Part shown: positions 1-64,000 of the stretch, in pieces
How the letters are laid out: each line of letters opens with the position of its first letter
Position numbering within the stretch: position 1 is the stretch's first letter
The notes under the pieces: model-generated
The model's input: the letters and a program-made list of their open reading frames with translations, nothing else
Told to the model about the DNA's origin: nothing
The model's database searches: none
Made by a program: the position numbers and the translations under genes
Source: Escherichia coli
GTDB lineage: Bacteria; Pseudomonadota; Gammaproteobacteria; Enterobacterales; Enterobacteriaceae
Assembly (NCBI RefSeq): GCF_050920415.1
Contig: NZ_CP169309.1
Direction: 5' to 3' (one strand)
Length of the DNA stretch: 64,000 bases

Positions 1-1
1 A

Positions 2-823
2 ATTGCCTCCGGTAGCGCGATGATTGTTGATCTGAATACCAACAAAGTGATCTATTCGAACCACCCGGATCTGGTGCGTCCGATTGCGTCTATCAGCAAA
101 TTAATGACCGCGATGGTTGTGCTGGATGCACGATTGCCGCTGGATGAAAAACTGAAAGTGGATATCAGCCAGACGCCGGAGATGAAAGGGGTCTATTCGC
201 GCGTACGACTGAACAGCGAAATCAGCCGTAAAGAGATGCTGTTGCTGGCGCTGATGTCTTCAGAAAACCGCGCGGCGGCAAGCCTTGCGCACCATTATCC
301 CGGTGGTTACAAAGCCTTTATTAAGGCGATGAATGCGAAAGCGAAATCGCTCGGAATGAACAACACGCGCTTTGTTGAACCGACCGGATTGTCGGTGCAT
401 AACGTTTCAACCGCTCGTGATTTAACCAAACTGCTTATTGCCAGCAAACAATATCCATTGATCGGGCAGTTAAGTACTACCCGGGAAGATATGGCAACCT
501 TCTCTAACCCGACGTATACGCTGCCGTTCCGCAATACTAACCATCTGGTGTATCGCGATAACTGGAATATTCAGTTAACCAAAACCGGTTTTACCAATGC
601 GGCGGGCCATTGTCTGGTGATGCGCACGGTTATCAATAATAAACCGGTGGCGCTGGTAGTGATGGATGCGTTTGGCAAATATACCCATTTTGCCGATGCC
701 AGCCGCCTGCGTACCTGGATTGAAACCGGTAAAGTGATGCCTGTTCCGGCAGCAGCGTTGAGCTATAAAAAACAAAAAGCCGCCCAGATGGCGGCGGCGG
801 GGCAGACGGCGCAGAACGATTAA
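2..823 (+). CDS. pbpG: D-alanyl-D-alanine endopeptidase PBP7; 5' end lies upstream of the window
   Basis: ORF track 20..823; reading frame continues from base 2 ([11 protein letters not shown]...); translation matches recalled E. coli PbpG including SxxK active-site motif (SISK); stop TAA 821-823. Confidence 0.9.
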
Positions 824-825
824 GG

Positions 826-1108
826 GTAGGCAGGATAAGGCGTTTACGCCGCATCAGGCATTCGGAGCACAATGCCTGATGCGATGCTTGCGCATCTTAT
901 CAGGCCTACAAACGTGACGCGTCCGTAGGCAGGATAAGGCGTTCACGCCGCATCCGGCATTCGGAGCACAATGCCTGATGCGATGCTTGCGCATCTTATC
1001 AGGCCTACAAACGTGACGCGTCCGTAGGCAGGATAAGGCGTTCACGCCGCATCCGGCATTCGGTGCACGATGCCTGATGCGATGCTTCTATTTGCATCAG
1101 GCATCCAG
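826..1108. repeat. BIME/REP cluster: three tandem ~99-bp units of REP-type palindromes
   Basis: Unit gtaggcaggataaggcgtt(t/c)acgccgcatc(a/c)ggcattcgg...gcctgatgcgatgcttgcgcatcttatcaggcctac begins at 826, 925 and 1024; lies between convergent pbpG and dld. Confidence 0.85.
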
Positions 1109-1114
1109 CCGTAT

Positions 1115-2830
1115 TTACTCCACTTCCTGCCAGTTTTTACGCTTACTGGTTTTACCGATCCCCGGATTCATGCTGTTGGTCGGATCGTTCTCGCGATAGA
1201 ACTTCTGCAACGTCTCCGGTGCTTTATACAAATGACCGACGTTATGCTCGGCAGGGTATTGCGCGCCGCGCTGCTGTAGCAGTTCCAGCATCTGTTCTTT
1301 CAACGCATGTACATCCACGCCTTTTTTAACGATGTAATCCTGATGGAAGACATAGCACATAAAATGGCCGTAATAGAGCTTGTGCACCAACTGACTGTCG
1401 ATCTCCGGCGGTAAATGCTCATACCACTCGGTGTCGTTACGCCGCAGAGCGATATCCAGCGCCAGAATATCTTCGACTTCATCGGAATGCACCGCCTGAT
1501 AACGAATTGCTGCGCCCGCAGCGGCGAAACGGTGTAAAAACGCTTTGCTGCCTTCCTCCGGCGTACAGACAAAGAAATCGCCCTCGGCCTGTTTGAAATA
1601 ATCCACCAGCCACGATTTTGCTTCACCGACGCCATCGCCCGCCATTTTTAACAGCAGATGATGTTCATATTTATCGCGCCAGCTTTTCATGCGCGGTGGT
1701 AAATGGCTGGGGAACAGGTGACCGAATTTTTGCATCGCACGGTCGGTAAAATGCGGACGGAAGAATTTCACTTTCTCCAGCATCGCATCGGTACGTCCCT
1801 TGAGATTAAAGAAGAACGGCATCTTGTCGGTGCCTAACTTATCAATCATCAGGAAGGTGTCTTTGCCGTATTTTTCCGCAATATCGTAGATATCCCGGTG
1901 CATATATTCCCCGGCAACCGGCAGATTTTCGAAATTAGCCAGAATATGACGGCGGATTTCGGTCAGTACTTCCGGCTGGTTGGTGCCGATATAAAACACC
2001 TGCTGATTTTTTTCTGCTTCGAAGGTATCAAGACGTACCGCAAAGACGGCCAGCTTCCCGGCGCAACCAGAAGATTCAAATAACCGATCCGGATCGGCGT
2101 TATAACGTGCGGGCGTGTCGGCTTCAATATCACGAACGCGGTGGACATAGTCATAATCGTGGGCGTGACGACCATCGTGGCGCACATCGTCATCTTTGAT
2201 GCGATCGTCATCCAGCTTGCTAAGGATCTGCTCCGGCGTTTCGCCCAGATCAATCCCCAGATGGTTCACCAGCGTCAGTTTTCCATCTTCATTTATACGC
2301 GCGAATAACGACATTTCGGTATACGCCGGGCCACGCTGCACCAGCGAGCCGCCGGAGTTGTTACAAATACCGCCGATGACCGATGCGCCTATACACGATG
2401 AGCCAATCACCGAGTGCGGTTCGCGTCCCAGCGGTTTGAGGGCTTTTTCCAGCGAATAAAGCGTGGTGCCCGGATAGGCCAGCACCTGTTCGCCCTTGCC
2501 AAGAACGTGCAGCTTGTCGAGACGCAGGGTGCTGATGATCACGATATCGCGATCATAGTCGTTACCGTTTGGCGTCGAGCCTTCGGTCAGACCTGTATTG
2601 GCAGCCTGCATCAGAATAATTTTGTCGGCGGTGACGCAGGCTTTCAGCACCCGCCACAATTCCAGTAGTGAGCCAGGGAAAACGACAGCCAGCGCGTCGC
2701 CCTGACCAGAACGGAAGCCCTTGCGATAGCGGGCCGTTTTTGCGGGATCGGTGAGCAGGTGTGAATGACCGACCAGACGGGCAAGTTCATTCAAAAAGGC
2801 TTTATTATCAGTTGTTGTCATGGAAGACAT
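1115..2830 (-). CDS. dld: FAD-dependent D-lactate dehydrogenase
   Basis: ORF 1115..2863; start moved to internal ATG at 2830 (MSSMTTTDNKAFL...), giving 571 aa as recalled for K-12 Dld. Confidence 0.9.
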   Translation of the reverse strand: MSSMTTTDNKAFLNELARLVGHSHLLTDPAKTARYRKGFRSGQGDALAVVFPGSLLELWRVLKACVTADKIILMQAANTGLTEGSTPNGNDYDRDIVIISTLRLDKLHVLGKGEQVLAYPGTTLYSLEKALKPLGREPHSVIGSSCIGASVIGGICNNSGGSLVQRGPAYTEMSLFARINEDGKLTLVNHLGIDLGETPEQILSKLDDDRIKDDDVRHDGRHAHDYDYVHRVRDIEADTPARYNADPDRLFESSGCAGKLAVFAVRLDTFEAEKNQQVFYIGTNQPEVLTEIRRHILANFENLPVAGEYMHRDIYDIAEKYGKDTFLMIDKLGTDKMPFFFNLKGRTDAMLEKVKFFRPHFTDRAMQKFGHLFPSHLPPRMKSWRDKYEHHLLLKMAGDGVGEAKSWLVDYFKQAEGDFFVCTPEEGSKAFLHRFAAAGAAIRYQAVHSDEVEDILALDIALRRNDTEWYEHLPPEIDSQLVHKLYYGHFMCYVFHQDYIVKKGVDVHALKEQMLELLQQRGAQYPAEHNVGHLYKAPETLQKFYRENDPTNSMNPGIGKTSKRKNWQEVE

Positions 2831-3025
2831 TTTCCACTCCTTGTGGTGGCGAAAAAATATCACAAACTAGCATAGCGCCTTGTATGACAATTCAGCGAGT
2901 GAATATTTTGAAAATTCAGACAATAAACTGAGCATTCTTTTTCTCTCTCCATCATGCTTATGGCAAACTACGGTTTTTGCACCATTTTCGCTGCCTCGTC
3001 GGGCAACAGAGGAAGAATAATCCAT

Positions 3026-5323
3026 ATGAAATGGCTATGTTCAGTAGGTATCGCGGTGAGTCTGGCCCTGCAACCAGCACTGGCGGATGATTTATTCGGT
3101 AACCATCCATTAACGCCTGAAGCGCGTGATGCGTTCGTCACCGAACTGCTCAAGAAAATGACAGTTGATGAGAAAATTGGCCAGCTGCGCTTAATCAGCG
3201 TCGGCCCGGATAATCCGAAAGAGGCGATCCGCGAGATGATCAAAGACGGGCAGGTTGGGGCGATTTTCAACACCGTAACCCGTCAGGATATCCGCGCCAT
3301 GCAGGATCAGGTGATGGAACTGAGCCGCCTGAAAATTCCTCTCTTCTTTGCTTACGATGTGCTGCACGGTCAACGCACGGTTTTCCCGATTAGCCTCGGT
3401 CTGGCCTCGTCTTTTAACCTCGATGCGGTGAAAACGGTCGGGCGTGTCTCTGCTTATGAAGCCGCAGATGATGGCCTGAACATGACCTGGGCACCGATGG
3501 TCGATGTCTCGCGCGATCCGCGCTGGGGACGTGCTTCCGAAGGTTTTGGCGAAGATACGTATCTCACTTCGATTATGGGTAAGACCATGGTGGAAGCGAT
3601 GCAGGGTAAAAGCCCGGCAGATCGCTACTCGGTGATGACCAGCGTCAAACACTTTGCCGCTTACGGCGCGGTAGAAGGTGGTAAAGAGTACAACACCGTC
3701 GATATGAGTCCGCAGCGCCTGTTTAACGACTATATGCCGCCGTACAAAGCGGGGCTGGATGCAGGCAGCGGTGCGGTAATGGTGGCGCTGAACTCGCTGA
3801 ATGGCACGCCAGCCACCTCCGACTCCTGGCTGCTGAAAGATGTGCTGCGCGATCAGTGGGGCTTTAAAGGCATTACCGTTTCCGATCATGGCGCAATCAA
3901 AGAGCTGATTAAACATGGCACGGCGGCAGACCCGGAAGATGCGGTGCGCGTGGCACTGAAATCCGGCATCAACATGAGTATGAGCGACGAGTATTACTCG
4001 AAGTATCTGCCTGGGTTGATCAAATCCGGCAAAGTGACGATGGAAGAGCTGGATGACGCTGCCCGTCATGTACTGAACGTGAAATATGATATGGGGTTGT
4101 TTAACGACCCGTACAGCCATCTCGGTCCGAAAGAGTCTGACCCGGTGGATACCAATGCCGAAAGCCGCCTGCACCGCAAAGAAGCGCGTGAAGTGGCACG
4201 CGAAAGCCTGGTGTTGCTGAAAAACCGCCTTGAAACGCTGCCGCTGAAAAAAACGGCAACCATTGCGGTGGTAGGGCCACTGGCGGACAGCAAACGTGAC
4301 GTGATGGGCAGCTGGTCCGCAGCCGGTGTTGCCGATCAATCCGTGACCGTACTGACCGGGATTAAAAATGCCGTCGGTGAAAACGGTAAAGTGCTGTACG
4401 CCAAAGGGGCGAACGTTACCAGTGACAAAGGCATTATCGATTTCCTGAATCAGTATGAAGAGGCGGTCAAAGTCGATCCGCGTTCGCCCCAAGAGATGAT
4501 TGATGAAGCGGTGCAAACCGCGAAACAATCTGATGTGGTGGTGGCTGTGGTCGGTGAAGCTCAGGGGATGGCGCACGAGGCTTCCAGCCGTACCGATATT
4601 ACTATTCCGCAAAGCCAACGTGACTTGATTGCGGCGCTGAAAGCCACCGGTAAACCGCTGGTGCTGGTGCTGATGAACGGGCGTCCGCTGGCGCTGGTGA
4701 AAGAAGATCAGCAGGCTGATGCGATTCTGGAAACCTGGTTTGCGGGGACTGAAGGCGGTAATGCGATTGCCGATGTGTTGTTTGGCGATTACAACCCGTC
4801 GGGCAAGCTGCCGATGTCCTTCCCGCGTTCTGTCGGGCAGATCCCGGTGTACTACAGCCATCTGAATACCGGGCGTCCGTATAATGCCGACAAGCCGAAC
4901 AAATACACTTCGCGTTATTTTGATGAAGCTAACGGGGCGCTGTATCCGTTCGGCTATGGTCTGAGCTATACCACCTTCACCGTCTCTGATGTGAAACTTT
5001 CTGCGCCGACCATGAAGCGTGACGGCAAAGTGACCGCCAGTGTGCAGGTGACGAACACCGGTAAGCGCGAAGGGGCGACGGTAGTGCAGATGTACTTGCA
5101 GGATGTGACGGCTTCCATGAGTCGCCCGGTGAAGCAGCTGAAAGGCTTTGAGAAAATCACCCTGAAACCGGGCGAAACTCAGACTGTTAGCTTCCCGATC
5201 GATATTGAGGCGCTGAAGTTCTGGAATCAACAGATGAAATATGACGCCGAGCCTGGCAAATTCAATGTCTTCATCGGCACTGATTCCGCGCGCGTTAAGA
5301 AAGGCGAGTTTGAGTTGCTGTAA
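3026..5323 (+). CDS. bglX: periplasmic beta-glucosidase (GH3)
   Basis: ORF 2954..5323; start at ATG 3026 (MKWLCSVGIAVSLALQPALA signal peptide), 765 aa. Confidence 0.9.
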   Translation: MKWLCSVGIAVSLALQPALADDLFGNHPLTPEARDAFVTELLKKMTVDEKIGQLRLISVGPDNPKEAIREMIKDGQVGAIFNTVTRQDIRAMQDQVMELSRLKIPLFFAYDVLHGQRTVFPISLGLASSFNLDAVKTVGRVSAYEAADDGLNMTWAPMVDVSRDPRWGRASEGFGEDTYLTSIMGKTMVEAMQGKSPADRYSVMTSVKHFAAYGAVEGGKEYNTVDMSPQRLFNDYMPPYKAGLDAGSGAVMVALNSLNGTPATSDSWLLKDVLRDQWGFKGITVSDHGAIKELIKHGTAADPEDAVRVALKSGINMSMSDEYYSKYLPGLIKSGKVTMEELDDAARHVLNVKYDMGLFNDPYSHLGPKESDPVDTNAESRLHRKEAREVARESLVLLKNRLETLPLKKTATIAVVGPLADSKRDVMGSWSAAGVADQSVTVLTGIKNAVGENGKVLYAKGANVTSDKGIIDFLNQYEEAVKVDPRSPQEMIDEAVQTAKQSDVVVAVVGEAQGMAHEASSRTDITIPQSQRDLIAALKATGKPLVLVLMNGRPLALVKEDQQADAILETWFAGTEGGNAIADVLFGDYNPSGKLPMSFPRSVGQIPVYYSHLNTGRPYNADKPNKYTSRYFDEANGALYPFGYGLSYTTFTVSDVKLSAPTMKRDGKVTASVQVTNTGKREGATVVQMYLQDVTASMSRPVKQLKGFEKITLKPGETQTVSFPIDIEALKFWNQQMKYDAEPGKFNVFIGTDSARVKKGEFELL

Positions 5324-5332
5324 TGCTTTAGT

Positions 5333-5365
5333 AAGGGCGCGACGTCTGCGCCCTTTAAGTATTTC
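5333..5365 (+). terminator. bglX rho-independent terminator
   Basis: GC stem aagggcgc / gcgccctt with 7-nt loop, followed by a T-rich tract. Confidence 0.6.
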
Positions 5366-5471
5366 TCTGATTCTGCAATTGAATCCCTCCGCTCAGGCTA
5401 ACCCCGCCATTATCAACTATGCTTTTCTCTTAATTCGCTGAAAACAACAGTAAAAGAATGAGGAAAGCATC

Positions 5472-6389
5472 ATGCCACTCTCAAAGCTCTGGGCAGGTTC
5501 ACTGGTTTTGTTGGCAGCCGTGAGCCTGCCGCTACAGGCGGCTTCTGCCGTTAAAGTCGGTTCAAAAATCGATACCGAAGGCGCGCTACTCGGCAACATT
5601 ATTTTGCAAGTGCTGGAAAGCCACGGCGTACCGACGGTGAATAAAGTCCAGTTGGGAACCACGCCGGTGGTGCGCGGCGCGATCACTTCTGGCGAGCTGG
5701 ATATCTATCCGGAATATACCGGTAATGGCGCTTTCTTCTTTAAAGATGAAAATGATGCGGCGTGGAAAAATGCCGGACAAGGCTACGAGAAAGTCAAAAA
5801 GCTCGATGCAGAGCAAAACAAGTTAATCTGGCTAACGCCCGCGCCTGCAAATAACACCTGGACCATCGCCGTGCGTCAGGATGTGGCAGAGAAAAATAAA
5901 CTCACTTCGCTTGCCGACCTGAGTCGTTATCTGAAAGAGGGTGGCACCTTCAAACTGGCAGCCTCGGCTGAGTTTATCGAACGCGCCGATGCCTTACCCG
6001 CTTTTGAAAAAGCCTACGACTTTAAACTCGGTCAGGATCAGTTGCTGTCACTGGCCGGTGGCGACACGGCGGTGACAATCAAAGCTGCTGCCCAGCAAAC
6101 ATCCGGCGTTAATGCGGCGATGGCTTACGGCACCGACGGCCCGGTCGCGGCGCTGGGGCTGCAAACCTTAAGCGATCCGCAAGGCGTGCAACCTATCTAC
6201 GCGCCTGCACCAGTGGTGCGTGAATCGGTGTTGAAGGAGTATCCGCAAATGGCACAGTGGCTACAGCCAGTCTTCGCCAGCCTCGATGCAAAAACATTGC
6301 AGCAACTGAATGCCAGCATTGCTGTGGAAGGACTGGATGCCAAAAAAGTGGCTGCCGACTACCTGAAACAAAAAGGGTGGACGAAGTAA
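5472..6389 (+). CDS. osmF: ABC transporter periplasmic glycine-betaine-binding protein
   Basis: 305 aa with signal peptide; first gene of four co-directional ABC-transporter genes matching K-12 osmF-yehYXW. Confidence 0.9.
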   Translation: MPLSKLWAGSLVLLAAVSLPLQAASAVKVGSKIDTEGALLGNIILQVLESHGVPTVNKVQLGTTPVVRGAITSGELDIYPEYTGNGAFFFKDENDAAWKNAGQGYEKVKKLDAEQNKLIWLTPAPANNTWTIAVRQDVAEKNKLTSLADLSRYLKEGGTFKLAASAEFIERADALPAFEKAYDFKLGQDQLLSLAGGDTAVTIKAAAQQTSGVNAAMAYGTDGPVAALGLQTLSDPQGVQPIYAPAPVVRESVLKEYPQMAQWLQPVFASLDAKTLQQLNASIAVEGLDAKKVAADYLKQKGWTK

Positions 6390-6395
6390 TTTCCC

Positions 6396-7553
6396 GTGAC
6401 TTATTTCCGTATTAATCCTGTTCTGGCGCTGCTGCTGTTGCTGACGGCAATCGCAGCGGCGCTGCCGTTTATCAGTTACGCGCCTAATCGTTTAGTCTCG
6501 GGTGAGGGGCGTCATCTCTGGCAGCTGTGGCCGCAAACGATCTGGATGCTGGTGGGCGTTGGTTGCGCCTGGCTGACCGCCTGTTTTATTCCCGGTAAAA
6601 AAGGCAGCATTTTTGCACTCATTCTGGCGCAATTCGTCTTCATATTGCTGGTGTGGGGCGCGGGAAAGGCGGCGACACAACTGGCGCAAAATGGCAGTGC
6701 GCTGGCGCGTACCAGCCTCGGCAGTGGTTTCTGGCTGGCTGCGGCGCTGGCACTGCTGGCCTGTAGCGATGCCATCCGCCGAATCTCCACGCATCCGCTG
6801 TGGCGCTGGTTGTTGCATATGCAGATTGCCATTATTCCGCTGTGGTTGCTGTATTCCGGCGCGCTTAACGATCTCTCGCTAATGAAAGAATACGCCAACC
6901 GTCAGGATGTGTTTAATGACGCGCTGGCGCAACATCTGACGTTGCTGTTTGGTGCGGTGCTGCCTGCGTTAGTGATTGGTGTGCCGCTGGGCGTCTGGTG
7001 CTACTTTTCCACTGCGCGGCAGGGGGCGATTTTTTCTCTGCTGAATGTCATTCAGACCGTGCCTTCGGTGGCGCTCTTTGGCCTGTTGATTGCGCCGCTT
7101 GCCGCGCTGGTTACGGCCTTTCCGTGGCTGGGAACGCTCGGCGTAGCAGGAACCGGAATGACACCCGCACTGATTGCCCTGGTGCTCTATGCCTTGCTGC
7201 CGCTGGTGCGCGGTGTGGTAGTCGGCTTGAACCAGATCCCGCGCGATGTGCTGGAGAGCGCCAGAGCGATGGGCATGAGCGGGGCGCAGCGATTCCTGCA
7301 TGTTCAGTTACCGCTGGCGTTACCGGTATTTCTGCGCAGCCTGCGGGTGGTGATGGTGCAAACCGTCGGCATGGCGGTGATTGCGGCGTTAATCGGCGCA
7401 GGTGGTTTTGGTGCGCTGGTTTTCCAGGGGCTGCTAAGCAGTGCCATTGATTTAGTGTTGCTGGGGGTGATCCCGGTAATCGTACTGGCGGTGCTGATCG
7501 ACGCACTGTTCGATCTGGTTATCGCACTGCTGAAGGTGAAAAGTAATGATTGA
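6396..7553 (+). CDS. yehY: ABC transporter permease
   Basis: 385 aa, multi-TM; GTG start at 6396; stop overlaps yehX start. Confidence 0.85.
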
Positions 7554-8472
7554 ATTTAGCCATGTCAGCAAACTGTTCGGCACACAAAAAGCCGTTAACG
7601 ATCTCAACCTCAATTTTCAGGAAGGGAGTTTCTCGGTGCTGATTGGTACATCAGGCTCCGGTAAATCCACCACATTGAAAATGATCAACCGTCTGGTAGA
7701 GCATGACAGCGGAGTGATCCGCTTTGCCGGAGAAGAAATTCGCTCGCTGCCAGTGCTGGAGTTACGCCGCCGGATGGGCTATGCCATTCAATCTATTGGC
7801 CTGTTTCCCCACTGGAGCGTGGCGCAAAACATTGCTACTGTGCCGCAATTACAAAAATGGTCGCGGGCGCGGATCGACGACCGTATCGACGAATTAATGG
7901 CGCTACTGGGGCTGGAGCCAAATTTGCGTGAGCGTTATCCGCATCAGCTTTCCGGTGGTCAGCAGCAACGTGTGGGAGTGGCCCGCGCGTTGGCTGCCGA
8001 TCCGCAAGTCTTACTGATGGATGAACCTTTTGGCGCACTGGACCCGGTAACGCGTGGTGCGTTGCAACAAGAGATGACGCGTATTCACCGTTTGTTAGGG
8101 CGCACCATTGTGCTGGTCACTCATGATATTGATGAGGCGCTACGGTTGGCAGAACATCTGGTATTGATGGATCACGGTGAAGTGGTGCAGCAGGGCAATC
8201 CTCTGGCGATGCTGACTCGTCCGGCGAATGATTTCGTCCGCCAGTTTTTTGGCCGTAGTGAACTGGGGGTCCGCCTGCTTTCGTTACGTAGCGTGGCGGA
8301 TTATGTGCGCCGCGAAGAACGGGCAGAAGGTGAGGCACTGGCAGAAGAGATGACGCTACGCGATGCGCTCTCCCTGTTTGTCGCGCGGGGATGCGAAGTG
8401 CTGCCGGTGGTGAACACGCAGGGCCAGCCTTGCGGCACGCTGCATTTTCAGGATCTGCTGGTGGAGGCGTAA
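7546..8472 (+). CDS. yehX: ABC transporter ATP-binding protein
   Basis: Walker [13 protein letters not shown] signature LSGGQQQRV, Walker B LLMDEP. Confidence 0.9.
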
Positions 8473-8476
8473 GCGT

Positions 8477-9208
8477 ATGAAGATGTTGCGCGATCCGCTG
8501 TTCTGGCTCATTGCTCTGTTTGTGGCACTGATTTTCTGGCTGCCTTACAGCCAGCCGCTGTTTTCTGCCTTGTTCCCACAACTGCCACGCCCCGTTTATC
8601 AGCAAGAAAGTTTTGCTGCTCTGGCACTGGCTCATTTCTGGCTGGTGGGAATTTCGAGTTTGTTTGCGGTGATCATTGGCACAGGTGCCGGAATTATTGT
8701 TACTCGCCCGTGGGGCGCGGAATTTCGCCCACTGGTGGAAACTATTGCCGCCGTTGGGCAGACTTTTCCGCCCGTTGCGGTGCTGGCGATTGCCGTTCCG
8801 GTGATTGGGTTTGGTCTGCAACCGGCGATTATCGCCTTGATCCTGTACGGTGTGCTGCCCGTCCTGCAGGCGACACTTGCCGGGCTGGGAGCGATTGATG
8901 TCAGCGTGACAGAAGTTGCGAAAGGTATGGGAATGAGCCGTGGTCAGCAACTGCGTAAGGTCGAGCTACCGCTGGCGGCTCCGGTGATTCTGGCGGGCGT
9001 GCGAACTTCGGTGATTATCAACATTGGTACGGCGACGATCGCCTCAACGGTAGGGGCCAGCACGCTGGGTACGCCCATCATCATCGGGCTTAGCGGATTT
9101 AATACCGCGTATGTGATCCAGGGGGCGTTACTGGTGGCACTGGCGGCGATCATCGCAGACCGCCTGTTTGAAAGGCTGGTGCAGGCGCTTAGCCAGCACG
9201 CAAAATAA
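8477..9208 (+). CDS. yehW: ABC transporter permease
   Basis: 243 aa hydrophobic protein, last gene of the osmF-yehYXW operon. Confidence 0.85.
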
Positions 9209-9296
9209 AGGTATAACCTGCGAGCATGACGCCACCAATTCCGCCTAACGCCATAAAAAGGAACAGGGCGATGACCCCAATTTTAGCTATGCGCAT
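9189..9296 (-). CDS. yohO: small membrane protein, 35 aa (below the ORF-track size cutoff)
   Basis: Minus-strand ATG at 9296, stop at 9189-9191; translation [35 protein letters not shown] matches recalled K-12 YohO; 3' end overlaps the yehW 3' end antisense. Confidence 0.75.
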
Positions 9297-9355
9297 AATG
9301 CACTCCTTATGTTAACGAAAGGATTGTACAGTAAAGCGCATTTGTTAACGAATCA

Positions 9356-10087
9356 TTAAATGCCGAGTGGGAAAATATCATGGCCTTGTTCCTGCCAACT
9401 GGTAAGTTGCTGCTGTTGGGCAGAGGTTCGATTTTCACCGCACCACACCAGCAATGTACGGCCTTCGAACAGTTCTGGGCGTAGTTGATTGAGCGAGTGG
9501 GCGAGGACATCAATGCGCCATCCTTGTTGACTGGCAATCCAGCCCTCTAGCCACAGACGGGTGGTATCCTGAATATTCCAGCCAACCACTAGCGCATCTT
9601 TACCCTGTTTTTTACGTGCCGAAGCCAGACAAATGGCGATGTAGTTGATCAGTACGCCGTCGAGGATCGCCAGCAGCGCCTGGAGAGTCGGTTGTTGGCA
9701 CTGAAGCCGTCGGCGCAGAGGAATAAACAGGTGCGTGGTGAGTGTCTGGGCGGGGTAATCCTGACCGCGCTCTTTGATCCACGTTCGCAGGCTATGCAGA
9801 TTGCCGCTTTGCAGGTAAGTCAGTAATGTTTCTTGCTGATCGCGCCAGCCGTTCTGCACATCAACATTTTCATTACTGAGCAGCATTTTAACTTTGCTGA
9901 CCTGCACGCCGTTGTCGATCCAGCGTTTGATCTCGCGGATCCGGTCAATATCGGCATCATTGAACAGCCGATGACCGCCGTCTGTCCGTTGCGGTTTCAG
10001 CAATCCGTAACGCCTCTGCCACGCGCGTAACGTGACAGGGTTAATATCACAAAGCAACGCCACTTCACCAATTGTGTAAAGCGCCAT
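9356..10087 (-). CDS. mlrA: MerR-family transcriptional regulator (activator of csgD)
   Basis: 243 aa; N-terminal MerR HTH (MALYTIGEVALLCDINPVTLRAWQRRYGLL). Confidence 0.9.
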   Translation of the reverse strand: MALYTIGEVALLCDINPVTLRAWQRRYGLLKPQRTDGGHRLFNDADIDRIREIKRWIDNGVQVSKVKMLLSNENVDVQNGWRDQQETLLTYLQSGNLHSLRTWIKERGQDYPAQTLTTHLFIPLRRRLQCQQPTLQALLAILDGVLINYIAICLASARKKQGKDALVVGWNIQDTTRLWLEGWIASQQGWRIDVLAHSLNQLRPELFEGRTLLVWCGENRTSAQQQQLTSWQEQGHDIFPLGI

Positions 10088-10308
10088 CGTCTCACCCTTG
10101 CTCGCGAGGTCCCAGTTTAACTTTAGACGCAGTTTTGCGAACCAGGTAGTTTTGCCCGTTTTTTGTTCATCTATAGGGTGATTTTATTTTTGCCAGGCGA
10201 TTTTGAGTGATCGTACTCACGAATTCTCATTTTTCTGCAAGAGTTCAAAGAAAGTTAAAGGCAGGCAATGTATGTTACGCGTTTTAAAGGGAAGTGTGGT
10301 TTGCGGGT

Positions 10309-11994
10309 ATGTACGATTTTAATCTGGTGTTGCTGCTGCTTCAGCAGATGTGCGTTTTTTTAGTCATTGCGTGGTTAATGAGTAAAACGCCATTATTCAT
10401 ACCGTTAATGCAGGTCACGGTTCGTCTGCCGCATAAATTTCTCTGCTACATCGTCTTTTCCATCTTCTGCATCATGGGCACCTGGTTTGGGCTGCACATT
10501 GACGATTCTATTGCCAATACCCGTGCGATTGGTGCGGTAATGGGCGGCTTACTCGGCGGTCCGGTCGTCGGTGGGCTGGTTGGTCTGACCGGCGGGTTAC
10601 ATCGATATTCGATGGGGGGCATGACCGCGCTAAGTTGCATGATCTCGACCATCGTTGAAGGATTGCTCGGCGGCCTGGTACACAGCATCCTGATCCGTCG
10701 CGGGCGTACTGATAAAGTCTTTAATCCCATTACCGCGGGTGCCGTCACGTTCGTCGCTGAAATGGTGCAAATGCTGATCATCCTGGCGATCGCCCGACCT
10801 TATGAAGATGCGGTGCGTCTGGTGAGTAATATTGCTGCGCCAATGATGGTCACCAATACCGTCGGCGCGGCGCTGTTTATGCGTATATTGCTCGATAAAC
10901 GCGCGATGTTTGAAAAATACACTTCGGCTTTTTCTGCTACTGCGCTGAAAGTGGCTGCCTCGACGGAAGGCATTTTGCGCCAGGGGTTTAACGAAGTGAA
11001 CAGCATGAAAGTGGCACAGGTGCTGTATCAGGAGCTGGATATTGGTGCAGTCGCGATTACCGATCGAGAGAAATTGCTGGCTTTTACCGGAATTGGTGAC
11101 GACCACCATTTACCCGGCAAACCGATTTCTTCGACTTACACCTTAAAAGCGATTGAAACCGGTGAAGTGGTCTACGCCGATGGCAACGAAGTGCCTTACC
11201 GTTGCTCGTTGCATCCGCAATGCAAACTGGGTTCGACGCTGGTGATTCCGTTGCGTGGTGAAAATCAGCGGGTGATGGGCACCATCAAATTGTATGAAGC
11301 CAAAAACCGTTTGTTCAGTTCAATCAATCGCACGCTGGGCGAGGGGATTGCGCAACTGCTTTCGGCGCAGATCCTCGCCGGGCAATATGAGCGGCAAAAA
11401 GCGATGCTCACCCAGTCAGAGATCAAACTGCTTCACGCCCAGGTGAACCCCCATTTTTTGTTTAATGCGCTTAACACCATTAAAGCGGTGATCCGCCGCG
11501 ACAGCGAACAGGCCAGCCAGCTGGTGCAGTATCTTTCCACTTTTTTCCGTAAAAACTTAAAGCGGCCTTCGGAGTTTGTTACTCTCGCCGACGAAATTGA
11601 ACATGTGAATGCTTATCTGCAAATTGAAAAGGCGCGCTTCCAGTCGCGGTTGCAGGTCAACATTGCTATTCCGCAAGAATTATCCCAGCAGCAATTGCCC
11701 GCGTTTACCCTGCAACCGATAGTGGAAAACGCTATTAAACATGGGACATCACAACTGCTCGATACAGGGCGAGTGGAAATCAGCGCCCGACGTGAGGGGC
11801 AACATTTGATGCTGGAGATCGAAGACAATGCCGGTTTGTATCAACCGGTAACCAATGCCAGTGGGCTGGGGATGAATCTGGTGGATAAGCGTTTACGTGA
11901 ACGGTTTGGCGATGACTATGGGATAAGCGTCGCCTGTGAGCCTGATAGTTACACCCGAATAACGTTACGACTACCATGGAGGGACGAGGCATGA
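10309..11994 (+). CDS. btsS: sensor histidine kinase (LytS type, 5TM-GAF-HK)
   Basis: ORF 10294..11994; start at ATG 10309 ([13 protein letters not shown]...), 561 aa; stop overlaps btsR start (ATGA). Confidence 0.9.
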
Positions 11995-12710
11995 TTAAAG
12001 TCTTAATTGTCGATGATGAGCCGTTAGCACGGGAGAACCTGCGCGTATTTTTGCAGGAGCAGAGCGATATTGAAATCGTTGGTGAGTGTTCAAACGCCGT
12101 AGAAGGGATCGGCGCGGTGCATAAACTGCGCCCGGACGTGCTGTTTCTCGATATCCAGATGCCGCGTATTAGCGGTCTGGAAATGGTGGGGATGCTCGAC
12201 CCGGAACATCGTCCGTATATCGTTTTTCTCACCGCGTTTGACGAATACGCCATTAAAGCCTTTGAAGAACATGCATTTGATTATCTCCTGAAGCCAATTG
12301 ATGAAGCGCGGCTGGAGAAAACGCTGGCGCGTTTGCGTCAGGAGCGCAGCAAGCAGGATGTTTCGCTGTTACCGGAAAATCAACAGGCGCTGAAATTTAT
12401 CCCTTGTACGGGGCATAGTCGGATTTATTTGCTGCAAATGAGAGATGTAGCATTTGTCAGCAGTCGGATGAGCGGTGTCTACGTTACCAGCCACGAAGGG
12501 AAAGAAGGTTTTACCGAACTGACATTACGTACCCTGGAGAGTCGTACACCACTACTACGCTGCCATCGTCAGTATCTGGTTAACCTCGCGCATTTACAGG
12601 AGATTCGTCTGGAAGATAACGGCCAGGCCGAGTTGATTTTACGTAATGGCTTAACTGTTCCGGTCAGCCGCCGCTATCTGAAAAGTTTAAAAGAGGCGAT
12701 TGGCCTGTAA
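11991..12710 (+). CDS. btsR: LytTR-family response regulator
   Basis: ORF 11976..12710; start at ATG 11991 ([16 protein letters not shown]...), 239 aa, receiver domain plus LytTR. Confidence 0.9.
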
Positions 12711-12756
12711 AAGACTGCTAAAATGGTTTTTTGCCTCATCAACACCTGAAGGCCTC

Positions 12757-13227
12757 ATGCTAAGTAACGATATTCTGCGCAGCGTGCGCTACATTTTGAA
12801 AGCCAATAATAACGACCTGGTGCGCATTCTGGCGCTGGGTAATGTCGAAGCCACTGCGGAACAGATCGCCGTCTGGCTACGCAAAGAAGACGAAGAAGGG
12901 TTTCAGCGTTGTCCGGACATTGTTCTGTCTTCATTCCTGAATGGCCTGATTTATGAAAAACGTGGCAAGGATGAGTCAGCTCCGGCACTGGAGCCGGAAC
13001 GTCGCATTAATAACAACATCGTGCTGAAAAAATTACGTATCGCGTTTTCGCTGAAAACTGATGATATTCTGGCGATCCTTACTGAACAGCAGTTCCGCGT
13101 TTCGATGCCGGAAATTACGGCGATGATGCGTGCACCGGATCATAAAAACTTTCGTGAATGCGGCGATCAATTCATGCGTTATTTTCTGCGTGGGCTGGCA
13201 GCGCGCCAGCATGTGAAGAAAAGCTAA
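12757..13227 (+). CDS. yehS: DUF1456-family protein
   Basis: ORF 12700..13227; start at ATG 12757 (MLSNDILRSVRYIL...), 156 aa. Confidence 0.8.
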   Translation: MLSNDILRSVRYILKANNNDLVRILALGNVEATAEQIAVWLRKEDEEGFQRCPDIVLSSFLNGLIYEKRGKDESAPALEPERRINNNIVLKKLRIAFSLKTDDILAILTEQQFRVSMPEITAMMRAPDHKNFRECGDQFMRYFLRGLAARQHVKKS

Positions 13228-13236
13228 GGCGGGTAT

Positions 13237-13263
13237 GGCGGCCATGCGAAGAACATGGCCGCC
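13237..13263. terminator. stem-loop between convergent yehS and yehR
   Basis: 10-bp perfect stem ggcggccatg / catggccgcc with 7-nt loop; no strong U-tract on either side. Confidence 0.45.
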
Positions 13264-13269
13264 GACAGA

Positions 13270-13731
13270 TTATTTCACTTCTTTAAAACCAGCGGCTTTC
13301 ATCACCAGTTCCATTTGCGCCATAGTGATACCTTTTTTGGCATCTTCAGCAGAAACGTTGATACCTGAAATACCCTGCAGGGCTTTAAAATCAACTTTTT
13401 CCATATCGATAGTCACGTTTTCCTGAGCATAGGTATCGGTAAAGGTTAATTTTTCTTCAACGCCAGGGATGTTTTTATATTTGGCACTTAACGGCTCAAG
13501 TGTCTTGGCAGCATCTTCTTTGGTGGTTGCACCAATGGAGGCAAATTGAATTTTGGTTTCAGAAGATTGCTTAAGAACCTTGTCACCTTTGTAGACATAG
13601 GTAATAGCAATTTCAGTACCGTTCAGATTAGCGCTAAATTTCTTCGATTCTTCTTTGTCACCGCAGCCAGCAAGAGAGAAAACCAGAACAGATGCAACAA
13701 CAAGGGAAAACAGCTTATTGAAAGCCTTCAT
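13270..13731 (-). CDS. yehR: lipoprotein (DUF1307)
   Basis: ORF 13270..13743; start at ATG 13731 (MKAFNKLFSLVVASVLVFSLAGC, lipobox LAGC), 153 aa. Confidence 0.85.
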   Translation of the reverse strand: MKAFNKLFSLVVASVLVFSLAGCGDKEESKKFSANLNGTEIAITYVYKGDKVLKQSSETKIQFASIGATTKEDAAKTLEPLSAKYKNIPGVEEKLTFTDTYAQENVTIDMEKVDFKALQGISGINVSAEDAKKGITMAQMELVMKAAGFKEVK

Positions 13732-13862
13732 GTAAAACTCCATTTTATTTAATCAAGGAACTGGTGACCACACCAGGGGCCATATAGGATATGCCTAATA
13801 CCTTGGCGTGAGCAGTCCGGAACTGGAGTAGAACTCTTTGTAAAAAGCACTATTTGTCCTTG

Positions 13863-15854
13863 TTACTCAAGCAAGGTTAATAATTGTTCGCAAAGCAAAA
13901 CGCAGTTATTCATTGCTTCTCCCCGTGCCTCGCCTTCTGTATTACGAAATTGTCCCAACACATGTGCCAGCCGATAAAAACCCATCGCGGTGAGTTCATT
14001 GACCAGCAACTCTGACTGACTAATGGCACTCTGTTCCTGATAGCGCCAGCCATTATGGAGCAGTTGAATAAGCAACGCCTGACAGCGCATCAGTAACTGA
14101 TGAGTGGTAGACGGTACAGGCAGAACGCTGGCAGAAGGTAGCGGTGCCACAGGCGCAGTTTCTGCGTCCAGTGCCCAGGCGCGGGTTTTTGTCATCATCA
14201 CCCGTGGTTCCAGTGTCAATTGCCCCTCAGCAAAATTGATAAACCCAGAAACCAGACTAACGGGATCTTCTGTTTGTTGTAACAGAGCTGCCATGCGTTC
14301 AACAGCAAAGGGCGCACTGGCTGAAGCTGGCAGTGATAACGTCAGCACATTATCTTCACCTTCGCCACTGATTACCTGCGCATCCAGTGTCTGCCGACTG
14401 CTGTCCCAACCGAGTGAAATGCACTCTTCTACTGGCAGAATAAATAAGTTATCGACCTGGTTAAGCGGTCGTATGGCGGCTGGCGGACGTTGGCGTAAAT
14501 ATTCCCGCAAAGCCACAATGCCCGGCTGGCGCAGTGGTGCGCTCAACATTTGCCAGGCATCAGGCGACAGCGGAACAACACTGCTTAAGCGGTTGCGGGT
14601 AGCTAACAGCAACTCGCCATCGGCACTGCGTTTTGCTGCTTGTGAAACAATTTGCCCACCCGCCAGCGCGCCAGCCTGAAAACTAAACAGCCGCCGTTTT
14701 GCCGCTGGAGAGTTATCCTGTTCACTTCTCGGCCAACTGCGCGAAAGATGCAAAATACTGCCGGTGTCGGGATCGGTGAACCAGATGCGTAAACCATACC
14801 GCTCATTATCCTGCCAGCAACGCATACCTAGTGACACCAGCCGCAAATGATCAAGCTTTGCTTCGCCAGCAATGCCTGCGCCAACGACCGTGCGCCACGG
14901 TATGGGCGGTACTTCACCGACACTGTCACGTCGCGCTATCTCTTGTGCACTGTTCAAGCGACTGGTTAACGCCGCAAGCTGGCACAAGCATTTTCCGGCA
15001 TGATAGTGGCTGGCGCGGGCGTGGAAGGCATCAACGCTTGCCCGTAGCTGTCGTAGTGATTCACTTACCCAACGCCAGTTGCAGCGTTCCGCCGCTTGCT
15101 GCGCGCGGCTGAAAGCGGCCTCGTAGTGGATTGACGGTTGGCTGATCCCGCCCAGCCATAATGCCTGACTTAATTGCTGAACATATTGACGACATGCTTT
15201 ACCTTCGTCGCTGGAAAACGGATCGTCAGATGATGTGACGTGTTCACTGTGCATCTGCCAGATCAAATGAGTAAATTCCGCTTGTTGATTTTTGGCCTCG
15301 ACGAAGGCCTGCACAGCCAGTGCTACGTGTTCACACAGCGTTCCTTCAATACAATCACAACGGGCGAAACGAATGCTGCTGCGGGAATAAAAACGCACAT
15401 CGCTCATCGGTAAGCGGGCAGAGGGAATTTCGCCCGGTGTGCAGAACAACTCAATGGTGATGCCTTTAGCGACCAGCGCCTGCGCGCGTTTACGCGTGGT
15501 ATTGGGCAGGGTAGCCAGTTCTTCCTGCCAGATTGCCGGATCCCACTCTTCTTCTTTTTCCGTAGGCTGGGCGGTGGCACAAAGTCGTTGATAACTTAAC
15601 ACCAGCATCACGCGATGACGGCACATGCCGCTGGCCCCGCAGCTACATTGAGCCTCTTTCAGTGCCTGACTGTTCGCCAGCCGGGTACGGACACCGTCAC
15701 TGAAGGTGGCGATTAAAGCGCCGTTCTCATGGCAGATTTCCGGGACATTGCCATTTTCCAGTTCCTTAAGGCTGCGCTTCACAAAACCAGCATTGCTTAA
15801 CGCCGTCAGGGCCTGCGGTGTCAGTTCTAATAATTCCGGACGTAGTGAATTCAT
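13863..15854 (-). CDS. yehQ: SWIM zinc-finger protein, function unknown
   Basis: ORF 13863..15959; start chosen at ATG 15854, which overlaps the yehP stop (ATGA); two CxC...CxH SWIM-like motifs (CSCGASGMCRH and CDCIEGTLCEH); exact start uncertain. Confidence 0.75.
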   Translation of the reverse strand: MNSLRPELLELTPQALTALSNAGFVKRSLKELENGNVPEICHENGALIATFSDGVRTRLANSQALKEAQCSCGASGMCRHRVMLVLSYQRLCATAQPTEKEEEWDPAIWQEELATLPNTTRKRAQALVAKGITIELFCTPGEIPSARLPMSDVRFYSRSSIRFARCDCIEGTLCEHVALAVQAFVEAKNQQAEFTHLIWQMHSEHVTSSDDPFSSDEGKACRQYVQQLSQALWLGGISQPSIHYEAAFSRAQQAAERCNWRWVSESLRQLRASVDAFHARASHYHAGKCLCQLAALTSRLNSAQEIARRDSVGEVPPIPWRTVVGAGIAGEAKLDHLRLVSLGMRCWQDNERYGLRIWFTDPDTGSILHLSRSWPRSEQDNSPAAKRRLFSFQAGALAGGQIVSQAAKRSADGELLLATRNRLSSVVPLSPDAWQMLSAPLRQPGIVALREYLRQRPPAAIRPLNQVDNLFILPVEECISLGWDSSRQTLDAQVISGEGEDNVLTLSLPASASAPFAVERMAALLQQTEDPVSLVSGFINFAEGQLTLEPRVMMTKTRAWALDAETAPVAPLPSASVLPVPSTTHQLLMRCQALLIQLLHNGWRYQEQSAISQSELLVNELTAMGFYRLAHVLGQFRNTEGEARGEAMNNCVLLCEQLLTLLE

Positions 15855-16987
15855 GACTGAAGATTCTCCGCAAGCCAGGTAGCCAGTTCGCCTGGCGTCA
15901 TCGCGGCTATTTGTGCGCCGACATTTACCAGCGCCTGGGCTGTATCGCGGTCGTAGCAAGGTGTTGCGGTGCTATCGAGCGCTGCCAGTCCCAGCACTTT
16001 GATGCCGCTCTGGACACACTTTTTCACCTGATGCGTCAGCAAAGATGATGAACCCCCTTCATAAAAATCGCTCACGAGTATGATGACGCTTTTCGCTGGT
16101 TGTTCAATAAGTTGCCGACCATATTCCACGGCACTGGCGATATTGGTCCCGCCGCCCAATTGTACTTTCATTAATAACTCTACCGGATCGGCAACGTCGG
16201 CAGTGAGATCGACGACGTTAGTGTCAAAAGCGACCAGATGGGTACGAATGCCGGGTAACTGCCATAAACAGGCCGCCATCACCGCTGAGTGGATCACCGA
16301 GTCAACCATCGATCCGCTTTGATCAACCAGTAACACCAGCTGCCATTGTTCGCTATGGCGCTTAATGCGACTGTTAAAGCGGGGGGATTCGATATACAAC
16401 TTGCCGTGTTGCGGGTGCCAGTGTTGCAGGTTGGCGCGCAGAGTACTTTTGAAATCGAAATTACGCGCCAGTGGAATAAATGAGCGGCGACGGCGATCGC
16501 GGACACCAGAAAAAGCCTGACGAACTTCCTTTGCCAGTCGCGCCATAATTTCTTCAACAACCTGGCGCACTATCCGGCGGGCGGCAGCCAGCACTTCGGG
16601 ATTCATCAGATGTTTGGTGTGCAAAACGGCGCGTAACAGGCTTTCAGAGGGCTGCATACGTTCCAGCACGTCGAGATTTGTCACTACATCTTCAATGCCA
16701 TAGCGCAGTACAGCATCGCTTTCCAGCCGCTCAATCACCTGTTGCGGAAACAGCGTGTGAATACTGTTGATCCAATCAGGGGTGGTGAGATTTGAGCCAC
16801 CTAATCCACCGGAGCGTTCACCACGCTGGAGCCGTTCAGGATCGCGCCCGTACAGCCACTCCAGCGCGTGGTCCATCCGCCGGGCGTTGTCATCCAGCCC
16901 ACAAAGCGTCGTTTCTGCCGCTTCGCCAAGAATTAATCGCCAGCGTTGTAGCTCACGAGTGGTCAGAAGATCGTTCAGTTCAGACAT
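15851..16987 (-). CDS. yehP: von Willebrand factor A (VWA) domain protein
   Basis: ORF 15851..17215; start at ATG 16987 (MSELNDLLTTREL...), 378 aa; MIDAS-like DQSGS motif; start overlaps the yehM stop. Confidence 0.85.
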   Translation of the reverse strand: MSELNDLLTTRELQRWRLILGEAAETTLCGLDDNARRMDHALEWLYGRDPERLQRGERSGGLGGSNLTTPDWINSIHTLFPQQVIERLESDAVLRYGIEDVVTNLDVLERMQPSESLLRAVLHTKHLMNPEVLAAARRIVRQVVEEIMARLAKEVRQAFSGVRDRRRRSFIPLARNFDFKSTLRANLQHWHPQHGKLYIESPRFNSRIKRHSEQWQLVLLVDQSGSMVDSVIHSAVMAACLWQLPGIRTHLVAFDTNVVDLTADVADPVELLMKVQLGGGTNIASAVEYGRQLIEQPAKSVIILVSDFYEGGSSSLLTHQVKKCVQSGIKVLGLAALDSTATPCYDRDTAQALVNVGAQIAAMTPGELATWLAENLQS

Positions 16988-19259
16988 GGAAAACTCCCCA
17001 GTGTTGCAGTGATGCCAGTGCCTGCTGTTCGAGCTGTTGATGATGTGCAATGGCTTGCGGTGGGCAATGCAACGGCATTTGCAGCGCCGAAACGGGAAGC
17101 TGAGCGAGCTGGTAATGCTCAAGCACCTGATGCGCCAGCGTCCCGCGTTCTCGTGGCGGTAGCCAGGCCATCGCCGCGCGCAAATCGGGCAGGGCGTTAA
17201 TAAAATCGGCGTCACTCAGTTGATTCAAATGGCTGCTGAAACCGGCGATAAATGCAGGCTGACTGGCCAGTTGATGGCGGGCTAATGCCAGCAAACCGTG
17301 CAGCGCCTCGCCAGATTGTGCCGGGGATAATTGTGCCAGCATCGTCAGCGCCGCTTCGGCACTGGCGTTGGGATGTTCCAGACGCATCAGCGCGCCAAGG
17401 GCCGCACCGCGATCCAGCGCTGGGGCATGAATCGCCTGACTGCGACGTTCCAGTAAGGCTACCGCCGCAGAAAGCGAAACGCCGGGTAAATTAACGCCGC
17501 TATTTAGATCGCGCAGGATATGGCAAAGCGCCTGCCAGCTATGCAGGTGAGCGTGAAACTCCTTCTCATCCGGCCTGCCGTTGGATTCACATAGCCACAG
17601 TGTGCGATCGATAGCCGCGTATAACGTCGTCTGTAATATCTGCGCGCCTTGCATACCGCTGATTTCATCGAGCTGCCACAAGGCGTAAAGCACTTCCAGC
17701 GCCTGGCCCATTTCGGCAAACTGATTTTCCTGGGCGATTAATAATGTGAGTTGTTCCAGTAATTGCTGACTGAAGGACGCCAGACCCGCTAACGCTGCCT
17801 GGCTAAGACATGTGGTGATGCCGCTGATTCCACCCGCGTCCAGCATATCGGCTTCTAATTTATTGCGTGCGGCCTCCTGGAGGGTGGCACCAAAGCAGGC
17901 GGCTTCAATCAATGCCGCATGTTGGCTAAGTGGCTGGGTTAATGTCCAGCGTTCTTCACCGTTGCCCGCCAGCGTCAGTGTACTTCCGTGCTGGCGCACA
18001 ATGCCGGGAATCTCCAGTATTGCCAACCGATGTAGCACCTGACTTTGCGCCAGTCCATCGGGGGGAAAGCGATTTAAGGTAAGCTCCGCCGGAAGAGAGA
18101 TTCCGGTACGTTCCAGTTCGCAGGTGACATCTTTTGGCAGAGGTGGCTGTGGCGTCGAGGGGGCAAGTTTACCGAATCCGTCACCTGCTAATGTGTCTAT
18201 CAACGTTACCAGTATCGGATCGGTATCGGGATGAATAACGCCGCGATAGCTCCACGGCAACGGCGCGTTCAGGGCTTCTTTGATCAGCGAGCCTGCTATA
18301 GCATCCAGCCAGTCAGTGCGTAACGGTAGTGTATGACCGCGCAACTGTGCCAGTGCCATCGCATGCAGATGAGCGGCAGCCATATCCGCTGTTGAAGCAG
18401 GCAAGTGGTGCTGGCGCAAACGGGTAAGAACCGTTTTTAGTAGTTGTTCACCTGCCTGCTGCAAGCCCCACCGCCAGCACCAGTTTTGCCAGACCGGGGC
18501 AGGCATTCCTGAAAGGTATCCTGCCAGCACATCAAGGCGCTTTTCACTGTATGGCGTGAGATAGCAACCTGTAACGGCATCTGCCAGCGAAGGCAATTCT
18601 GGCTTGTTCATTTCTTGCAAACATTCGCGCCACATTTTTGCCAGTGCCGGAGCGTGCCAGCCACCACAGACGACTAACACGCCGCCATTGTTTTGCTGCA
18701 TCGCCCATGCAATCCAGTGGGCCATAAAGGCTTCGCGCTGACGATTGAGCGCATCGCCGGGGTAGTCGCCCCGCAGTTGGGCAAAATAGTGCGCCAGTGC
18801 ATAGGGTAATATAGTTTGCTGGCTTTCATCTTCGAACAGGTGATCCCACAGGGTGTCGCTGTTATCCATACGAGTGGCACGCAGCAACAAAGCCTGGCTT
18901 TCCTCTTGCGTACCGGGTGACTCGTCCTCTTCTTCACTCTGCGCCCAGCAAGGCAAATCAATAAAGTAAGTTTGTGCCTGAATATGACGTGCGGTTTGTA
19001 GCGCCTGCCACTCCGGCGAAAATTCAGCAAATGGCGTCCAGGCGCCACGTCCGGGGGCAGCACCGTCCTGATACTGGCAATAACTGTAAATCGCCACCGG
19101 AAGCTGGTGGGCTAAAAACAGTTCGTCTATCCGGTCATTAAAATCCGCCGGGCCTTCAATCAACACGTATCGCGGCCGCTGGTTTTCGATTAACGATTTC
19201 ACCAGTCGGGCGCAGGCCGGGCTATGATGCCGGATGCCGACAATTAACGGCTCGCTCAT
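16980..19259 (-). CDS. yehM: large uncharacterized protein (YehM family)
   Basis: ORF 16980..19400; start at ATG 19259 (MSEPLIVGIRHH...), 759 aa; 10 nt downstream of the yehL stop. Confidence 0.8.
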   Translation of the reverse strand: MSEPLIVGIRHHSPACARLVKSLIENQRPRYVLIEGPADFNDRIDELFLAHQLPVAIYSYCQYQDGAAPGRGAWTPFAEFSPEWQALQTARHIQAQTYFIDLPCWAQSEEEDESPGTQEESQALLLRATRMDNSDTLWDHLFEDESQQTILPYALAHYFAQLRGDYPGDALNRQREAFMAHWIAWAMQQNNGGVLVVCGGWHAPALAKMWRECLQEMNKPELPSLADAVTGCYLTPYSEKRLDVLAGYLSGMPAPVWQNWCWRWGLQQAGEQLLKTVLTRLRQHHLPASTADMAAAHLHAMALAQLRGHTLPLRTDWLDAIAGSLIKEALNAPLPWSYRGVIHPDTDPILVTLIDTLAGDGFGKLAPSTPQPPLPKDVTCELERTGISLPAELTLNRFPPDGLAQSQVLHRLAILEIPGIVRQHGSTLTLAGNGEERWTLTQPLSQHAALIEAACFGATLQEAARNKLEADMLDAGGISGITTCLSQAALAGLASFSQQLLEQLTLLIAQENQFAEMGQALEVLYALWQLDEISGMQGAQILQTTLYAAIDRTLWLCESNGRPDEKEFHAHLHSWQALCHILRDLNSGVNLPGVSLSAAVALLERRSQAIHAPALDRGAALGALMRLEHPNASAEAALTMLAQLSPAQSGEALHGLLALARHQLASQPAFIAGFSSHLNQLSDADFINALPDLRAAMAWLPPRERGTLAHQVLEHYQLAQLPVSALQMPLHCPPQAIAHHQQLEQQALASLQHWGVFHV

Positions 19260-19269
19260 GCATCTTTCC

Positions 19270-20358
19270 TCACGGCAGGCGGTGGCGAGCTTGATAATAA
19301 GCCTGCCAGTGAGCTTCTTTATGTGTAGCGACACGTTGTTCGAAGTAACGGCGCAGACGTGCGCGATCTTCTTCGTTATCTTTGACGATGGTTCCGGCAA
19401 TACAGTCCACCAGGTCGGCTGGCTCCCCCGCGCGATTCGCTAAAAACCAGGCGCGGACGCCCACAGCGTGGGCCACGTTCACGGCTTCAGCGGTGGACAT
19501 AATCGCTGTCAGTGTATCCATTGACGTTTTCTTTTCGCCGTTGGCACGCAGATCGCGGAAGGTGCGTACCAGTAACTCAAGTACCGCGTCAGGCACTTTA
19601 TGCGGAATACCGCTATGGGCCAACAAACGCGCCGAAGCACTGGCGACCAGTTCCAGCTCCTGAGCAAAATCCATAATCGGAAAGACAGTTTCAAAGTCGA
19701 ATCGGCGTTTTAGTGCCGCGCTCATTTCATTAACGCCGCGATCGCGGGTATTGGCGGTGGCAATAATATTAAAGCCTTCCCGCGCATAGAGCTGACTGGC
19801 TTCACCAGTGAGTTCCGGCACCGTCATAACCCTGTCAGAAAGCATACCTAACAGACAGTCTTGTACTTCCAGTGGTGTACGCGTTATCTCTTCAAAACGG
19901 ACAATTTTGCCGTCGCGCATTCCTTGGTAGAGCGGGGCAGGGACCAGCGCTTCCGTTGACGGACCATGATTAATAAGCAGGGCGTAGTTCCAGCCGTACT
20001 TGATTTGATCTTCGGTGGTAGATGCGCCGCCCTGGATAGTTAACCCAGCATCGCCGCTAATAGCGGTTGCCAGTAATTCAGACAGGAGAGATTTTGCGGT
20101 GCCAGGTTCCCCCACCAACATCAAACCGCGCCCGGTAGCAAGAGTGACTAACATGCGTTCGACAGCGGAGGGACTAATCACGACTTTACGGCTGATATTT
20201 TGCGCGCTATCGCCAAGAATAAAAGAACGGGCCGCAGGCAAACTTAACTGCCAACCGGGCGGGCAAGGTGCGTTATCATTTTGCTTTAATTTTGCCAGTT
20301 CATCGGCGTATAACACAGCGGCAGGCGGACGCTGCAGATGATTATTCTGCGGTGACAT
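19270..20358 (-). CDS. yehL: MoxR-like AAA+ ATPase
   Basis: 362 aa; Walker A GEPGTAKS; first gene of the yehLMPQ operon. Confidence 0.85.
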   Translation of the reverse strand: MSPQNNHLQRPPAAVLYADELAKLKQNDNAPCPPGWQLSLPAARSFILGDSAQNISRKVVISPSAVERMLVTLATGRGLMLVGEPGTAKSLLSELLATAISGDAGLTIQGGASTTEDQIKYGWNYALLINHGPSTEALVPAPLYQGMRDGKIVRFEEITRTPLEVQDCLLGMLSDRVMTVPELTGEASQLYAREGFNIIATANTRDRGVNEMSAALKRRFDFETVFPIMDFAQELELVASASARLLAHSGIPHKVPDAVLELLVRTFRDLRANGEKKTSMDTLTAIMSTAEAVNVAHAVGVRAWFLANRAGEPADLVDCIAGTIVKDNEEDRARLRRYFEQRVATHKEAHWQAYYQARHRLP

Positions 20359-20464
20359 ATATTCATCCCTGAAATGTATTAATCAAATAAACGATATTTT
20401 ACGCGCAATAAATGTTTGGCGCATTAGTTGTTTGAGCGGAAAATATCTGGAAAGCAATCACAGT

Positions 20465-20551
20465 AAATAAAAAAACCTGCTGGTGAGGCAGGTTCTTTTA
20501 TTTACTACTTTCAGGCCTAACACCACGGCCTGTGCAACATCGTGTTCCAAC
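20465..20551 (-). ncRNA. orzO: candidate OrzO-like antitoxin sRNA (type I TA)
   Basis: Minus-strand sigma70-like promoter (TTGCAA-N17-TATAAT, -10 at 20563..20558) and minus-strand intrinsic terminator (stem 20474..20494 followed by a U-run in the RNA); the transcript 5' region is complementary (19 of 20 nt) to the zorO 5' UTR at 20699..20718; ends are predicted, not mapped. Confidence 0.45.
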
Positions 20552-20557
20552 GAACGA

Positions 20558-20608
20558 ATTATAACCATCGGTGGACCCCGTTGCAATTAAGATAATGAGA
20601 TTTATAAT
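20558..20608. promoter_or_regulatory. divergent overlapping sigma70 promoters sharing one palindromic -35 hexamer
   Basis: Plus strand: TTGCAA (20581-20586) N16 TATAAT (20603-20608), predicted TSS near 20615 giving a ~175-nt leader to the zorO ATG; minus strand: the same TTGCAA read in reverse, N17, TATAAT (20563..20558). Confidence 0.5.
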
Positions 20609-20789
20609 CCTGACTGTTGGGACGTTGCGCCGGATCGAACCCATTTCAAGTCCTGGCTACCGGACGGGTGGTGCCGCAGGTAGTGCCCTGATCCGGAGTG
20701 CAACATCGTGGTCCAACATACGTAAACCAGTATCGACAGGCAGTGTAAGGGTAAGATGCTGGTGTTGCGCTCCTTAATAAGGAGAGCGG

Positions 20790-20879
20790 ATGGACACGCT
20801 GACACAAAAGTTAACCGTGCTCATTGCCGTACTGGAGTTATTAGTGGCTCTGTTACGGCTGATTGATTTGTTGAAGTAA
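20790..20879 (+). CDS. zorO: type I toxin, 29-aa hydrophobic peptide (ZorO-like)
   Basis: ATG 20790 preceded by GGAGAG SD; translation MDTLTQKLTVLIAVLELLVALLRLIDLLK; stop TAA 20877-20879; missed by the ORF track because shorter than 60 aa; matches my recollection of ZorO from E. coli O157:H7. Confidence 0.7.
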   Translation: MDTLTQKLTVLIAVLELLVALLRLIDLLK

Positions 20880-21138
20880 CGGGCAAATTGAAACGCATCT
20901 AAGGGGGAATACCGTCTCCCTCTTTAATAAAGCTATACTCGTCATAATTCAAGTTGCATGTGCTGCGACTGCGTGTTATTCGGCCCATCCATGGACCTCA
21001 CCCCTTACGGGGCCGCTGCAAGTAGCGTTCAAATCCGCTCCATGCGGATTTGTCGTTCACCCCAGTCACTTACTTTAGTAAGCTCCTGGGGATTCACTCG
21101 CTTATCGCCTTCCTGCAACTTGAATTATTTAGAGTATA

Positions 21139-21456
21139 TTATTCTATTTCTTGGTTGAATATATTCTGTAGTTCACGATTAAAAATAGCGATTACAGTTT
21201 CAGGTGATTCACCTCGTAATTTTCGCTCATCAATAAATTCATCTCTTATATAAATCAACGCATCATTTATTAGCGGGTCGGCATCATCTCTATCACGTTG
21301 ATGAAATGTTGGACGTAGCCGGAATCGTTCCTGTCGATAGACGGAACCTGTAAATAATTCAGAGCATTTATGGATCTCAAGTCTGAAGGAAAACGGATCT
21401 TCAGGTACAGGGACTTCATAATCATAAGTAGCGACCAGCTCTTTTTGCACGATCAT
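21139..21456 (-). CDS. yehK: small uncharacterized protein, 105 aa
   Basis: ORF 21139..21456, 60 nt downstream of yehI on the same strand; size and position match K-12 yehK. Confidence 0.7.
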   Translation of the reverse strand: MIVQKELVATYDYEVPVPEDPFSFRLEIHKCSELFTGSVYRQERFRLRPTFHQRDRDDADPLINDALIYIRDEFIDERKLRGESPETVIAIFNRELQNIFNQEIE

Positions 21457-21516
21457 CGCTTTTCCCGGTGGTAAGTCGTGTTGATAACGGGCAGTCGCAT
21501 CACTGCCCGCTGTGTT

Positions 21517-24500
21517 TTAATGGAAAATGACGTCAGGTGCGCTTAACGCTTCACTCAAATCAAACGTATCGAGTTCGGCAAAAGTGACAGATTTATTGTC
21601 ACGGTACACTCGAAGAGAACGGAAGCTCATTAGCGCTTTGCTATCAGCACTGTAGTGGTTAAAACCGGGTGAAAACTTAAGGACCAGCCGATACTCGCCC
21701 AGGTCATAGACACATGCGTCCTCAAAACCTGACTCCCAGCCTTTGTATCGCATTCCCATAAGTTGCCCAACGGTTGCGGATTTACCTTCCCAGCGAGTCA
21801 GGCTGTTACTGGCTGACTCGTCAGGTGTGAGCAGCACTGTGCGCCGCATCAACTGGCGAAAAGGCTGCATAATTTCGTAATCGGCAAAAACCTGTGCAAA
21901 TTCACTGCGCATTTCTGCTGTCATTTCTAACGGGTGGGCAATGCCAATCAGAGCATCCGCAGGCAGGTCAATTGGCTCATCTTGTGCGTTGCAGAACTCC
22001 CCCTCAGCGGCCACACGAAAGGCGTTGAGTAAACGACGCGGTTCATTTGCCGGATAAACCGCCCATATTAATCGCTGAGTAACCAGGCGAGTAAAGGGAT
22101 GATTAACAAACAGAGAATGAAAATCTGCCAGCGACCAGCGTCGGGTGGTGCGTAGGGCAGTTTCAAGACGCGGGAGCAGGTTTTTGCTCACCTGAGTGGC
22201 ATCTTTTTTTAGCCCTTTTAGTCGGGCCAGTGCCTCGGGCGCTTTCAGTTGATCGTCATCGGCGCGCAACCGGGGAACACTTTTCTGGCGAACGTTTTGC
22301 TGATCAAAGATAACCGGGTTGAGGTTTTCATCGAAGCGAACGGTAAACTGCCGGGGACCAAAATCAAATATCAACGCCTGCGGATCATCCAGGCCCAGTG
22401 TTGGGACTAATCTGTCCGCTAACTCTTCCTGGCTTAGTCCACGATTTTCTGCGACCACCTGAAGAAATTCCGCCGCGTTATCACGTAAGGGACGGGATTT
22501 CGCCCGTTGCGATATATGATGCAGCTGTATCAGTGCCATATCATTATTCATCTGAGTAAGTATATTCAGACCACTGACAGCACGGGCAGATTTGCCCTCT
22601 TGAGGCCAGGCAAGGATCTGTGTCGTCAGATTCCGAGCCGTGCTTTCGTCACCAAAGAGACTTAACGCCAAAAAAGCCCAGTTGTCTTTTGCGGGGGCGC
22701 CAGCCTGTTGCCAGGCGGTGAAGAGATCCCAGGCAAAAGCGGCCAGCGTTTGTGGCTGGCAGAACGTTTTCAGTTGTTCCAGCCCGCAATAAAAACGTCC
22801 GCCCTGGGTAAAGCGCAGCATTTCGCCAATAATTTCCAGAGCGTCATCAGTAACAGGTTGATTATTCGTGATAAGTCTCGGCCTGGACCACATTGCCGGA
22901 TGCCAGAAATCAGGGGCTTTGGGAATGCGTGCCGGGTAAATCTCTATTGGACTCTGTTTAAGTAATTGCTCCAGGGCAGGCCATACATCTGTACGCTGCC
23001 AACGATTGGCTACAGTTTGTAGCAATTCGCCATGTCCTTGTTCATACAGTAAACGCAGAGCATTGAGTGCCGCTTCGCTGTTATCGCCAGACCTGGCAAA
23101 GATTAATGGGATCAGCGCCGTAGCCGTATGCTCCGGCCATTGTAAAATCCACTGGCGAGCCAGATTACGCTGGCCCGCAAAACGATGCCAGACGCGGGCA
23201 ACGGGCAGCGCCAGTTCTGTTGCGCCAAAATGAATCAGCAGCGGAAATATCTCTTTGGGATGTCGGGCAAAGGCGGTGATTAATCCGGGCAAAGCATCGG
23301 TACCCAGCACACTTAACAGATATTCCACCCCGGTGTAATGAAAATCAGCCGCGACAATTTGTTGCCAGCACGATACTGCCATTTCGCGCGGCATTTGCGC
23401 GATAAGGTACAGATTCCACACTCCCCAACGCTTTTCATCAGTGTAATTAAATTTGCGTTGGAAAGTTCGCCACCCCTCCATCAACGCAACGCTATCTTGT
23501 GCCAGTAATGCGCTGGCGGCCTCTTCCCGGTAGTGTTTATTTTCAGTCTGTTTTGCCTGATAATTGAGCAATCTTCCTAATGAAGTATGTGTCTCTAGTT
23601 GATCGGTATCCAGAGCATCCAACTGTCCTGTGAGAATAAACTCATTAAACTTCCACCTGTGATCTTCAAAACCTAATTCCCGCAAGAAGGTATCGGTTCC
23701 TCTGCTAGCGAGACGTTCGTCAAAAGGCATGGCGCTAAAATGGCTGATTGTAGTTTGTTGTTCCTGCGTCCAGTGTTCCTGGGACGACCTGTACGCTTGC
23801 GGTACAAGCGTAAGTTCAGGTAGCGAAAAGTGAGTTATGGAAGTCTTTTTTCTGCCACGCCACGGTGGCGAAACGAGGATTTCAGGCAGACTGCTGTTAT
23901 CGGTGCTATCAATAACCGGTTTTGGCGAAGCCGATAAATAACTATTCACCACTGCCCGGGCTTGAGTACTTAACCACGGCATCACCTCTTCTGCCAGTTG
24001 TGGCTGCGATGCCATCAGCGTTTGTAACAGCGTATGCCAGTATTCATCACGTGCTTTTTGCTGTGCAGGCAGCTTTTTGTCTTCGATGATAGGATAACCA
24101 GGGCGCGCAGGGGGTTCTTTTAACGCCAGTAGTTCTGCCAGTGCGGCGAGCGTCGCATGGGGAAAGTTTTTACTGTATTTAGCCACACGTTGCAGGCTGG
24201 GTTTGTTTTTATCGGCAACTAACAGCAAGATGCGAATAACTTGCGGATGGTTAATTTGTACCAGCAGGCTACCGCAATCTTCTTTATGGGCATACATCGC
24301 GAGGCGTGGAACGGCTGCAATTCCCTGTTCGCGCAAAAGGGCGGCGCAGGCCGCGTAGCCGAAGTGGTTTTCATGCGACATGTAGCTGGCTTCGCGATCG
24401 CTAAATATATCCTGGCTCCAGTAGCGTTCGAGTTTTCTCACCGCTCTGGGGTCATTAGCAACAACTTTTAACCACTCCTTAGAATGAAAATGAGTCCGCG

Positions 24501-25167
24501 GGCATTCAAGGCCTACCAACTCATTGGCGATTTCTGGTTTCTCCGGGAGGATGAGTGCAATAAAAGGACGGCGAACTTTGGGTATTCCTGGCAGTGCGGC
24601 AATGAGTTTGTCGGCGCAACGCTGCCAGCAGCTTTCCTCTGCCAGAGAGAGATGCTTACGCAGTCGGAGATCGAATTCGTTATAGGTTTCTGAGCGATAA
24701 CCATAGCCATAACCATCGTCCTCGTTCTGATACTGCAATGTTACTACCAGAGGATCACTCTCATAACACCGTACAATAAACTGGCGTGCAATCACCACTT
24801 CAGTCGCATATTCCAGTCCCTCTTGTTGGACGATTTCATCGAGCAACTGTTGGCTATCATTTTGCGCGATACAGGCTAGCGCCGCCATTGTCCGGGCCGG
24901 AATTGAGGGGTTGTGCTCGCCTATCAAGTTGATGGCTTGCGTAATGGCCGACTGCCACTCCAGTGAAAAATTTTCATAACGCCAGACGATGTTTTTTTTC
25001 TTCTCAGCAATGTGTAGCAATTTATCACCCAGTGTCTGGATGAGGCTTTCAGTGATAACAGGCACCGGTTCGCCCGGCCAATTGCGATGGCTGAGTGGTG
25101 TTTTGCCTTTTTTATATTTCAGTTCCAGTTGGGCGTTATCCGCTAGCCACGGTAATTCCTTGTCCAT
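21517..25167 (-). CDS. yehI: large MolR/YehI-family protein (DUF4132-type), without the N-terminal WGR domain
   Basis: 1216-aa ORF; central and C-terminal regions share blocks with the two upstream paralogs (e.g. DFGPRQFTVxFDExL, HPLxxxLTxRLIW); starts 9 nt after the upstream paralog stop. Confidence 0.85.
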   Translation of the reverse strand: MDKELPWLADNAQLELKYKKGKTPLSHRNWPGEPVPVITESLIQTLGDKLLHIAEKKKNIVWRYENFSLEWQSAITQAINLIGEHNPSIPARTMAALACIAQNDSQQLLDEIVQQEGLEYATEVVIARQFIVRCYESDPLVVTLQYQNEDDGYGYGYRSETYNEFDLRLRKHLSLAEESCWQRCADKLIAALPGIPKVRRPFIALILPEKPEIANELVGLECPRTHFHSKEWLKVVANDPRAVRKLERYWSQDIFSDREASYMSHENHFGYAACAALLREQGIAAVPRLAMYAHKEDCGSLLVQINHPQVIRILLLVADKNKPSLQRVAKYSKNFPHATLAALAELLALKEPPARPGYPIIEDKKLPAQQKARDEYWHTLLQTLMASQPQLAEEVMPWLSTQARAVVNSYLSASPKPVIDSTDNSSLPEILVSPPWRGRKKTSITHFSLPELTLVPQAYRSSQEHWTQEQQTTISHFSAMPFDERLASRGTDTFLRELGFEDHRWKFNEFILTGQLDALDTDQLETHTSLGRLLNYQAKQTENKHYREEAASALLAQDSVALMEGWRTFQRKFNYTDEKRWGVWNLYLIAQMPREMAVSCWQQIVAADFHYTGVEYLLSVLGTDALPGLITAFARHPKEIFPLLIHFGATELALPVARVWHRFAGQRNLARQWILQWPEHTATALIPLIFARSGDNSEAALNALRLLYEQGHGELLQTVANRWQRTDVWPALEQLLKQSPIEIYPARIPKAPDFWHPAMWSRPRLITNNQPVTDDALEIIGEMLRFTQGGRFYCGLEQLKTFCQPQTLAAFAWDLFTAWQQAGAPAKDNWAFLALSLFGDESTARNLTTQILAWPQEGKSARAVSGLNILTQMNNDMALIQLHHISQRAKSRPLRDNAAEFLQVVAENRGLSQEELADRLVPTLGLDDPQALIFDFGPRQFTVRFDENLNPVIFDQQNVRQKSVPRLRADDDQLKAPEALARLKGLKKDATQVSKNLLPRLETALRTTRRWSLADFHSLFVNHPFTRLVTQRLIWAVYPANEPRRLLNAFRVAAEGEFCNAQDEPIDLPADALIGIAHPLEMTAEMRSEFAQVFADYEIMQPFRQLMRRTVLLTPDESASNSLTRWEGKSATVGQLMGMRYKGWESGFEDACVYDLGEYRLVLKFSPGFNHYSADSKALMSFRSLRVYRDNKSVTFAELDTFDLSEALSAPDVIFH

Positions 25168-25176
25168 GCTCTTTCC

Positions 25177-28100
25177 TTATTCAAACAGGGCTTCAATATC
25201 GTTAATCAACTCGCTGGCGGTGATGTCATCGAGTGCGGAGAACTGCGCTTCCTGTGTTGAATGACTCCCCCAGCCATAGCTTTCTGCTTTGCCTTCCCAT
25301 AGCCACAGCTTGCTTAAGAGTTGCTCGGCACTGAGTTCGGCTGGCGACATACCAACTGCAAATCCTTCATCGATTTCCATGATTAATGACCAGCGGCCCA
25401 GAGGTTTGATCATCCAGCCGATCCAGCCACCGTCCTGCGGTTCACCACGCATCCAGCCTTTATTCGCCAGCCCCATTACCCGACCGCTCGGGCATTTTCT
25501 GCCTGCCCAGCGGGTCAATTCGCTGGCATTGCGCTCGGTTTCTGTCAGGGCATAACTGTTGCGGTCGAGCTGGCGGAACGGCGGTAACAGCTCGTAGTCG
25601 GCAAAAAGCTGACCAAAGGCGGCGGCATCCGTCGGTGATATTTCCAGAACGTGAGGAATACCAATAGAGATATCGCCTTCCGGCAGGGTGAAAAGATCAT
25701 CGTCAGCGGTGCTGTAGCTGTTATCTTCCGCCACACGGAAGCACGCCAGTAACTGGTTGTCTGCGCTATAAATGCCCCAAATCAGACGGCGGGTTAAGTG
25801 GCAGACCAGCGGATGCTCAACCAGAAAGAGCTGAAAGTTTTCCGGCGACCAGCGGCGGCGCAGGCACATGGCGGATTCCAGCCTTGCCACCTGCTGGGCG
25901 GCAACGGTACGCGCATCTTTTTTCAGCAGTTTGTAGCGGTTAACTGCATCGTTCGCTTGGGTTTCATCATCGCTTTTGTTCGGTTTAGGCAAGTCTTTCA
26001 GGCGGCTGCCGGAAACATCGCGCACAAACGGTTTTAAGGTTTCATCAAAGCTGACGGTGAACTGCCGTGGGCCAAAATCCAGCAGCAGCGAACCGTTATC
26101 ATCCAGACCGAGATCCGGTGCTAACCGGTCTTCAAGCTCCGCCACCGTGAGTTCGCGGCTCTCGGCAATGTCGGCAATTTTTTCTTTTGCCCGCTCCTGT
26201 AATGCTTTGAATTTCAGTTTCTGGGCGATGCCGTTAAGCTGCATCAGGGCGATATCACTACCGATAGCAGCGAGGATATCCAGCCCGACGGTGGCGCGTT
26301 TATGCTGGGATTCACCAGGCCAGGCGCGGATTAATGGCGTCAGTTTGCGGGCGGTGTCATCGTTGCCAAGAACACCTAATGCAGTGAACGCCCAGCTCTC
26401 TTTCGACGGCGCGCCAGCGGTCTCCCAGGCGGTAAACAGATCCCAGGCAAACTCAGCCAGTGAGTCGGCAGTACAGGCGTCTTTCACCTGTAATAACCCC
26501 GGATACAGCGTATCTTCCTGAGGGAAGCGAAGCATTTCACCGAGGTGGAAGAGGGCGCTATCTGGCAGTGATTGGGCGTTTGCTTTTAATACCGGGCGCG
26601 TCCAGAGCGATGGCTGATAAAAGGCCGGAAGAGTGGGGATTTTTGTCGGGTGATTATCTAAGGGATCGAGCGCTAGCAGAGCGTTCACCGCGTCTGTTAC
26701 TTCCGGCTGGTTATAACGCCGGGCGATTTCTTGCAATAATGGCTGATGACCGTTTTCTGTAAGCATACGCAAGGCAGCGCGGGCGTTGTCCTGCGCTTCA
26801 CCGGCTTTGCCGAGCGCCGCGGGCAGCAGGCCGGTAATGGCGTGTTCCGGGTATTTCAGCAGCCAGCTACGGGCGTCTTGTCGTAGGGTTTTGAGTTTGT
26901 TGAAGGCGCGGGCGACGGCAGGAGCCAGCTCACTCGCTGCGAAGTAATTCGTTATGGGCAAGGCTTCCTGTGGATAGCGTGCAAGTGAGTTTACTAACCC
27001 AGGTAATCCTTTGAGTCCAAAATGTAACATGGCGTATTCGGTATCGGTATGCGGAGATACAGTAAGGGCATTCCATGCTCTTATTGCTTTCTCCAGCGGC
27101 AATGTTGTCAAAATCCCCAAATGCCAATAATGCCCGGTAGGTGAATGAAACACCTTAAATTCACTTATTAAGGTTGCATAATCTTCATTTAGCCATGCCT
27201 CAACTACCGCTTCGGGAGCTTTAATATATGTACCAGCGATCCGTCGTTGAAAACCCATCCTTGCCAACAGATTGGCAGTACTTTCTTCATGACTAACCGT
27301 GATGTGTTTTGAATACCAGATATATTTCGCCAAAAGTTGATTACTGATTTCTTCTGTCAGATAACTGATTGGCTCAATGCCTAATGGTGCTAAATCAAGC
27401 ACCGGAATCGACGATTTTTTCTTTTTCGAAAGCCATGGTGGGGAGACTACTATGGCCGGCAGTAGATCGGTGCTGGCATGGTTTGAGGGCTGTGTCAGTT
27501 GTTGCTGGCATGATTTCAGCACTGCAGCTGCGGGTGTCGAAAGCCAGGGAATGACCTGTTCTGCCAGTGCTGGTTGCGAGATAAGCATCGTCATTAGCAT
27601 AATGCGCCAACTATTCTCTTCTTTTTGCACTAGAAGTTCCGCCAGTGCTGCCAGTGCTGCGTGTGGGAACGCAGCGCAGGCTTTCGTCATTCGATCGTGA
27701 CAGCGTTTAGTATGCCCGGCTACACGTATAAGCAGTGTTAATGCGAACGGATGATTGATATGACGCAACACATCGGCGCAGTAGTCACTTGCGGCATAGG
27801 GAGCAAATCGGGGCAGGGCTGCAACACCTTGCTCCTGTAATACGGTGGCTGACCATATCGCACCACAATAGTAATCATCAAAAATGGCATATGGCTCGTG
27901 ATATTTTTCTAATGAGGCAAGAATGTGCTCATCAGTCGCCACTATTTTTAGCCACTCAAGCGAGGGTAATTTTTTTTTCCCCAGTAGACGCTGGGCAATT
28001 TCATGTGCAATTTCTGGTTTTTCGGGTAATAACATAGCAATTAATGGTTGCCGCCATTCTGGAATATGTGGAATTGCGGCAATAAGTTTTTGTGCACATT

Positions 28101-28971
28101 TTTGCCAGAGAGACTCTTCCGCCAGTGATAAATGTTTCCGTAGGCGTAATTCAAAACTGGAATATTGCTGCAAGTTATCAGGTGCAATGCCAGACGGCAG
28201 AATAATAATGATATTATTCGCATAATTCCATTCAATATCAATCTGTTGAAGGTGTATTATTACATCAGTAGCATATTCCAGACCGCCTTCCTGAATGATC
28301 TGATCCATAACATCCTCACGCACTTTATATCTTGTGCATTTCATTTCAAGTGCCGTGAGTACAGCCATTACTGGTGATGGTAACTGTGTTGTTTTCAGGC
28401 AGTCGATCTGACTGATCGCCTGGGCGACGGTGTTTTGCCATACTAAAGAACAGGCGCTGAAGTCAAATGTGGCTGTTTTATTATCCCGTTGCGACACGCT
28501 ACAGGCTAAGCGACGTAACTGGGTCAAGTTGTCTGCTTGCTGAACAGGAACTCCGGGAAAGCGGCGATGGCTTAACGTGGTGTGTACAACTTCGGGCGGA
28601 AAAACGACAGCAATATCTTTCGCCAGCCACGGTAAAACATCATCTGTATTTTTGTCAGCCACACGGGCTTCTGCTACGCAAAAGGGTTGTTCCTGAATAA
28701 TGGTGGATAAGGCCGCTACCTTGAGAGAATCCGTTACCGTTTGGGAAGGTTGCAAAGAATTATCCTTCGCTTGCTCCACATACCCCTTCTTCACCTTCTC
28801 CGCAATCAGCCTCAGTTCCGCTTTTTCCGCCGCCGCAGCATCAGCAAAGCTTTTTACCTGGCTTTGCCCGTTGGTACTGACTTTGCCCCAACTAATATGC
28901 AGCTCGTTTCCCTGTTGCTCCACTGCCCAGAATTTATGTGATTTTTCGTCCTGATAAATATAGGTTTTCAT
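25177..28971 (-). CDS. molR: MolR-family protein with N-terminal WGR-like domain (intact; recalled as a pseudogene in K-12)
   Basis: 1264-aa ORF; N-terminus MKTYIYQDEKSHKFWAVEQQGNELHISWGKV; 12 nt downstream of the upstream paralog. Confidence 0.8.
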   Translation of the reverse strand: MKTYIYQDEKSHKFWAVEQQGNELHISWGKVSTNGQSQVKSFADAAAAEKAELRLIAEKVKKGYVEQAKDNSLQPSQTVTDSLKVAALSTIIQEQPFCVAEARVADKNTDDVLPWLAKDIAVVFPPEVVHTTLSHRRFPGVPVQQADNLTQLRRLACSVSQRDNKTATFDFSACSLVWQNTVAQAISQIDCLKTTQLPSPVMAVLTALEMKCTRYKVREDVMDQIIQEGGLEYATDVIIHLQQIDIEWNYANNIIIILPSGIAPDNLQQYSSFELRLRKHLSLAEESLWQKCAQKLIAAIPHIPEWRQPLIAMLLPEKPEIAHEIAQRLLGKKKLPSLEWLKIVATDEHILASLEKYHEPYAIFDDYYCGAIWSATVLQEQGVAALPRFAPYAASDYCADVLRHINHPFALTLLIRVAGHTKRCHDRMTKACAAFPHAALAALAELLVQKEENSWRIMLMTMLISQPALAEQVIPWLSTPAAAVLKSCQQQLTQPSNHASTDLLPAIVVSPPWLSKKKKSSIPVLDLAPLGIEPISYLTEEISNQLLAKYIWYSKHITVSHEESTANLLARMGFQRRIAGTYIKAPEAVVEAWLNEDYATLISEFKVFHSPTGHYWHLGILTTLPLEKAIRAWNALTVSPHTDTEYAMLHFGLKGLPGLVNSLARYPQEALPITNYFAASELAPAVARAFNKLKTLRQDARSWLLKYPEHAITGLLPAALGKAGEAQDNARAALRMLTENGHQPLLQEIARRYNQPEVTDAVNALLALDPLDNHPTKIPTLPAFYQPSLWTRPVLKANAQSLPDSALFHLGEMLRFPQEDTLYPGLLQVKDACTADSLAEFAWDLFTAWETAGAPSKESWAFTALGVLGNDDTARKLTPLIRAWPGESQHKRATVGLDILAAIGSDIALMQLNGIAQKLKFKALQERAKEKIADIAESRELTVAELEDRLAPDLGLDDNGSLLLDFGPRQFTVSFDETLKPFVRDVSGSRLKDLPKPNKSDDETQANDAVNRYKLLKKDARTVAAQQVARLESAMCLRRRWSPENFQLFLVEHPLVCHLTRRLIWGIYSADNQLLACFRVAEDNSYSTADDDLFTLPEGDISIGIPHVLEISPTDAAAFGQLFADYELLPPFRQLDRNSYALTETERNASELTRWAGRKCPSGRVMGLANKGWMRGEPQDGGWIGWMIKPLGRWSLIMEIDEGFAVGMSPAELSAEQLLSKLWLWEGKAESYGWGSHSTQEAQFSALDDITASELINDIEALFE

Positions 28972-28983
28972 TGCTAAATCCTT

Positions 28984-31900
28984 TTAATCAAACAATGATT
29001 CAATGTCGTTAATCAGCTCGCTGGCGGTGATGTCGTCGAGCATGGAAAAAGTAAGTAAAGGTTGTTTACCGTAGCGATCATCTGGCGAGGTGATTTTTAC
29101 GCTTTCAACAGGTAACAGGTCGCCATAACCTGTTTCACCATAAATTAATGAAAAATGTTCTGTTTCAAGTTCGAGATCGCCATAAGGGGTAGATTTGCGC
29201 ATCGCATAGACGCTGCCGCTTTCTTCCAGACGTTGCCAGCCTCGGCGCTCTAGCCCGACAATACGTCCGGCCTGACAGAGCTGTCCTTGCCAGCGTGTCA
29301 GGTCGTGGGTATTCCGTTCATTATCAGCAAGACGATAACTACCACGATCGAGCTGTTGGAAGGGGGGAAGCAGTTCGTAATCAGCGTAAATTTGCCTGAA
29401 TGCAGCGGCAGATTCAGGGGGGATCTCCAGCACATGCGGTATACCGATGTTTCCTGCTGGCAGCGTGAATAACTCATCCTGCGCATCGCTGTAAGTGCTG
29501 TCTTCTGCGACCCGGAAGCAGGCAATCAGCGTGTTTTCCTCAGTATATACTCCCCATAACAGCCGTCGGGTTAAGTGACGTACCAGCGGATGCTCCACCA
29601 GAAACAGGCGGAACTGTTCTGCCGTCCAGCGTCTGCGCTGGCACATAGCCTGCTCCAGACGATCAATCTGCTGACTGGCAATGGCGCGCACATCTTTCTT
29701 CAATTGTTTGAAGAGGTTAACGGCGTCAGTTGCCAGTGTTTTATCATCGCTCTGATTTGGTTTGGGTAAATCTTTCAGGACTTTGCCGTTTGCATCGCGC
29801 ACTACAGGTTTTAAGGTTTCGTCAAAAACAACGGTGAATTGACGTGGGCCGAAATCCAGTATCAGCGAGCCACTGCTATCAAGCCCTAAATCTGGAGCCA
29901 GGCGGTCTTCCAGTTCAGCCATAGTCAGCCCACGGTTTTCAGCAACTATGTTGATTTTCTCGCGGGCATGTTCCTGTAATGCAACGAATTTAATCTTTTT
30001 CGCAATGCCATTAAGCAGCATTAGCGCAACATCGCTGCCAATATCAGCTAATACATCCAACCCGGACACCGCCCGTTTATGCTGTGATTCCCCAGGCCAG
30101 GCACGGATAAGCGGGGTTAATTTACGCGCGGTGTCGTCATTGCCTAAAATCCCCAGCGAAGTAAATGCCCAGTTTTCTTTTGCGGGTGCGCCAGCTTCTG
30201 TCCAGGCGGTATACAGATCCCAGCCAAAGTCAGCCAGTGATTCGCGAGTGAAGGTTTCTTTGATGATCTCCAGCCCAGCGTAGGCGGTAATGTCGCGAGG
30301 AAAGCTCAGCATAGTGCCCAGGTGGCGCATAGCGTCATCTGGTAGAGGCAGGTTGTTACTTTTAAGCCGTGGTCTGCGCCATAAGGTGAACTGATAAAAG
30401 CCGGGCAGTGGGGCGATTTTTGCGGGATATTCTTCCAGAGGATCGCTATCAAATAATGTTGCCAGCGCAGCTAAAACATCAGGTTGATTATATCCTTGCG
30501 CGATTTTCTCAATCGTTTCTCGCTGGTTTAATTTCACTAGCAGTCGGAGCGCCTGGCGGGCATATTCCCGATTTTGGCACGGTTTGCCCAGCGCCAAAGG
30601 CAGTAGCCCGGCGGCGGCATGGCGCGGGTTATTTGCCAGCCAATTAACGGCATCCTTGTAAGCCATTTTTTTCTGTAACCGCTGCGCCATTGGTAAGGCT
30701 AGTTCACTGGCCCCAATAAAGAGGGTGAATATCCACAGTCGTTGATGATCTCGTTGCAAGCAGGTCATAAACGCAGGAATGGCCGTACTACCAAAAACTG
30801 CCAGAATCTCTTTCTCACCTGAATATCGCTCCTCAATGATTATTTGGTTGAGAAATGAAATCGCCTGTTGTCCCGGTAAGTAACAAAGCGCAGATAAATT
30901 CCAGCTTTTGTTGGCATTGTTGTGATATTTCGCAAACTCAGCTTTTAGTGCTGGAAAATCAAAGCGCAACAAGGCATCAACAGCGCTTTGCGGTATGTGT
31001 TTTTTTTCATGTAAGTCATCTTCGCAATGCAGCCATTCATTAAAACCTAATTGCCAAAGGATTTGTTGTTCTGGTGTAAAAGGAATGAAAGATGTCTCCC
31101 AGCTTTCTTTTTCAATTAGTGGTAGGTCGGTAAATAAGGTTTGCTGTGATGCCTGATATTTCGCGATTTCACTGAATCTGGATATGTCAGTGTGACTGAT
31201 TAACTCTGTAATTCCAGGTGTGATGTCAGTGACGGAAGGGATGGGAAGTACCGGTAAATCAAATACGGGTATTACATTCTTTTTCTTATTTATTGCCCAC
31301 GGTGGAGCGACAAGCAGCTCTGGCAACATATCCGCAGTGGCATACTCATATTCTTCAGCTACTGACTGAGGACGACATTCAGATAAGATGCCTGCCGCTT
31401 TAGCATTAACCCAGGGAATGACGTCGCGTACTAATTCTGGCGTGACGGTAATCAGTTTGACAAGCGCTTTACGCCACTCTTTGTCTTCATGTATTGCCAG
31501 CAAAGTAGCATAAGCGGCAATAGCCGCAGCGGGATGTTTTTGGCAGGCTTTGCTTAAGTATTCCAGGTGCTTTTTCTTGCCATTTACACCGAGGATCAGA
31601 ATTTGAATCGCATCCGGGTGATTCGTTTTCCATAGCCATTTGACAAGATCTTCAGTCTCGCTGATGCGCTCGAAGAGATAAGTGGGATTGTCAGAATGCT
31701 CTTCCACAAACTCAGTAAGTATCCGGCTTACACCGCGCCCCCCATTATTTGCCAGCAACATTGCCAGATAAGCGCGAAAATCACGATACAACGGTGGGAA
31801 GTCGTATTTTTCTGCTGTAGTCAGAGCTATATCATCGGTTACTACCAGTCTTAACCAGGTTATCGCCGGAACGTTTTGGTCTGCATAATGTAGCGCCATA

Positions 31901-32781
31901 GCATTGGCAATATCCGGGCGTTCAGGGAGCAGTAACGCGGCAAAAGGTTGCCGTGCTGGGGATAGCGTCGGAATAGCAGTAAGCACTTTATCCACACAGC
32001 GTTGCCACTCATCTTCTGAAGCGAGTGAAAGATGATGACATAGACGTTGATGCCAACTCGGTAGCGATTCTGCTTCGTGATTAGGTGGAATGATGGTGGT
32101 TACTGCGCCTTTTACTGGTTTATATTTGAGTTGAAGAGCGAGAAGGGCGATTTCAACGGCACTTTCCAGACCACAGCGAATGACTAAGTCATCGACCAGT
32201 TCATCTTGAGAGTAAGAGTTCCAAAAGCCCCAGAGCAATGCTGCATCAGATTGCGCACTCCCTGTCGGTTGATTACCCTGAACTCGCATTTGTAACTCAG
32301 CAAAAGCCTGCTGCCAGTTTTCTGGATAAGAGCGGTAATTATTGTCGGGGTCATATGCCCTCGTGTTATTCGCGATGCGCTTCCATATTTGGCCATCTTT
32401 GTGCAGATAATTGATATCTCTGGGGCGAGAGCGATGTGGAAAAGCAAATCGGTTAATATCGTCGGTTAGCGGAATGGCTGCATCATCAGCCAGCCATGGG
32501 CGTTTGTTTTTACTCTCAGGTGAAGTTTCAACGTCAGGAGTGACTTTGGTGACGGGGGGGATATGCACGTTTGCCGAAGCGTCTTCCACATAGCCTTTTT
32601 TCGTTTTCTCAGCGATAAGCTTCAGTTCCGCTTTTTCCGCCGCCGCAGCATCCGCAAAGCTTTTTATCTGGCTTTGCCCTTGGGTGCCAACTTTTCCCCA
32701 ACTGATATGCAACTCGTTACCTTGCTGCTCCACCGCCCAGAATTTATGTGATTTTTCGTCCTGATAGATATAACTCTTCAT
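28984..32781 (-). CDS. second MolR-family paralog with N-terminal WGR-like domain
   Basis: 1265-aa ORF; first ~65 aa and last ~25 aa nearly identical to the 25177..28971 paralog, central region diverged. Confidence 0.8.
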   Translation of the reverse strand: MKSYIYQDEKSHKFWAVEQQGNELHISWGKVGTQGQSQIKSFADAAAAEKAELKLIAEKTKKGYVEDASANVHIPPVTKVTPDVETSPESKNKRPWLADDAAIPLTDDINRFAFPHRSRPRDINYLHKDGQIWKRIANNTRAYDPDNNYRSYPENWQQAFAELQMRVQGNQPTGSAQSDAALLWGFWNSYSQDELVDDLVIRCGLESAVEIALLALQLKYKPVKGAVTTIIPPNHEAESLPSWHQRLCHHLSLASEDEWQRCVDKVLTAIPTLSPARQPFAALLLPERPDIANAMALHYADQNVPAITWLRLVVTDDIALTTAEKYDFPPLYRDFRAYLAMLLANNGGRGVSRILTEFVEEHSDNPTYLFERISETEDLVKWLWKTNHPDAIQILILGVNGKKKHLEYLSKACQKHPAAAIAAYATLLAIHEDKEWRKALVKLITVTPELVRDVIPWVNAKAAGILSECRPQSVAEEYEYATADMLPELLVAPPWAINKKKNVIPVFDLPVLPIPSVTDITPGITELISHTDISRFSEIAKYQASQQTLFTDLPLIEKESWETSFIPFTPEQQILWQLGFNEWLHCEDDLHEKKHIPQSAVDALLRFDFPALKAEFAKYHNNANKSWNLSALCYLPGQQAISFLNQIIIEERYSGEKEILAVFGSTAIPAFMTCLQRDHQRLWIFTLFIGASELALPMAQRLQKKMAYKDAVNWLANNPRHAAAGLLPLALGKPCQNREYARQALRLLVKLNQRETIEKIAQGYNQPDVLAALATLFDSDPLEEYPAKIAPLPGFYQFTLWRRPRLKSNNLPLPDDAMRHLGTMLSFPRDITAYAGLEIIKETFTRESLADFGWDLYTAWTEAGAPAKENWAFTSLGILGNDDTARKLTPLIRAWPGESQHKRAVSGLDVLADIGSDVALMLLNGIAKKIKFVALQEHAREKINIVAENRGLTMAELEDRLAPDLGLDSSGSLILDFGPRQFTVVFDETLKPVVRDANGKVLKDLPKPNQSDDKTLATDAVNLFKQLKKDVRAIASQQIDRLEQAMCQRRRWTAEQFRLFLVEHPLVRHLTRRLLWGVYTEENTLIACFRVAEDSTYSDAQDELFTLPAGNIGIPHVLEIPPESAAAFRQIYADYELLPPFQQLDRGSYRLADNERNTHDLTRWQGQLCQAGRIVGLERRGWQRLEESGSVYAMRKSTPYGDLELETEHFSLIYGETGYGDLLPVESVKITSPDDRYGKQPLLTFSMLDDITASELINDIESLFD

Positions 32782-32877
32782 CCGCGTTCCCTGTATTTAT
32801 ATCCAGTTATAAGCGGATGCTAGCAGTTAATGAAAAAAATTAAGAGCGTTGAACAAACAAGAAAACAACTTTAGGAA

Positions 32878-32912
32878 TTCATAAAGAAAAGGCGCTGTCG
32901 ATGCAGCGCCTT
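32878..32912 (-). terminator. metG rho-independent terminator
   Basis: Stem aaggcgctg / cagcgcctt with 7-nt loop; U-rich tract in the minus-strand RNA immediately 3' of the stem. Confidence 0.6.
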
Positions 32913-32921
32913 GAAGGGGGA

Positions 32922-34955
32922 TTATTTCACCTGATGGCCCGGTTTAGCACCGGCATCCGGGCTTAGCAGGAAGATATCTTTCCCGCCAGGACCGGCAGCC
33001 ATCACCATGCCTTCGGAGATACCGAAGCGCATTTTACGTGGTGCCAGGTTAGCCACCATAATGGTGTGACGACCAATCAATGCCTGCGGATCCGGGTAAG
33101 CAGAACGAATGCCGGAGAAGACATTGCGTTTTTCACCGCCGAGATCCAGCGTCAGGCGCAGCAGTTTGTCAGAACCTTCAACAAACTCTGCGTTTTCGAT
33201 CAACGCCACGCGCAGGTCAACTTTGGCGAAGTCGTCAAAGGTGATGGTTTCCTGAATCGGATCATCTGCCAGCGGGCCAGTAACTGGTGCGGCAGTGGCT
33301 TTCACTTCTTCTTTAGATGCTTCCACCAGTGCTTCAACCTGCTTCATGTCAATACGGTTATACAGCGCCTTGAACGGATTCACTTTGTGGCCCAGCAGCG
33401 GTTGCTGGATACCATCCCAAGTCAGTTCCGTATTGAGGAATGCTTCTGCACGCTCGGTCAGTTTTGGCAGTACCGGTTTCAGGTAGGTCATCAGCACGCG
33501 GAACAGGTTAATGCCCATAGAGCAAATCGCCTGCAGGTCAGCATCGCGACCTTCCTGTTTTGCGACTACCCACGGAGCCTGTTCATCGACATAGCGGTTA
33601 GCCAGGTCAGCCAGTGCCATGATTTCGCGCACTGCTTTACCAAATTCACGGCTTTCCCACGCTTCGCCAATCACTTCAGCGGCATCCGTGAAGGTTTTGT
33701 ACAACTGCGGGTCAGCCAGTTCGCTTGCCAACACGCCGTCAAAACGCTTGTTGATAAAGCCCGCGTTACGGGATGCCAGGTTTACAACCTTATTAACGAT
33801 ATCGGCATTCACGCGCTGGACGAAATCCTCGAGGTTGAGATCGATATCATCAATGCGCGAAGAGAGTTTCGCAGTGTAGTAGTAACGCAGGCTGTCAGCG
33901 TCAAAATGATTCAGCCAGGTGCTGGCTTTAATAAAGGTGCCGCGAGACTTGGACATCTTCGCGCCGTTCACCGTTACATAGCCGTGAACAAACAGGTTGG
34001 TCGGCTTGCGGAAGTTGCTACCTTCCAACATGGCAGGCCAGAACAGGCTGTGGAAGTAAACAATATCTTTACCGATGAAGTGGTACAGCTCGGCGGTGGA
34101 GTCTTTCTTCCAGTATTCATCGAAGCTTACGCTGTCGCCGCGCTTGTCACACAGATTCTTGAAAGAACCCATGTAGCCAATCGGTGCGTCCAGCCAGACG
34201 TAGAAATATTTGCCCGGCGCGTTCGGAATTTCAAAACCGAAGTAAGGGGCGTCGCGGGAGATATCCCATTGTTGCAGGCCAGATTCAAACCACTCCTGCA
34301 TTTTGTTTGCCACCTGCTCCTGCAACGCACCGCTGCGGGTCCATGCCTGCAGCATTTCGCTGAAAGAGGGCAGATCAAAGAAGAAGTGTTCAGAATCACG
34401 CATTACCGGGGTAGCGCCAGAAACCACCGATTTCGGCTCGATCAGTTCAGTCGGGCTGTAGGTCGCGCCGCAGACTTCGCAGTTATCGCCGTATTGATCC
34501 GGGGATTTACATTTCGGGCAGGTGCCTTTTACAAAACGGTCCGGCAGGAACATGCCTTTTTCCGGATCGTACAGTTGAGAGATGGTGCGGTTTTTAATAA
34601 AACCGTTTTCCTTCAGGCGAGTATAGATAAGTTCTGACAACTGTCGGTTCTCTTCACTGTGCGTCGAGTGATAGTTGTCATAGCTGATGTTAAAGCCTGC
34701 GAAATCAGTCTGATGCTCCTGACTCATTTCGCCAATCATCTGCTCCGGAGTGATACCAAGCTGCTGAGCTTTCAGCATGATTGGTGTACCGTGGGCATCG
34801 TCGGCGCAGATGAAGTTGACCTCGTGGCCGCGCATTCGCTGGTAACGGACCCAGACATCAGCCTGGATGTGCTCCAGCATATGGCCGAGGTGGATTGAGC
34901 CGTTAGCGTACGGCAGTGCGCACGTCACCAGAATTTTCTTCGCGACTTGAGTCAT
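32922..34955 (-). CDS. metG: methionyl-tRNA synthetase
   Basis: ORF 32922..34964; start at ATG 34955 ([26 protein letters not shown]...), 677 aa; class I HIGH motif and KMSKS present. Confidence 0.95.
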
Positions 34956-35086
34956 AGTAGGCATTACTTCTTAATAGTGAAAAGGGGTTAGATAGTACCA
35001 AATGGGAAAATGTTAAGTAAGTACTTCTCTATATTCTTCAGGTAAACTATCAGCTGATGGTTTATCTATACAAAAAAGGAGTCGGG

Positions 35087-36196
35087 ATGAACGAACAATC
35101 CCAGGCCAAATCACCAGAAGCCTTGCGCGCAATGGTCGCCGGGACACTGGCCAATTTTCAGCACCCAACCCTGAAGCATAACCTCACCACGCTGAAAGCG
35201 TTGCACCATGTCGCCTGGATGGACGACACGTTGCATGTGGAACTGGTTATGCCATTCGTCTGGCATAGCGCGTTCGAAGAGTTAAAAGAGCAATGTAGCG
35301 CTGAACTGCTGCGCATCACCGGGGCGAAAGCTATCGACTGGAAACTGTCGCACAATATCGCCACCTTAAAACGCGTGAAGAATCAGCCGGGAATTAACGG
35401 CGTGAAGAACATCATTGCGGTCAGCTCCGGTAAAGGCGGCGTGGGTAAATCCTCCACGGCGGTAAATCTGGCGCTGGCACTGGCGGCGGAAGGGGCGAAA
35501 GTCGGCATTCTGGACGCCGATATCTACGGCCCATCAATACCCACCATGCTGGGCGCAGAAAATCAGCGTCCAACTTCGCCGGACGGTACCCATATGGCAC
35601 CGATTATGTCTCATGGACTGGCAACCAATTCAATTGGTTATCTGGTCACTGACGACAATGCGATGGTGTGGCGTGGTCCGATGGCGAGCAAGGCGTTAAT
35701 GCAGATGTTGCAGGAAACCTTGTGGCCGGATCTCGACTATCTGGTGCTTGATATGCCGCCAGGCACCGGTGACATTCAATTGACACTGGCACAAAACATT
35801 CCAGTAACTGGCGCGGTAGTGGTCACCACCCCGCAGGACATTGCGTTGATCGATGCGAAAAAAGGCATTGTGATGTTCGAGAAAGTCGAGGTTCCGGTGC
35901 TCGGTATTGTCGAGAACATGAGCGTGCATATTTGCAGTAACTGTGGTCACCATGAACCGATTTTCGGTACCGGTGGTGCAGAGAAACTGGCCGAGAAATA
36001 CCACACGCAGTTGCTGGGGCAGATGCCGTTACACATCTCCTTACGTGAAGATCTCGATAAAGGCACGCCAACGGTTATCAGCCGTCCGGAGAGCGAATTT
36101 ACCGCTATCTACCGCCAGCTGGCTGACCGCGTTGCAGCCCAGCTTTATTGGCAGGGAGAAGTCATTCCTGGCGAGATTTCCTTCCGCGCGGTCTGA
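35087..36196 (+). CDS. apbC: Fe-S cluster carrier ATPase (Mrp/ApbC)
   Basis: ORF 35057..36196; start at ATG 35087 with AGGAG SD; 369 aa; P-loop GKGGVGKS; divergent from metG. Confidence 0.9.
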   Translation: MNEQSQAKSPEALRAMVAGTLANFQHPTLKHNLTTLKALHHVAWMDDTLHVELVMPFVWHSAFEELKEQCSAELLRITGAKAIDWKLSHNIATLKRVKNQPGINGVKNIIAVSSGKGGVGKSSTAVNLALALAAEGAKVGILDADIYGPSIPTMLGAENQRPTSPDGTHMAPIMSHGLATNSIGYLVTDDNAMVWRGPMASKALMQMLQETLWPDLDYLVLDMPPGTGDIQLTLAQNIPVTGAVVVTTPQDIALIDAKKGIVMFEKVEVPVLGIVENMSVHICSNCGHHEPIFGTGGAEKLAEKYHTQLLGQMPLHISLREDLDKGTPTVISRPESEFTAIYRQLADRVAAQLYWQGEVIPGEISFRAV

Positions 36197-36225
36197 CGCG
36201 TATTAACCTTTTTGGTTGTTTTTCG

Positions 36226-36268
36226 TACACCGCAGAGATGTTACATTGATGCGGTGTATTTGTTTTTG
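36226..36268 (+). terminator. apbC terminator
   Basis: Stem tacaccgca / tgcggtgta followed by tttgtttttg. Confidence 0.55.
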
Positions 36269-36458
36269 CCGCATTAATGAACACTTATTTAATGCTGCGA
36301 ATATTCTGCGGACCTTCGTCCGAAACTCTATAAAGTCGATTGATCGTACAGGCAATGCTTCATTATCATCCTTCGTGGCTGTGTAGTGGATGTACAGCTA
36401 TAGTTTGTTATGCACTCATTCTATCCAGGCATAACCTTTACTACAGGGATAACGTTCA

Positions 36459-36740
36459 ATGAATAAGTACTGGCTGTCAGGAATTATTTTTCTTGCCTAT
36501 GGAATGGCTTCTCCCGCGTTCTCTTCACAGACTGCCACATTAACGATTAATGGCAGGATCAGTCCCCCAACATGCAGTATGGCTATGGTTAATGGTCAAC
36601 CTCAACAGCATTGTGGTCAGTTAACGTATGATGTTGATACCCGTCATCAGGTTTCTTCGCCAGTCAAAGGTGTGACGACAGAAGTGGTTGTTGCAGGTAG
36701 CGATAGCAAACGTCGAATCGTGTTAAATCGCTACGATTAA
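36459..36740 (+). CDS. yehE: small secreted protein (DUF2574)
   Basis: 93 aa with signal peptide; position upstream of the yeh fimbrial operon as in K-12. Confidence 0.75.
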   Translation: MNKYWLSGIIFLAYGMASPAFSSQTATLTINGRISPPTCSMAMVNGQPQQHCGQLTYDVDTRHQVSSPVKGVTTEVVVAGSDSKRRIVLNRYD

Positions 36741-36771
36741 TTTGCCACCCTAGTTCTTTAAGCGGATTTAG

Positions 36772-36814
36772 AAAGCTGAAATCATTCGCGTGAATGATTT
36801 CAGCTTTTTTATTG
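36772..36814 (+). terminator. yehE rho-independent terminator
   Basis: 16-bp stem aaagctgaaatcattc / gaatgatttcagcttt followed by ttttttatt. Confidence 0.7.
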
Positions 36815-37035
36815 ATATTAATAATACCATTTAAAAAAATCTGCATTAATTAATAGATGTGATAAATATTTAATATGCTTAAGTATTTGTTGTATTTATA
36901 TTGCAATGGTTAATTTGTTTTAAATCAATAAAACAATATGTTTACATTGCGGCAACTTTTTTGATGTGAGAAATTTGTTTCCAAGAGATACAGACTCTTA
37001 ACAACCAAAAAATAAATTTTATTAAGGAACATATT

Positions 37036-37578
37036 ATGAAACGTTCAATTATTGCTGCCGCTGTCTTTTCTTCTTTTTTTATGAGCGCTGGGGTATTTGC
37101 CGCAGACGTTGATACCGGAACATTAACCATTAAAGGGAATATTGCAGAATCTCCGTGTAAATTCGAAGCGGGTGGCGATTCAGTAAGTATTAATATGCCA
37201 ACTGTACCAACCACTGTCTTTGAAGGTAAAGCTAAATACTCGACCTATGATGATGCAGTCGGTGTAACCAGCAGCATGTTAAAAATTAGCTGTCCGAAAG
37301 AAGTTGCTGGTGTAAAACTCTCGTTGATTACCAACGATAAAATAACCGGAAACGATAAGGCGATAGCCAGTAGCAACGATACCGTGGGGTACTATCTCTA
37401 TTTAGGTGATAACAGCGATGTCCTGGATGTTTCTGCACCTTTTAACATTGAAAGTTATAAAACAGCGGAAGGTCAATATGCCATTCCGTTTAAAGCGAAA
37501 TATCTGAAACTGACAGATAACTCAGTGCAATCAGCTGATGTGTTATCTTCTCTGGTTATGCGTGTGGCGCAGGATTAA
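37036..37578 (+). CDS. yehD: fimbrial major subunit (chaperone-usher)
   Basis: 180 aa, signal peptide, fimbrillin-like size; first gene of yehDCBA. Confidence 0.85.
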   Translation: MKRSIIAAAVFSSFFMSAGVFAADVDTGTLTIKGNIAESPCKFEAGGDSVSINMPTVPTTVFEGKAKYSTYDDAVGVTSSMLKISCPKEVAGVKLSLITNDKITGNDKAIASSNDTVGYYLYLGDNSDVLDVSAPFNIESYKTAEGQYAIPFKAKYLKLTDNSVQSADVLSSLVMRVAQD

Positions 37579-37614
37579 TAAATAAAATTTCAAATTTCCC
37601 CAGGTAATAAACAT

Positions 37615-37640
37615 GGCCGCTATCCCCATGGCGGCCTTTT
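37615..37640 (+). terminator. intra-operon attenuator hairpin between major subunit and chaperone
   Basis: Stem ggccgc / gcggcc with 10-nt loop followed by tttt; a common arrangement after fimbrial major-subunit genes. Confidence 0.35.
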
Positions 37641-37658
37641 AATTTAAGAGGCATTAAG

Positions 37659-38333
37659 ATGAAAGGATTATTAGCTTTACTTATTTCTTCTATGGTCCTT
37701 CCTGCGCATGCCGGAATTGTTATCTACGGGACGCGCATTATTTACCCGGCAGAAAATAAAGAAGTGATGGTGCAGTTGATGAACCAGGGAAACCGTTCTT
37801 CGCTGCTGCAGGCGTGGATTGATGATGGCGATACGTCGTTACCACCAGAAAAAATTCAGGTTCCTTTCATGTTAACGCCACCAGTGGCAAAAATAGGGGC
37901 AAATTCCGGGCAGCAAGTAAAAATCAAAATTATGTCGAATAAACTGCCCACTAATAAAGAGAGCATTTTTTATCTGAATGTTCTGGATATTCCACCAAAT
38001 AGTCCAGAGCAAGAGGGCAAGAATGCACTGAAATTTGCAATGCAAAACAGAATCAAATTGTTTTACCGGCCTGCGGGTATTGCACCGGTAAATAAAGCGA
38101 CATTTAAAAAGTTACTGGTAAATCGCAGTGGCAATGGATTGGTGATAAAAAATGACTCAGCAAATTGGGTAACGATTTCGGATGTCAAAGCTAATAATGT
38201 TAAAGTCAATTATGAAACTATCATGATTGCACCATTGGAAAGTCAGAGTGTTAATGTCAAAACTAATAATGCGAATAGCTGGCATCTGACCATTATCGAT
38301 GACCATGGCAACTATATTAGTGACAAAATTTAA
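37659..38333 (+). CDS. yehC: periplasmic fimbrial chaperone
   Basis: 224 aa; signal peptide MKGLLALLISSMVLPAHA; no in-frame start upstream (stop at 37608). Confidence 0.85.
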   Translation: MKGLLALLISSMVLPAHAGIVIYGTRIIYPAENKEVMVQLMNQGNRSSLLQAWIDDGDTSLPPEKIQVPFMLTPPVAKIGANSGQQVKIKIMSNKLPTNKESIFYLNVLDIPPNSPEQEGKNALKFAMQNRIKLFYRPAGIAPVNKATFKKLLVNRSGNGLVIKNDSANWVTISDVKANNVKVNYETIMIAPLESQSVNVKTNNANSWHLTIIDDHGNYISDKI

Positions 38334-38348
38334 TTGCAGGAGCTACCT

Positions 38349-40829
38349 ATGTTGAGAATGACCCCACTTGCATCAGCAATCGTAGCGTTATTGCTTGGCA
38401 TTGAAGCTTATGCAGCTGAAGAAACTTTTGATACTCATTTTATGATAGGTGGAATGAAAGACCAGCAGGTTGCAAATATTCGTCTTGATGATAATCAACC
38501 CTTGCCAGGGCAGTATGAAATCGATATTTATGTCAATAAGCAATGGCGAGGGAAATACGAGGTTATCGTTAAAGATAATCACGAAGAAACATGCCTGGAA
38601 AGGGAAATTATAAAGCGATTGGGTATTAATACCGATAACTTTGCCAGCGGTAAGCAATGTTTAACATTTGAGCAACTTGTTCACGGTGGGAGCTATACCT
38701 GGGATATCGGAGTTTTTCGTCTCGATTTCAGTGTACCGCAGGCGTGGGTGGAAGAACTGGAAAGTGGCTATGTTCCACCGGAAAACTGGGAGCGGGGTAT
38801 TAATGCGTTTTATACCTCTTATTATGTGAGTCAGTATTACAGCGACTATAAAGCGTCGGGTAATAGCAAGAGTACATATGTACGTTTTAACAGCGGGTTA
38901 AACTTACTGGGGTGGCAACTGCATTCTGATGCCAGTTTAAGTAAAACAAATAGCAATCCAGGGGTGTGGAAAAGCAATACCCTGTATCTGGAACGTGGAT
39001 TTGCCCAACTTCTCGGCACGCTTCGCGTGGGTGATATGTACACATCAAGCGATATTTTTGATTCTGTTCGCTTCAGCGGTGTGCGGTTGTTTCGTGATAT
39101 GCAGATGTTGCCTAACTCGAAACAAAATTTTACTCCACGGGTGCAGGGGATTGCTCAGAGTAACGCGCTGGTAACTATTGAACAGAACGGTTTTGTGGTT
39201 TATCAGAAAGAGGTTCCTCCTGGCCCGTTTGCGATTACAGATTTGCAGTTGGCCGGTGGTGGAGCAGATCTTGATGTCAGCGTGAAAGAGGCGGACGGTT
39301 CGGTAACCACCTATCTGGTGCCTTATGCAGCAGTGCCGAATATGCTGCAACCCGGCGTGTCGAAATATGATTTTGCGGCAGGTCGTAGCCATATTGAAGG
39401 GGCGAGCAAACAAAGTGATTTTGTTCAGGCGGGTTATCAGTATGGTTTTAATAACTTATTGACGCTGTATGGCGGATCGATGGTCGCGAATAATTATTAC
39501 GCGTTCACTTTGGGGACTGGCTGGAATACACGCATTGGTGCCATTTCCGTCGATGCCACGAAGTCGCATAGTAAACAAGACAACGGCGATGTGTTTGACG
39601 GGCAAAGTTATCAAATTGCCTACAACAAATTTGTGAGCCAAACGTCGACGCGTTTTGGTCTGGCGGCCTGGCGTTATTCGTCGCGTGATTACCGGACATT
39701 TAACGATCACGTTTGGGCAAACAATAAAGATAATTATCGCCGTGATGAAAACGATATCTATGACATTGCCGATTATTACCAGAACGATTTTGGCCGTAAA
39801 AATAGCTTTTCTGCCAATATGAGCCAGTCATTGCCAGAAGGCTGGGGTTCTGTGTCCTTAAGTACGTTATGGCGAGATTACTGGGGGCGTAGCGGCAGCA
39901 GTAAGGATTATCAGTTGAGTTATTCCAACAACCTGCGACGGATAAGCTATACCCTCGCGGCAAGCCAGGCTTATGACGAGAATCATCATGAAGAGAAACG
40001 TTTTAATATTTTTATATCGATTCCCTTTGATTGGGGTGATGACGTTACGACGCCTCGTCGGCAAATATATATGTCTAACTCAACGACGTTTGATGATCAG
40101 GGTTTTGCCTCAAATAATACGGGATTATCGGGAACCGTTGGAAGCCGGGATCAATTTAACTATGGGGTCAACTTAAGTCATCAGCATCAGGGAAATGAAA
40201 CGACAGCTGGAGCGAATTTAACCTGGAACGCGCCGGTGGCAACGGTGAATGGCAGTTATAGTCAGTCGAGTACTTATCGACAGGCTGGAGCCAGTCTTTC
40301 AGGGGGCATTGTCGCCTGGTCGGGTGGCGTTAATCTGGCGAACCGTCTTTCCGAAACGTTTGCTGTGATGAATGCGCCAGGAATTAAAGATGCTTATGTC
40401 AATGGGCAAAAATATCGCACAACAAACCGTAATGGAGTGGTGGTATACGATGGAATGACACCTTATCGGGAAAATCACCTGATGCTGGATGTGTCGCAAA
40501 GCGATAGCGAAGCAGAATTACGTGGCAACCGGAACATTGCCGCCCCTTTTCGCGGCGCGGTTGTACTGGTTAATTTTGATACCGATCAGCGCAAGCCCTG
40601 GTTTATAAAAGCGTTAAGAACGGATGGGCAACCATTAACGTTTGGTTATGAAGTCAATGATATCCACGGTCACAATATTGGCGTTGTCGGCCAGGGAAGC
40701 CAGTTATTTATTCGCACCAATGAAGTACCGCCATCGGTTAATGTAGCAATTGATAAGCAACAAGGGCTTTCATGCACAATCACCTTCGGTAAAGAGATTG
40801 ATGAAAGTAGAAATTATATTTGCCAGTAA
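38349..40829 (+). CDS. yehB: outer-membrane fimbrial usher
   Basis: ORF 38334..40829; start at ATG 38349 with AGGAG SD (MLRMTPLASAIVALLLG...), 826 aa. Confidence 0.9.
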   Translation: MLRMTPLASAIVALLLGIEAYAAEETFDTHFMIGGMKDQQVANIRLDDNQPLPGQYEIDIYVNKQWRGKYEVIVKDNHEETCLEREIIKRLGINTDNFASGKQCLTFEQLVHGGSYTWDIGVFRLDFSVPQAWVEELESGYVPPENWERGINAFYTSYYVSQYYSDYKASGNSKSTYVRFNSGLNLLGWQLHSDASLSKTNSNPGVWKSNTLYLERGFAQLLGTLRVGDMYTSSDIFDSVRFSGVRLFRDMQMLPNSKQNFTPRVQGIAQSNALVTIEQNGFVVYQKEVPPGPFAITDLQLAGGGADLDVSVKEADGSVTTYLVPYAAVPNMLQPGVSKYDFAAGRSHIEGASKQSDFVQAGYQYGFNNLLTLYGGSMVANNYYAFTLGTGWNTRIGAISVDATKSHSKQDNGDVFDGQSYQIAYNKFVSQTSTRFGLAAWRYSSRDYRTFNDHVWANNKDNYRRDENDIYDIADYYQNDFGRKNSFSANMSQSLPEGWGSVSLSTLWRDYWGRSGSSKDYQLSYSNNLRRISYTLAASQAYDENHHEEKRFNIFISIPFDWGDDVTTPRRQIYMSNSTTFDDQGFASNNTGLSGTVGSRDQFNYGVNLSHQHQGNETTAGANLTWNAPVATVNGSYSQSSTYRQAGASLSGGIVAWSGGVNLANRLSETFAVMNAPGIKDAYVNGQKYRTTNRNGVVVYDGMTPYRENHLMLDVSQSDSEAELRGNRNIAAPFRGAVVLVNFDTDQRKPWFIKALRTDGQPLTFGYEVNDIHGHNIGVVGQGSQLFIRTNEVPPSVNVAIDKQQGLSCTITFGKEIDESRNYICQ

Positions 40830-40844
40830 TAGTCAGGTGGTTCT

Positions 40845-41879
40845 ATGAAAATTCGCATAATGCTATTTATATTAACGATGATGGTTATGCCTGTGAGCTA
40901 TGCAGCATGTTATAGTGAGTTATCTGTTCAGCACAATTTGATTGTTCAGGGGGATTTTGCACTTACTCAAACACAAACGGCGACATATGAGCATAATTTC
41001 AACGATTCATCATGTGTGAGTACAAATACCATCACTCCCATGAATTCATCGGATATTATTGTTGGGCTGTATAACGATACAATTAAATTAAATTTACATT
41101 TTGAATGGACCAATAAAAACAACATCACGTTGTCAAATAATCAGACCAGTTTCACTAATGGTTATTCGGTAACGGTGACACCTGCGGCCAGTAATGCAAA
41201 AGTGAATGTTTCTGCGGGGGGCGGCGGTTCAGTGATGATTAATGGTGTTGCGACATTATCCAGTGCTTCATCATCGACACGCGGGAGTGCTGCAGTACAA
41301 TTTTTACTGTGTTTATTCGGTGGCAAGTCATGGGATGCATGTGTAAATAGCTACAGAAATGCATTGGCACAAAATGCAGGTGTCTATTCCTTTAATCTGA
41401 CATTGTCATACAACCCGATAACCACAACCTGCAAACCGGACGATTTATTAATTACTTTAGAGAGTATTCCCGTTTCACAATTACCAGCTACAGGTAACAA
41501 AGCAACAATAAATAGTAACAAAGGGGATATTGTTCTGCGTTGTAAAAACTTATTAGGTCAACAAAATCAAACATCACGGAAAATGCAGGTGTATTTATCA
41601 AGTTCTGACTTGTTAACCAACAGCAACACAATACTGAAAGGTGCGGAAGATAATGGCGTAGGATTTATTCTTGAAAGTAATGGTTCTCCAGTCACACTTT
41701 TAAATATCACTAACAGCAGTAAAGAATACACAAATTTAAAAGAAATTGCGGCAAAGTCAAAACTTACAGATACAACGGTTTCAATTCCGATAACTGCCAG
41801 TTACTACGTCTACGATACAAATAAAATTAAATCTGGCGCACTGGAGGCAACCGCATTAATCAACGTGAAATACGACTAA
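40845..41879 (+). CDS. yehA: fimbrial tip adhesin-like subunit
   Basis: 344 aa with signal peptide; last gene of the fimbrial operon. Confidence 0.85.
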   Translation: MKIRIMLFILTMMVMPVSYAACYSELSVQHNLIVQGDFALTQTQTATYEHNFNDSSCVSTNTITPMNSSDIIVGLYNDTIKLNLHFEWTNKNNITLSNNQTSFTNGYSVTVTPAASNAKVNVSAGGGGSVMINGVATLSSASSSTRGSAAVQFLLCLFGGKSWDACVNSYRNALAQNAGVYSFNLTLSYNPITTTCKPDDLLITLESIPVSQLPATGNKATINSNKGDIVLRCKNLLGQQNQTSRKMQVYLSSSDLLTNSNTILKGAEDNGVGFILESNGSPVTLLNITNSSKEYTNLKEIAAKSKLTDTTVSIPITASYYVYDTNKIKSGALEATALINVKYD

Positions 41880-41935
41880 TAACAAGCAAGACGAGCAAGT
41901 GGCTAATAATAAAAAATAACAAGGTGTCTGCATTT

Positions 41936-41962
41936 CCCCCTCATGATGAGGGGGCTTTTTTT
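41936..41962 (+). terminator. yeh fimbrial operon terminator
   Basis: Stem ccccctca / tgaggggg followed by cttttttt. Confidence 0.7.
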
Positions 41963-42299
41963 AGCGATGATAAAAAATCTCACCATCGTAGGCTTTAATG
42001 ATTTTACCGTCGGTGTCGCTGATCAACACGTACGCGCCACCCATATAGGTCCAGTGCGTCCCGGCATCAGGCGCGGGCAGGTTACGTAACTGCCACTGCT
42101 TAATGTTGTACTCATCGGTGCGGTACATCTCTGGGACGGTATCGCCTGGTTTGAAATGCTTAAAGTCAGCAATGAAACTGCTTAACTCATACTTAGAAAT
42201 TCCCGAGGTATTGGTCGAACCCGCGGTGGCTGGTGCGGCCCAGGCGGCACTGGTAACCAGCAAAAGCACACCCAGCAACATCTTATTTTTAATGGTCAT
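41961..42299 (-). CDS. rcnB: periplasmic modulator of Ni/Co efflux
   Basis: ORF 41961..42479; start at ATG 42299 (MTIKNKMLLGVLLLVTSAAWA...), 112 aa; downstream of rcnA. Confidence 0.85.
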   Translation of the reverse strand: MTIKNKMLLGVLLLVTSAAWAAPATAGSTNTSGISKYELSSFIADFKHFKPGDTVPEMYRTDEYNIKQWQLRNLPAPDAGTHWTYMGGAYVLISDTDGKIIKAYDGEIFYHR

Positions 42300-42503
42300 A
42301 AACTCTCCACTTTGGGGATCTGTAATATCAGTCGCATATCTTTCCTGCCATACAATATAACTGACAAGCGATATTTTGTTAGTGATCCCATGATTTCGTA
42401 AAAAGTGTAAATGAAAGGATGCCCTAAAAGCATCCTTAGCGAGCAGAGAGCCAGCGGAAATAGCTGATTTAAGAATCATCCTGGGCTGAAGATAACATGC
42501 AGC

Positions 42504-43325
42504 CTATCGCATAATGCCCATAAAGCCATGCACGCCCATATACACCCCAACTAAGCCAATCAACAGACTGGAAAAATAGGGGGCACGTTTAGCGAGAGTG
42601 TTAAATCCGCTCCAGCGTTTTGCGACCTGCTGAACGCTGATTGCTGCGCCAACGCCTACGGTGACTAGCGTTAACGCCAGGCCAATGCTGAAACTGACGA
42701 CCAGTGTTGCGCCTAGTGTCAGGGCTTTCAACTGAATACAAATCAACAGCACGGTAATTGCTGCCGGGCAGGGGATCAGTCCACCTGTTAACCCAAACAA
42801 TAAAATTTGCCAGTTGGTCACTTCTCTGCCATTGAAGCGTCGTTTGATGTCATTGGCATGGGCTCGTGCATGAGCATCCTGATACTCCCCATGTTCGTGA
42901 TGGTGATGATGTCCATGGTCGTGGTGATCTTCGTGATCGTGATGATACTCATGATCATGCCCGTGCATATTCTCCAGCCAGTTGCGTTCGCCGCGCCAGG
43001 TACGCCAGAACATCCAGAACGCGGTGCCAATAATGATCACCGCGGAAATCAACTGGAGCCACGGTTCTGCAGATTGAGCAGTAAAACGTTTGCTGATCAC
43101 CATCCCGCCAAAGGCAATCAACCAGACCACCGCGGTATGCGAAATGGTTGCTGCCAGTCCGAGCATCACCGCCTGTTTAATGGTGCCTTTGATGGCGATG
43201 ATAAACGCCGCCATCATCGTTTTTGAGTGCCCTGGTTCCAGGCCATGAAGCGCACCAAGTAAGATGGCGCTGGGAATGAAGAACCAGGCGTTTCCTTGCT
43301 GAAGAAGAGTGGTAAATTCGGTCAT
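42504..43325 (-). CDS. rcnA: nickel/cobalt efflux permease
   Basis: 273 aa membrane protein with histidine-rich loop (HGHDHEYHHDHEDHHDHGHHHHHEHGEY). Confidence 0.9.
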   Translation of the reverse strand: MTEFTTLLQQGNAWFFIPSAILLGALHGLEPGHSKTMMAAFIIAIKGTIKQAVMLGLAATISHTAVVWLIAFGGMVISKRFTAQSAEPWLQLISAVIIIGTAFWMFWRTWRGERNWLENMHGHDHEYHHDHEDHHDHGHHHHHEHGEYQDAHARAHANDIKRRFNGREVTNWQILLFGLTGGLIPCPAAITVLLICIQLKALTLGATLVVSFSIGLALTLVTVGVGAAISVQQVAKRWSGFNTLAKRAPYFSSLLIGLVGVYMGVHGFMGIMR

Positions 43326-43372
43326 GATAATAATTCTTAGTATTAATTCGGCAATCCGATTCTACTCCCCCC

Positions 43373-43407
43373 CAGTACCTGATACTACCCCCCAGTAGAA
43401 TAATAGT
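43373..43407. promoter_or_regulatory. tandem RcnR operator sites in the rcnA-rcnR divergent promoter region
   Basis: TACT-C7-AGTA at 43373..43387 and TACT-A-C6-AGTA at 43393..43407, matching the known TACT-G6-N-AGTA RcnR site (reverse strand). Confidence 0.75.
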
Positions 43408-43445
43408 GCTATGATTTTTCATGTTCTTGTTAACCAGGTGTTGCC

Positions 43446-43718
43446 ATGTCTCATACAATCCGTGATAAACAGAAACTGAAAGCGCGTGCCAGTAAGATTC
43501 AGGGTCAGGTCGTGGCGCTCAAGAAAATGCTCGACGAGCCGCACGAATGCGCAGCTGTTCTACAACAGATTGCTGCTATCCGTGGCGCGGTAAACGGCCT
43601 GATGCGCGAAGTGATTAAGGGGCATCTGACGGAACACATCGTTCACCAGGGGGATGAGCTAAAACGTGAAGAAGATCTGGATGTCGTTCTGAAGGTGTTG
43701 GATTCATATATCAAATAA
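43446..43718 (+). CDS. rcnR: Ni/Co-responsive repressor (CsoR/RcnR family)
   Basis: 90 aa; divergent from rcnA. Confidence 0.9.
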
Positions 43719-43804
43719 TTTCACAACGTTATTGTAATACCGCCGTTTTTCCTCGTTTACAACGTGTGCGCGGGACATTACCATCCATCTCTGCGATTCA
43801 TCAT

Positions 43805-43940
43805 CGCAACCAAACGACTCGGGGTGCCCTTCTGCGTGAAGGCTGAGAAATACCCGTATCACCTGATCTGGATAATGCCAGCGTAGGGAAGTCACAGACC
43901 ACCAGGTCATTGCTTCTTCACGTTATGGCAGGAGCAAACT
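43805..43940 (+). promoter_or_regulatory. TPP (THI-box) riboswitch in the thiM leader
   Basis: Aptamer ctcggggtgcccttctgcgtgaaggctgagaaatacccgtatcacctgatctggataatgccagcgtagggaag at 43818..43891, with conserved CUGAGA and ACCUGAUCUGGAUAAUGCCAGCG elements; sits directly upstream of the thiM SD and ATG. Confidence 0.9.
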
Positions 43941-44729
43941 ATGCAAGTCGACCTGCTGAGTTCCGCGCAATCAGCGCACGCGTTAAACCTCTTTTACCAA
44001 CACTCTCCTCTTGTGCATTGCATGACCAATGATGTGGTGCAAACCTTTACTGCCAATACTTTACTGGTGCTCGGTGCATCGCCAGCGATGGTTATCGAAG
44101 CAGAAGAGGCCAGTCAATTTGCGGCTATCGCCAGTGCCTTGCTAATTAACGTTGGCACGCTGACGCAGCCACGCGCACAGGCAATGCGTGCTGCCGTTGA
44201 ACAGGCAACACACTCCCAAACGCCCTGGACGCTTGATCCGGTCGCGGTTGGCGCACTCGATTATCGTCGCCGTTTTTGTCATGAACTTTTATCTTTTAAA
44301 CCGGCAGCGATACGTGGTAATGCTTCGGAAATCATGGCATTAGCTGGCGTTGCTAATGGTGGACGGGGAGTGGATACCACTGACGCCGCGGCTAACGCGA
44401 TACCTGCTGCACAAACACTGGCACGGGAAACTGGCGCAATCGTCGTGGTCACTGGCGAGGTGGATTATATTACCGATGGTCGTCGCACCGTTGGCATTCA
44501 CGGCGGCGATCCGTTAATGACCAAAGTGGTAGGAACTGGCTGTGCATTATCGGCAGTTGTCGCTGCCTGTTGTGCATTACCAGGCGATATGCTGGAAAAT
44601 ATCGCATCTGCCTGTCACTGGATGAAACAAGCCGGAGAACGCGCCGTCGCCAGAAGTGAAGGGCCTGGCAGTTTTGTTCCCCATTTTCTTGATGCGCTCT
44701 GGCAATTGACGCAGGAGGTGCAGGCGTGA
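43941..44729 (+). CDS. thiM: hydroxyethylthiazole kinase
   Basis: 262 aa; translation matches recalled ThiM; stop overlaps thiD start. Confidence 0.9.
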
Positions 44730-45526
44730 AACGAATTAACGCTCTGACGATTGCCGGTACTGATCCGAGTGGTGGTGCGGGGATTCAGGCCGATCTTAAA
44801 ACCTTCTCGGCACTTGGCGCTTATGGTTGTTCAGTAATAACCGCCCTGGTAGCGCAAAACACCCGAGGCGTGCAATCGGTGTATCGCATAGATCCTGATT
44901 TTGTCGCCGCGCAGTTGGATTCGGTGTTCACTGATGTGCGAATCGACACCACTAAAATCGGTATGTTGGCGGAAACCGATATTGTTGAAGCGGTGGCAGA
45001 ACGGTTGCAACGTTATCAGATCCAAAACGTGGTACTCGACACCGTTATGCTGGCAAAAAGCGGCGACCCGCTGCTTTCACCTTCGGCAGTTGCCACGCTA
45101 CGCAGTCGATTATTGCCATATGTTTCATTAATAACGCCAAACTTGCCCGAAGCAGCCGCCTTGCTCGACGCGCCACACGCGCGCACCGAACAGGAAATGC
45201 TGGAACAAGGGCGATCGCTGTTGGCGATGGGCTGTGGCGCAGTGCTAATGAAAGGTGGTCATCTGGATGATGAGCAAAGCCCGGACTGGCTGTTTACCCG
45301 CGAGGGTGAACAACGGTTTACCGCACCGCGCATTATGACCAAAAACACTCACGGCACTGGTTGTACGCTCTCTGCGGCGTTGGCTGCACTGCGCCCGCGC
45401 CATACAAACTGGGCTGACACCGTACAGGAGGCAAAAAGCTGGCTTTCATCGGCATTAGCCCAAGCCGACACGCTGGAAGTTGGTCACGGTATTGGTCCGG
45501 TTCACCACTTCCACGCCTGGTGGTGA
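44726..45526 (+). CDS. thiD: hydroxymethylpyrimidine / phosphomethylpyrimidine kinase
   Basis: 266 aa; PfkB-like ribokinase-fold kinase. Confidence 0.9.
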
Positions 45527-45581
45527 GCACCGTACTATAGCTGCTTTGGTTATTGTCAGCCTTTGGCGCTGACATTCAGGG

Positions 45582-46409
45582 ATGAAACCAATGCAGCTTA
45601 GCATCACCAGTCGAAAAAAATTCACCGCTTTATTATGCGCTCTTGGGCTAATTTCCATCGTTGCAATTTATCCGCGTCAGACGGTGAATTTTTTCTATTC
45701 GACAGCTATTCAGATTAAAGACTACATCCACTTCTACGGTTATCGCCCGGTTAAATCTTTCGCTATTCGCATTCCTGCCAGTTACACCATTCACGGAATA
45801 GATGTTTCGCGCTGGCAGGAGCGGATCGACTGGCAGCGGGTGGCTAAAATGCGCGATAACGGTATTCGTTTGCAATTTGCCTTTATCAAGGCGACGGAAG
45901 GCGAAAAGCTGGTGGACCCGTATTTTTCGCGTAACTGGCAACTAAGCCGCGAAAATGGCCTGTTGCGTGGGGCGTATCATTATTTTTCCCCGTCGGTATC
46001 CGCCTCAGTTCAGGCGCGATTATTTCTGCAAACGGTGGATTTCTCACAAGGCGATCTACCTGCCGTGCTGGACGTAGAAGAACGGGGAAAATTATCGGCA
46101 AAAGAATTACGCAAGCGGGTAAGTCAGTGGCTAAAAATGGTCGAAAAACGCACGGGAAAAAAGCCGATTATTTACTCAGGAGCCGTTTTTTATCACACCA
46201 ATCTGGCGGGCTATTTCAATGAATATCCGTGGTGGGTGGCTCACTATTATCAACGTCGTCCGGACAATGACGGCATGGCCTGGCGCTTCTGGCAACATTC
46301 CGACCGTGGCCAGGTGGATGGCATTAATGGCCTGGTGGATTTTAATGTGTTTAATGGCACGGTGGAGGAGCTGCAGGGATTCGTTGATGGGATTAAAGAA
46401 ACGCCTTAA
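45582..46409 (+). CDS. yegX: GH25 lysozyme-like muramidase with N-terminal membrane anchor
   Basis: 275 aa; N-terminal hydrophobic segment; position matches K-12 yegX. Confidence 0.75.
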   Translation: MKPMQLSITSRKKFTALLCALGLISIVAIYPRQTVNFFYSTAIQIKDYIHFYGYRPVKSFAIRIPASYTIHGIDVSRWQERIDWQRVAKMRDNGIRLQFAFIKATEGEKLVDPYFSRNWQLSRENGLLRGAYHYFSPSVSASVQARLFLQTVDFSQGDLPAVLDVEERGKLSAKELRKRVSQWLKMVEKRTGKKPIIYSGAVFYHTNLAGYFNEYPWWVAHYYQRRPDNDGMAWRFWQHSDRGQVDGINGLVDFNVFNGTVEELQGFVDGIKETP

Positions 46410-46460
46410 ATAAGAAGCAGTGATATACTCCCTCCAGACTCATCGCCTGGAAAAAGACAA

Positions 46461-47207
46461 ATGGAACAAGCGCATACCCAGCTGATTGCCCAACTGAACG
46501 AACGTATTTTAGCAGCGGATAACACGCCGCTTTATATTAAGTTTGCCGAAACGGTGAAAAATGCCGTGCGCAGCGGGGTGCTGGAACATGGCAATATTTT
46601 ACCCGGCGAGCGCGATTTAAGTCAGTTAACCGGCGTTTCGCGTATTACGGTGCGCAAGGCGATGCAGGCGCTGGAAGAAGAGGGCGTGGTGACACGTTCG
46701 CGCGGCTACGGCACGCAGATTAATAACATCTTTGAATACTCGTTAAAAGAAGCGCGAGGATTTTCTCAGCAGGTGGTGTTGCGCGGGAAAAAGCCCGATA
46801 CGCTATGGGTTAACAAGCGAGTGGTTAAATGCCCTGAAGAGGTGGCGCAGCAATTGGCGGTCGAAGCGGGTAGTGATGTCTTTTTGCTTAAGCGTATTCG
46901 CTATGTTGATGAAGAAGCGGTCTCTATTGAGGAGTCGTGGGTTCCGGCGCATTTAATTCATGATGTTGATGCCATCGGAATCTCTCTTTATGACTACTTC
47001 CGCAGTCAGCATATTTTTCCAAAGCGTACCCGTTCCCGCGTTAGCGCCCGGATGCCGGATGCCGAGTTTCAGTCACATATTCAATTAGATAGTAAAATAC
47101 CGGTGCTGGTGATCAAGCAAGTGGCGCTTGACCAACAGCAACGGCCTATTGAGTACAGCATCAGCCACTGTCGCAGTGATCTATACGTTTTTGTGTGTGA
47201 GGAGTAG
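46461..47207 (+). CDS. yegW: GntR/HutC-family transcriptional regulator
   Basis: 248 aa; N-terminal GntR-type HTH and C-terminal UTRA-like region. Confidence 0.8.
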   Translation: MEQAHTQLIAQLNERILAADNTPLYIKFAETVKNAVRSGVLEHGNILPGERDLSQLTGVSRITVRKAMQALEEEGVVTRSRGYGTQINNIFEYSLKEARGFSQQVVLRGKKPDTLWVNKRVVKCPEEVAQQLAVEAGSDVFLLKRIRYVDEEAVSIEESWVPAHLIHDVDAIGISLYDYFRSQHIFPKRTRSRVSARMPDAEFQSHIQLDSKIPVLVIKQVALDQQQRPIEYSISHCRSDLYVFVCEE

Positions 47208-48146
47208 TTCCTCGCGGGTTGGCGCGCAATCACCGCCGCGATGCCCGACAACCCACGACGCCACTGCATTGCCCAGCAATACGGCATCCGCCAGTGGCAA
47301 ACCAGAGGCCAGTCCAGCTAATACGCCACCTGCATGACTGTCGCCCGCCCCAATGGTGTCTACAACTTGCGTTGGAAATGCCGGGATGCAGCCAGAAGCG
47401 TTATTGCTGAAATACCATGCGCCTTCTTTATCCAGACGAACGATCAACGGCGCGGCAAATTTCTCCTGCCATTGCTTGCCAAGTGTTGTTATCTCTGCTG
47501 ATAAAGCAAAACGTTCGGCGGCAATCTCAACCTCCTGACGATTGAGTGACACTAAAGGTCGACAGGCCATGATTCGCGCCAGTAATGCATCCGGGATATC
47601 GCCAATACGTGGGCCAAAATCGATGAACGGCGTCACGTCTTGCAGACTCTCCAGCCATTCCACTAACAATTCACCGCAGGGCGAGGCCAGTTGATAACCG
47701 GAAAAATAGAGCAGGCTGCCAGGCGCAACGGTTAATCGCGCCAACCATTCGCGATTCCACTGATTTTCCACACCACTGAACGACATAAACGTGCGTTCAC
47801 CATCAGGCTCAACCAGCGCCAGACACCAGCCGTTATCGCCTTCGGCGTTATCGATGAGGCTGATTAATCCTTCTTTCGCCATCCGGTTACGAATAATTTC
47901 CGCCCACACACCCTGGCCGAGCGGCAGGGCATTACCCGCTTCGATACCGAGGCGATTTAACGCCACGGCAATATTCAGTGCACAGCCGCCAACGTTAACG
48001 CTCTGCTGTTTCAGTTCGATATCGCACCCACGCCAGGGTAGGGCATAAGCGTCGGCGATCACATCAATGACCGCCGCGCCGACGACCATCACCGGCTGAC
48101 GCGTGGTTAATTCAGGCAGCAGCGTGTGTAATCGAGCGCCGCTCAT
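47181..48146 (-). CDS. yegV: PfkB-family carbohydrate/nucleoside kinase
   Basis: 321 aa; ribokinase-like motifs (GG dipeptide, DTxGAGD); 3' end overlaps the yegW 3' end convergently. Confidence 0.8.
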   Translation of the reverse strand: MSGARLHTLLPELTTRQPVMVVGAAVIDVIADAYALPWRGCDIELKQQSVNVGGCALNIAVALNRLGIEAGNALPLGQGVWAEIIRNRMAKEGLISLIDNAEGDNGWCLALVEPDGERTFMSFSGVENQWNREWLARLTVAPGSLLYFSGYQLASPCGELLVEWLESLQDVTPFIDFGPRIGDIPDALLARIMACRPLVSLNRQEVEIAAERFALSAEITTLGKQWQEKFAAPLIVRLDKEGAWYFSNNASGCIPAFPTQVVDTIGAGDSHAGGVLAGLASGLPLADAVLLGNAVASWVVGHRGGDCAPTREELLLTHKNV

Positions 48147-49147
48147 ACCGCCTCCCGTTGTTGGCGATACTTTGCCAGCGCCGTGGCATAATGATTAAAA
48201 TCAAGCTGATTTACCGCATCCAGCTCCGTCTTAAACGCAGGATCGATAGCGTTAACGCCATGCAATGCGCCGCAAATCGCCGTCGCCATAGCGCCGATGG
48301 TGTCTGTGTCGCCGCCAAGGTTAGCGCACAGGATGGCGCAACGGTTCGGGTCGGTTTGTGCCAGTTCAACCAGCGCAATGGCGCACGGAACGGACTCAAT
48401 AGTACTGGTACCTGCCCCAACCACCTGATACAGCTGTTCGCTGGCGGATTCGGTGCCGTCGGCATTGCGCACAATTTTCAGCGCAATCTCCAGACGTGCT
48501 GCCAGTGAGGCGCTGAAGGTAGTGATGCGTTTTTGCTGTGCATGTCGCGCAATCGAGGGTAGAGAATCAACAATCGCTGACCAGCTTTCTCCGTCAATGG
48601 CACGGGAAATCGCCCATGCGATGACTACTGCACCTGCCACCGCCAGATCGGATTTATGGGTCGGGCTGGACGCCAGCGCCACATCATCAATAAAGGAATC
48701 AACATCGCGCGCCGGAAGCAAACAACCTAATGGCGAGACGCGCATCGCTGCGCCGTTGGTCACGCCATTGTTTTCCAGTTCAGCAACGGGTTTACCGTCG
48801 CGAATGGCGTTAAGCGCAATCTTCGAAGTTGGGCCAAGCACGTTTTTGTTAAAGGCGTTGAAACGCAGCGCCCAGTCGAGAATATTACGCCCAATCAGAT
48901 CCGGATCAATCTCGCCTTCACGTTCCAGTAACGCATCAGCCAGGCAAAGAGCCATTGAGGTATCGTCGGTAAATTCGGCGCGGTTAAAATAACAGGCCGC
49001 GTTATTCTCCTTTGGTCCAGGCAGAAAACGGTCAATCCAGCCAAAGTGTGCTTTAACGCGGCTGCGTGGCCAAAGCTCGGAGGGCATCCCCATCGCATCC
49101 CCTAACGCCTGCCCATAAAGAGCACCGAGAATACGTTCTGTTTTCAT
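48143..49147 (-). CDS. yegU: ADP-ribosylglycohydrolase-family protein
   Basis: 334 aa; start overlaps yegT stop, stop overlaps yegV start. Confidence 0.8.
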   Translation of the reverse strand: MKTERILGALYGQALGDAMGMPSELWPRSRVKAHFGWIDRFLPGPKENNAACYFNRAEFTDDTSMALCLADALLEREGEIDPDLIGRNILDWALRFNAFNKNVLGPTSKIALNAIRDGKPVAELENNGVTNGAAMRVSPLGCLLPARDVDSFIDDVALASSPTHKSDLAVAGAVVIAWAISRAIDGESWSAIVDSLPSIARHAQQKRITTFSASLAARLEIALKIVRNADGTESASEQLYQVVGAGTSTIESVPCAIALVELAQTDPNRCAILCANLGGDTDTIGAMATAICGALHGVNAIDPAFKTELDAVNQLDFNHYATALAKYRQQREAV

Positions 49148-50421
49148 TTAACTTCCCCTTGTGTCAACGCAATATCGCGATCATCGACCTTGATAGCCGT
49201 AATTTCGTTGTCGGATTCGCGGAAAAAAATCATGAACAGCACGGCGATAATGGCAATCATCACCGCGCCGAAAGTCCACATCCCGGACCAGTTGAAAGTC
49301 AGTCCGTTTACCGGTTCCGGATAAGCGAACATCTTTTCCATCATCACACCGCCAAGACGATAGCCGAGCAAACTGCCGAATCCCTGGCAGCAGAGCGTGA
49401 TCAGCCCCTGCGCAGCGGTACGCATATGCACGGGGGCTTTTTTATCGACATAGATGTAAGCGGTAACGTAGTAAAAATCGTAACTTACTCCATGCAGCAA
49501 AATGCCGAGGAACAGTAACGCGTAGGTGAAATATTCATCCGCACTACCGTAAATAAAGAAGCCATAGCGGATCGCAGCGGTGACCAGACCAAGTAATAAT
49601 ACCTTTTTGATACCAAAGCGTTTGGTAAAAAACGGCAATGCCAGCATAAAGAAGATTTCAGAGAACTGGCCGAGCGTCATCCAGCCGGTGGCGTTTTTCA
49701 TGCCGACTTCTGTCAGATAACCGTTGGCAAAGATGTAATAGAACGCCAGTGGCATCGCAAACAGGAATGAACAGAAGAAAAAGACGAGGAAGTTTTTATC
49801 GCGTAGCAGGATCAGCGCATCCAGGCCGAGCATGACTTTAATGTCCATTTTGCCGGTGCTTTTTGGCGGCGTGTCGGGCAGGAAAAACGCAAACACACCG
49901 AGCAGAGCAGAACTTCCGGCGGTAATCAGCAGCGGGATGTTAGTCGGAGAGATATCGGCATAACCCAGCATTTGCGGCAAAAATCCACATGCCAGACCGG
50001 AGGCAATCCAGCCGATAGTGCCCATCACACGAATGCGTGGGAAATCACGCTCCACATCCGGCACGTTGGCAAAAGCGATACTGTTAGTCAGCGCAATGGT
50101 CGGCATATAGGTTAGCGAGTAGGCCAGCAGTAACGGGAAGAACCCGGCAAAAGTGGTCTGTTGCGCAGCGAAATACATCAGCGCCGCACCAGCGAACATC
50201 AATACCGCCAGCACTTTCTGCGCCGAGAAAAAGCGGTCAGTGATGGAGCCAACCAGAATTGGCGACAGGATCGCCGCAATGGCGGTACAGGCATACGACC
50301 AGCCAATTTCTCCGGCACTAAAACCGCTTTTACTTAACCACAACCACAATGGCACAAACCACGCGCCCCAGATAAACCATTCAACAAACATCATGAACGA
50401 CAGCTTTGCTGTTGTTTTCAT
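49144..50421 (-). CDS. yegT: MFS nucleoside:H+ symporter-family transporter
   Basis: 425 aa, multi-TM; first gene of yegTUV. Confidence 0.8.
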   Translation of the reverse strand: MKTTAKLSFMMFVEWFIWGAWFVPLWLWLSKSGFSAGEIGWSYACTAIAAILSPILVGSITDRFFSAQKVLAVLMFAGAALMYFAAQQTTFAGFFPLLLAYSLTYMPTIALTNSIAFANVPDVERDFPRIRVMGTIGWIASGLACGFLPQMLGYADISPTNIPLLITAGSSALLGVFAFFLPDTPPKSTGKMDIKVMLGLDALILLRDKNFLVFFFCSFLFAMPLAFYYIFANGYLTEVGMKNATGWMTLGQFSEIFFMLALPFFTKRFGIKKVLLLGLVTAAIRYGFFIYGSADEYFTYALLFLGILLHGVSYDFYYVTAYIYVDKKAPVHMRTAAQGLITLCCQGFGSLLGYRLGGVMMEKMFAYPEPVNGLTFNWSGMWTFGAVMIAIIAVLFMIFFRESDNEITAIKVDDRDIALTQGEVK

Positions 50422-50677
50422 CTTTTAATTCCTTCATGACAGGTAATGTAAGGTACGCGATGACAATACCATTTAATAATACCTTTTAAATACCTTTGCG
50501 GTGAAAACTTGACCGCGGTAACATTTTTTCTGATGAATCGAGCCAACAGAAAACGCTGAAAAAACATCCAAAAGATGGAAAAACTCGCCTGTAACGACCA
50601 GGATTATGATTGCCCGCAAAAGGCGGGCCAGGACAATCCATAGCCGATATCCAATCGGAATTTACGGGAGCATAGTA

Positions 50678-51730
50678 ATGACAGATATTGCGCAGTTGCT
50701 TGGCAAAGACGCCGACAACCTTTTACAGCACCGTTGTATGACTATTCCTTCTGACCAGCTTTATCTCCCCGGACATGACTACGTAGACCGCGTGATGATT
50801 GACAATAATCGCCCGCCAGCGGTGTTACGTAATATGCAGACGTTGTACAACACTGGGCGTCTGGCTGGCACAGGATATCTTTCTATTCTGCCGGTTGACC
50901 AGGGCGTTGAGCACTCTGCCGGAGCTTCATTTGCCGCTAACCCGCTCTACTTTGACCCGAAAAACATTGTTGAACTGGCGATCGAAGCGGGCTGTAACTG
51001 TGTGGCGTCAACTTACGGCGTGCTGGCATCGGTATCGCGGCGTTACGCGCATCGCATTCCATTCCTTGTCAAACTTAATCACAACGAGACGCTAAGTTAC
51101 CCGAACACTTACGATCAAACGCTGTATGCCAGCGTGGAGCAGGCGTTCAACATGGGCGCGGTGGCGGTTGGCGCGACCATCTATTTTGGCTCGGAAGAGT
51201 CACGTCGCCAGATTGAAGAAATTTCTGCGGCTTTTGAACGTGCGCACGAGCTGGGCATGGTGACCGTGCTGTGGGCCTATTTGCGTAACTCCGCCTTTAA
51301 GAAAGATGGCGTCGATTATCACGTTTCGGCTGACCTGACCGGCCAGGCTAACCATCTGGCGGCAACCATAGGCGCAGATATCGTCAAACAAAAAATGGCG
51401 GAAAATAACGGCGGCTATAAAGCGATTAATTACGGTTATACCGACGATCGCGTGTACAGCAAGTTGACCAGCGAAAACCCGATTGATCTGGTGCGTTATC
51501 AGTTAGCTAACTGCTATATGGGCCGGGCAGGGTTGATAAACTCCGGCGGTGCTGCAGGCGGTGAAACTGACCTCAGCGATGCAGTGCGTACTGCGGTCAT
51601 CAACAAACGCGCTGGCGGAATGGGGCTGATTCTTGGACGTAAGGCGTTCAAGAAATCGATGGCTGACGGCGTGAAACTGATTAACGCCGTGCAGGACGTT
51701 TATCTCGATAGCAAAATTACTATCGCCTGA
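50678..51730 (+). CDS. fbaB: class I fructose-bisphosphate aldolase
   Basis: ORF 50606..51730; start at ATG 50678 ([16 protein letters not shown]...), 350 aa. Confidence 0.9.
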
Positions 51731-51749
51731 TACGCCTCATACGAACAGC

Positions 51750-51885
51750 ACTACCCCGTAGGGCGGATAAGGCGTTCACACCGCATCCGGCAACCTATGC
51801 CTGATGCGACGCTGAAGCGTCTTATCATGCCTACACAGCGCTGCCCCGTAGGCCGGATAAGGCGTTCGCGCCGCATCTGACATAA
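51750..51885. repeat. REP/BIME elements
   Basis: Two copies of the gccggataaggcgttc(a/g)c(a/g)ccgcatc palindrome family between fbaB and gatY. Confidence 0.8.
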
Positions 51886-52035
51886 AACAACGTGCACTTT
51901 GTTACGGCTTCCCCCGGGAGGCCGTTTTTATTGCCTGTCATTCTGGATTGATTTTCATATTGTCTTTTTTGTGATCGATATCGCGACATTTGGAAACAAA
52001 AAATTTCATTATATTTTGAAATCGAAAATAAATAA

Positions 52036-54193
<2,158 letters not shown>

Positions 54194-54202
54194 GGACGGT
54201 AT

Positions 54203-54655
54203 ATGACTAACCTGTTTGTTCGTAGCGGAATTTCTTTTGTCGATCGTAGCGAAGTTTTAACCCATATCGGTAATGAGATGATCGTGAAAGGTGTGGTTCA
54301 TGAAACCTGGCCACAGGCATTAATTGCCAGAGAAGCAGAATTCCCCACCGGGATAATGCTTGAACAGCACGCCATTGCAATACCGCATTGTGAGGCGATT
54401 CATGCTAAGTCGTCAGCCATTTATCTGTTAAGGCCAACAAATAAAGTTCATTTTCAGCAAGCGGATGATGATAGCGACGTGGCGGTATCGTTGGTTATTG
54501 CGTTGATTGTGGAAAATCCGCAGCAGCAATTGAAACTTTTACGCTGTTTATTTGGCAAGTTACAACAGCCCGAGATCGTCGAGACACTAATCACTCTTCC
54601 TGAAACCCAGTTAAAGGAATATTTCACAAAGTATGTTTTAGATTCAGACGAATAA
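54203..54655 (+). CDS. gatA: galactitol PTS EIIA
   Basis: 150 aa. Confidence 0.9.
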   Translation: MTNLFVRSGISFVDRSEVLTHIGNEMIVKGVVHETWPQALIAREAEFPTGIMLEQHAIAIPHCEAIHAKSSAIYLLRPTNKVHFQQADDDSDVAVSLVIALIVENPQQQLKLLRCLFGKLQQPEIVETLITLPETQLKEYFTKYVLDSDE

Positions 54656-54685
54656 ATCCCTCTGTAACAATAAAAAGGACTATTT

Positions 54686-54970
54686 ATGAAACGCAAGATT
54701 ATTGTCGCTTGCGGAGGCGCGGTTGCGACCTCTACGATGGCGGCGGAAGAAATTAAAGAGTTGTGTCATAGCCATAATATCCCCGTTGAATTAATCCAGT
54801 GTCGGGTTAATGAAATAGAAACCTATATGGATGGTGTACATCTTATTTGTACTACCGCCAGAGTTGACCGCAGTTTTGGCGATATTCCGTTAGTTCACGG
54901 CATGCCTTTTGTTTCTGGTGTCGGTATCGAAGCATTACAAAATAAAATTCTGACTATCTTACAGGGGTGA
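54686..54970 (+). CDS. gatB: galactitol PTS EIIB
   Basis: 94 aa; N-terminal Cys ([12 protein letters not shown]). Confidence 0.9.
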
Positions 54971-54973
54971 CCT

Positions 54974-56329
54974 ATGTTTTCAGAAGTCATGCGTTATATT
55001 CTCGACCTCGGCCCTACGGTCATGTTGCCGATTGTCATCATTATTTTTTCTAAGATATTAGGCATGAAGGCAGGCGATTGCTTTAAAGCGGGTCTGCATA
55101 TCGGGATTGGCTTTGTTGGCATTGGCCTTGTGATTGGCTTAATGCTGGATTCCATTGGTCCGGCGGCGAAAGCGATGGCGGAAAATTTCGACCTGAATCT
55201 GCATGTGGTCGATGTCGGCTGGCCGGGCTCTTCACCAATGACCTGGGCGTCGCAAATTGCGCTGGTGGCGATTCCGATTGCGATTCTGGTTAACGTGGCG
55301 ATGCTACTGACCCGTATGACGCGGGTGGTAAATGTTGATATATGGAATATCTGGCATATGACCTTCACCGGCGCATTGCTGCATCTGGCAACCGGTTCAT
55401 GGATGATAGGGATGGCGGGTGTGGTAATTCACGCGGTGTTTGTTTATAAGCTCGGCGACTGGTTTGCCCGCGATACCCGAAATTTCTTTGAGCTGGAAGG
55501 CATTGCTATTCCGCACGGTACGTCGGCGTATCTGGGGCCAATTGCGGTGCTGGTGGATGCTATCATCGAGAAAATCCCAGGCGTTAACCGTATTAAATTT
55601 AGCGCCGACGATATTCAGCGCAAATTTGGCCCATTTGGCGAACCTGTCACCGTGGGCTTTGTGATGGGGCTGATTATCGGCATCCTCGCGGGTTACGATG
55701 TCAAAGGTGTATTGCAGCTGGCGGTAAAAACGGCGGCAGTTATGCTGCTGATGCCACGGGTGATTAAACCCATCATGGATGGTTTAACGCCCATCGCTAA
55801 GCAGGCCCGTAGTCGTTTACAGGCGAAGTTCGGCGGTCAGGAGTTCCTGATTGGCCTTGATCCGGCGTTGCTGCTGGGGCATACGGCGGTGGTATCGGCA
55901 AGCCTGATTTTTATCCCGCTCACCATTTTAATTGCTGTTTGTGTTCCGGGTAATCAGGTACTGCCGTTTGGCGACCTTGCCACCATCGGCTTCTTTGTTG
56001 CGATGGCAGTTGCCGTGCATCGTGGAAATCTGTTCCGCACCTTAATCTCGGGTGTCATCATTATGAGCATCACCCTGTGGATCGCGACGCAAACTATTGG
56101 TTTGCACACCCAACTGGCGGCTAATGCTGGGGCGTTAAAAGCCGGGGGCATGGTGGCTTCAATGGATCAGGGCGGTTCTCCCATTACCTGGTTACTGATT
56201 CAGGTTTTCTCCCCGCAAAATATTCCCGGTTTCATTATTATCGGTGCCATTTATCTTACCGGTATTTTCATGACCTGGCGTAGAGCGCGCGGCTTTATTA
56301 AACAAGAGAAAGCCGTTCTCGCAGAATAA
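54974..56329 (+). CDS. gatC: galactitol PTS EIIC permease
   Basis: 451 aa polytopic membrane protein. Confidence 0.9.
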   Translation: MFSEVMRYILDLGPTVMLPIVIIIFSKILGMKAGDCFKAGLHIGIGFVGIGLVIGLMLDSIGPAAKAMAENFDLNLHVVDVGWPGSSPMTWASQIALVAIPIAILVNVAMLLTRMTRVVNVDIWNIWHMTFTGALLHLATGSWMIGMAGVVIHAVFVYKLGDWFARDTRNFFELEGIAIPHGTSAYLGPIAVLVDAIIEKIPGVNRIKFSADDIQRKFGPFGEPVTVGFVMGLIIGILAGYDVKGVLQLAVKTAAVMLLMPRVIKPIMDGLTPIAKQARSRLQAKFGGQEFLIGLDPALLLGHTAVVSASLIFIPLTILIAVCVPGNQVLPFGDLATIGFFVAMAVAVHRGNLFRTLISGVIIMSITLWIATQTIGLHTQLAANAGALKAGGMVASMDQGGSPITWLLIQVFSPQNIPGFIIIGAIYLTGIFMTWRRARGFIKQEKAVLAE

Positions 56330-56376
56330 TTTTTACCTGAGGGGGAGTTTATCCCCCTTAATAATCAGGAGTTTTT

Positions 56377-57417
56377 ATGAAATCAGTGGTGAATGATACT
56401 GATGGTATCGTACGCGTTGCCCAACGAGTCATTCCTGAAATTAAACATCAGGATGAGGTGCGGGTAAAAATTGCCAGCTCGGGATTATGTGGTTCCGATT
56501 TACCCAGAATTTTTAAAAATGGTGCACATTATTATCCAATAACGTTAGGCCATGAATTTAGCGGCTATATTGATGCTGTGGGATCCGGTGTTGATGATTT
56601 ACATCCTGGCGATGCGGTTGCCTGTGTGCCGTTATTACCCTGTTTTACTTGTCCAGAGTGTCTGAAAGGGTTTTATTCCCAGTGCGCAAAATATGATTTT
56701 ATTGGCTCACGGCGGGATGGTGGGTTTGCCGAATATATTGTCGTTAAGCGGAAAAATGTCTTTGCTCTACCTGCGCATATGCCTATTGAGGATGGGGCTT
56801 TTATTGAACCGATTACCGTTGGCCTGCATGCTTTCCATTTAGCGCAAGGTTGTGAGAATAAAAACGTTATTATTATTGGTGCCGGAACCATTGGCCTGCT
56901 GGCCATTCAGTGCGCTGTCGCGCTGGGAGCAAAGAGTGTGACGGCTATCGACATTAGCTCAGAAAAACTGGCACTGGCAAAATCTTTCGGTGCGATGCAA
57001 ACATTTAACAGCCTTGAAATGAGCGCGCCGCAAATGCAGGGCGTTTTACGCGAGCTGCGCTTTAATCAGCTTATCCTCGAGACGGCTGGCGTCCCGCAAA
57101 CCGTCGAACTGGCGGTAGAGATTGCCGGGCCTCATGCCCAGCTGGCGCTGGTGGGCACGTTGCATCAGGATCTGCATATAACATCGACAACGTTTGGCAA
57201 AATATTACGTAAAGAGCTGACGGTTATCGGCAGTTGGATGAACTACTCCAGCCCTTGGCCGGGGCAGGAGTGGGAAACGGCGAGCCGGTTGCTGACAGAA
57301 CGTAAGTTAAGCCTGGAGCCATTAATCGCTCACCGTGGAAGCTTTGAAAGCTTCGCCCAGGCGGTGCGTGACATCGCTCGTAATGCTATGCCGGGCAAAG
57401 TGTTGCTTATTCCCTGA
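56377..57417 (+). CDS. gatD: galactitol-1-phosphate 5-dehydrogenase (Zn-dependent)
   Basis: 346 aa; MDR-family Zn-ADH motifs (GHEFSG; GAGTIGL). Confidence 0.9.
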   Translation: MKSVVNDTDGIVRVAQRVIPEIKHQDEVRVKIASSGLCGSDLPRIFKNGAHYYPITLGHEFSGYIDAVGSGVDDLHPGDAVACVPLLPCFTCPECLKGFYSQCAKYDFIGSRRDGGFAEYIVVKRKNVFALPAHMPIEDGAFIEPITVGLHAFHLAQGCENKNVIIIGAGTIGLLAIQCAVALGAKSVTAIDISSEKLALAKSFGAMQTFNSLEMSAPQMQGVLRELRFNQLILETAGVPQTVELAVEIAGPHAQLALVGTLHQDLHITSTTFGKILRKELTVIGSWMNYSSPWPGQEWETASRLLTERKLSLEPLIAHRGSFESFAQAVRDIARNAMPGKVLLIP

Positions 57418-57516
57418 AACCGCGGGCCAGCGTGATGCTGGCCCGGTATTGTGCAAAACAGATCATTCACCAATGGTCCCCCTTCGTTTACACTAGCCAC
57501 AATTGAATATGGGTAA

Positions 57517-58296
57517 ATGACGATGAATTCATTCGAGCGAAGGAATAAGATCATCCAATTAGTGAATGAACAGGGAACCGTGCTTGTTCAGGATCTGGCG
57601 GGAGTATTTGCTGCCTCGGAAGCGACAATCCGTGCCGATTTGCGCTTTCTCGAACAAAAAGGCGTGGTTACGCGCTTTCATGGCGGTGCGGCGAAAATAA
57701 TGTCCGGTAATAGTGAAACCGAGACCCAGGAAGTCGGGTTTAAAGAGCGATTTCAGCTCGCCAGCGCGCCGAAAAACAGAATAGCGCAGGCGGCAGTCAA
57801 AATGATCCACGAAGGGATGACCGTTATTCTCGACAGCGGAAGTACGACAATGCTTATCGCCGAAGGTTTAATGACCGCCAAAAATATCACGGTGATTACC
57901 AACAGTCTCCCGGCGGCGTTTGCCCTTTCCGAAAATAAAGACATTACTCTGGTCGTCTGTGGTGGCACGGTCCGTCATAAAACGCGCTCGATGCATGGCT
58001 CCATTGCCGAGCGTTCATTGCAGGATATTAATGCCGATTTAATGTTTGTCGGTGCTGATGGTATTGATGCGGTTAATGGTATTACGACCTTTAATGAAGG
58101 TTATTCGATTAGCGGTGCGATGGTCACAGCCGCTAATAAAGTGATTGCCGTTCTCGATTCATCGAAATTTAACCGTCGCGGTTTTAATCAGGTACTGCCA
58201 ATCGAAAAAATTGATATTATTATTACTGATGATGCCGTGTCAGAGGTGGATAAACTGGCATTGCAGAAAACACGGGTGAAATTAATTACGGTGTAG
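57517..58296 (+). CDS. gatR: DeoR-family repressor of the gat operon (uninterrupted)
   Basis: 259-aa continuous ORF with N-terminal DeoR HTH; no IS sequence within it. Confidence 0.85.
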   Translation: MTMNSFERRNKIIQLVNEQGTVLVQDLAGVFAASEATIRADLRFLEQKGVVTRFHGGAAKIMSGNSETETQEVGFKERFQLASAPKNRIAQAAVKMIHEGMTVILDSGSTTMLIAEGLMTAKNITVITNSLPAAFALSENKDITLVVCGGTVRHKTRSMHGSIAERSLQDINADLMFVGADGIDAVNGITTFNEGYSISGAMVTAANKVIAVLDSSKFNRRGFNQVLPIEKIDIIITDDAVSEVDKLALQKTRVKLITV

Positions 58297-58307
58297 CATT
58301 GTTCTTT

Positions 58308-58342
58308 ATGCCGGATAAGGTGTGTACACCGAATCCGGCATC
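58308..58342. repeat. REP element
   Basis: gccggataaggtgtgtacaccgaatccggca palindrome between gatR and yegS. Confidence 0.7.
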
Positions 58343-58377
58343 ACTGATACTCCCTGAATTAAGAAAGGGAAATTTGA

Positions 58378-59277
58378 TTAACGCAATAATGGACAATCCG
58401 GTGGTAATCGACAGCGCAATGCTGCCGGAAGTATTTCAATATGGAAGTTTTGCCCACTCAACGGTTCGCCATCAAGATTAAAGGTAATTTCGTGTGGCGC
58501 TTGTATATCGAACCACGCCGAAGCACCTTCGATAATATTCGGGTTATCTTCGTCAGATTTTAAGGTTGATACGAGAGCCGGAAGAATTTCATCGCCGGTG
58601 AAAATGCGTAGTTGCAGCAAGCCGTCGTTAATTAATGCGTTCGGGCACAATTGCTGACCGCCACCTGCCTGACGGCCGTTACCAATACCAATGACTAGTG
58701 CGTCACCTTGCCAGTGAAAGTTTTCACCGCGGATTTCACAACGGTCCGGTTGCAGTGTATCCATGCGCATTAAGCCGTGAATGATGTAAGAGACGCCACC
58801 CAGCGCTGCTTTTAATTTTTCCGGCGTTTCTGTGGTAATACGTGTCCCAAACCCACCCGTTGCCATATTAATAAAACAGGTTTGTTTGTTGACCTGCGCC
58901 ATATCAATCGCAATAGCGTCACCAGCAATTGCTAGTTTCAGCGCCTTATCCAGTGCCTCAGGTATACCCACGCTGGTCGCGAAATCGTTCGCTGTACCTA
59001 GTGGCAAAATCCCCAGCGCGGGTATGTCATCGCCCTCACACTGAATCAGCGCCGAGGAAACTTCATTAATAGTGCCATCGCCACCACCGGCAATTACCGT
59101 TGCGACGCCCAGCTTCCGGGCCTCTTCTACAAATCGGGCGGCATCGCCTTTCTCCCAGGTGACCCGCACATGGATCGTCATTCCTTCCTCGCGCAACAGC
59201 ATAATTGCTTCGCGCAAGGGTTGATTGTCAGTACTTTTGCCGTTAAGAATCAGTAAGCTGGCGGGAAATTCTGCCAT
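58378..59277 (-). CDS. yegS: lipid kinase (DAGK catalytic-domain family)
   Basis: 299 aa; translation matches recalled YegS. Confidence 0.85.
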
Positions 59278-59759
59278 AATCGTATGCCTTTATGATTGGT
59301 CTGTAGATAGTGTAGAGCAGAAAAGAAAAGGCGGAGTCAGAACAGGATGAAAATCGGAGGATAAAAAATCAGTTCAAGGATGGGGAATTCAGTGGTTACC
59401 AGTAAGGGGGGCAACGGTACACTCGGTTTTTATCGGCATAAATGATCACTGAAAGCACTTAAGCATTATTTTACTGTGGATTCAGCGTGGCAGCGAACAT
59501 TAACGGTAATCAGGGACAAACTTCAAAAGAGCATATGCATCATATTCAACAAAGCAATGGCATCCTCAATGTACGATTCCAATTATATTAAATAATTCCT
59601 ATGAGGTTATCTGTGATAGGCCTCCATGTCTGTATTTCCTACTTATGTAGGAAATTCTGCACAAAACATTTATTATAATCCTATTCAATAATGACAATGA
59701 TGTCATTATTATATTTCAACACTAGAGAGTGTCGTTGGTGTTTAATGGGGGAAGGTGAG

Positions 59760-60077
59760 ATGAAAAAGACAGCTGCTATATCATTAATTAGTGTTTTTCT
59801 TATGTCTGGTTGTGCTGTGCATAATGATGAGACAAGTATCGGTAAATTCGGTCTTGCCTATAAAAGTAATATCCAGCGTAAACTCGATAACCAATACTAC
59901 ACTGAAGCCGAAGCATCTTTAGCCAGGGGCAGAATATCTGGTGCGGAAAATATAGTGAAAAATGATGCAGCTAATTTCTGTGTTACTCAGGGCAAAAAAA
60001 TGCAGATAGTTAACCTGAAGACTGAAGGGGCAGGATTACATGGCGTCGCGCGTCTGACATTCAAATGTGGAGAGTGA
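59760..60077 (+). CDS. yegR: small lipoprotein, 105 aa
   Basis: ORF 59691..60077; start at ATG 59760 (MKKTAAISLISVFLMSGC, lipobox MSGC). Confidence 0.75.
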   Translation: MKKTAAISLISVFLMSGCAVHNDETSIGKFGLAYKSNIQRKLDNQYYTEAEASLARGRISGAENIVKNDAANFCVTQGKKMQIVNLKTEGAGLHGVARLTFKCGE

Positions 60078-60417
60078 GAATAGATTCAAGACTACCATGG
60101 ACACATCCATTTTTATCTCTGATAAGGTATTCTTCAACACCATTATTGAATGTGAGTAATAATGACAAGCAGATAGATGAAACTACAGCAGAATTTTTAT
60201 TTTATGCGGCTATCAGAAAATGATGGCATAAATATTCCTATGCTTTAGCTTCATTTTTTGTAAGCGTCAAACATGCGCGTTCTGGGTGTGCGTAGCCGGA
60301 CCCTGTGCGAGCACGATGCCGTTAAGTGAAAGGCATCGTGCTATGAAGGGGGATTCTATCGATGTGGTCAATGGAAGACGGTCACCTGGGATCAATCCGT
60401 CTCTATGGTTTATGCAT

Positions 60418-60504
60418 AAAAAATAAGCCCGTGTAAGGGAGATTACACAGGCTAAGGAGGTGGTTCCTGGTACAGCTAGCATTTTATGGGTTATGTTTTT
60501 CAGC
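60418..60504 (-). ncRNA. cyaR: CyaR (RyeE) Hfq-dependent sRNA
   Basis: Reverse complement of 60418..60504 reads gctgaaaaacataacccataaaatgctagctgtaccaggaaccacctccttagcctgtgtaatctcccttacacgggcttatttttt, matching recalled CyaR including its terminator hairpin and U-tail. Confidence 0.85.
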
Positions 60505-60588
60505 GAAACGGATGATAACCTTAATAAATGCAGCTGTATGTGATCGGTTTCTAAGAATTTTCCATCCGGGAAAAATAATCGAAATTAA

Positions 60589-61950
60589 TCACTTACCGTG
60601 GGGGTTACGCGTGGTTTCCCCGGAGAAATTTCGCATCAGCAGCGCGTAATTTAGCTCAAGATCCTGCGGGACCGGGATCCACACAGTATAACCATCGCCA
60701 GGTGCGACCGGCATTGCTTCGCCTTTGGCGTTTTCCATATGCTCAAGGGTAAAGTTAATGTTCCCTTGCGGCGTCATCAGCTCAAGGCTGTCGCCAACGG
60801 AGAATTTATTTTTCACCGCTACCGCCGCGAGGTCGCCCTTGCGCTCACCGGTAAACTCACCAACAAACTGCTGGCGGTCAGAAACTGAATAACCGTATTC
60901 GTAGTTCTGATAATCGTCGTGAGTATGACGACGCAGGAAACCTTCGGTATAGCCACGATGCGCCAGACCTTCCAGAGTTTCCAGCAGGCTGGTATCGAAT
61001 GGTTTTCCCGCAGCTGCGTCATCGATAGCTTTACGGTAAACCTGCGCGGTGCGTGCGCAATAGTAGAAAGATTTTGTACGACCTTCGATTTTCAGCGAAT
61101 GCACGCCCATTTTGGTCAGGCGTTCAACGTGGGCGATAGCGCGCAGATCTTTCGAGTTCATGATGTAAGTGCCGTGCTCATCTTCAAACGCGGTCATATA
61201 CTCGCCCGGACGCTGAGCTTCTTCGATCATAAACACTTTGTCGGTTGGCGCGCCGATACCCAGCGTCGGCTCAACATTTTGCACCGGAATCGGCTCGTAC
61301 TTGTGCACGATGTTGCCAACGTCATCTTCTTTCCCTTCCTGGACGTTGTACTCCCAGCGGCAGGCGTTGGTGCAGGTGCCCTGGTTCGGGTCGCGCTTGT
61401 TGATATAGCCAGAGAGCAGGCAGCGACCGGAGTAGGCCATGCACAGCGCGCCGTGAACGAAGATCTCTACCTCCATATCCGGCACCTGATTGCGGATCTC
61501 TTCAATCTCTTCCAGCGACAGCTCGCGAGAGAGGATCACGCGGGTCAGGCCCATTTGCTGCCAGAATTTCACCGTCGCCCAGTTCACGGCGTTAGCCTGT
61601 ACCGAGAGATGGATCGGCATTTCAGGGAAGTGCTCACGCACCAGCATAATCAGCCCTGGATCGGACATTATTAGCGCATCCGGCCCCATTTCCACCACCG
61701 GTTTCAGGTCACGGATAAAGGTTTTCAGCTTGGCGTTGTGCGGTGCAATGTTGACCACAACATAAAACTTTTTCCCCAGCGCGTGGGCTTCATTAATGCC
61801 GAGCTGAAGATTTTCGTGGTTGAATTCGTTGTTGCGCACACGCAGGGAGTAACGCGGCTGGCCCGCATAAACAGCATCTGCGCCATAAGCGAAAGCGTAA
61901 CGCATATTTTTCAGCGTTCCCGCCGGGGAAAGGAGTTCCGGTTTAAACAT
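60589..61950 (-). CDS. yegQ: U32-family peptidase-like protein (implicated in 23S rRNA C2501 hydroxylation)
   Basis: 453 aa; translation matches recalled YegQ. Confidence 0.85.
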   Translation of the reverse strand: MFKPELLSPAGTLKNMRYAFAYGADAVYAGQPRYSLRVRNNEFNHENLQLGINEAHALGKKFYVVVNIAPHNAKLKTFIRDLKPVVEMGPDALIMSDPGLIMLVREHFPEMPIHLSVQANAVNWATVKFWQQMGLTRVILSRELSLEEIEEIRNQVPDMEVEIFVHGALCMAYSGRCLLSGYINKRDPNQGTCTNACRWEYNVQEGKEDDVGNIVHKYEPIPVQNVEPTLGIGAPTDKVFMIEEAQRPGEYMTAFEDEHGTYIMNSKDLRAIAHVERLTKMGVHSLKIEGRTKSFYYCARTAQVYRKAIDDAAAGKPFDTSLLETLEGLAHRGYTEGFLRRHTHDDYQNYEYGYSVSDRQQFVGEFTGERKGDLAAVAVKNKFSVGDSLELMTPQGNINFTLEHMENAKGEAMPVAPGDGYTVWIPVPQDLELNYALLMRNFSGETTRNPHGK

Positions 61951-62096
61951 AATTCTCTCGTTCTGATGACAGGTCAGATCCGCTTCACCTGATGAAGCGG
62001 TTGGGGGAGTGCCCCCACTTTAAGGGCGGGCATTGTAGCGCTGTGGGGGGATCTGGTAAAGCGCCGGACGCCAACAACCCACGCCCGGCATCGTCA

Positions 62097-62429
62097 TTAC
62101 GTATTGTCTTTCACCGTCTGGCTTGTGCCATTGGCTTTAACGGAGGCAATTCCGGTTTCACGAGATTGCGCGGTGGCGTACATCTGGCTGGAGCCGATAA
62201 TTTGATGATTGGCGGCTTTCAGATTAAAATAGAATTTGCCGTTGCTTGCCGTTTTTTTCTCATAGCGTTCTTCTTGTGGGCTGTTGCTACGCACTGACGC
62301 GATGCCCTTTTCCGCAGAGGCTTTTGAGGTATACAGCTCGCTGGTGAGGATAGTCTCACCATTGCCCGCTTTTAGCACAAACCGGAATTGATTATCACTG
62401 CTCCTACTGAGTTCAAACCAACCAGCCAT
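62097..62429 (-). CDS. yegP: DUF1508 (YegP/UPF0339) protein
   Basis: ORF 62097..62468; start at ATG 62429 (MAGWFELSRSSDNQFRF...), 110 aa; internally duplicated ~50-aa domain. Confidence 0.8.
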   Translation of the reverse strand: MAGWFELSRSSDNQFRFVLKAGNGETILTSELYTSKASAEKGIASVRSNSPQEERYEKKTASNGKFYFNLKAANHQIIGSSQMYATAQSRETGIASVKANGTSQTVKDNT

Positions 62430-62565
62430 AATGACTCCTTGATTGAAATTGCGTATCGAAAACAGCATCTAAAAGGACTGTTTGCCGATTAAAGTATGAG
62501 CGATTTTCAGGTGCTTGCCAGGGCGGAGAGATAATGTCAGATAGCCGAAAATGCGCGGGATAATG

Positions 62566-62603
62566 CTGCCGGATGCGGCGTGAATGCCTTCTCCGGCAGG
62601 TAA
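62566..62603. repeat. REP element
   Basis: gccggatgcggcgtgaatgccttctccggc palindrome between yegP and baeR. Confidence 0.65.
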
Positions 62604-62608
62604 AAATG

Positions 62609-63331
62609 TTAAACGATGCGGCAGGCGTCGGCTTCCCAGCGATAACCGACACCGTAGACGGCGCGGATAAAAGACTGCTCTTCGTCCAGAGCTTCCAGCT
62701 TGCGACGCAGGTTTTTAATGTGGCTGTCGATGGTGCGGTCAGTTACTACGCGGTAGTCGTCATAAAGATGATTGAGCAATTGCTCGCGGGAGAACACTTT
62801 TCCTGGTTCATGAGAGAGTGTTTTCAGCAGACGAAATTCCGCAGGCGTCAGGTCAAGCATTTTACCGCGCCATGAAGCCTGAAAACGACCTTCGTCGATA
62901 ATCAACGGGCTTTCAGCATCCTGTTGCTGCAACTCACGCTGCGGTTTGCAACGGCGCAAAATGGTTTTGACGCGTGCTACCACTTCCCGTGGGCTGTACG
63001 GCTTGCAGATATAATCATCTGCGCCAATCTCTAGCCCGAGCAGGCGGTCGATCTCTTCGATTTTTGCTGTCACCATCACGATCGGAATGTCAGAAAAACG
63101 ACGAATCTCCCGACACAACGTCAGGCCATCGGTGCCAGGGAGCATCAGATCCAACAGGATCAGATCCGGTGGTGTCTGGCGCACATATGGCAGTACCTGA
63201 TCGCCGTGGCTGATAAGCGTCGGCGCATAGCTCGCAGCACGCAGATAATCAATAAGCAACTGCCCCAGCTTCGGTTCATCTTCCACGATCAAAATACGTG
63301 GCGTGTTTTCGTCGATTGGTAACTCGGTCAT
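62609..63331 (-). CDS. baeR: OmpR-family response regulator (envelope stress)
   Basis: 240 aa; receiver domain plus winged-helix; start overlaps baeS stop. Confidence 0.9.
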
Positions 63332-64000
63332 ACTTCTCTCTGTAAATCCCGTTCCAGCGGTAACTCTACTGTAATGCTTACCCCGCCAAAAGGCGAATGA
63401 GCGGCAACAATGCGACCATTATGTGCTTCAACAATGTTAAGACAAATAGCCAGCCCCAGGCCGGAACCGCCGCTGGCACGGTTGCGGGAACCTTCGGTGC
63501 GATAAAAACGCTCAAACAATTTTTGCAGTTGATCGTCACTAACGCCCGGTGCACTGTCGGCAAAGGTCAGGCGCACCGTTTTGTCATGTTGCTCGGCAGA
63601 GATATGCAGGCTGCCGCCGCTGTCGGTATAGCGCAGGCTGTTTTCCAGTAAGTTATTGAACAACTGCATTAAACGATCGCGATCGCCAAATACGGTAATG
63701 CTGTCTGGTAGGGAAAATTGCAGTTTCAGCCCGCGGCTGGCGAAACGCTCACGAAATGCGCCACCCGCGACTTCCAGTAGCGGGATCAGATCCACCGACG
63801 ATTTCTGGTAGGCGAGAGCGCCTTCATCAGACATCGACAATTGATGAAGATCATCCACCAGTTTGGTCAGTGTACCGACCTCTGCCTGTAAAGAAGCCAC
63901 CGTCTCCGGCGTGAATTTACGCACGCCATCCTGAATAGCTTCCAGTTCGCCGCGCAGTACCGCTAAAGGCGTGCGCAGCTCGTGGGAGATATCGGCCATA
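63328..64000 (-). CDS. baeS: sensor histidine kinase, C-terminal part only (5' end beyond window)
   Basis: ORF 63328..63999 reading to the window edge; H-box SHELRTPL and HATPase motifs (GGSGLGLAI). Confidence 0.85.

Follow-up and report, generated by a model that had tools for sequence, protein, structure and literature searches.

A BIME-2 array with three Y units between the convergent genes pbpG and dld of Escherichia coli

The space between pbpG and dld in the 64,000-nt stretch of Escherichia coli DNA analyzed here (the window) is filled by a tandem array that, judged by its sequence, is an ordinary BIME-2, with every sequence-level feature of that family and none specific to BIME-1. The array is made of two full units and about two thirds of a third, in which the second palindrome is truncated. 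The explanation that we hold with high confidence is that of a BIME-2 array, an old resident of Escherichia, that would have gained its third unit by unequal exchange or slippage and would have the roles typical of its family.

Bases 600-1400 of the window are 100% identical to NZ_CP169399.1 (strain MFDS1022581), and the RefSeq annotation of that record is empty between pbpG and dld. The two genes had been proposed to converge on the array in a preliminary description of this DNA, and both their stop codons and the annotation bear this out (Table 1). The gap measures 291 nt and lies between two stop codons, so the array is extragenic. Its last structured element ends at 1105, which gives a span of 826-1105 and makes the end first proposed (1108) about right. 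Tandem Repeats Finder reports 826-1087 with a period of 99, 2.6 copies, 97% matches, no indels, and a score of 496; this is the sole long-period array that it found within the 64-kb window. A repeat search placed the in-register copies at 826-924 (reference, 100%), 925-1023 (98%), and 1024-1122 (65%). Of the 99 positions, only 20 and 31 distinguish unit 2 from unit 1. Unit 3 can be followed as far as position 64, beyond which it diverges, and up to there it adds two differences, at 41 and 46. The preliminary description of three tandem composite REP units of about 99 bp is therefore correct as to direct tandem arrangement and period, but the third unit is incomplete because its Z2 is cut short.

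Table 1. Features of the pbpG-dld interval and its flanks, in window coordinates
Feature	Coordinates	Strand	Remarks
pbpG, 3' part (D-alanyl-D-alanine endopeptidase)	1..823	+	TAA stop 821-823; start upstream of window; from ORF list and RefSeq annotation of NZ_CP169399.1
Y-type REP 1	826..860	consensus on -	GTAG at 826-829 (+); 3 mismatches to Y consensus; begins 2 nt past pbpG stop
Rfam RF02564 naRNA4 match, unit 1	829..906	+	76.9 bits; gathering score 59.5
Spurious 63-aa ORF	854..1045	-	GTG start; translation internally duplicated; spans two units
S linker 1 (short, head-to-head)	861..872		TTCGGAGCACAA; 12 nt; without IHF consensus
Z2-type REP 1	873..909	+	ends CTAC; 3 mismatches to Z2 consensus; hairpin -20.0 kcal/mol
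Tail-to-tail linker 1	910..924		AAACGTGACGCGTCC; locus-specific
Unit 2, whole	925..1023		extra 99 bp relative to 2-unit alleles; chimera
Y-type REP 2	925..959	consensus on -	1 mismatch to Y consensus
Rfam RF02564 naRNA4 match, unit 2	928..1005	+	81.8 bits; gathering score 59.5
S linker 2	960..971		TTCGGAGCACAA
Z2-type REP 2	972..1008	+	3 mismatches to Z2 consensus
Tail-to-tail linker 2	1009..1023		AAACGTGACGCGTCC
Y-type REP 3	1024..1058	consensus on -	1 mismatch to Y consensus
S linker 3	1059..1070		TTCGGTGCACGA
Terminal perfect palindrome	1069..1105		12-bp arms 1069-1080/1094-1105; 13-nt loop; 9 nt from dld stop
Truncated Z2 number 3	1071..1087	+	5' 17 nt only, TGCCTGATGCGATGCTT
dld (D-lactate dehydrogenase)	1115..2830	-	stop codon 1115-1117; convergent with pbpG; from ORF list and RefSeq annotation of NZ_CP169399.1

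Dissection of the unit gives a Y REP of 35 nt, an S linker of 12 nt, a Z2 REP of 37 nt, and a second linker of 15 nt. Across units, the 12-nt linker reads TTCGG(A/T)GCAC(A/G)A. A REP requires a GTAG foot and a 2-nt mismatch inside its stem (PMC3333891). GTAG stands at 826, 925, and 1024 and CTAC at 906 and 1005; the internal mismatches (AA/GC in Y and GC/TT in Z2) are kept in every unit. The Y and Z2 consensus sequences used for scanning are consistent with the units of REP325 in K-12. The scan returned three Y (3, 1, and 1 mismatches) and two Z2 (3 each) in the array, a yield far beyond chance, since 0.00 were expected from 100 shuffles. The REP assignment had been offered as one to be dropped if the units failed to align with known consensus sequences; they do align, within three mismatches. 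Parts of the query also match at least 27 places per genome (median).

BIME-2 elements are defined by inverse Y and Z2 sequences with a short S linker, present in multiple tandem copies that are conserved within a locus and vary in number among strains (PMC3333891). The order found here is Y(-), 12 nt, Z2(+), 15 nt, Y(-) and so on, with three Y, two whole Z2, and one partial Z2. The array shares with other BIME-2 of E. coli the inverted alternation of Y and Z2, the short head-to-head linker, and the second linker placed tail to tail, as well as near-identical tandem copies within the locus, a strain-variable copy number, and an extragenic position at gene 3' ends. It differs from them in two details. 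All of its Y copies carry a C-to-A change (GTAGGCAGG in place of GTAGGCCGG) that breaks one stem pair, and its last Z2 is truncated into a perfect palindrome. In unit 3, the Z2 stops after 17 nt and is joined via CTATTT to GCATCAGGCATC; the resulting palindrome, with its 12-bp arms, thus combines the 5' half of Z2 with what is left of the head of another inverted REP. K-12 has no array at this locus, which is therefore missing from K-12-based REP catalogues; the K-12 RefSeq record lists no feature between dld and pbpG.

Pairing in the stems was compared over 19 distinct units, drawn from this locus in several species, from REP325, and from a second BIME of the window. In this set, 95% of stem cells are paired. 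A compensatory change in the inner stem accounts for two of the three Z2 differences (U-A, as against C-G in REP325 and in another BIME of the window), and the pair hit by the GTAGGCAGG change is unpaired in 8 of the 19 units. Folded alone as RNA, Y REP 1 gives -12.6 kcal/mol, and the terminal palindrome forms a hairpin on either strand (-24.1 kcal/mol for + and -21.8 kcal/mol for -). The RNA of region 800-1140 is far more stable than its shuffles on both strands (z = -9.7 and -9.3).

In BIME-1 elements, Z1 is present and IHF binds to a site in the long L linker (PMC3333891). The array resembles BIME-1 (RIP) in having two inverted REPs, one of which is Y, but it has neither Z1 nor a long linker with an IHF site, and where BIME-1 occurs as a single copy, it is repeated. 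The consensus scan gave no Z1 match in the pbpG-dld intergenic region, and the IHF consensus WATCAANNNNTTR does not occur in 824-1114. We therefore reject a BIME-1/IHF reading on the Z2 partner, the 12-nt linker, the several copies, and the lack of an IHF consensus; IHF binding, which had been ascribed to the array at first, is not supported for this BIME-2.

Allele lengths were read from representatives of 5,426 complete E. coli genomes. Only 20 genomes have a place covering at least 80% of window bases 600-1400. The three-unit gap of 291 nt occurs in one genome, that of the source strain MFDS1022581, and is thus known from a single assembly. Two-unit alleles total 15 genomes: 11 with a gap of 192 nt and four with 210-211 nt, in which the second Z2 is complete (for example, the 210-nt allele of strain 2020CK-00188). 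One unit in a gap of 93 nt is found in four genomes. About 5,400 genomes have 37-38 nt and no REP, and the array is missing from 99.6% of complete E. coli. The comparison of copy number across strains that had been recommended thus reveals a clear 0/1/2/3-unit polymorphism. An exact 57-nt junction across the 15-nt linker is found in 16 of the 5,426 genomes, exactly those with at least two units; matches to it elsewhere reach 88% or lower, which marks the linker as locus-specific. The flanks of the 1-, 2-, and 3-unit alleles differ by 1-2 of about 500 nt.

The age of the array was addressed by searching for neighboring pbpG and dld across Enterobacteriaceae, with one genome per species. All five non-coli Escherichia lineages recovered have REP-derived sequence at this site; four of them have a Y/Z2 BIME array there whose linkers are related. 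In E. albertii it occupies 463 nt, with five Y, three recognized Z2, and two degenerate Z2-like copies; the linkers are homologous (AAATGTGACGAACCT and TTCAGGCACAA) and the right end is related. E. whittamii has 211 nt with two Y and two Z2, and strain SCPM-O-B-8794 has 147 nt with one of each. Escherichia sp. E1V33 retains a 61-nt palindrome remnant with a homologous right end (...GCATCAGGCATCCAGCCGTAT). Escherichia sp. MOD1-EC7003 has at least 4.4 units, with a TAA-GG-GTAGG left junction and a 15-nt linker (AAACGTGACGCGTCC) that are both identical to those of the window. Its contig NZ_PTRE01000098.1 (locus 2415-2852) ends inside the homologous pbpG-dld array, which is consistent with BIME arrays interrupting assemblies and with draft genomes under-reporting copy number. 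Citrobacter and Salmonella have their own REP types at the site. The pbpG-dld spacing is 580-860 nt, as against <100 nt, in Enterobacter, Klebsiella, Kosakonia, Phytobacter, and several Citrobacter, so that the site may hold an additional gene or a longer insert in these genera.

Because five outgroup lineages carry REP-derived sequence at the site, parsimony suggests that the array probably dates back to the ancestor of the genus and gave way to another spacer in the lineage from which most E. coli descend. Under such a history, most E. coli would have swapped the old Escherichia array for the 37-38-nt spacer, and the 20 exceptions among 5,426 would have kept one to three units. The recent arrival of a mobile REP doublet in an empty site was considered and rejected, given REP-derived sequence in five Escherichia lineages and orthologous arrays in four of them. 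The BIME allele may also have been introgressed into E. coli from a close Escherichia clade, such as that of MOD1-EC7003. BIME-bearing and empty flank haplotypes are interleaved, and those of GF4-3 and 6EVA are nearer to the empty alleles of O157/ST131 than to the window.

The spacer found in most E. coli has the sequence (G/A)TGAAT..CGGATGGCGATACTCTGCCATCCGTAATTT and forms a 9-pair hairpin (CGGATGGC-N8-GCCATCCG) followed by TAATTTTT, at -15.6 kcal/mol. It lies at the same position as the array and it, too, has a stable hairpin close to both stop codons, at 6-7 nt. However, its 37-38 nt hold one hairpin with a T-run and no REP consensus, and a terminator scan accepts it as an intrinsic terminator on the pbpG strand, whereas the same scan found no hairpin followed by a T-run on either strand of 824-1114. 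The canonical pbpG terminator is lost from the BIME alleles, a feature that sets them apart. The K-12 hairpin is absent from all five non-coli Escherichia lineages examined. We also considered that the short spacer might be the collapsed remnant of an ancestral BIME-2, with a REP palindrome turned into a compact intrinsic terminator. This seems rather unlikely; in alignments of the spacer with the BIME tail, 48-272 of 2,000 shuffles reach the observed score, which is thus marginally above the shuffles. If it were true, the 0-, 1-, 2-, and 3-unit alleles on near-identical flanks would form a natural isogenic series that could serve to measure gyrase-dependent supercoil insulation, mRNA 3' protection, and naRNA production.

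Unit 2 accounts for the additional length of the window allele. Window units 1 and 3 correspond to both units of the two-unit allele, and the flanks of one two-unit strain, 2017-02-2CC, differ from the window at 1 of about 500 nt. Column comparison shows that unit 2 is unit-3-like at positions 20 and 31 and unit-1-like at 41 and 46 and throughout the full Z2 and linker, which confines the crossover to unit positions 32-40 (GGCATTCGG). As far as sequence comparison can tell, this chimera is the signature of unequal homologous exchange in a two-unit allele; a single exchange within GGCATTCGG between misaligned units would yield unit 2 exactly. The third unit would thus be the recent product of unequal homologous exchange, or of replication slippage, and one-unit alleles would be products of the reciprocal type. 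Strain N96, for instance, has one unit with the head of unit 1 and the truncated tail, on the same flank haplotype.

The other route to an extra unit, or to the whole array, is the transposase RayT/TnpA-REP acting by strand transfer and by cleavage at C|T sites within inverted REPs or linkers, in which case the array would be a mobile element in active amplification. Experiments in vitro have shown TnpA-REP to cut BIMEs and to build tandem copies, and their authors propose amplification by this route (PMC3333891). The recognition determinants (5' GTAG and the stem mismatch) are intact in all three Y copies, and rayT is present in 3,575 of the 5,426 complete genomes (66%). Cleavage by the REP-associated transposase needs C|T, however (PMC3333891), and the crossover interval GGCATTCGG contains none on either strand, which favors exchange or slippage by the host over amplification by the transposase. 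Both the product and the reciprocal one-unit alleles are exactly as unequal homologous exchange predicts, and the orthology of the array across Escherichia species, together with its locus-specific linkers, shows that it was not inserted recently. Amplification by RayT is thus improbable, and unequal exchange or slippage remains the preferred origin of the third unit.

The position of the array bears on its candidate roles. REPs have been credited with transcription attenuation or termination, with protection of upstream mRNA, and with insulation of transcription-induced positive supercoils, and they bind gyrase, Pol I, and, in BIME-1 only, IHF (PMC3333891). Some BIME-2 elements are enriched in gyrase cleavage, mostly at Y units, and blocking transcription does not abolish it (PMC6379681). 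According to the summary of Liang, Rudd and Deutscher (2015) given in PMC12306157, a gene is translated less when a REP lies within 15 nt of its stop codon. Here, the distances from the pbpG stop are 2 nt to the GTAG of Y REP 1 and 6 nt to the first stem base, and 9 nt separate the terminal palindrome from the dld stop, so that the hairpins near both stops fall inside the range given in that summary. Such proximity does not separate the alleles, because the K-12 hairpin is equally close to both stops. By analogy with characterized elements, both convergent transcripts would enter the array and gain very stable 3' hairpins, which would block 3'-5' exonucleases and attenuate read-through; hairpins within 15 nt of the stops may in addition dampen translation of pbpG and dld. 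The Y units, as preferred gyrase sites, would remove or insulate positive supercoils between converging polymerases, a role that fits the position because positive supercoils accumulate between convergent genes. The likely roles are therefore those of 3'-UTR hairpins for both transcripts, gyrase site, and supercoil insulator. The array is dispensable, since 99.6% of E. coli do without it, and this near-universal absence argues that any benefit is small.

A more specific function would be that of REP325, the K-12 yjdM-yjdN array from which naRNA1-6 derive. The Rfam model naRNA4 (RF02564) represents the Y-linker-Z2 RNA and was built on REP325; two units here pass its gathering score, and unit 3 (1027-1103), at 52.0 bits, falls under the 59.5 threshold. 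Past its upstream gene, REP325 has GTAG-Y, an 11-nt linker, Z2-CTAC, and a 17-nt spacer with a period of 100, so that the two arrays agree in element order and in orientation to the upstream gene and nearly agree in period (100 versus 99). On these grounds, the array could be chiefly a source of naRNAs: read-through from pbpG would give Y-linker-Z2 RNAs of ~77 nt that, with HU, would bridge cruciforms and condense the nucleoid. The matches to units 1 and 2 lie on the + strand, which is the strand transcribed with pbpG, and the architecture is identical to that of REP325, with Y first downstream of the upstream gene (PMC4550694). The two arrays nonetheless differ in several respects. REP325 has six units rather than three, lies between co-directional rather than convergent genes, and has the linkers ACGGTGCCGAC and AAATTCCCGCACCCTCC instead of TTCGGAGCACAA and AAACGTGACGCGTCC.

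The HU-linked function in DNA condensation was reported for the products of REP325/naRNA4 and demonstrated for these only (PMC4550694). The Rfam model also just passes (60.0 bits versus 59.5) on an unrelated BIME at 51761-51831 of the window, which indicates that RF02564 detects generic Y-S-Z2 doublets and not a specific RNA gene. A match to the model does not by itself imply a REP325-type, HU-linked function. With the array also missing from nearly all E. coli, we consider it unlikely that naRNA production is its chief role. The second BIME as a whole (51758-51882) consists of Y(-) at 51758-51792, a 5-nt linker, Z2(+) at 51798-51834, a 13-nt linker, and Y(-) at 51848-51882. Its neighbors are the co-directional ORFs 50606-51730 and 52042-52902, and a hairpin with a T-run comes after it at ~51907-51932.

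That the three-unit length occurs in 1 of 5,426 genomes, and that this one is the source of the window itself, raises the question of whether the assembly wrongly added the third unit to an allele that really has two. We think this highly improbable. Unit 2 copies neither neighbor and is a clean one-switch chimera, which is not what an assembler would invent; at 291 nt, the repeat falls short of the length of ordinary read pairs and well short of that of long reads. Assemblers also tend to collapse rather than expand repeats.

The regular period and the 63-codon ORF that runs across two units on the - strand could also be taken for a CRISPR-like array or a small coding gene, a reading to which we give practically no credence. 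We ruled out a CRISPR array because the whole 99-bp period repeats at 97-98% with its linkers, which leaves no unique spacers (as had been remarked at the outset), because the repeats match the REP consensus, and because there is no cas gene among the annotated neighbors yohC, pbpG, and dld or in bglX, which comes next in K-12. We likewise ruled out the ORF at 854-1045 (-) as a gene: it has a GTG start and a duplicated sequence, matches no Pfam family, is absent from the RefSeq annotation, and is open only because 99 is a multiple of 3, in agreement with its first description as spurious. The DNA concerned is, besides, the same that 99.6% of E. coli do without.

Several other features of the window and its source genome were recorded. 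The Rfam OrzO-P antitoxin sRNA matches at 20469-20544 (-) and 20790-20879 (+), with 98.9 bits, adjoining a 29-aa ORF (MDTLTQKLTVLIAVLELLVALLRLIDLLK) that resembles the ZorO type I toxin; the ZorO/OrzO-P toxin-antitoxin locus has been described in O157:H7 and is not known from K-12. An 18-bp tandem repeat at 42891-42956 (~3 copies, 71-73% matches) lies in ORF 42504-43325 (-) and encodes a histidine-rich loop (HGHDHEYHHDHEDHHDHGHHHHHEHGE) in a 273-aa membrane protein that resembles the nickel/cobalt efflux protein RcnA. The CyaR/RyeE sRNA at 60421-60506 (-; 100.7 bits) and a TPP riboswitch at 43810-43906 (+; 71.5 bits) both score above the Rfam gathering threshold and are expected features of E. 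coli. Positions 4,000,000-4,030,000 of NZ_CP169399.1 hold a lambdoid prophage with tail, head, terminase, and lysis genes, a KAP family NTPase, and a DNA methyltransferase.

The array is of a kind already known: for decades the literature has covered BIME-2 arrays with their palindromes, variation in copy number, and proposed functions, and Rfam already has a model that recognizes the units. The facts added here are its rarity in E. coli, its probable ancestry in the genus, the unique three-unit allele, and the signature of recombination, none of which will surprise a specialist. Annotation of such a locus should leave out the 63-aa ORF and should not label the array a CRISPR. For experiment, the K-12-type terminator and one, two, and three units on near-identical flanks amount to a natural allelic series in which the role of a BIME-2 could be tested.

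Follow-up and report, generated by a model that had tools for sequence, protein, structure and literature searches.

The 35-codon open reading frame (ORF) between yehW and mlrA in the window, the whole 64,000-nucleotide stretch of Escherichia coli DNA that was analysed, is yohO, a gene for an inner-membrane protein that is already annotated, named and experimentally detected and is not new. According to our overall reading, to which we assign a probability of about 80%, this known gene is under purifying selection, probably has a promoter of its own, shares an ancestral overlap with yehW and encodes a single membrane helix with a proposed role in helix packing. The gene, the detection of its product by ribosome profiling (Ribo-seq) and mass spectrometry (MS), and its listing as part of an excludon were all known beforehand, and the finding as such is ordinary. 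The features of the locus are collected in Table 1.

Table 1. Positions of yohO, its neighbours and the putative expression signals in the window, with the basis of each assignment
Feature	Position	Strand	Basis
yehW, last gene of osmF-yehYXW, glycine betaine ABC transporter permease	8477..9208	+	RefSeq product name
yohO, single-pass small membrane protein	9189..9296	-	ORF, RefSeq, NF010225, conservation, AlphaFold2
Convergent overlap of the yohO and yehW coding sequences, 20 nt including both stop codons	9189..9208	.	ORF coordinates
Shine-Dalgarno sequence AGGAG, 6 nt before the ATG	9303..9307	-	Sequence; present, at times as a close variant, in essentially all orthologous loci
Proximal TTAACA (GTTAACA), at about the predicted transcription start, just 5' of the Shine-Dalgarno sequence	9310..9315	-	Spacer alignment
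Candidate -10 box TACAAT (TATAAT in most genera), 26 nt before the ATG	9323..9328	-	Near-invariant in spacer alignment
Distal TTAACA, 14 nt upstream of the -10 box, overlapping the candidate -35 region	9343..9348	-	Spacer alignment, mlrA-less contexts
Weak candidate -35 box TTCGTT, 18-nt spacer	9347..9352	-	Alignment; inferred
AT-rich block ATTTAATG, containing the mlrA stop codon (9356..9358)	9354..9361	-	Spacer alignment
mlrA, same-strand upstream neighbour, 59-nt spacer to the yohO ATG	9356..10087	-	ORF listing, RefSeq

Identity, expression and conservation of yohO

In the ORF listing of the window, the frame starts with ATG and its 35 codons are followed by a TAA stop codon. The RefSeq coding sequence WP_001216963.1 in a 100%-identical record coincides with it base for base between yehW and mlrA. 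Megablast of positions 8900..9700 matched 5423 of 5426 complete E. coli genomes, and the records listed annotate "yohO: protein YohO" beneath the match. The translated protein scores 80.1 bits against the NCBIfam equivalog NF010225 (curated cutoff 57), with residues 1–35 aligned to profile positions 1–35, and an exact-sequence look-up found it identical to YOHO_ECOLI, the UPF0387 membrane protein YohO, on at least 1000 contigs. A Pfam-A scan of YohO gave no family match, the sole result being an insignificant one to B12D (E = 0.39); PF27791 (UPF0387_membrane) is present in the precomputed labels of orthologous loci. Sequence, coordinates and mlrA-yohO-yehW context are the same as those of the YohO family (NF010225/PRK13681; PF27791; YOHO_ECOLI), and no difference was seen. 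The original prediction of a gene for a 35-aa yohO-like membrane peptide was right in that this is a real small membrane-protein gene, but the "like" can be dropped because the RefSeq coordinates, the NF010225 match and the exact identity to YOHO_ECOLI make it yohO itself. That the gene was missed by the ORF track is correct, but reflects merely the length threshold of that track.

YohO (35 aa) was detected by top-down MS in a 2025 proteomics study (PMC12529367), and published Ribo-seq data cover yohO in the correct frame, so that the check by ribosome profiling that had been suggested for this ORF already has a positive answer. For the membrane association of YohO, the Ribo-seq paper cites Hemm 2008. 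In Shigella flexneri M90T, yohO mRNA had a log2 fold change of -2.96 without as compared with the presence of O2, and no FNR effect is listed. An unrelated screen recovered, in its first round, live cells of an IPTG-induced ASKA clone of yohO. The searchable literature, a body without the primary small-protein papers, yielded no paper that assigns a function to YohO and no functional experiment on it.

The comparison drew on a total of about 200 loci orthologous to this one, in Enterobacteriaceae and Erwinia. The MlrA-anchored set comprises 80 loci, one genome per species, from Escherichia, Citrobacter, Salmonella, Enterobacter, Leclercia, Lelliottia, Kosakonia, Phytobacter, Pluralibacter, Buttiauxella, Atlantibacter, Franconibacter, Cedecea, Yokenella and other genera; the metagenome set comprises at least 120 loci on yohO-anchored contigs, retrieved with a degenerate pattern for the invariant core of the protein. 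A YohO homologue lies between mlrA and a convergent yehW in all 80 mlrA-anchored loci, one of which (L002) retains only a 3' remnant of yehW. The gene is intact in 79 of the 80, with 35–37 codons, an ATG start and a preceding AGGAG or close variant; in L009, the sole exception, a T-run is longer by one T, owing to an assembly error or marking a strain-level pseudogene. Among the matches listed, 118 of 119 metagenome loci start with ATG.

Substitutions in yohO follow the pattern of a coding sequence. Mean column entropy at the first, second and third codon positions is 0.57, 0.23 and 1.23 bits, respectively (codons 2–28, outside the yehW overlap), and pN/pS is 0.29 for codons 2–28 and 0.09 for codons 15–28, which encode the Gly-rich core. 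The yohO frame is open in all 80 compared sequences, as against at most 43 of 80 for any other frame. YohO is hence a protein under purifying selection in Enterobacteriaceae and Erwinia. Conservation of the ORF beyond the end of yehW, which the original prediction had suggested as a check, is evident from codon-periodic substitutions in the 29 codons outside the overlap. Lack of a translation signal and conservation due entirely to yehW, which would have spoken against the gene, are both contradicted: AGGAG, Ribo-seq and MS attest translation, the coding pattern extends outside the overlap in a frame that is open throughout the compared sequences, and even within the overlap it is YohO that leads (see below).

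The same data bear on the view that the frame is a chance ORF whose apparent conservation stems from the yehW end or from signals in the 3' flank of mlrA. ORFs of such size are frequent (76 of at least 20 aa within 5 kb) and length alone is not significant, but the overlap with yehW accounts for only 20 of the 108 nt, the remaining codons are three-periodic in substitution with the low pN/pS given above, no other frame is comparably open, and the protein has been seen by MS and Ribo-seq. Refuted by these two detections, by intactness in 79 of 80 loci and by coding selection, a chance origin has a negligible probability; yohO is more than chance because of its conservation, its annotation and its experimental record taken together.

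An exhaustive HMMER search of 1.84 billion representatives returned 17 matches at E <= 1e-3, all of them members of the YohO family or mis-called versions thereof, many of these gene calls being frameshifted or chimeric. The members with a named source belong to Escherichia, Shigella, Salmonella, Citrobacter, Klebsiella, Raoultella, Enterobacter, Buttiauxella, Mangrovibacter, Shimwellia and Erwinia. Against NF010225, the homologue from Erwinia reaches 68.6 bits, and a Cedecea-like variant, at 44.7 bits, falls short of the cutoff.

The region upstream of yohO

Alignment of 64 spacers of at most 110 nt, out of 71 unique ones, gave the consensus AtTTAAtg.TTcaTTAACA-N14-gTAtAAT-N7-tTaA.CA.aAGGAG-N6-ATG. 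The conserved -10 box emerged only from this cross-genus alignment: a simple consensus scan for promoters and terminators gave nothing above shuffle expectation and missed the box because the -35 box is weak. Among the matches listed, 66 of 68 unique metagenomic upstream regions have a TAYAMT box 25–33 nt before the ATG, and a Shine-Dalgarno sequence was found by a strict regular expression in 62 of 68. The candidate -35 box reads TTCATT, TTTATT or TTATGT elsewhere, only the TT at positions 1–2 being kept consistently. The AT-rich block, which is kept as ATTAATG or ATTTAATG in Klebsiella and Shimwellia loci that lack mlrA, may be UP-element-like.

Although mlrA is upstream of yohO in 80 of 88 informative metagenome loci among the matches listed, the cassette is also kept in its absence, namely in the Klebsiella pneumoniae group (divergent btsS upstream), Shimwellia blattae (TonB-dependent receptor upstream), Mangrovibacter (metG or an HTH gene upstream), locus L179 and a Cedecea-like lineage. 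The gene upstream of yohO in L179 is divergent and putatively DinG-like, after E. coli DinG. The proximal TTAACA is kept in the mlrA-less contexts and lost in the Cedecea-like lineage. Since the cassette of AT-rich block, weak -35 box, TATAAT, leader of about 20 nt and AGGAG travels with yohO whatever lies upstream, yohO very probably has its own sigma-70-type promoter. The scan found no terminator-like hairpin in the spacer between mlrA and yohO, so that transcripts from mlrA, where it is present, may also read through into yohO.

The convergent overlap with yehW

The overlap with the 3' end of yehW on the opposite strand, originally put at about 20 nt, is exactly 20 nt long. Overlaps of 20, 23 and 26 nt occur in the genome set and of 14, 17, 20, 23 and 26 nt when the metagenomes are included; the length is always 2 mod 3, and the frame relation between the two genes is therefore inherited. 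Within the overlap, the YohO tail has an entropy of 0.15 bits per site as against 0.96 for the YehW tail in the 26-nt class, and of 0.60 as against 1.18 in the 20-nt class. The penultimate residue of YehW varies among E, G, A and V with the wobble base of the YohO Val32 codon. YohO is the constrained partner inside the overlap, and the YehW tail drifts with the wobble positions of YohO.

Among the matches listed, 113 metagenome loci have at least 150 nt of sequence downstream of yohO; yehW overlaps it by 14–26 nt in 108 of these, is present with alignment irregularities in two and is lacking in three. In a search for YehW homologues, the best 120 relatives all had at least 77% identity. The Erwinia variant (MNWQKIG..., 34 aa) also has mlrA upstream (~55% identity) and overlaps yehW by 14 nt. 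Given that Erwinia shares the arrangement, mlrA-yohO-yehW predates the split of Enterobacteriaceae and Erwiniaceae; the tail-to-tail overlap of yohO and yehW is, judging from this distribution, ancestral across Enterobacteriaceae and Erwinia. Its persistence is explained most simply by physical linkage, as separating the genes would truncate both; near-constant linkage is expected because overlapping genes are inseparable without damage to either.

The operon on the other side of the overlap has been lost in a few cases. Three loci (L095, L126 and L172, labelled uncultured Cedecea sp. or Klebsiella sp. BIGb0407) make up the Cedecea-like lineage and lack osmF-yehYXW entirely; here, yohO converges directly on bglX (NF011678, 1505 bits), the gene just beyond osmF in other loci. 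The TATAAT box is kept in all three, and the ratios of synonymous to nonsynonymous codon differences in yohO are 5:2, 12:3 and 11:3, counts that come from only three short sequences. Because L179 has the same putatively DinG-like upstream gene as this lineage and retains the operon, secondary deletion is the simplest reading of the loss. In Escherichia sp. MOD1-EC7003 (L002), a 3.5-kb deletion equivalent to positions 5586..9115 of the window removes yehY and yehX completely, osmF for the most part and all but the last 93 nt of yehW, and leaves yohO intact and 100% identical.

As a side effect of the overlap, each of the two transcripts is antisense to the other at its 3' end. The 130 nt 3' of the yohO and yehW stop codons fold no better than shuffled sequences (z = -0.91 and -0.24, respectively), the scan found no convincing terminator after either stop codon, and Rfam gave no match within positions 8000..10500. 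With overlapping coding sequences and no terminator, the yohO and yehW transcripts must overlap. The pair yohO-yehW is indeed among the 165 convergent excludons of strain MG1655 reported with ExcludonFinder, which calls an excludon where 50% or more of 58 RNA-seq samples show overlapping transcripts (NAR 2025, PMC12288877). It resembles other convergent excludons in the listed transcript overlap and the lack of a terminator, and differs from them in that the coding sequences overlap here and not the untranslated regions alone. The antisense interplay that had been suggested for this pair thus holds as far as an unavoidable and catalogued transcript overlap is concerned, but PMC12288877 contains no regulatory effect specific to the pair.

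The arrangement could nevertheless have been kept for regulation at the RNA level. Transcription from the yohO promoter would then proceed antisense into the sigma-S-dependent osmF-yehYXW mRNA at its 3' end, and vice versa, and transcriptional interference or RNase III cleavage would make expression of the two mutually exclusive. The excludon listing, the overlapping coding sequences with no terminator-like structure 3' of either stop codon and the conservation of the overlap across the family are compatible with such a role. So is the regulation of the two sides: osmF is part of the core RpoS regulon and sigma-S dependence is cited for yehZYXW, while the -10 box of yohO is sigma-70-like, and different growth-phase programmes are therefore plausible. 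We regard an RNA-level function as unlikely but deserving of some weight, in view of the following points. The entry in the list is not accompanied in PMC12288877 by double-stranded RNA, RNase III or anticorrelation data for this pair, and the Shigella RNA-seq dataset lists yohO but not the yeh genes. The conserved coding overlap is just 20–26 nt long, with a sequence set by the YohO protein and no obvious RNA element, and yohO persists with its promoter where yehW is gone. Descent and physical linkage account for the conservation of the overlap.

The YohO helix and its relation to OsmF-YehYXW

The prediction of a single transmembrane helix is borne out by hydropathy and structure prediction. 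YohO has a GRAVY of 1.58; the mean Kyte-Doolittle value is 2.17 over residues 6–32 and 2.41 in the best window of 19 residues. AlphaFold2, run with 79 unique family members, predicts one helix from residue 3 to 34 with a mean pLDDT of 93.2. Searches of the PDB by sequence and by profile gave no match to YohO, nor did PADLOC (defence systems) or PHROGs (phage families). Among the 79 unique sequences, M1, G19, I20, G22, V23, M24, L25, G27 and Y28 are invariant, and conservation of K5, M15, A16 and I31 reaches at least 90%. Hydrophobic residues replace one another freely in the N-terminal half of the helix, and conservation is concentrated in the C-terminal half (M15 A16 x G/S18 G19 I20 G/S21 G22 V23 M24 L25 x G27 Y28). 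Invariant residues occupy all faces of the helix, and a single packing face is therefore not demonstrated. Lys or Arg at positions 2 and 5 together with Arg or His at position 33 weakly favour an N-in orientation.

Some transporters and membrane complexes of E. coli are modulated by small membrane proteins, namely KdpF, AcrZ, MgtS, CydX and SgrT. YohO is similar to them in size, in its single transmembrane helix, in the conservation of intramembrane residues and in the position of its gene next to a transporter gene. It differs in that it has no sequence similarity to any of the five and in that yohO is convergent to the operon, has a putative promoter of its own and survives loss of the operon. 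By analogy to these proteins, YohO would insert as one transmembrane helix with its Gly-rich C-terminal half as a helix-packing surface and would bind another membrane protein or self-associate. We give roughly even weight to this mode of action, in which the binding partner in particular is inferred from the analogy and the conservation pattern.

By linkage, the Yeh transporter would be a candidate partner, and modulation of the transporter was part of the original prediction. YohO could be a dedicated accessory or regulatory subunit of OsmF-YehYXW that binds YehW or YehY in the way KdpF, AcrZ and MgtS bind their partners. A convergent yehW accompanies yohO in all 80 mlrA-anchored loci (as the 3' remnant only in L002) and in 110 of the 113 metagenome loci among the matches listed, the link holds in Klebsiella, Shimwellia, Mangrovibacter and L179 despite other upstream neighbours, and the Gly-rich transmembrane core, which is invariant, is of a kind typical of helix-helix packing. 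A dedicated subunit seems distinctly improbable all the same: yohO stands outside the operon on the opposite strand with its own probable promoter, the overlap alone predicts the linkage, a search for interaction data was negative, and YohO is absent from solved structures. Moreover, yohO is still intact in Escherichia sp. L002, where the operon is deleted, and has an excess of synonymous differences in the operon-less Cedecea-like lineage, from which it follows that YohO is maintained without the transporter. Since yohO survives under selection where osmF-yehYXW is deleted, the Yeh transporter cannot be the sole reason for its retention. Transporter modulation is left unsupported by these loci, which, in a small sample, point away from an obligatory partnership of YohO and Yeh. 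The near-universal linkage to yehW would still fit a functional connection, a reading that the few operon-less cases weaken.

RNA-level and protein-level effects might also be combined in an ancient switch of two layers. Sigma-70-type transcription of yohO in growing, aerated cells would extend into the 3' end of the osmF-yehYXW mRNA and lower its level, and YohO would dock by its Gly-rich helix on YehW, YehY or another membrane complex and tune its activity. We consider such a switch speculative and quite improbable; if it were true, the operon-less lineages would keep YohO for a second target.

A short, very hydrophobic peptide of 35 aa with a convergent overlapping transcript also bears a superficial resemblance to type I toxins restrained by an overlapping antisense transcript. 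YohO shares these two properties with Hok, Ldr, Ibs, TisB and ShoB, but is readily translated from a strong, accessible Shine-Dalgarno sequence and detected in ordinary cultures, is encoded by a single-copy gene under strong purifying selection, and is tolerated on overexpression, the induced ASKA clone having grown. It is the 3' end of yohO, not its translation start, that the antisense overlap covers, no dedicated small RNA accompanies the gene, and neither PADLOC or PHROGs nor, for an antisense RNA, Rfam gave a match. With ready detection, conservation, single copy and tolerated overexpression all disfavouring it, a toxin is highly improbable.

Packing of the YohO helix against a membrane partner or against itself is the mode of action that we propose, and YohO is among the small membrane proteins of E. 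coli without an assigned function. Comparison of the loci reduces the possibilities: the protein is what selection acts on, most strongly in its invariant Gly-rich half-helix. They are reduced further in that a conserved promoter would belong to yohO itself and that the tie to yehW appears to be ancestral and not obligatory. In this way, the comparison may aid the assignment of a function to YohO.

yohO at loci lacking the transporter genes

In Escherichia sp. MOD1-EC7003, one of the genomes collected by way of mlrA, ~3.5 kb has been deleted (see table for the equivalent interval and the junction), by which most of osmF and all of yehY and yehX are gone and only the last 93 nt of yehW remain, while yohO and its promoter are untouched. 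The osmF-yehYXW operon is also absent from three metagenome contigs of a Cedecea-like enterobacterial lineage (L095, L126, L172), on which a putative DinG-like gene and a 373-aa gene precede yohO, and bglX converges on it from the other side. No NCBIfam match was found for the 373-aa gene, which may be RoxA/YcfD-like. The YohO variant of this lineage scores 44.7 bits against an NCBIfam cutoff of 57 (NF010225, 'protein YohO') and is annotated solely as 'hypothetical protein'.

In the window, yehY, yehX and yehW are tightly packed, as is typical of translationally coupled ABC-transporter operons. Within yehW and adjoining yohO, Genomic SELEX placed an RpoE-holoenzyme binding peak (E. coli K-12 map position 2214150) with an intensity of 4.0, exactly the cutoff value (PMC5493296).

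Coordinates of features at the yohO locus and in related genomes
Feature	Coordinates	Strand	Remark
yehY/yehX overlap	window 7546..7553		8 nt shared
yehX/yehW junction	window 8472..8477		4 nt apart
TTAACA, proximal copy	window 9310..9315	minus	flanks -10 box
TTAACA, distal copy	window 9343..9348	minus	flanks -10 box
Deleted interval, MOD1-EC7003 (L002)	equivalent to window 5586..9115		~3.5 kb
Deletion junction	L002 3961-3972		~12 nt microhomology
T-run, C. amalonaticus (L009)	L009 3815-3830		one T longer

Upstream neighbours and apparently altered copies

Loci of the Klebsiella pneumoniae group (L088, L089) are without mlrA and carry a divergently oriented btsS 229 nt from yohO; an mlrA homologue with ~62–70% identity is present at Raoultella/K. 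oxytoca-type loci. NCBI assigns one 36-aa 'protein YohO, partial' (P0212 in the protein cluster) to an Enterococcus faecalis MAG, almost certainly owing to Klebsiella/Raoultella DNA contaminating the bin.

Two copies of yohO appear altered. The lengthened T-run in Citrobacter amalonaticus AUH_CA_2023_1 shifts the reading frame after codon 12, which is probably a homopolymer assembly error; alternatively, it may be a strain-level pseudogene. On metagenome contig L124, unrelated sequence (LLFLMFLFN...) replaces the promoter and the first ~10 codons, and the ATG is missing at its usual position; either the locus has been rearranged or the contig is an assembly chimera.

Repeated motif around the candidate -10 box

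The two TTAACA copies flanking the candidate -10 box of yohO (TACAAT) sit within GTTAACA and CGTTAACA. In the cross-genus spacer alignment both copies are kept in most genera, and in a subset of the Citrobacter freundii group a deletion of 8 nt shortens the stretch that separates the -10 box from the distal copy. The pair could be the site of a regulator, or could just mark the transcript start.

Follow-up and report, generated by a model that had tools for sequence, protein, structure and literature searches.

The yehLMPQ genes lie on the minus strand of a 64,000-nucleotide stretch of Escherichia coli DNA (contig NZ_CP169309.1), hereafter the window. All four are real open reading frames: yehL (19270-20358, 362 aa), yehM (16980-19259, 759 aa), yehP (15851-16987, 378 aa) and yehQ (13863-15854, 663 aa). 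A first-pass annotation had described them as co-directional with overlapping junctions, and its coordinates and both overlaps were confirmed. yehM and yehP overlap by 8 nt, with the yehP ATG (16987-16985) located upstream of the yehM TGA (16982-16980), while yehP and yehQ share an ATGA at 15854-15851. The yehL/yehM junction has no overlap, only a 10-nt gap that contains a Shine-Dalgarno-like sequence, GGAAAG. When about 80 loci of the cluster were compared, M/P overlaps were found at 69 of 77 and P/Q overlaps at 65 of 78, mostly of 4 nt in either case, and the L/M spacing was at most 20 nt at 71 of 82. Because the overlaps and the short spacing recur over this set, the coupling characterizes the family as a whole and did not arise by chance. 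No transmembrane segment was found in any protein of the cluster, which we propose encodes a soluble cytoplasmic complex.

The four genes form the downstream half of a five-family cluster, (MolR/YehI-type DUF4132)n-YehL-YehM-YehP-YehQ, which is kept over at least four bacterial phyla. The 82 loci represent Gamma- and Betaproteobacteria, Myxococcota and Actinobacteria, with loci of Sinorhizobium and Proteus in addition. All five families occur together in 73, as L-M-P-Q plus one to five (or more) DUF4132 genes, and 79 contain both L and P, the remaining three being cut by contig ends. The four genes are therefore co-inherited across phyla, a point on which the first-pass annotation had staked its proposal beforehand. 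Gene order is sometimes permuted, as in Sinorhizobium (L-M-I-P-Q, with the DUF4132 gene between M and P), and Proteus has all five families with a YehM counterpart of only 28% identity. The genes flanking the cluster are unrelated in each genus examined; for flanking synteny in E. coli, one record was inspected. In Iodobacter the cluster is carried by a 77-kb plasmid, where transposases and a type I restriction-modification system adjoin it.

Upstream of yehLMPQ in the window are three DUF4132 (MolR-type) genes, also on the minus strand. The co-directional array begins with MolR paralog 1 (28984..32781, 1265 aa, WGR and DUF4132 domains, annotated as DUF4132) and continues with MolR paralog 2 (25177..28971, 1264 aa), in which Pfam recognizes WGR (residues 7-69, E = 1.8e-15) and DUF4132 (residues 988-1173, E = 8.2e-51). 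The two paralogs share 43% identity along their entire length, and their WGR N-termini are nearly identical. The third, a yehI-type gene (21517..25167, 1216 aa, annotated as DUF4132 in RefSeq), lacks the WGR domain, and its product shares 32-37% identity with the MolR paralogs. The array had previously been listed as a neighbour together with a type I toxin-antitoxin locus. Both are indeed present, the latter being zorO/OrzO between yehK and yehL (Rfam OrzO-P, 98.9 bits), but the array is more than a neighbour, since DUF4132 is the fifth conserved member of the cluster.

YehL belongs to the YehL subfamily of MoxR-family AAA+ ATPases (Pfam AAA_5, E = 2.6e-34), one of seven MoxR subfamilies that have been named (PMC3893208). 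Its AAA+ module is of the AAA_5 type and has the Walker A and B, sensor 1 and arginine residues. The Walker A motif GEPGTAKS, noted earlier, comprises residues 83-90 (nt 20089-20112), and this motif, the Walker B-like RFEEI, TAN and RRF are invariant in 81 homologues. Among solved sequences, the AAA modules of Midasin lie nearest (E = 2.9e-10), while the bpMoxR Pfam model gave a match of only 0.0021. YehP is a CoxE-type VWA protein with a complete MIDAS (Pfam VWA_CoxE, E = 2.2e-71); its DQSGS motif, likewise recognized in the first pass, spans residues 222-226 (D222-x-S224-x-S226, nt 16310-16324). Residues D222, S224 and S226, together with the GGGTN and SD motifs, are invariant in 80 homologues. 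An AAA_5-type MoxR ATPase with a CoxE-family VWA/MIDAS protein two genes downstream in a coupled operon resembles the pairs RavA-ViaA, CbbQ-CbbO, NorQ-NorD and CoxD-CoxE, as well as Midasin/Rea1; the yehLMPQ cluster differs in its unique partners, namely DUF5682 TIKI-fold, SWIM-OB and DUF4132 proteins.

By analogy with these pairs, YehL and YehP might load a metal or cofactor into MolR/YehI or assemble it, perhaps in a molybdenum-related role. MolR/YehI would then take the part of a large subunit, like CobN or BchH with CobS/T or BchI/D, or CO dehydrogenase with CoxD/E. The strong VWA_CoxE match of YehP fits such a role, as do weak matches of YehL to GvpN and of YehP to a cobaltochelatase subunit. 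The partner protein, at about 1200-1400 aa, is also similar in size to chelatase large subunits. All characterized MoxR pairs mature a partner complex (PMC3893208, PMC7159879), and molR owes its name to a molybdate-utilisation phenotype (Lee et al. 1990). Nevertheless, we consider this explanation rather improbable. Within the annotated neighbourhoods inspected, client genes of the respiratory, Rubisco, NOR or CODH kind are missing near the cluster, no molybdoenzyme, cofactor or CO-dehydrogenase genes recur, and there is no link of the CoxD-CoxE type with CO dehydrogenase or with the client operon of any other metalloenzyme. A Deinococcus study found no co-regulation with molybdenum genes. Furthermore, WGR, SWIM and OB domains suggest nucleic acids rather than metals, and the conserved hydrolase-type active site of YehM would be left unexplained.

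YehM is a DUF5682 protein (Pfam, E = 1.3e-97) and had been described as a large unannotated protein. We find that its N-terminal residues ~1-250 (nt 18510-19259) have a TIKI/TraB/erythromycin-esterase fold with conserved catalytic-type residues; an alpha/beta region follows in the middle of the protein, and the C-terminus is a HEAT-like helical solenoid. The N-terminal alpha/beta fold, with a parallel beta-sheet core, is common to TraB, Bcr135/136, ChaN, HopBA1 and PMT. G8-x-x-H11 comes after beta-strand 1, E35 closes beta-strand 2, R175-E176 lies within a helix and G199-G-x-H202 comes after a beta-strand; these GxxH, Glu, Arg-Glu and GGxH residues are invariant or nearly so in 61 homologues. 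Their order is that of the TIKI/TraB family, a comparison of motif order rather than of superposed residues. The relation is visible by fold and motif only: at E ≤ 10, Pfam returned DUF5682 alone for YehM, with no match to TraB_PrgY_gumN, Erythro_esteras or Cofac_haem_bdg. The fold assignment is absent from Pfam, NCBIfam and the searched literature. Compared with the TIKI/TraB/PrgY/GumN/erythromycin-esterase/ChaN superfamily, whose fold and motif order (GxxH, Glu, Arg, GxxH) it appears to share, the YehM domain differs in being cytoplasmic, fused to a helical scaffold of ~500 residues and tied to an AAA+/VWA pair. We know of no other member of the superfamily with such a scaffold and AAA+/VWA arrangement.

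Some proteins with the TIKI fold, among them ChaN and PMT, are not enzymes, which counts against a hydrolase. The domain could be a binding module of their kind, in a complex that folds, assembles or disassembles MolR/YehI-YehQ oligomers without cleavage. Many vWA-attached peptidase domains in related systems are inactive (PMC7159879), and MoxR proteins are generally called chaperone-like (PMC3893208). However, the His, Glu, Arg, His set of YehM is invariant among sequences of only 28-45% identity from four phyla, which is difficult to account for unless the residues serve catalysis or, at the least, form a conserved site for a ligand, and a purely non-catalytic chaperone strikes us as quite unlikely. 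DUF5682 and VWA_CoxE are naturally fused in several proteins (P0170, P0224, P0260 and P0267), recalling a jumbo-phage MoxR-vWA pair whose vWA co-chaperone bears an N-terminal metallopeptidase (Iyer et al. 2021, PMC7824862). That pair is a precedent for MoxR-vWA with a fused peptidase, although its peptidase fold is another one, its setting is viral rather than cellular, and it lacks SWIM, OB, WGR and DUF4132 partners.

YehQ comprises, from the N-terminus, SWIM1 (residues ~39-95, nt 15570-15740), SWIM2 (~133-190, nt 15285-15458), a helical stretch, the OB folds described below (~331-561, nt 14172-14864) and, at the C-terminus, a four-helix bundle. The description of YehQ as a double-SWIM protein holds for E. 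coli, where both CxC...CxH motifs are found (residues 70-80 and 166-176), but not for the whole family: the ligands C70, C72, C78 and H80 of the first copy are invariant in 52/52 homologues, whereas the zinc ligands of the second are kept in only 27. Pfam SWIM (PF04434) matches the E. coli protein marginally (E = 0.0036 and 0.24); of the 52 homologues, 32 reach E ≤ 0.1 but just 3 reach E ≤ 0.001. Nor is YehQ a SWIM protein alone. Its central region is predicted to contain apparently tandem OB folds resembling RPA70, SSB and HIN-200, with marginal Foldseek E-values of about 1e-3, an assignment absent from Pfam, NCBIfam and the searched literature. In predicted fold it is similar to the tandem-OB binders RPA70 DBD-A/B, Teb1 and the HIN-200 domains of p202/AIM2, just as the N-terminus of MolR is similar to the PARP WGR domain. 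Sequence similarity is limited to WGR, for which the family profile matches the solved structures 2ra8 (3.7e-23) and PARP3 (0.0026), and in the cluster the domains form parts of large multi-domain proteins encoded by an ATPase operon. The ligands of OB folds also include proteins and sugars, and the acidic OB region of E. coli YehQ (pI 5.6) counts against a DNA-binding reading.

A LexA (SOS) box-like site, AACTGGATATAAATACAGGG, occurs at 32789..32808 on the minus strand, upstream of the first MolR gene, and ends 7 nt before its start codon. The site agrees with the LexA consensus at 15/20 positions and is the only one of such quality in the window. Consistent with this, molR has been listed as a LexA-regulated gene with a known SOS box (PMC6590174). 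Klebsiella grimontii has a similar box at the equivalent position; the box was found in the Escherichia, Klebsiella and Intestinirhabdus group alone, and at none of the other loci. There is no LexA box upstream of yehL. Since yehK, an ERIC repeat, the toxin-antitoxin locus and a terminator separate the MolR array from yehLMPQ in the window, we do not take the molR box as SOS control of yehLMPQ itself. Induction by mitomycin C, via IrrE/DdrO, is known for the DUF4132 and WGR proteins of Deinococcus.

No function has been established for yehLMPQ, as the first pass stated and as the searched literature agrees. We tentatively propose, with somewhat less than even confidence, that the products of the cluster assemble into an ATP-driven complex in which a TIKI/TraB-like hydrolase is linked with predicted DNA-binding proteins. 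YehL, with its intact and invariant ATPase motifs, would form a MoxR-type AAA+ ring that hydrolyses ATP. YehP would serve as its VWA co-factor, its MIDAS gripping a partner protein by an acidic residue, by analogy with Midasin, CbbQ-CbbO and CoxD-CoxE, and would be permanently attached to YehM, a view supported by the natural fusions and the nearly universal 4-nt start/stop overlap. Judging from their folds, YehQ (SWIM and RPA/HIN-like OB) and the MolR paralogs (PARP-type WGR and DUF4132) would be targeting or sensing subunits, most likely DNA-binding. Overall, the complex would most likely use ATP to gate the cleavage or remodelling of a protein located at or on DNA, with a possible connection to DNA damage. 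In E. coli the complex would belong to the SOS response, which we propose because molR, the first gene of the array, has a LexA box. The narrow distribution of that box and the reported H-NS silencing of yehL and yehM in K-12 count against the proposal.

H-NS silencing is typical of acquired genes, and the same parts could be arranged as an anti-phage or anti-plasmid system, in which WGR, SWIM and OB subunits sense invading nucleic acid and the MoxR-VWA switch frees the YehM hydrolase as an abortive-infection effector. The closest analogues are the ternary conflict systems centred on MoxR-vWA (Kaur, Burroughs, Iyer and Aravind 2020, PMC7159879), which combine MoxR, vWA and a constant third protein with a peptidase-type domain and are likewise common in Actinobacteria and Myxococcota. 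The variable DUF4132 copy number (1 to at least 5), the surroundings of the Iodobacter plasmid copy and the lower conservation of yehLMPQ in this strain (90-95% identical to most E. coli, against 95-99% for its flanks) would fit. Even so, such a system appears unlikely to us. The third component of the cluster is DUF5682 rather than VMAP, iSTAND, beta-propeller or FtsH; the cluster carries no variable effector or EAD domains and is absent from that survey, which lists neither YehL, YehP nor SWIM. Across the 82 loci, domain content is uniform with no swappable effector domains, and the flanking genes are mostly ordinary metabolic ones. A search of PADLOC-DB 2.0.0 at E ≤ 0.01 gave no match for six proteins (YehL, M, P, Q, I and K). 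The set is near-core, being present in 5202/5426 complete E. coli genomes, rare on plasmids (38/72,556 records, of which several are megaplasmids or chromosomes) and almost lacking in phages, with 1 record. Of the "conflict or stress" module envisaged at the outset, the conflict half has thus found no support so far, whereas the stress half has gained some, from molR as a LexA target and from the damage-induced DUF4132/WGR proteins of Deinococcus.

The yehLMPQ operon comprises four head-to-tail genes on the minus strand, with long open reading frames where the first-pass annotation had placed them: yehL (19270-20358, 362 aa), yehM (16980-19259, 759 aa), yehP (15851-16987, 378 aa) and yehQ (13863-15854, 663 aa), named by RefSeq ATP-binding protein, DUF5682 family protein, VWA domain-containing protein and SWIM zinc finger family protein, respectively. 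A 10-nt gap separates yehL from yehM. The two coupled junctions described previously are both present: the yehP start codon (ATG, 16987-16985) precedes the yehM stop codon (TGA, 16982-16980) by 5 nt, and yehP and yehQ have a common ATGA at 15854-15851. At least 80% of the 7-kb region is covered in 5202 of the 5426 complete E. coli genomes.

Pfam searches confirmed the domain assignments of YehL (AAA_5, 2.6e-34), YehM (DUF5682, 1.3e-97) and YehP (VWA_CoxE, 2.2e-71), with marginal SWIM matches in YehQ (0.0036 and 0.24). The motifs that had been read by eye in YehL and YehP hold across the family; in about 80 homologues there is no variation in the YehL motifs (Walker A, Walker B-like, sensor and arginine) or in the complete MIDAS of YehP. 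For YehQ, two SWIM signatures had been proposed, of which the first (C70, C72, C78, H80) is invariant in 52/52 sequences and the second keeps its ligands in just 27/52. NCBIfam models gave only sub-threshold matches to the cluster proteins (GvpN, MadB, McrB and cobaltochelatase), and PDB sequence searches with single sequences and family profiles of YehM, YehP and YehQ returned no meaningful match. In agreement with the earlier view that none of the four genes has an established function, the literature searched, which also covered DUF5682, DUF4132 and MoxR with SWIM, held no functional study.

YehM homologues are widespread. A conserved YehM peptide was used as query against one genome per species in a 100,044-species set, identifying relatives in at least 562 species (562 of the 600 stretches listed encode one); 80 loci among the matches listed come from Gamma- and Betaproteobacteria, Myxococcota and Actinobacteria. 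The gene content of the loci was determined by iterative HMM searches of all open reading frames with the E. coli proteins as queries. Five families occur together in 73 of 82 loci: YehL (L), YehM (M), YehP (P), YehQ (Q) and the MolR/YehI-type DUF4132 proteins (I). L, M, P and Q are thus co-inherited, as the first-pass annotation required; its four-gene unit stands as far as yehLMPQ belong together, and is incomplete in that DUF4132 is a fifth family. YehLMPQ and the MolR-type proteins together make up a single conserved unit of five parts, which is absent from the databases and papers searched. Because DUF4132 genes are conserved with L-M-P-Q, the three intact MolR-type genes of the window (minus strand; 21517-25167, 25177-28971 and 28984-32781, encoding 1216, 1264 and 1265 aa) belong to the system. 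Strain K-12 carries molR as a pseudogene.

The order I-L-M-P-Q occurs in 32 loci, with two or three successive DUF4132 genes at the head in a further 10 and 18 loci, respectively. Burkholderia has L-M-P-Q-I, an alphaproteobacterial plasmid has L-M-I-P-Q with overlapping junctions, and the DUF4132 gene is divergently transcribed in Labilithrix and a Polyangiaceae bacterium. Proteus mirabilis retains I-L-M-P-Q despite a YehM identity of only 28%. In Serratia fonticola, a cassette of WGR-DUF4132, AAA_5, DUF5682, VWA_CoxE and SWIM genes has unrelated genes on either side, and the same type of cassette is carried by Iodobacter and Luteimonas. Nine loci lack the full set; five of them end at contig edges and four are real exceptions, of which two are myxobacterial and consist of L-M-P, while two have L-M-P-Q but lack a DUF4132 gene nearby.

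Translational coupling of L-M-P-Q is family-wide. M and P overlap in 69/77 loci, by 4 nt in 54 of these, and P and Q overlap in 65/78, by 4 nt in 62; L and M lie within 20 nt of each other in 71/82 loci, and I and L within 100 nt in 54/68. M and P can also be a single polypeptide, since four distant homologues are natural DUF5682-VWA_CoxE fusions. One further distant homologue fuses DUF5682 to a YehQ-like protein.

The YehM model, built on an alignment of 61 homologues, was predicted with a pLDDT of 92.8 and a pTM of 0.90. A structural study of RRSP lists the TIKI superfamily and describes for it catalytic His and Glu residues together with a basic residue that is conserved (PMC6254334). Sequence features of YehM that occur in the corresponding order are invariant or nearly so across phyla, with G8-x-x-H11 following the first strand and E35 at the end of the second; the others are R175-E176-x-x-M179 in a helix and G199-G-x-H202 after a strand. 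Pfam TraB-type models do not match the N-terminal domain, so that the relationship is visible by fold and motif only. DUF5682 is predicted to adopt a TIKI fold, an assignment new relative to the databases and papers searched, and YehM is probably a hydrolase. The remainder of the model gave AAA-lid-like and HEAT-like matches (TAF6, symplekin, PP2A-A), consistent with a scaffold. The ATPase residues of YehL, the MIDAS of YehP and the TIKI-type residues of YehM are all under strong constraint. A purely non-catalytic chaperone is a less likely reading, which does not account for the invariance of the His, Glu, Arg and His residues.

The other two families contribute predicted DNA-binding modules to the five-part unit. 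The YehQ model (pLDDT 92.4) comprises two SWIM units, a helical region, two five-stranded β modules (residues ~331-561) and a terminal four-helix bundle. Its best Foldseek matches are tandem-OB DNA binders, p202 HIN1 (6.6e-4) and RPA70 DBD-A/B (1.2e-3), followed by LEF-3, Teb1, the HIN domains of MNDA and AIM2, and POT1; these putative OB folds do not appear in annotation or in the papers searched. All three MolR paralogs of the window have a C-terminal DUF4132 domain, and two, 43% identical to one another, carry an N-terminal WGR domain (Pfam 1.8e-15). When the DUF4132 family profile was searched against the PDB, its matches were confined to WGR structures, those of 2ra8 and PARP3. At least one WGR-bearing DUF4132 gene is present in 52/76 loci, and Actinobacteria such as Lentzea, Glycomyces and Actinomadura have tandem arrays of two to at least five DUF4132 paralogs. 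Profile-profile comparison of DUF4132 proteins with YehQ and YehM revealed no relationship, and transmembrane segments are absent from the cluster proteins. The CoxE type of the VWA domain and the old molR name would suit a metal or cofactor insertase, a reading we consider quite improbable, as no client genes recur in the neighborhoods inspected and the domains present are suggestive of nucleic acids.

We tentatively favor an ATP-gated hydrolase complex that acts on protein at DNA and is SOS-linked in the E. coli group, on the grounds of co-inheritance, coupling, M-P fusion, constrained residues and the roles inferred for the components. YehL and YehP would form the usual MoxR-VWA motor-adaptor pair, with YehP anchored on the YehM scaffold; YehM would be the active hydrolase, and YehQ and the MolR paralogs would bind DNA and supply targeting or sensing. 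A jumbo-phage MoxR-vWA pair with a fused peptidase provides a precedent (PMC7824862). More speculatively, and with a rather low likelihood, the cluster could encode a DNA-triggered, AAA+-gated bacterial protease, in which PARP-like WGR and RPA/HIN-like OB sensors recognize damaged or foreign DNA and the MoxR-VWA motor either feeds DNA-bound protein to YehM, as a TIKI-type peptidase, or unlocks it. Such a protease might serve SOS-inducible repair of DNA-protein crosslinks or stalled complexes, or act as an AIM2-like DNA-sensing immune module. We know of neither a crosslink-repair nor a DNA-sensing immune system with a MoxR-VWA-TIKI core.

What was known before comprises the genes themselves, the name of the YehL subfamily and the Pfam families. 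E. coli has only two MoxR ATPases; YehL, with no known client, is one of them and stands at the head of one of seven MoxR subfamilies. The gene molR has stood on lists of LexA-regulated genes for more than two decades, its role unexplained. The link between this long-listed SOS gene and a MoxR-VWA machine is not in annotation or the papers searched. Together, yehLMPQ and DUF4132 would make up a MoxR-VWA system whose client set is new, and the conserved unit, probable hydrolase and predicted DNA-binding modules turn unnamed 'y-genes' into a concrete hypothesis. If correct, it would give the MoxR-VWA family a new type of client and the TIKI superfamily a new enzyme-bearing branch.

A role in defense was also considered. 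In its 'ternary' layout the cluster is similar to the conflict systems that Kaur et al. described, and one plasmid copy adjoins a restriction system. In this lineage, moreover, yehLMPQ is more diverged than its neighbors: window positions 13700-20700 share 90-95% identity with 5375 of the 5398 E. coli records, compared with 95-99% identity to nearly all E. coli records for the flanking btsSR-yehS (10294-13227) and metG (32922-34964). Nevertheless, the variable effectors of the Kaur et al. systems are missing from the cluster, a PADLOC search of six proteins (YehL, YehM, YehP, YehQ, YehI and YehK) gave no match at E <= 0.01, and the operon belongs to the near-core gene set of E. coli; plasmids seldom carry it and phages hardly ever do. 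A defense system is therefore unlikely. A phage database yielded a single match, distant and unannotated. YehM, YehP, YehQ, YehI and YehK each match an 'unknown function' PHROG at near-identity and full length; we do not take these matches, which are probably E. coli chromosomal genes mis-called as prophage, to indicate a phage origin.

A LexA box-like site, AACTGGATATAAATACAGGG (32789-32808), ends 7 nt upstream of the start codon of the first MolR gene. It matches 15/20 consensus positions and is the sole site of that quality within the 64-kb window. The gene molR is among the LexA-regulated genes of E. coli with a known SOS box (PMC6590174). Klebsiella grimontii has a similar box at the equivalent position and Intestinirhabdus a related one further upstream. 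When all loci were scanned for E. coli-type boxes, the only good sites lay upstream of the first DUF4132 gene, and this only in the genera Escherichia, Klebsiella and Intestinirhabdus; SOS control across taxa was rejected. GAAC-N4-GTTC matches in the actinobacterial Lentzea loci were likewise discarded as Cheo-type boxes; they reflect a protein motif, found at one and the same place within the coding sequences of paralogs. In Deinococcus radiodurans, the DUF4132 protein DRA0166 and the WGR protein DR2173 are mitomycin C-induced via IrrE/DdrO (PMC8533742). K-12 yehL and yehM have been reported as raised only in hns/stpA mutants (PMC3686432), and the 100 nt before yehL yielded no good promoter.

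Between the MolR array and yehLMPQ, the window contains yehK, a candidate ERIC repeat and the zorO/OrzO pair with the terminator of OrzO. The gene yehK (21139-21456, minus strand) encodes an acidic protein of 105 aa; of the 82 loci, only those of Escherichia have a homologue, and the gene is an insertion specific to this lineage that separates yehL from the DUF4132 genes. A candidate ERIC/IRU-type repeat (GAGTGAATCCCCAGGAGCTTACTAAAGTAAGTGACTGGGGTGAACG..., ~20990-21110), spotted by eye, separates yehK from zorO. The type I toxin-antitoxin locus lies between yehK and yehL, with OrzO RNA on the minus strand (20469-20544; Rfam RF02083, 98.9 bits) and, on the opposite, plus strand, the zorO reading frame (20790-20879) for the 29-aa ZorO, MDTLTQKLTVLIAVLELLVALLRLIDLLK. 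The promoter (20586-20558) and terminator (20507-20461) are OrzO's own.

Several individual loci depart from the common arrangement. Two myxobacterial MAGs (L040 and L055) have L-M-P alone, with no detectable YehQ or nearby DUF4132; they could be a minimal core of three genes, or else a variant whose partners differ. Salinispora pacifica has an additional partial L-M pair (2-3966 of its locus) upstream of a complete I-L-M-P-Q cluster, which suggests local duplication. On the Iodobacter fluviatilis plasmid CP025783 (1085-20700), the cluster lies between transposases and adjoins a type I restriction-modification system (HsdM, HsdS, DUF1016/YhcG); the YehQ gene there is in two open reading frames.

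Follow-up and report, generated by a model that had tools for sequence, protein, structure and literature searches.

Results

A zor-orz locus between yehL and yehK

In the 64-kb window, by which we mean the whole stretch of Escherichia coli DNA that was analyzed, 780 bp separate yehL (19270..20358) from yehK (21139..21456), both on the minus strand. This intergenic region contains a short ORF on the plus strand, a divergent small RNA gene on its yehL side and a repetitive element on its yehK side. The coordinates of the toxin-antitoxin features are collected in Table 1. Peptide identity, sRNA family membership, RNA pairing, promoters, geometry and genomic position all identify the locus as one intact copy of zor-orz, a type I toxin-antitoxin family of E. 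coli that is already known.

The zor-orz family was discovered at this same yehL-yehK position in strain EDL933, where it was listed as z3289/z3290 (PMC2887945). In EDL933 northern blots showed both ~85-nt sRNAs, primer extension located the transcription starts, and the two Zor peptides proved toxic or partially toxic (PMC2887945). The yehI/yehK-yehL position is also that of the loci in O157:H7 and in strain MFDS1022581, whose single copy is 100% identical to the window. The first-pass annotation of this DNA had proposed a zor-orz-like locus between yehL and yehK, and the position is as published for EDL933. In none of the 30 records listed does RefSeq annotate a feature at the matching sequence.

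Table 1. Coordinates of the zor-orz locus in the window
Feature	Position	Strand	Remarks
orz antitoxin sRNA gene, OrzP specificity type	20466..20551	-	~83-86 nt; putative 5' end at 20551
orz terminator stem	20474..20494		G+C-rich, A/T-flanked; terminator-like on both strands; U run 3' in the sRNA
sRNA seed, nt 1-20	20532..20551	-	5'-GUUGGAACACGAUGUUGCAC-3'
orz promoter	20586..20558	-	-35 TTGCAA 20586..20581, 17-nt spacer, -10 TATAAT 20563..20558; 10/12 consensus
zor promoter	20581..20608	+	-35 TTGCAA 20581..20586, 16-nt spacer, -10 TATAAT 20603..20608; 10/12 consensus
zor 5' untranslated leader	20616..20789	+	174 nt; start taken over from EDL933, where it was mapped
EAP ("exposed after processing") region	20688..20717	+	+73..+102; ends exactly where the repeat ends
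Antitoxin target	20698..20717	+	GTGCAACATCGTGGTCCAAC; +83..+102; recurs at 20532..20551 with one mismatch
RBS-sequestering hairpin	20770..20784	+	CUCCUU-AAU-AAGGAG; RBS AAGGAG 20779..20784; paired in minimum-energy and centroid folds
zor toxin ORF	20790..20879	+	29 aa, MDTLTQKLTVLIAVLELLVALLRLIDLLK; peptide identical to ZorO
Probable zor mRNA 3' end	20903..20919	+	Hairpin GGGGGAAUACCGUCUCC then CUCUUUAAUA; terminator-like site, predicted fold

Between the zor 3' end and yehK lies an element of about 205 bp (20934..21138) with 25-nt terminal inverted repeats that are 88% complementary. The 3' 18 nt of the ERIC1R primer match it exactly at 21080..21097 and match nowhere else in the window. Going by the primer and consensus sequences, we take this to be a putative ERIC (enterobacterial repetitive intergenic consensus) element. 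The canonical ERIC size is about 127 bp, and the element in the window is longer.

In other strains the neighboring yeh genes frequently carry pseudogene annotations. An internal stop interrupts yehM in an O157:H7 strain (L001, 1..1360), yehL is frameshifted in strain A1_136 (L005, 1..859), and yehK is frameshifted in three strains (L006, L007 and L008). The window has intact ORFs for yehL, yehK and yehI. A PADLOC scan of the flanking proteins YehL, YehK, YehI and YehM matched no defense-system model, and we therefore make no claim that the toxin-antitoxin locus belongs to a defense island.

Promoters and zor leader

By its coordinates, the palindromic TTGCAA at 20581..20586 is the -35 element of both the zor and the orz promoter. 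With one -35 hexamer common to both promoters, binding of RNA polymerase for the toxin and for the antitoxin may be mutually exclusive. The passages of the zor-orz literature available to us contain no discussion of a joint -35 hexamer. The hexamers TTGCAA/TATAAT themselves are conserved in >99% of loci (PMC11264685).

When the zor start is placed at 20616, the leader is 174 nt long, in good agreement with the ~175 nt estimated earlier. The AAGGAG at 20779..20784, five bases 5' of the ATG, then falls at +164..+169, and the EAP region at +73..+102 corresponds to 20688..20717. The same landmarks were reported for EDL933 zorO, with the RBS at +164..+169, the EAP at +73..+102 and a UTR of 174 nt (PMC5397157). 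The window thus carries the features by which members of the family are recognized: TTGCAA/TATAAT promoters for both genes, an AAGGAG RBS at +164..+169 and a 174-nt leader. The EAP region was defined, and a role as ribosome standby site proposed for it, in the work on EDL933 (PMC5397157). Inside it lies a conserved GGAGTG (20695..20700); a GGAGTG/AG motif has been noted in zor leaders (PMC11264685).

Structure probing placed the RBS of EDL933 zorO in a stem (PMC5397157), and the folds predicted for the window sequence do likewise (Table 1). The predicted mRNA fold also pairs nt 1-22 with nt 73-102. According to ViennaRNA, removal of the first 28 nt from the full-length RNA raises the mean unpaired probability of the antitoxin target from 0.35 to 0.44 and that of the SD from 0.19 to 0.27. 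Because the gain in accessibility of the target is small, the thermodynamic prediction supports the exposure model weakly for the window sequence.

Toxin gene

We counted as a Zor peptide any 29-residue hydrophobic peptide that is ZorO or one of its variants, ZorP (T3S) and ZorQ (A20S). The ORF in the window encodes such a peptide, and it is 100% identical to ZorO as printed in PMC6669753. It is also identical to the product of the yehK-proximal ORF (zorO) of the O157:H7 genome L001. The comparison with O157:H7 zorO-orzO, which had been suggested in the first-pass annotation together with the 29-codon ORF itself, hence gives an identical peptide; at the nucleotide level our table of variable sites puts the ORF 1 nt away from EHEC zorO and 5 nt away from EHEC zorP. 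In a published survey, ZorO makes up 72.5% of zor ORFs (PMC11264685). It localizes to the inner membrane, depolarizes the membrane and depletes ATP (PMC6669753, PMC9860968), and a chromosomal single copy gave no growth benefit under aminoglycosides (PMC9860968).

An NCBIfam scan of the 29-aa peptide matched no family. This accords with the missing PGAP annotation and does not count against the gene.

The mRNA probably ends at the hairpin 20903..20919, which is predicted to be a weak terminator. A transcript that starts at 20616 and reaches this hairpin would be ~305 nt long, and the ~270 nt given earlier is too short.

Antitoxin sRNA and its target

On the minus strand, Rfam model RF02083 (OrzO-P) matches 20469..20544 over its full length (model positions 1-76) with 98.9 bits (E=1.2e-16). 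The gathering score of this family is 60 bits, and the match is the only one in the window to exceed it. The minus strand therefore carries the divergent ~85-nt Orz sRNA of RF02083. The model starts 7 nt inside the 5' end at 20551, which we set seven bases past the -10 element. When the same start rule is applied to O157:H7 OrzO, pairing runs through exactly the first 18 nt, as published. Pairing of O157:H7 OrzO from exactly nt 1 supports the assignment of the orz start to 20551.

The predicted sRNA fold (z=-3.9) leaves the 5' seed single-stranded and forms two hairpins, a small one and that of the terminator. The terminator stem scores as terminator-like on both strands and deserves its earlier description as strong and bidirectional. 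Further Rfam matches at the locus were rejected. The scores for Thr and Trp leaders on the minus strand are far under gathering, and a second OrzO-P match on the plus strand (20390..20499, 26.8 bits) is far below threshold; all of these are effects of the palindromic terminator.

Elsewhere in the window, Rfam matches are found for the CyaR/RyeE sRNA (60421..60506, minus strand; RF00112, 100.7 bits), a TPP riboswitch (43810..43906, plus strand; RF00059, 71.5 bits) and three copies of naRNA4, a REP-derived family (829..906, 928..1005 and 51761..51831, plus strand; RF02564, 60-82 bits).

A 20-nt repeat with one mismatch between the zor leader and 20532..20551 had been described before. The repeat is real, but its leader copy lies at 20698..20717, one base to the left of where it had been put. 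Dinucleotide-preserving shuffling of the 64-kb window, repeated 100 times, never produced two repeat matches, even with up to 3 mismatches allowed. The seed pairs with mRNA positions +102..+83 through 6 bp, one A·G mismatch and 13 bp, that is 19 bp in total with a duplex energy of -34 kcal/mol. The target lies 73-92 nt upstream of the ATG; the published distance is "72-92" nt (PMC2887945). For repression of zorO, at least 15 contiguous paired nucleotides, or at least 17 paired nucleotides with one internal mismatch, have been reported to suffice, and an engineered OrzO with 6(1)11 pairing repressed zorO fully (PMC3919570). The pairing in the window, 19 bp with one mismatch, is sufficient under this rule. 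Since 6(1)13 exceeds the published minimum, seed and target are cognate by the published pairing criteria. Together, the RF02083 match, the pairing of seed and target and the divergent promoters bear out the divergent antisense sRNA architecture of zor-orz that the first-pass annotation had proposed.

EHEC orzP/zorP shows the same 6(1)13 pattern, and so do six further P-type units, which come from five of the sampled strains. Every P-type unit for which we computed the pairing (including those of L001, L004-L007 and L010; the second unit of L010 and both units of L011 were left out) has the A·G mismatch at seed position 7 (20545/20711 in the window). Its recurrence across these units suggests that the mismatch is maintained and is not a mutation particular to one strain.

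A P-type pair that encodes the ZorO peptide

O157:H7 (L001) carries two units in tandem where the window has one copy. The orzP/zorP unit (MDSLTQ...) adjoins yehL and the orzO/zorO unit (MDTLTQ...) adjoins yehK. We aligned the window copy with these two units and tabulated the variable sites for 13 units from 10 strains. The left part of the window copy is close to the P unit. Its orz gene shows 2 differences from EHEC orzP versus 21 from EHEC orzO, its promoter and 5' leader show 7 versus 24, and its 20-nt target has no mismatches to EHEC zorP versus 7 to EHEC zorO. The 3' hairpin is O-like, as is the ORF. The V1 specificity region, which in a zorO/orzO subtype is of O type, is of P type here in both seed and target. 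On this comparison, the locus is of the OrzP/zorP specificity type and encodes the ZorO peptide. The earlier name "zorO/orzO-like" is thus right for the peptide and wrong for the specificity region of the sRNA and its target.

This is not a rare chimera of a P antitoxin with a ZorO peptide. We rejected that idea, as four other single-copy strains (L004-L007) and one unit of L010, a two-copy strain, share the combination.

Among known systems, zorP-orzP of EDL933 (z3290/sRNA-2, the yehL-proximal copy) is very close. Its antitoxin differs from that of the window at 2 of 88 nt, and the seed, the 20-nt target and the A·G mismatch at position 7 are identical, while the promoters, the 174-nt leader and the place beside yehL are the same. 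In contrast, its peptide has Ser3 instead of the Thr3 of ZorO, it is followed by a second copy where the window copy directly abuts the ERIC element and yehK, and it is the O copy that the ORF and 3' hairpin of the window resemble. The experimentally characterized zorO-orzO of EDL933 (z3289/sRNA-1) has the same toxin peptide as the window, and its leader length, RBS hairpin, EAP position and 3' flank toward yehK are alike. It differs at 7/20 target positions and at 21 orz positions, and OrzO forms 18 contiguous base pairs, one of them G·U in the O157:H7 strain examined, whereas the window shows 6 bp, a mismatch and 13 bp.

Distribution in E. coli and the K-12 remnant

At least a partial match to 20400..20900 is present in 5,232 of 5,426 complete E. 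coli genomes, and 3,393 of the 5,426 (63%) have a full-length match with at least 80% coverage. About a third of the genomes have a partial match alone, most of them to the left half only. Just 41 records reach 99% identity to the window or more, among them strain MFDS1022581 at 100%. Across thousands of genomes the ORF is conserved, as are its length and peptide. Our counts agree with a published survey, which found one copy in 25%, two copies in 42%, orz only in ~30% and none in 3% (PMC11264685).

K-12 MG1655 has kept orz, both promoters and ~35 nt of the leader. A deletion of ~480 bp runs from about +36 of the leader to the last 19-20 nt of the ERIC element, and with it the target, the ORF and most of the ERIC element are gone. 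What is left at this chromosomal site, orzPmg, is an antitoxin without a toxin, and its orz and both promoters are nearly identical to those in the window. The orphan sRNA OrzPmg is expressed (PMC11264685). The first-pass annotation had stated that K-12 lacks the locus, which is true of the toxin half; orzP, both promoters and the start of the leader are retained. It had also regarded the locus as a strain-variable insertion, and here the polarity is wrong. Given that at least part of the locus is found in nearly all complete genomes, copy-number change and deletion of a widespread locus describe the variation better than insertion does.

Discussion

We are highly confident that a functional single-copy member of the zor-orz family is the best explanation for the locus, with a function that would be carried over from EDL933. 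The published work on that strain is our source for toxicity, for RNase III-dependent repression, for processing and for the role of the EAP region; there, toxicity and rescue by the sRNA were shown for the identical peptide with OrzO. In our proposal, two back-to-back sigma-70 promoters with one palindromic -35 hexamer in common would drive the two genes. The rightward promoter would produce a zor mRNA with a 174-nt leader, whose RBS would be locked in a local hairpin and whose extreme 5' end would pair with +73..+102. With the RBS in a hairpin and the EAP occluded by the 5' end, the full-length mRNA would be poorly translated. Removal of the first 28 nt, as in EDL933, would expose the proposed standby site at +73..+102 and lead to more translation. 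The 29-residue peptide would then insert into the inner membrane, depolarize it, deplete ATP and stop growth, again as described for EDL933. The leftward promoter would produce the ~85-nt Orz sRNA, the first 20 nt of which would pair with the leader at +83..+102. By analogy to EDL933, this pairing would block the standby region and trigger cleavage of the zor mRNA by RNase III.

That the P-type pair of the window strain represses as the O-type pair does is something we infer from the pairing rules. On OrzP, the passages of the zor-orz literature available to us report the failure to repress zorO and contain no report of direct repression of a zor mRNA with a P target.

Two other type I toxin-antitoxin systems of E. 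coli with trans-acting antitoxins, tisB-istR1 and shoB-ohsC, resemble zor-orz in having a divergent sRNA that pairs over a short stretch far upstream of the RBS, and in the logic of an inactive primary transcript, activation by 5' processing and a standby site (PMC5397157, PMC2887945). One difference is that full-length zorO is still translatable, whereas full-length tisB is not (PMC5397157). Moreover, the toxin and sRNA sequences of tisB-istR1 and shoB-ohsC are unrelated to those of zor-orz. We know of no LexA/SOS control of zor.

One could argue that the first impression of a toxin-antitoxin locus is an accident of a repeat-rich region. ORFs of 20-50 codons are numerous between yehL and yehK by the mere chance of reading frames, and an ERIC repeat lies immediately downstream, such that a chance ORF might have come to stand next to an unrelated intergenic repeat. 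We give this almost no credence. The repeat was reproduced by none of the shuffled sequences, the covariance model returns an E-value of 1e-16, and ORF and peptide are conserved across thousands of genomes. The RF02083 match, the identity of the peptide to ZorO and the result of the shuffling refute it. It is a little less far-fetched, if still very improbable, that the locus is a decaying remnant, which has the sequence of zor-orz and has lost expression or toxicity, like the orz-only remnant in K-12. Decay is common at this site, as partial matches in about a third of the genomes and the loss of the toxin half in K-12 attest. In the window, however, both promoters, the seed, the target, the RBS hairpin, the 29-codon ORF and both terminator hairpins are intact and in register.

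The mosaic appearance of the copy raises a different concern. Compared with the two O157:H7 copies, the copy in the window resembles P in its left part (orz, promoters, 5' leader) and O in its right part (1 versus 5 mismatches in the ORF and an O-like hairpin), and OrzP failed to repress zorO in EDL933 (PMC3919570). An unequal crossover between the tandem P and O copies might have left OrzP facing a zorO-type target, and the toxin would be repressed weakly or not at all. The target at 20698..20717 speaks against such a non-cognate pair, since it is P-type and pairs with the resident seed in the native 6(1)13 pattern of P units. With any breakpoint downstream of the target, seed and target stay cognate. 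At the level of the sequence a non-cognate pair is refuted, and we attach next to no probability to it. A functional, cognate single copy remains our preferred reading.

How this single copy arose is a separate question. Either unequal crossover or gene conversion in the near-identical ORF segment could have produced the P(left)/O(right) mosaic. In the case of unequal crossover between tandem P and O copies, the exchange would have taken place in the near-identical distal leader and ORF segment, from 20718 to ~20797. It would have fused orzP and the zorP leader to the ORF and 3' end of zorO and deleted everything between the fused P and O parts. We consider this origin possible, if somewhat doubtful: collapse of two copies, gene conversion and an ancestral single copy are alike compatible with the sampled strains, which cannot tell them apart. 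Seed and target lie on the same side of the segment, and collapse or expansion of copies by such a crossover would consequently always regenerate a cognate pair. If true, this could explain how loci range from 0.5 to 4 copies without the release of unrepressed toxin. The passages of the zor-orz literature available to us, including those of PMC11264685, contain no discussion of recombination or of hybrid zor-orz loci. The mosaic relative to O157:H7 is only a mildly new angle on the locus.

Descriptions of the zor-orz family go back to 2010, and several papers have dissected its regulation, yet RefSeq/PGAP leaves both genes unannotated. Flagging the locus in the window recovers a real annotation gap; it is not new biology and has little import beyond annotation. 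There is a practical point for users of the window strain, which has one zor-orz pair of P specificity that encodes the ZorO peptide. Copies can be named O or P by their peptide or by the specificity of their antitoxin, and the two names can disagree.

Besides O and P, we observed two further seed variants among the sampled strains, GTTGGGGCGCCATGTTGCAT (L008, 976..) and GTTGAGATGCCATGTTGCAC (L010, 2186..). The L008 variant pairs with its own target. Both variants are linked to a peptide identical to ZorO and not to the A20S peptide ZorQ. One of the two may be the published Q type.

Follow-up and report, generated by a model that had tools for sequence, protein, structure and literature searches.

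In a 64,000-nt stretch of Escherichia coli DNA (referred to here as the window), two divergent promoters within a 51-bp core at positions 20558–20608 appear to share one palindromic −35 hexamer, TTGCAA. By its sequence, the locus is the zor/orz type I toxin-antitoxin module of E. coli, which is located between yehL and yehK. We consider it probable that the core is a compact zor/orz control region in which two sigma-70 promoters share TTGCAA and show modest interference that depends on their occupancy. The promoter elements and the transcription starts have already been published (Fozo 2010; Wen 2014; Shore 2024), and the geometry is therefore not a new discovery. The sole new idea is the mutual exclusion of the two polymerases, which is plausible. 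A search by literal phrase matching, in a literature from which older subscription papers were missing, found no statement or test of a shared −35 or of interference at zor/orz, and the transcriptional control of zor/orz is acknowledged as unexplored in the literature.

The zor/orz locus and its alleles

The module is flanked by yehL (19270–20358, minus strand) and yehK/yehI (21139 onward, minus strand). This intergenic placement was confirmed by the ORF list and by the RefSeq annotation of matching genomes, and Fozo et al. (2010) described the locus between the same genes. The antitoxin gene, orz, occupies 20465–20551 on the minus strand and encodes an OrzP-type sRNA of about 85 nt, with its +1 at the G at 20551. 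It gave a full-length match to the Rfam family RF02083 (OrzO-P) from 20544 to 20469 on the minus strand, scoring 98.9 bits where the gathering score is 60. The alignment ends at 20469, and the terminator scan together with an inverted repeat indicated an intrinsic terminator of a long hairpin and a U-run at 20461–20507, placing the 3′ end of the sRNA at about 20465–20469. The divergence of this terminator between the O and P paralogues is 2%. On the plus strand, the zor 5′ UTR extends for 174 nt (20616–20789; +1 at the G at 20616) and contains an AAGGAG ribosome-binding site (RBS) at 20779–20784, that is, +164 to +169. Both the length of the UTR and the position of the RBS match the published numbering, and there are no indels relative to the EDL933 copies. 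The toxin ORF of 29 aa follows at 20790–20879, and its hydrophobic peptide, MDTLTQKLTVLIAVLELLVALLRLIDLLK, is identical to the published ZorO. A putative zor terminator, consisting of a short GC hairpin and a T-rich tail, was called by the terminator scan at 20903–20929. The ORF and the Rfam match agree with the original prediction, in which the plus-strand promoter was assigned to the toxin mRNA and the minus-strand promoter to the antitoxin sRNA. Sequence matching all or part of the locus is present in more than 5,200 of the 5,426 complete E. coli genomes. Annotation of zor and orz was absent from every RefSeq record inspected, including those of EDL933 and MG1655.

The published RNA biology indicates that Orz represses zor post-transcriptionally by pairing with its UTR. 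Wen et al. (2014) demonstrated with zorO/orzO of EDL933 that overproduction of Zor is toxic and that the cognate Orz rescues. In the window, the pairing box is a 20-nt direct repeat formed by the 5′ pairing domain of Orz (20532–20551, minus strand) and its target site inside the zor UTR (20698–20717, plus strand), which lies within the published EAP region (+73 to +102). Pairing involves 19 of the 20 positions, and the duplex consists of 6 and 13 bp around one A·G mismatch at Orz +7 (window 20545 and 20711). The P pair of EDL933 carries the same mismatch, which argues that it is native rather than a sign of decay. The published pairing rule (Wen 2014; Shore 2024) asks for 15 or more contiguous nt, or for 17 or more if a single internal mismatch is present, and the window copy conforms to it.

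EDL933 has two zor/orz copies, whereas the window has a single-copy allele. Its Orz, pairing box and spacers are P-type, yet the ORF encodes ZorO (T3). The O/P naming by protein and by nucleotide is thus in conflict for this allele, since P-type DNA is combined with ZorO (T3) and not with ZorP (S3). The pairing box is the same as that of the yehL-proximal copy of EDL933 (orzP/zorP type), and the orz spacer variant, ACCATCGGTGGACCCCG, was found elsewhere only in two metagenome contigs among the copies that we collected. Between the O and P types, the divergence amounts to 48% in the 5′ half of Orz, 47% in the orz spacer, 25% in the zor spacer, 29–33% in the discriminators and 0% in the hexamers. 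A mosaic was also seen when the window region 20508–20615 was compared with the O copy of EDL933: the pairing box too is among the blocks with 25–48% divergence, and the terminator, hexamers, distal UTR and ORF differ by only 0–4%. This mosaic suggests, from the alignment, that some blocks may have been homogenised or that others may have diversified.

Copies with only part of the module were also observed. The orz-only loci (the yehK-yehL region of MG1655, and positions 2620–2720 of the locus L004) retain the complete zor promoter and about 28 nt of the leader, and the retained promoter points antisense into the 3′ end of yehK. The predicted start of this orphan zor promoter in MG1655 is 2204337-8 on the minus strand. 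It is reported that the zor −10 is intact in 100% of 656 orz-only loci (Shore 2024). The metagenome contig OWIP01028780.1 (reverse strand, 809–1025) contains a zor copy that is homologous to the window only from 20656 onward, near +41 of the leader. This copy is joined to unrelated upstream DNA, and the 1-kb contig has no orz and no native promoter. Between zor and yehK (20934–21138), there is a 25-nt inverted repeat, the arms of which are separated by 155 nt; the deletion in orz-only loci ends at its right arm. The same interval also contains sequence recognisable as an ERIC/IRU-type intergenic repeat.

Geometry, starts and conservation of the promoter core

The core begins with the orz −10 hexamer TATAAT on the minus strand (ATTATA on the plus strand; 20558–20563), located at −12 to −7 of orz. 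It is followed by a G+C-rich orz spacer of 17 bp (20564–20580), by the palindromic hexamer TTGCAA (20581–20586), by a zor spacer of 16 bp that is A+T-rich in P-type copies (20587–20602) and by the zor −10 hexamer TATAAT on the plus strand (20603–20608), at −13 to −8 of zor. Both −10 hexamers were identified by the consensus scan and lie 39 bp apart, so that two divergent −10 hexamers flank one −35-like hexamer at distances within 16–18 bp. All coordinates of the original prediction, which described TTGCAA as its own reverse complement with −10 elements at 16 nt on the plus strand and 17 nt on the minus strand, were right. Each promoter has 10 of the 12 consensus bases: the −10 element is perfect in either case, and TTGCAA has four of the six bases of TTGACA. 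TTGCAA is the sole self-complementary hexamer beginning with TTG and hence presents TTG at positions 1–3 in either orientation.

Between 19500 and 21800, the consensus scan detected exactly two promoter-like sites, one on each strand. In general, consensus scans are prone to false positives, and the arrangement might be a chance juxtaposition of promoter-like hexamers without function. However, plus- and minus-strand candidates using one hexamer were limited to the zor/orz core throughout the 64-kb window at three stringencies. When another 90 kb, from E. coli O157:H7 EDL933, was scanned, the shared-hexamer pairs were the two zor/orz copies only. First-order Markov simulations produced such pairs in 0 of 200 runs at the strict threshold and in 6 of 200 at the relaxed one, and the analytic expectation for the exact ATTATA-N17-TTGCAA-N16-TATAAT pattern is about 8e-6 per 64 kb. 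Both starts have been mapped, and the hexamers are invariant across species. By the expectation, the simulations, the mapped starts and the conservation, a chance origin of the pair was ruled out, and we regard the probability of a functionless juxtaposition as negligible.

Using primer extension, Fozo et al. (2010) mapped the starts of all four RNAs, that is, the two toxin mRNAs and the two sRNAs. Fig. 1A of Wen et al. (2014) draws these starts with boxed predicted −35 and −10 elements for both genes. Transfer of the published UTR and RBS numbering to the window placed the zor +1 at G20616, 8 nt past TATAAT, because the zorO UTR is published as 174 nt with its RBS at +164 to +169. For orz, the published V1 triplet at +9 to +11 is ACG in OrzP and GAA in OrzO. 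The +1 is assigned to G20551, 7 nt past the minus-strand TATAAT, since only that start puts ACG at +9 to +11, and the O-type copy has GAA at the same offset. In addition, a Cappable-seq study of EDL933 (PMC10469882) reported, for EDL933 as well as for MG1655, a start located 194 nt upstream of yehL, counted from its start codon. This position is the predicted orzP +1 (MG1655 NC_000913.3, 2204402; EDL933 NZ_CP008957.1, 2972395). In the EDL933 record NZ_CP008957.1, the transferred starts are 2971721 and 2972330 on the minus strand for zor, and 2971786 and 2972395 on the plus strand for orz. The zor start is thus based on the primer-extension mapping of 2010 and the orz start additionally on Cappable-seq. 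The two starts are 65 bp apart, with TTGCAA at −35 to −30 of each, and both 5′ ends fall 6–9 nt downstream of their −10. Mapped starts had been named beforehand as the observation that could refute the two promoters; the published ones are consistent with both.

As zor and orz are missing from the RefSeq annotations inspected, the orz start is credited to yehL in genome-wide studies of transcription starts. The orz gene is directly upstream of yehL in the same orientation (20358–20551), and its +1 is listed as a yehL start with a 194-nt 'UTR'. It is conceivable that read-through of the Orz terminator extends into yehLMPQ.

The conservation of the core was assessed in 26 copies with 12 distinct 51-nt cores, which were gathered without the promoter as bait. 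The E. coli copies came from a BLAST search with the whole locus, those of other species (two from E. whittamii and one each from Escherichia sp. E1V33 and Escherichia sp. MOD1-EC7003) from a scan for the Orz terminator, and the metagenome copies from a scan for the zor RBS region. One reverse-strand terminator match was spurious, and four non-Escherichia matches of the Orz terminator pattern were unrelated; all were discarded. The three hexamers are invariant in the 26 copies. Variable columns amounted to 22 of 33 in the spacers and 0 of 18 in the hexamers, for which the hypergeometric P of about 1e-6 is an indication only because the columns are phylogenetically non-independent. The sequence of the orz spacer is highly variable at a constant length, and the zor spacer likewise varies in its centre at a constant length. 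Neither spacer contains indels, although the neighbouring Orz body and zor leader do. When the O and P paralogues of O157:H7 are compared, their cores differ at 12 positions, every one of them in a spacer (P = 0.002), and the hexamers stand as islands of 0% divergence inside a tract diverged by 25–48%. The bases of the spacers next to the −10 elements (20564–20567 and 20597–20602) are nearly invariant, with TGGT in orz (G at −14) and GAGATT in zor; the sole exception is the metagenome copy L021, which has ATCA and GATATT.

Shore et al. (2024) listed TTGCAA in 99.4% of 2,439 loci for zor and for orz alike, and TATAAT in 100% and 99.8% of loci (their Table 3). The identical figures of 99.4% imply that one hexamer was scored as the −35 of both genes. 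Since the three hexamers and the two spacer lengths are invariant while the spacer sequence varies, they are under purifying selection. This pattern is as predicted for two working promoters with a shared −35, although it is no strict proof of double use. A conserved TTGCAA would also be expected if only one promoter used it, and a perfect −10 might work without a −35.

The sharing would then be merely apparent, with the other promoter independent of a −35 through its consensus −10. TTGCAA matches TTGACA at just four of six positions, and promoters with a consensus −10 can tolerate poor −35 elements. However, the hexamer is exactly at −35 to −30 of both mapped starts, and the spacer lengths are invariant despite 25–47% substitution and the presence of indels in the adjacent DNA. 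The best alternative orz −35 at 16–18 bp, as read from the sequence, has two of six matches. Use of TTGCAA by one promoter only is therefore improbable in our estimation, and even if it were true, the footprints of polymerases at starts 65 bp apart would still overlap.

It could also be considered that the palindrome and its flank serve mainly as a site for a transcription factor that co-regulates both genes, such as Fur at the spacer and −10 of P-type zor. The 19-mer GATAATGAGATTTATAATC (20591–20609) resembles a Fur box, with 15 of the 19 consensus bases present, and the window contains two such matches where 0.125 would be expected; the only other one with at least 15 of 19 is GATAATGGCAATCATCACC at 49246–49264. 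The Fur-box-like 19-mer overlaps the zor spacer and −10 in P-type copies only. On the other hand, part of the match is due to the TATAAT box itself, and TTGCAA lies outside the 19-mer. The O-type and other variants show 10–12 of 19 matches, and their hexamers are equally conserved. Our literature search found no published Fur link to zor/orz. As the resemblance is confined to the P type, it is treated as a side observation, and we assign a slim probability to the palindrome being such a site.

Proposed docking of polymerase at the shared −35

In the proposed mechanism, the 51-bp core would consist of two ordinary sigma-70 promoters placed back to back, both reading TTGCAA. The minus-strand promoter would give the ~85-nt Orz from 20551, and the plus-strand promoter the zor mRNA from 20616 with its 174-nt UTR. 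Sigma region 4 contacts the double-stranded −35 element through the major groove, close to the middle of the hexamer. Since the dyad of TTGCAA sits at this point, two opposed holoenzymes would need the same groove. By footprint arithmetic, footprints from −55 to +20 would overlap over 46 bp (20561–20606), and each −10 box lies at −52 to −58 of the partner promoter, where alpha-CTD/UP contacts occur. Because just 65 bp separate the starts and sigma region 4 would have to use one set of six base pairs for both, only one docking orientation would be possible at a time, and each initiation event would thus transiently block the partner promoter. Judging from this geometry, the steric exclusion of two holoenzymes at one −35 is plausible. 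We infer that both promoters need the hexamer, as we do their relative strengths and the size of the interference. A change in the −35 would affect toxin and antitoxin together, which would amount to a genetic coupling of the two.

Several features favour orz, including the spacer of 17 bp versus 16 bp, the G at −14 (TGGTTATAAT) and the A+T-rich upstream DNA in P-type copies. The DNA upstream of the zor promoter is G+C-rich, and O-type copies show a weaker upstream A+T bias. Spacer length, G at −14 and UP-like A+T tracts are rules of thumb for estimating promoter strength, and it is by these rules that we rate orz above zor. Accordingly rated, orz is the better-built promoter and a bias toward orz is expected, which fits the need for an excess of antitoxin.

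On/off exclusivity of the two RNAs is not expected. Fozo et al. (2010) detected both RNAs in the same cultures, and this coexistence suggests that the exclusion, if any, is transient. The original prediction proposed that toxin and antitoxin transcription would be mutually exclusive at initiation; exclusion at docking does not imply exclusivity of expression, and both RNAs occur in the same cultures. Warman et al. (2026) reported that, for natural bidirectional promoters with a shared −10, competition is negligible at basal activity and becomes evident when one direction is strongly driven. With its two consensus −10 boxes, zor/orz may sit nearer to the threshold of competition.

Competition for the shared −35 might be stronger than this and form a major regulatory layer, in which anticorrelated initiation sets the toxin:antitoxin ratio or provides a switch or bet-hedging. 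The consensus −10 elements and the optimal orz spacer could make occupancy high, Orz is abundant in exponential phase, and, at symmetric sites, competition is enough for a strong promoter to repress its partner (Warman 2026). Moreover, the 17/16 spacer asymmetry is invariant in the 26 copies, and of the divergent type I loci compared, zor/orz alone has this geometry. On the other hand, competition was absent at basal activity from all five natural shared −10 promoters that were tested (Warman 2026), and the toxin and antitoxin RNAs are present together in cultures. The conservation of the hexamers is explained by two working promoters, and ordinary genes are also 100% conserved (Shore 2024). 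A major role of competition is thus possible but unlikely. Its more specific form is doubtful: initiation would be anticorrelated in single cells, the invariant 17/16-bp asymmetry would hard-wire the antitoxin:toxin ratio, and the core would add a toggle or bet-hedging layer in which whatever disfavours docking toward orz would by itself make the opposite orientation, that of zor, available.

Coupling of the opposite sign is also conceivable. Divergent transcription, or opening at one promoter, could stimulate the other through negative supercoiling or reciprocal stimulation and lead to co-activation. The twin-domain model of supercoiling is established, and co-expression would suit a toxin-antitoxin pair. 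Reciprocal stimulation of divergent starts has been reported for bidirectional promoters (Warman 2020/2021), but in that case the starts share a −10 and are 7–25 bp apart, not 65 bp. The steric overlap at the −35 argues for the opposite effect, and a positive coupling at zor/orz is quite improbable. Modest interference that depends on occupancy remains our preferred reading of the core.

Relation to other systems and implications

The zorO-orzO and zorP-orzP pairs of EDL933 (Fozo 2010; Wen 2014, 2017; Shore 2024) represent the same locus as the window, with the same hexamers, spacings and +1 positions. Among other type I systems, tisB/istR, shoB/ohsC and dinQ/agrB likewise have a divergent sRNA that pairs over about 18–21 nt with the long 5′ UTR of the toxin. 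However, no −35 is common to toxin and antitoxin in these loci, unlike in zor/orz. The published shoB promoter (GTGACC/TAAAAT) and the ohsC +1 are separated by about 143 bp. For tisAB, which is LexA-controlled, no −35 is annotated, and the candidate −35 of dinQ is about 13 bp from that of agrA. A minus-strand candidate at shoB/ohsC overlaps the ohsC −35 by 5 bp; it was rejected as a case of a shared −35, the published shoB promoter being elsewhere. The sibling type I loci have known regulators (LexA, CpxR), and none is known for zor/orz. TTGCAA also occurs at agrA and agrB, the antitoxin sRNAs of dinQ in MG1655, where TTGCAA-N17-TAGCAT/TAGTAT fits the annotated 5′ ends. These hexamers are at 828–833 and 1059–1064 of the MG1655 stretch examined, and no divergent partner promoter was found on them.

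Bidirectional promoters with a shared −10 (Warman 2020/2021, 2026) resemble zor/orz in having a symmetric core element that is read on both strands. In that class, one RNAP binding event excludes the other, and the competition measured depends on promoter activity. The starts there are 7–25 bp apart, whereas zor/orz has a shared −35, separate −10 elements and starts 65 bp apart. The definition of the bidirectional class from the Grainger laboratory (Warman et al.) expressly leaves out separate divergent promoters, and zor/orz, with 65 bp between its starts and 39 bp between its −10 elements, falls outside it. By analogy, zor/orz may nevertheless operate on the same working principle. Divergent sigma-70 promoters are also found at PR/PRM of phage lambda, where a polymerase at one promoter hinders the open complex at the other. 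In lambda, about 82 bp lie between the starts, each promoter has its own −35, two polymerases can occupy the region together and control is by CI/Cro. As the −35 elements are separate in lambda and exactly coincident in zor/orz, lambda is the looser analogue.

Type I systems are normally explained wholly at the RNA level. A toggle or bet-hedging layer, if true, has not been described for any type I system and would lie outside the current 'bidirectional promoter' class. In practical terms, the 51-bp core provides a minimal bidirectional promoter of natural origin. If competition is not measurable at the shared −35, the region would amount to two ordinary constitutive promoters packed closely together. 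If it can be measured, toxin and antitoxin synthesis would also be coupled at the promoter level, and the rules known from shared −10 promoters would be extended to a second class that shares the −35.
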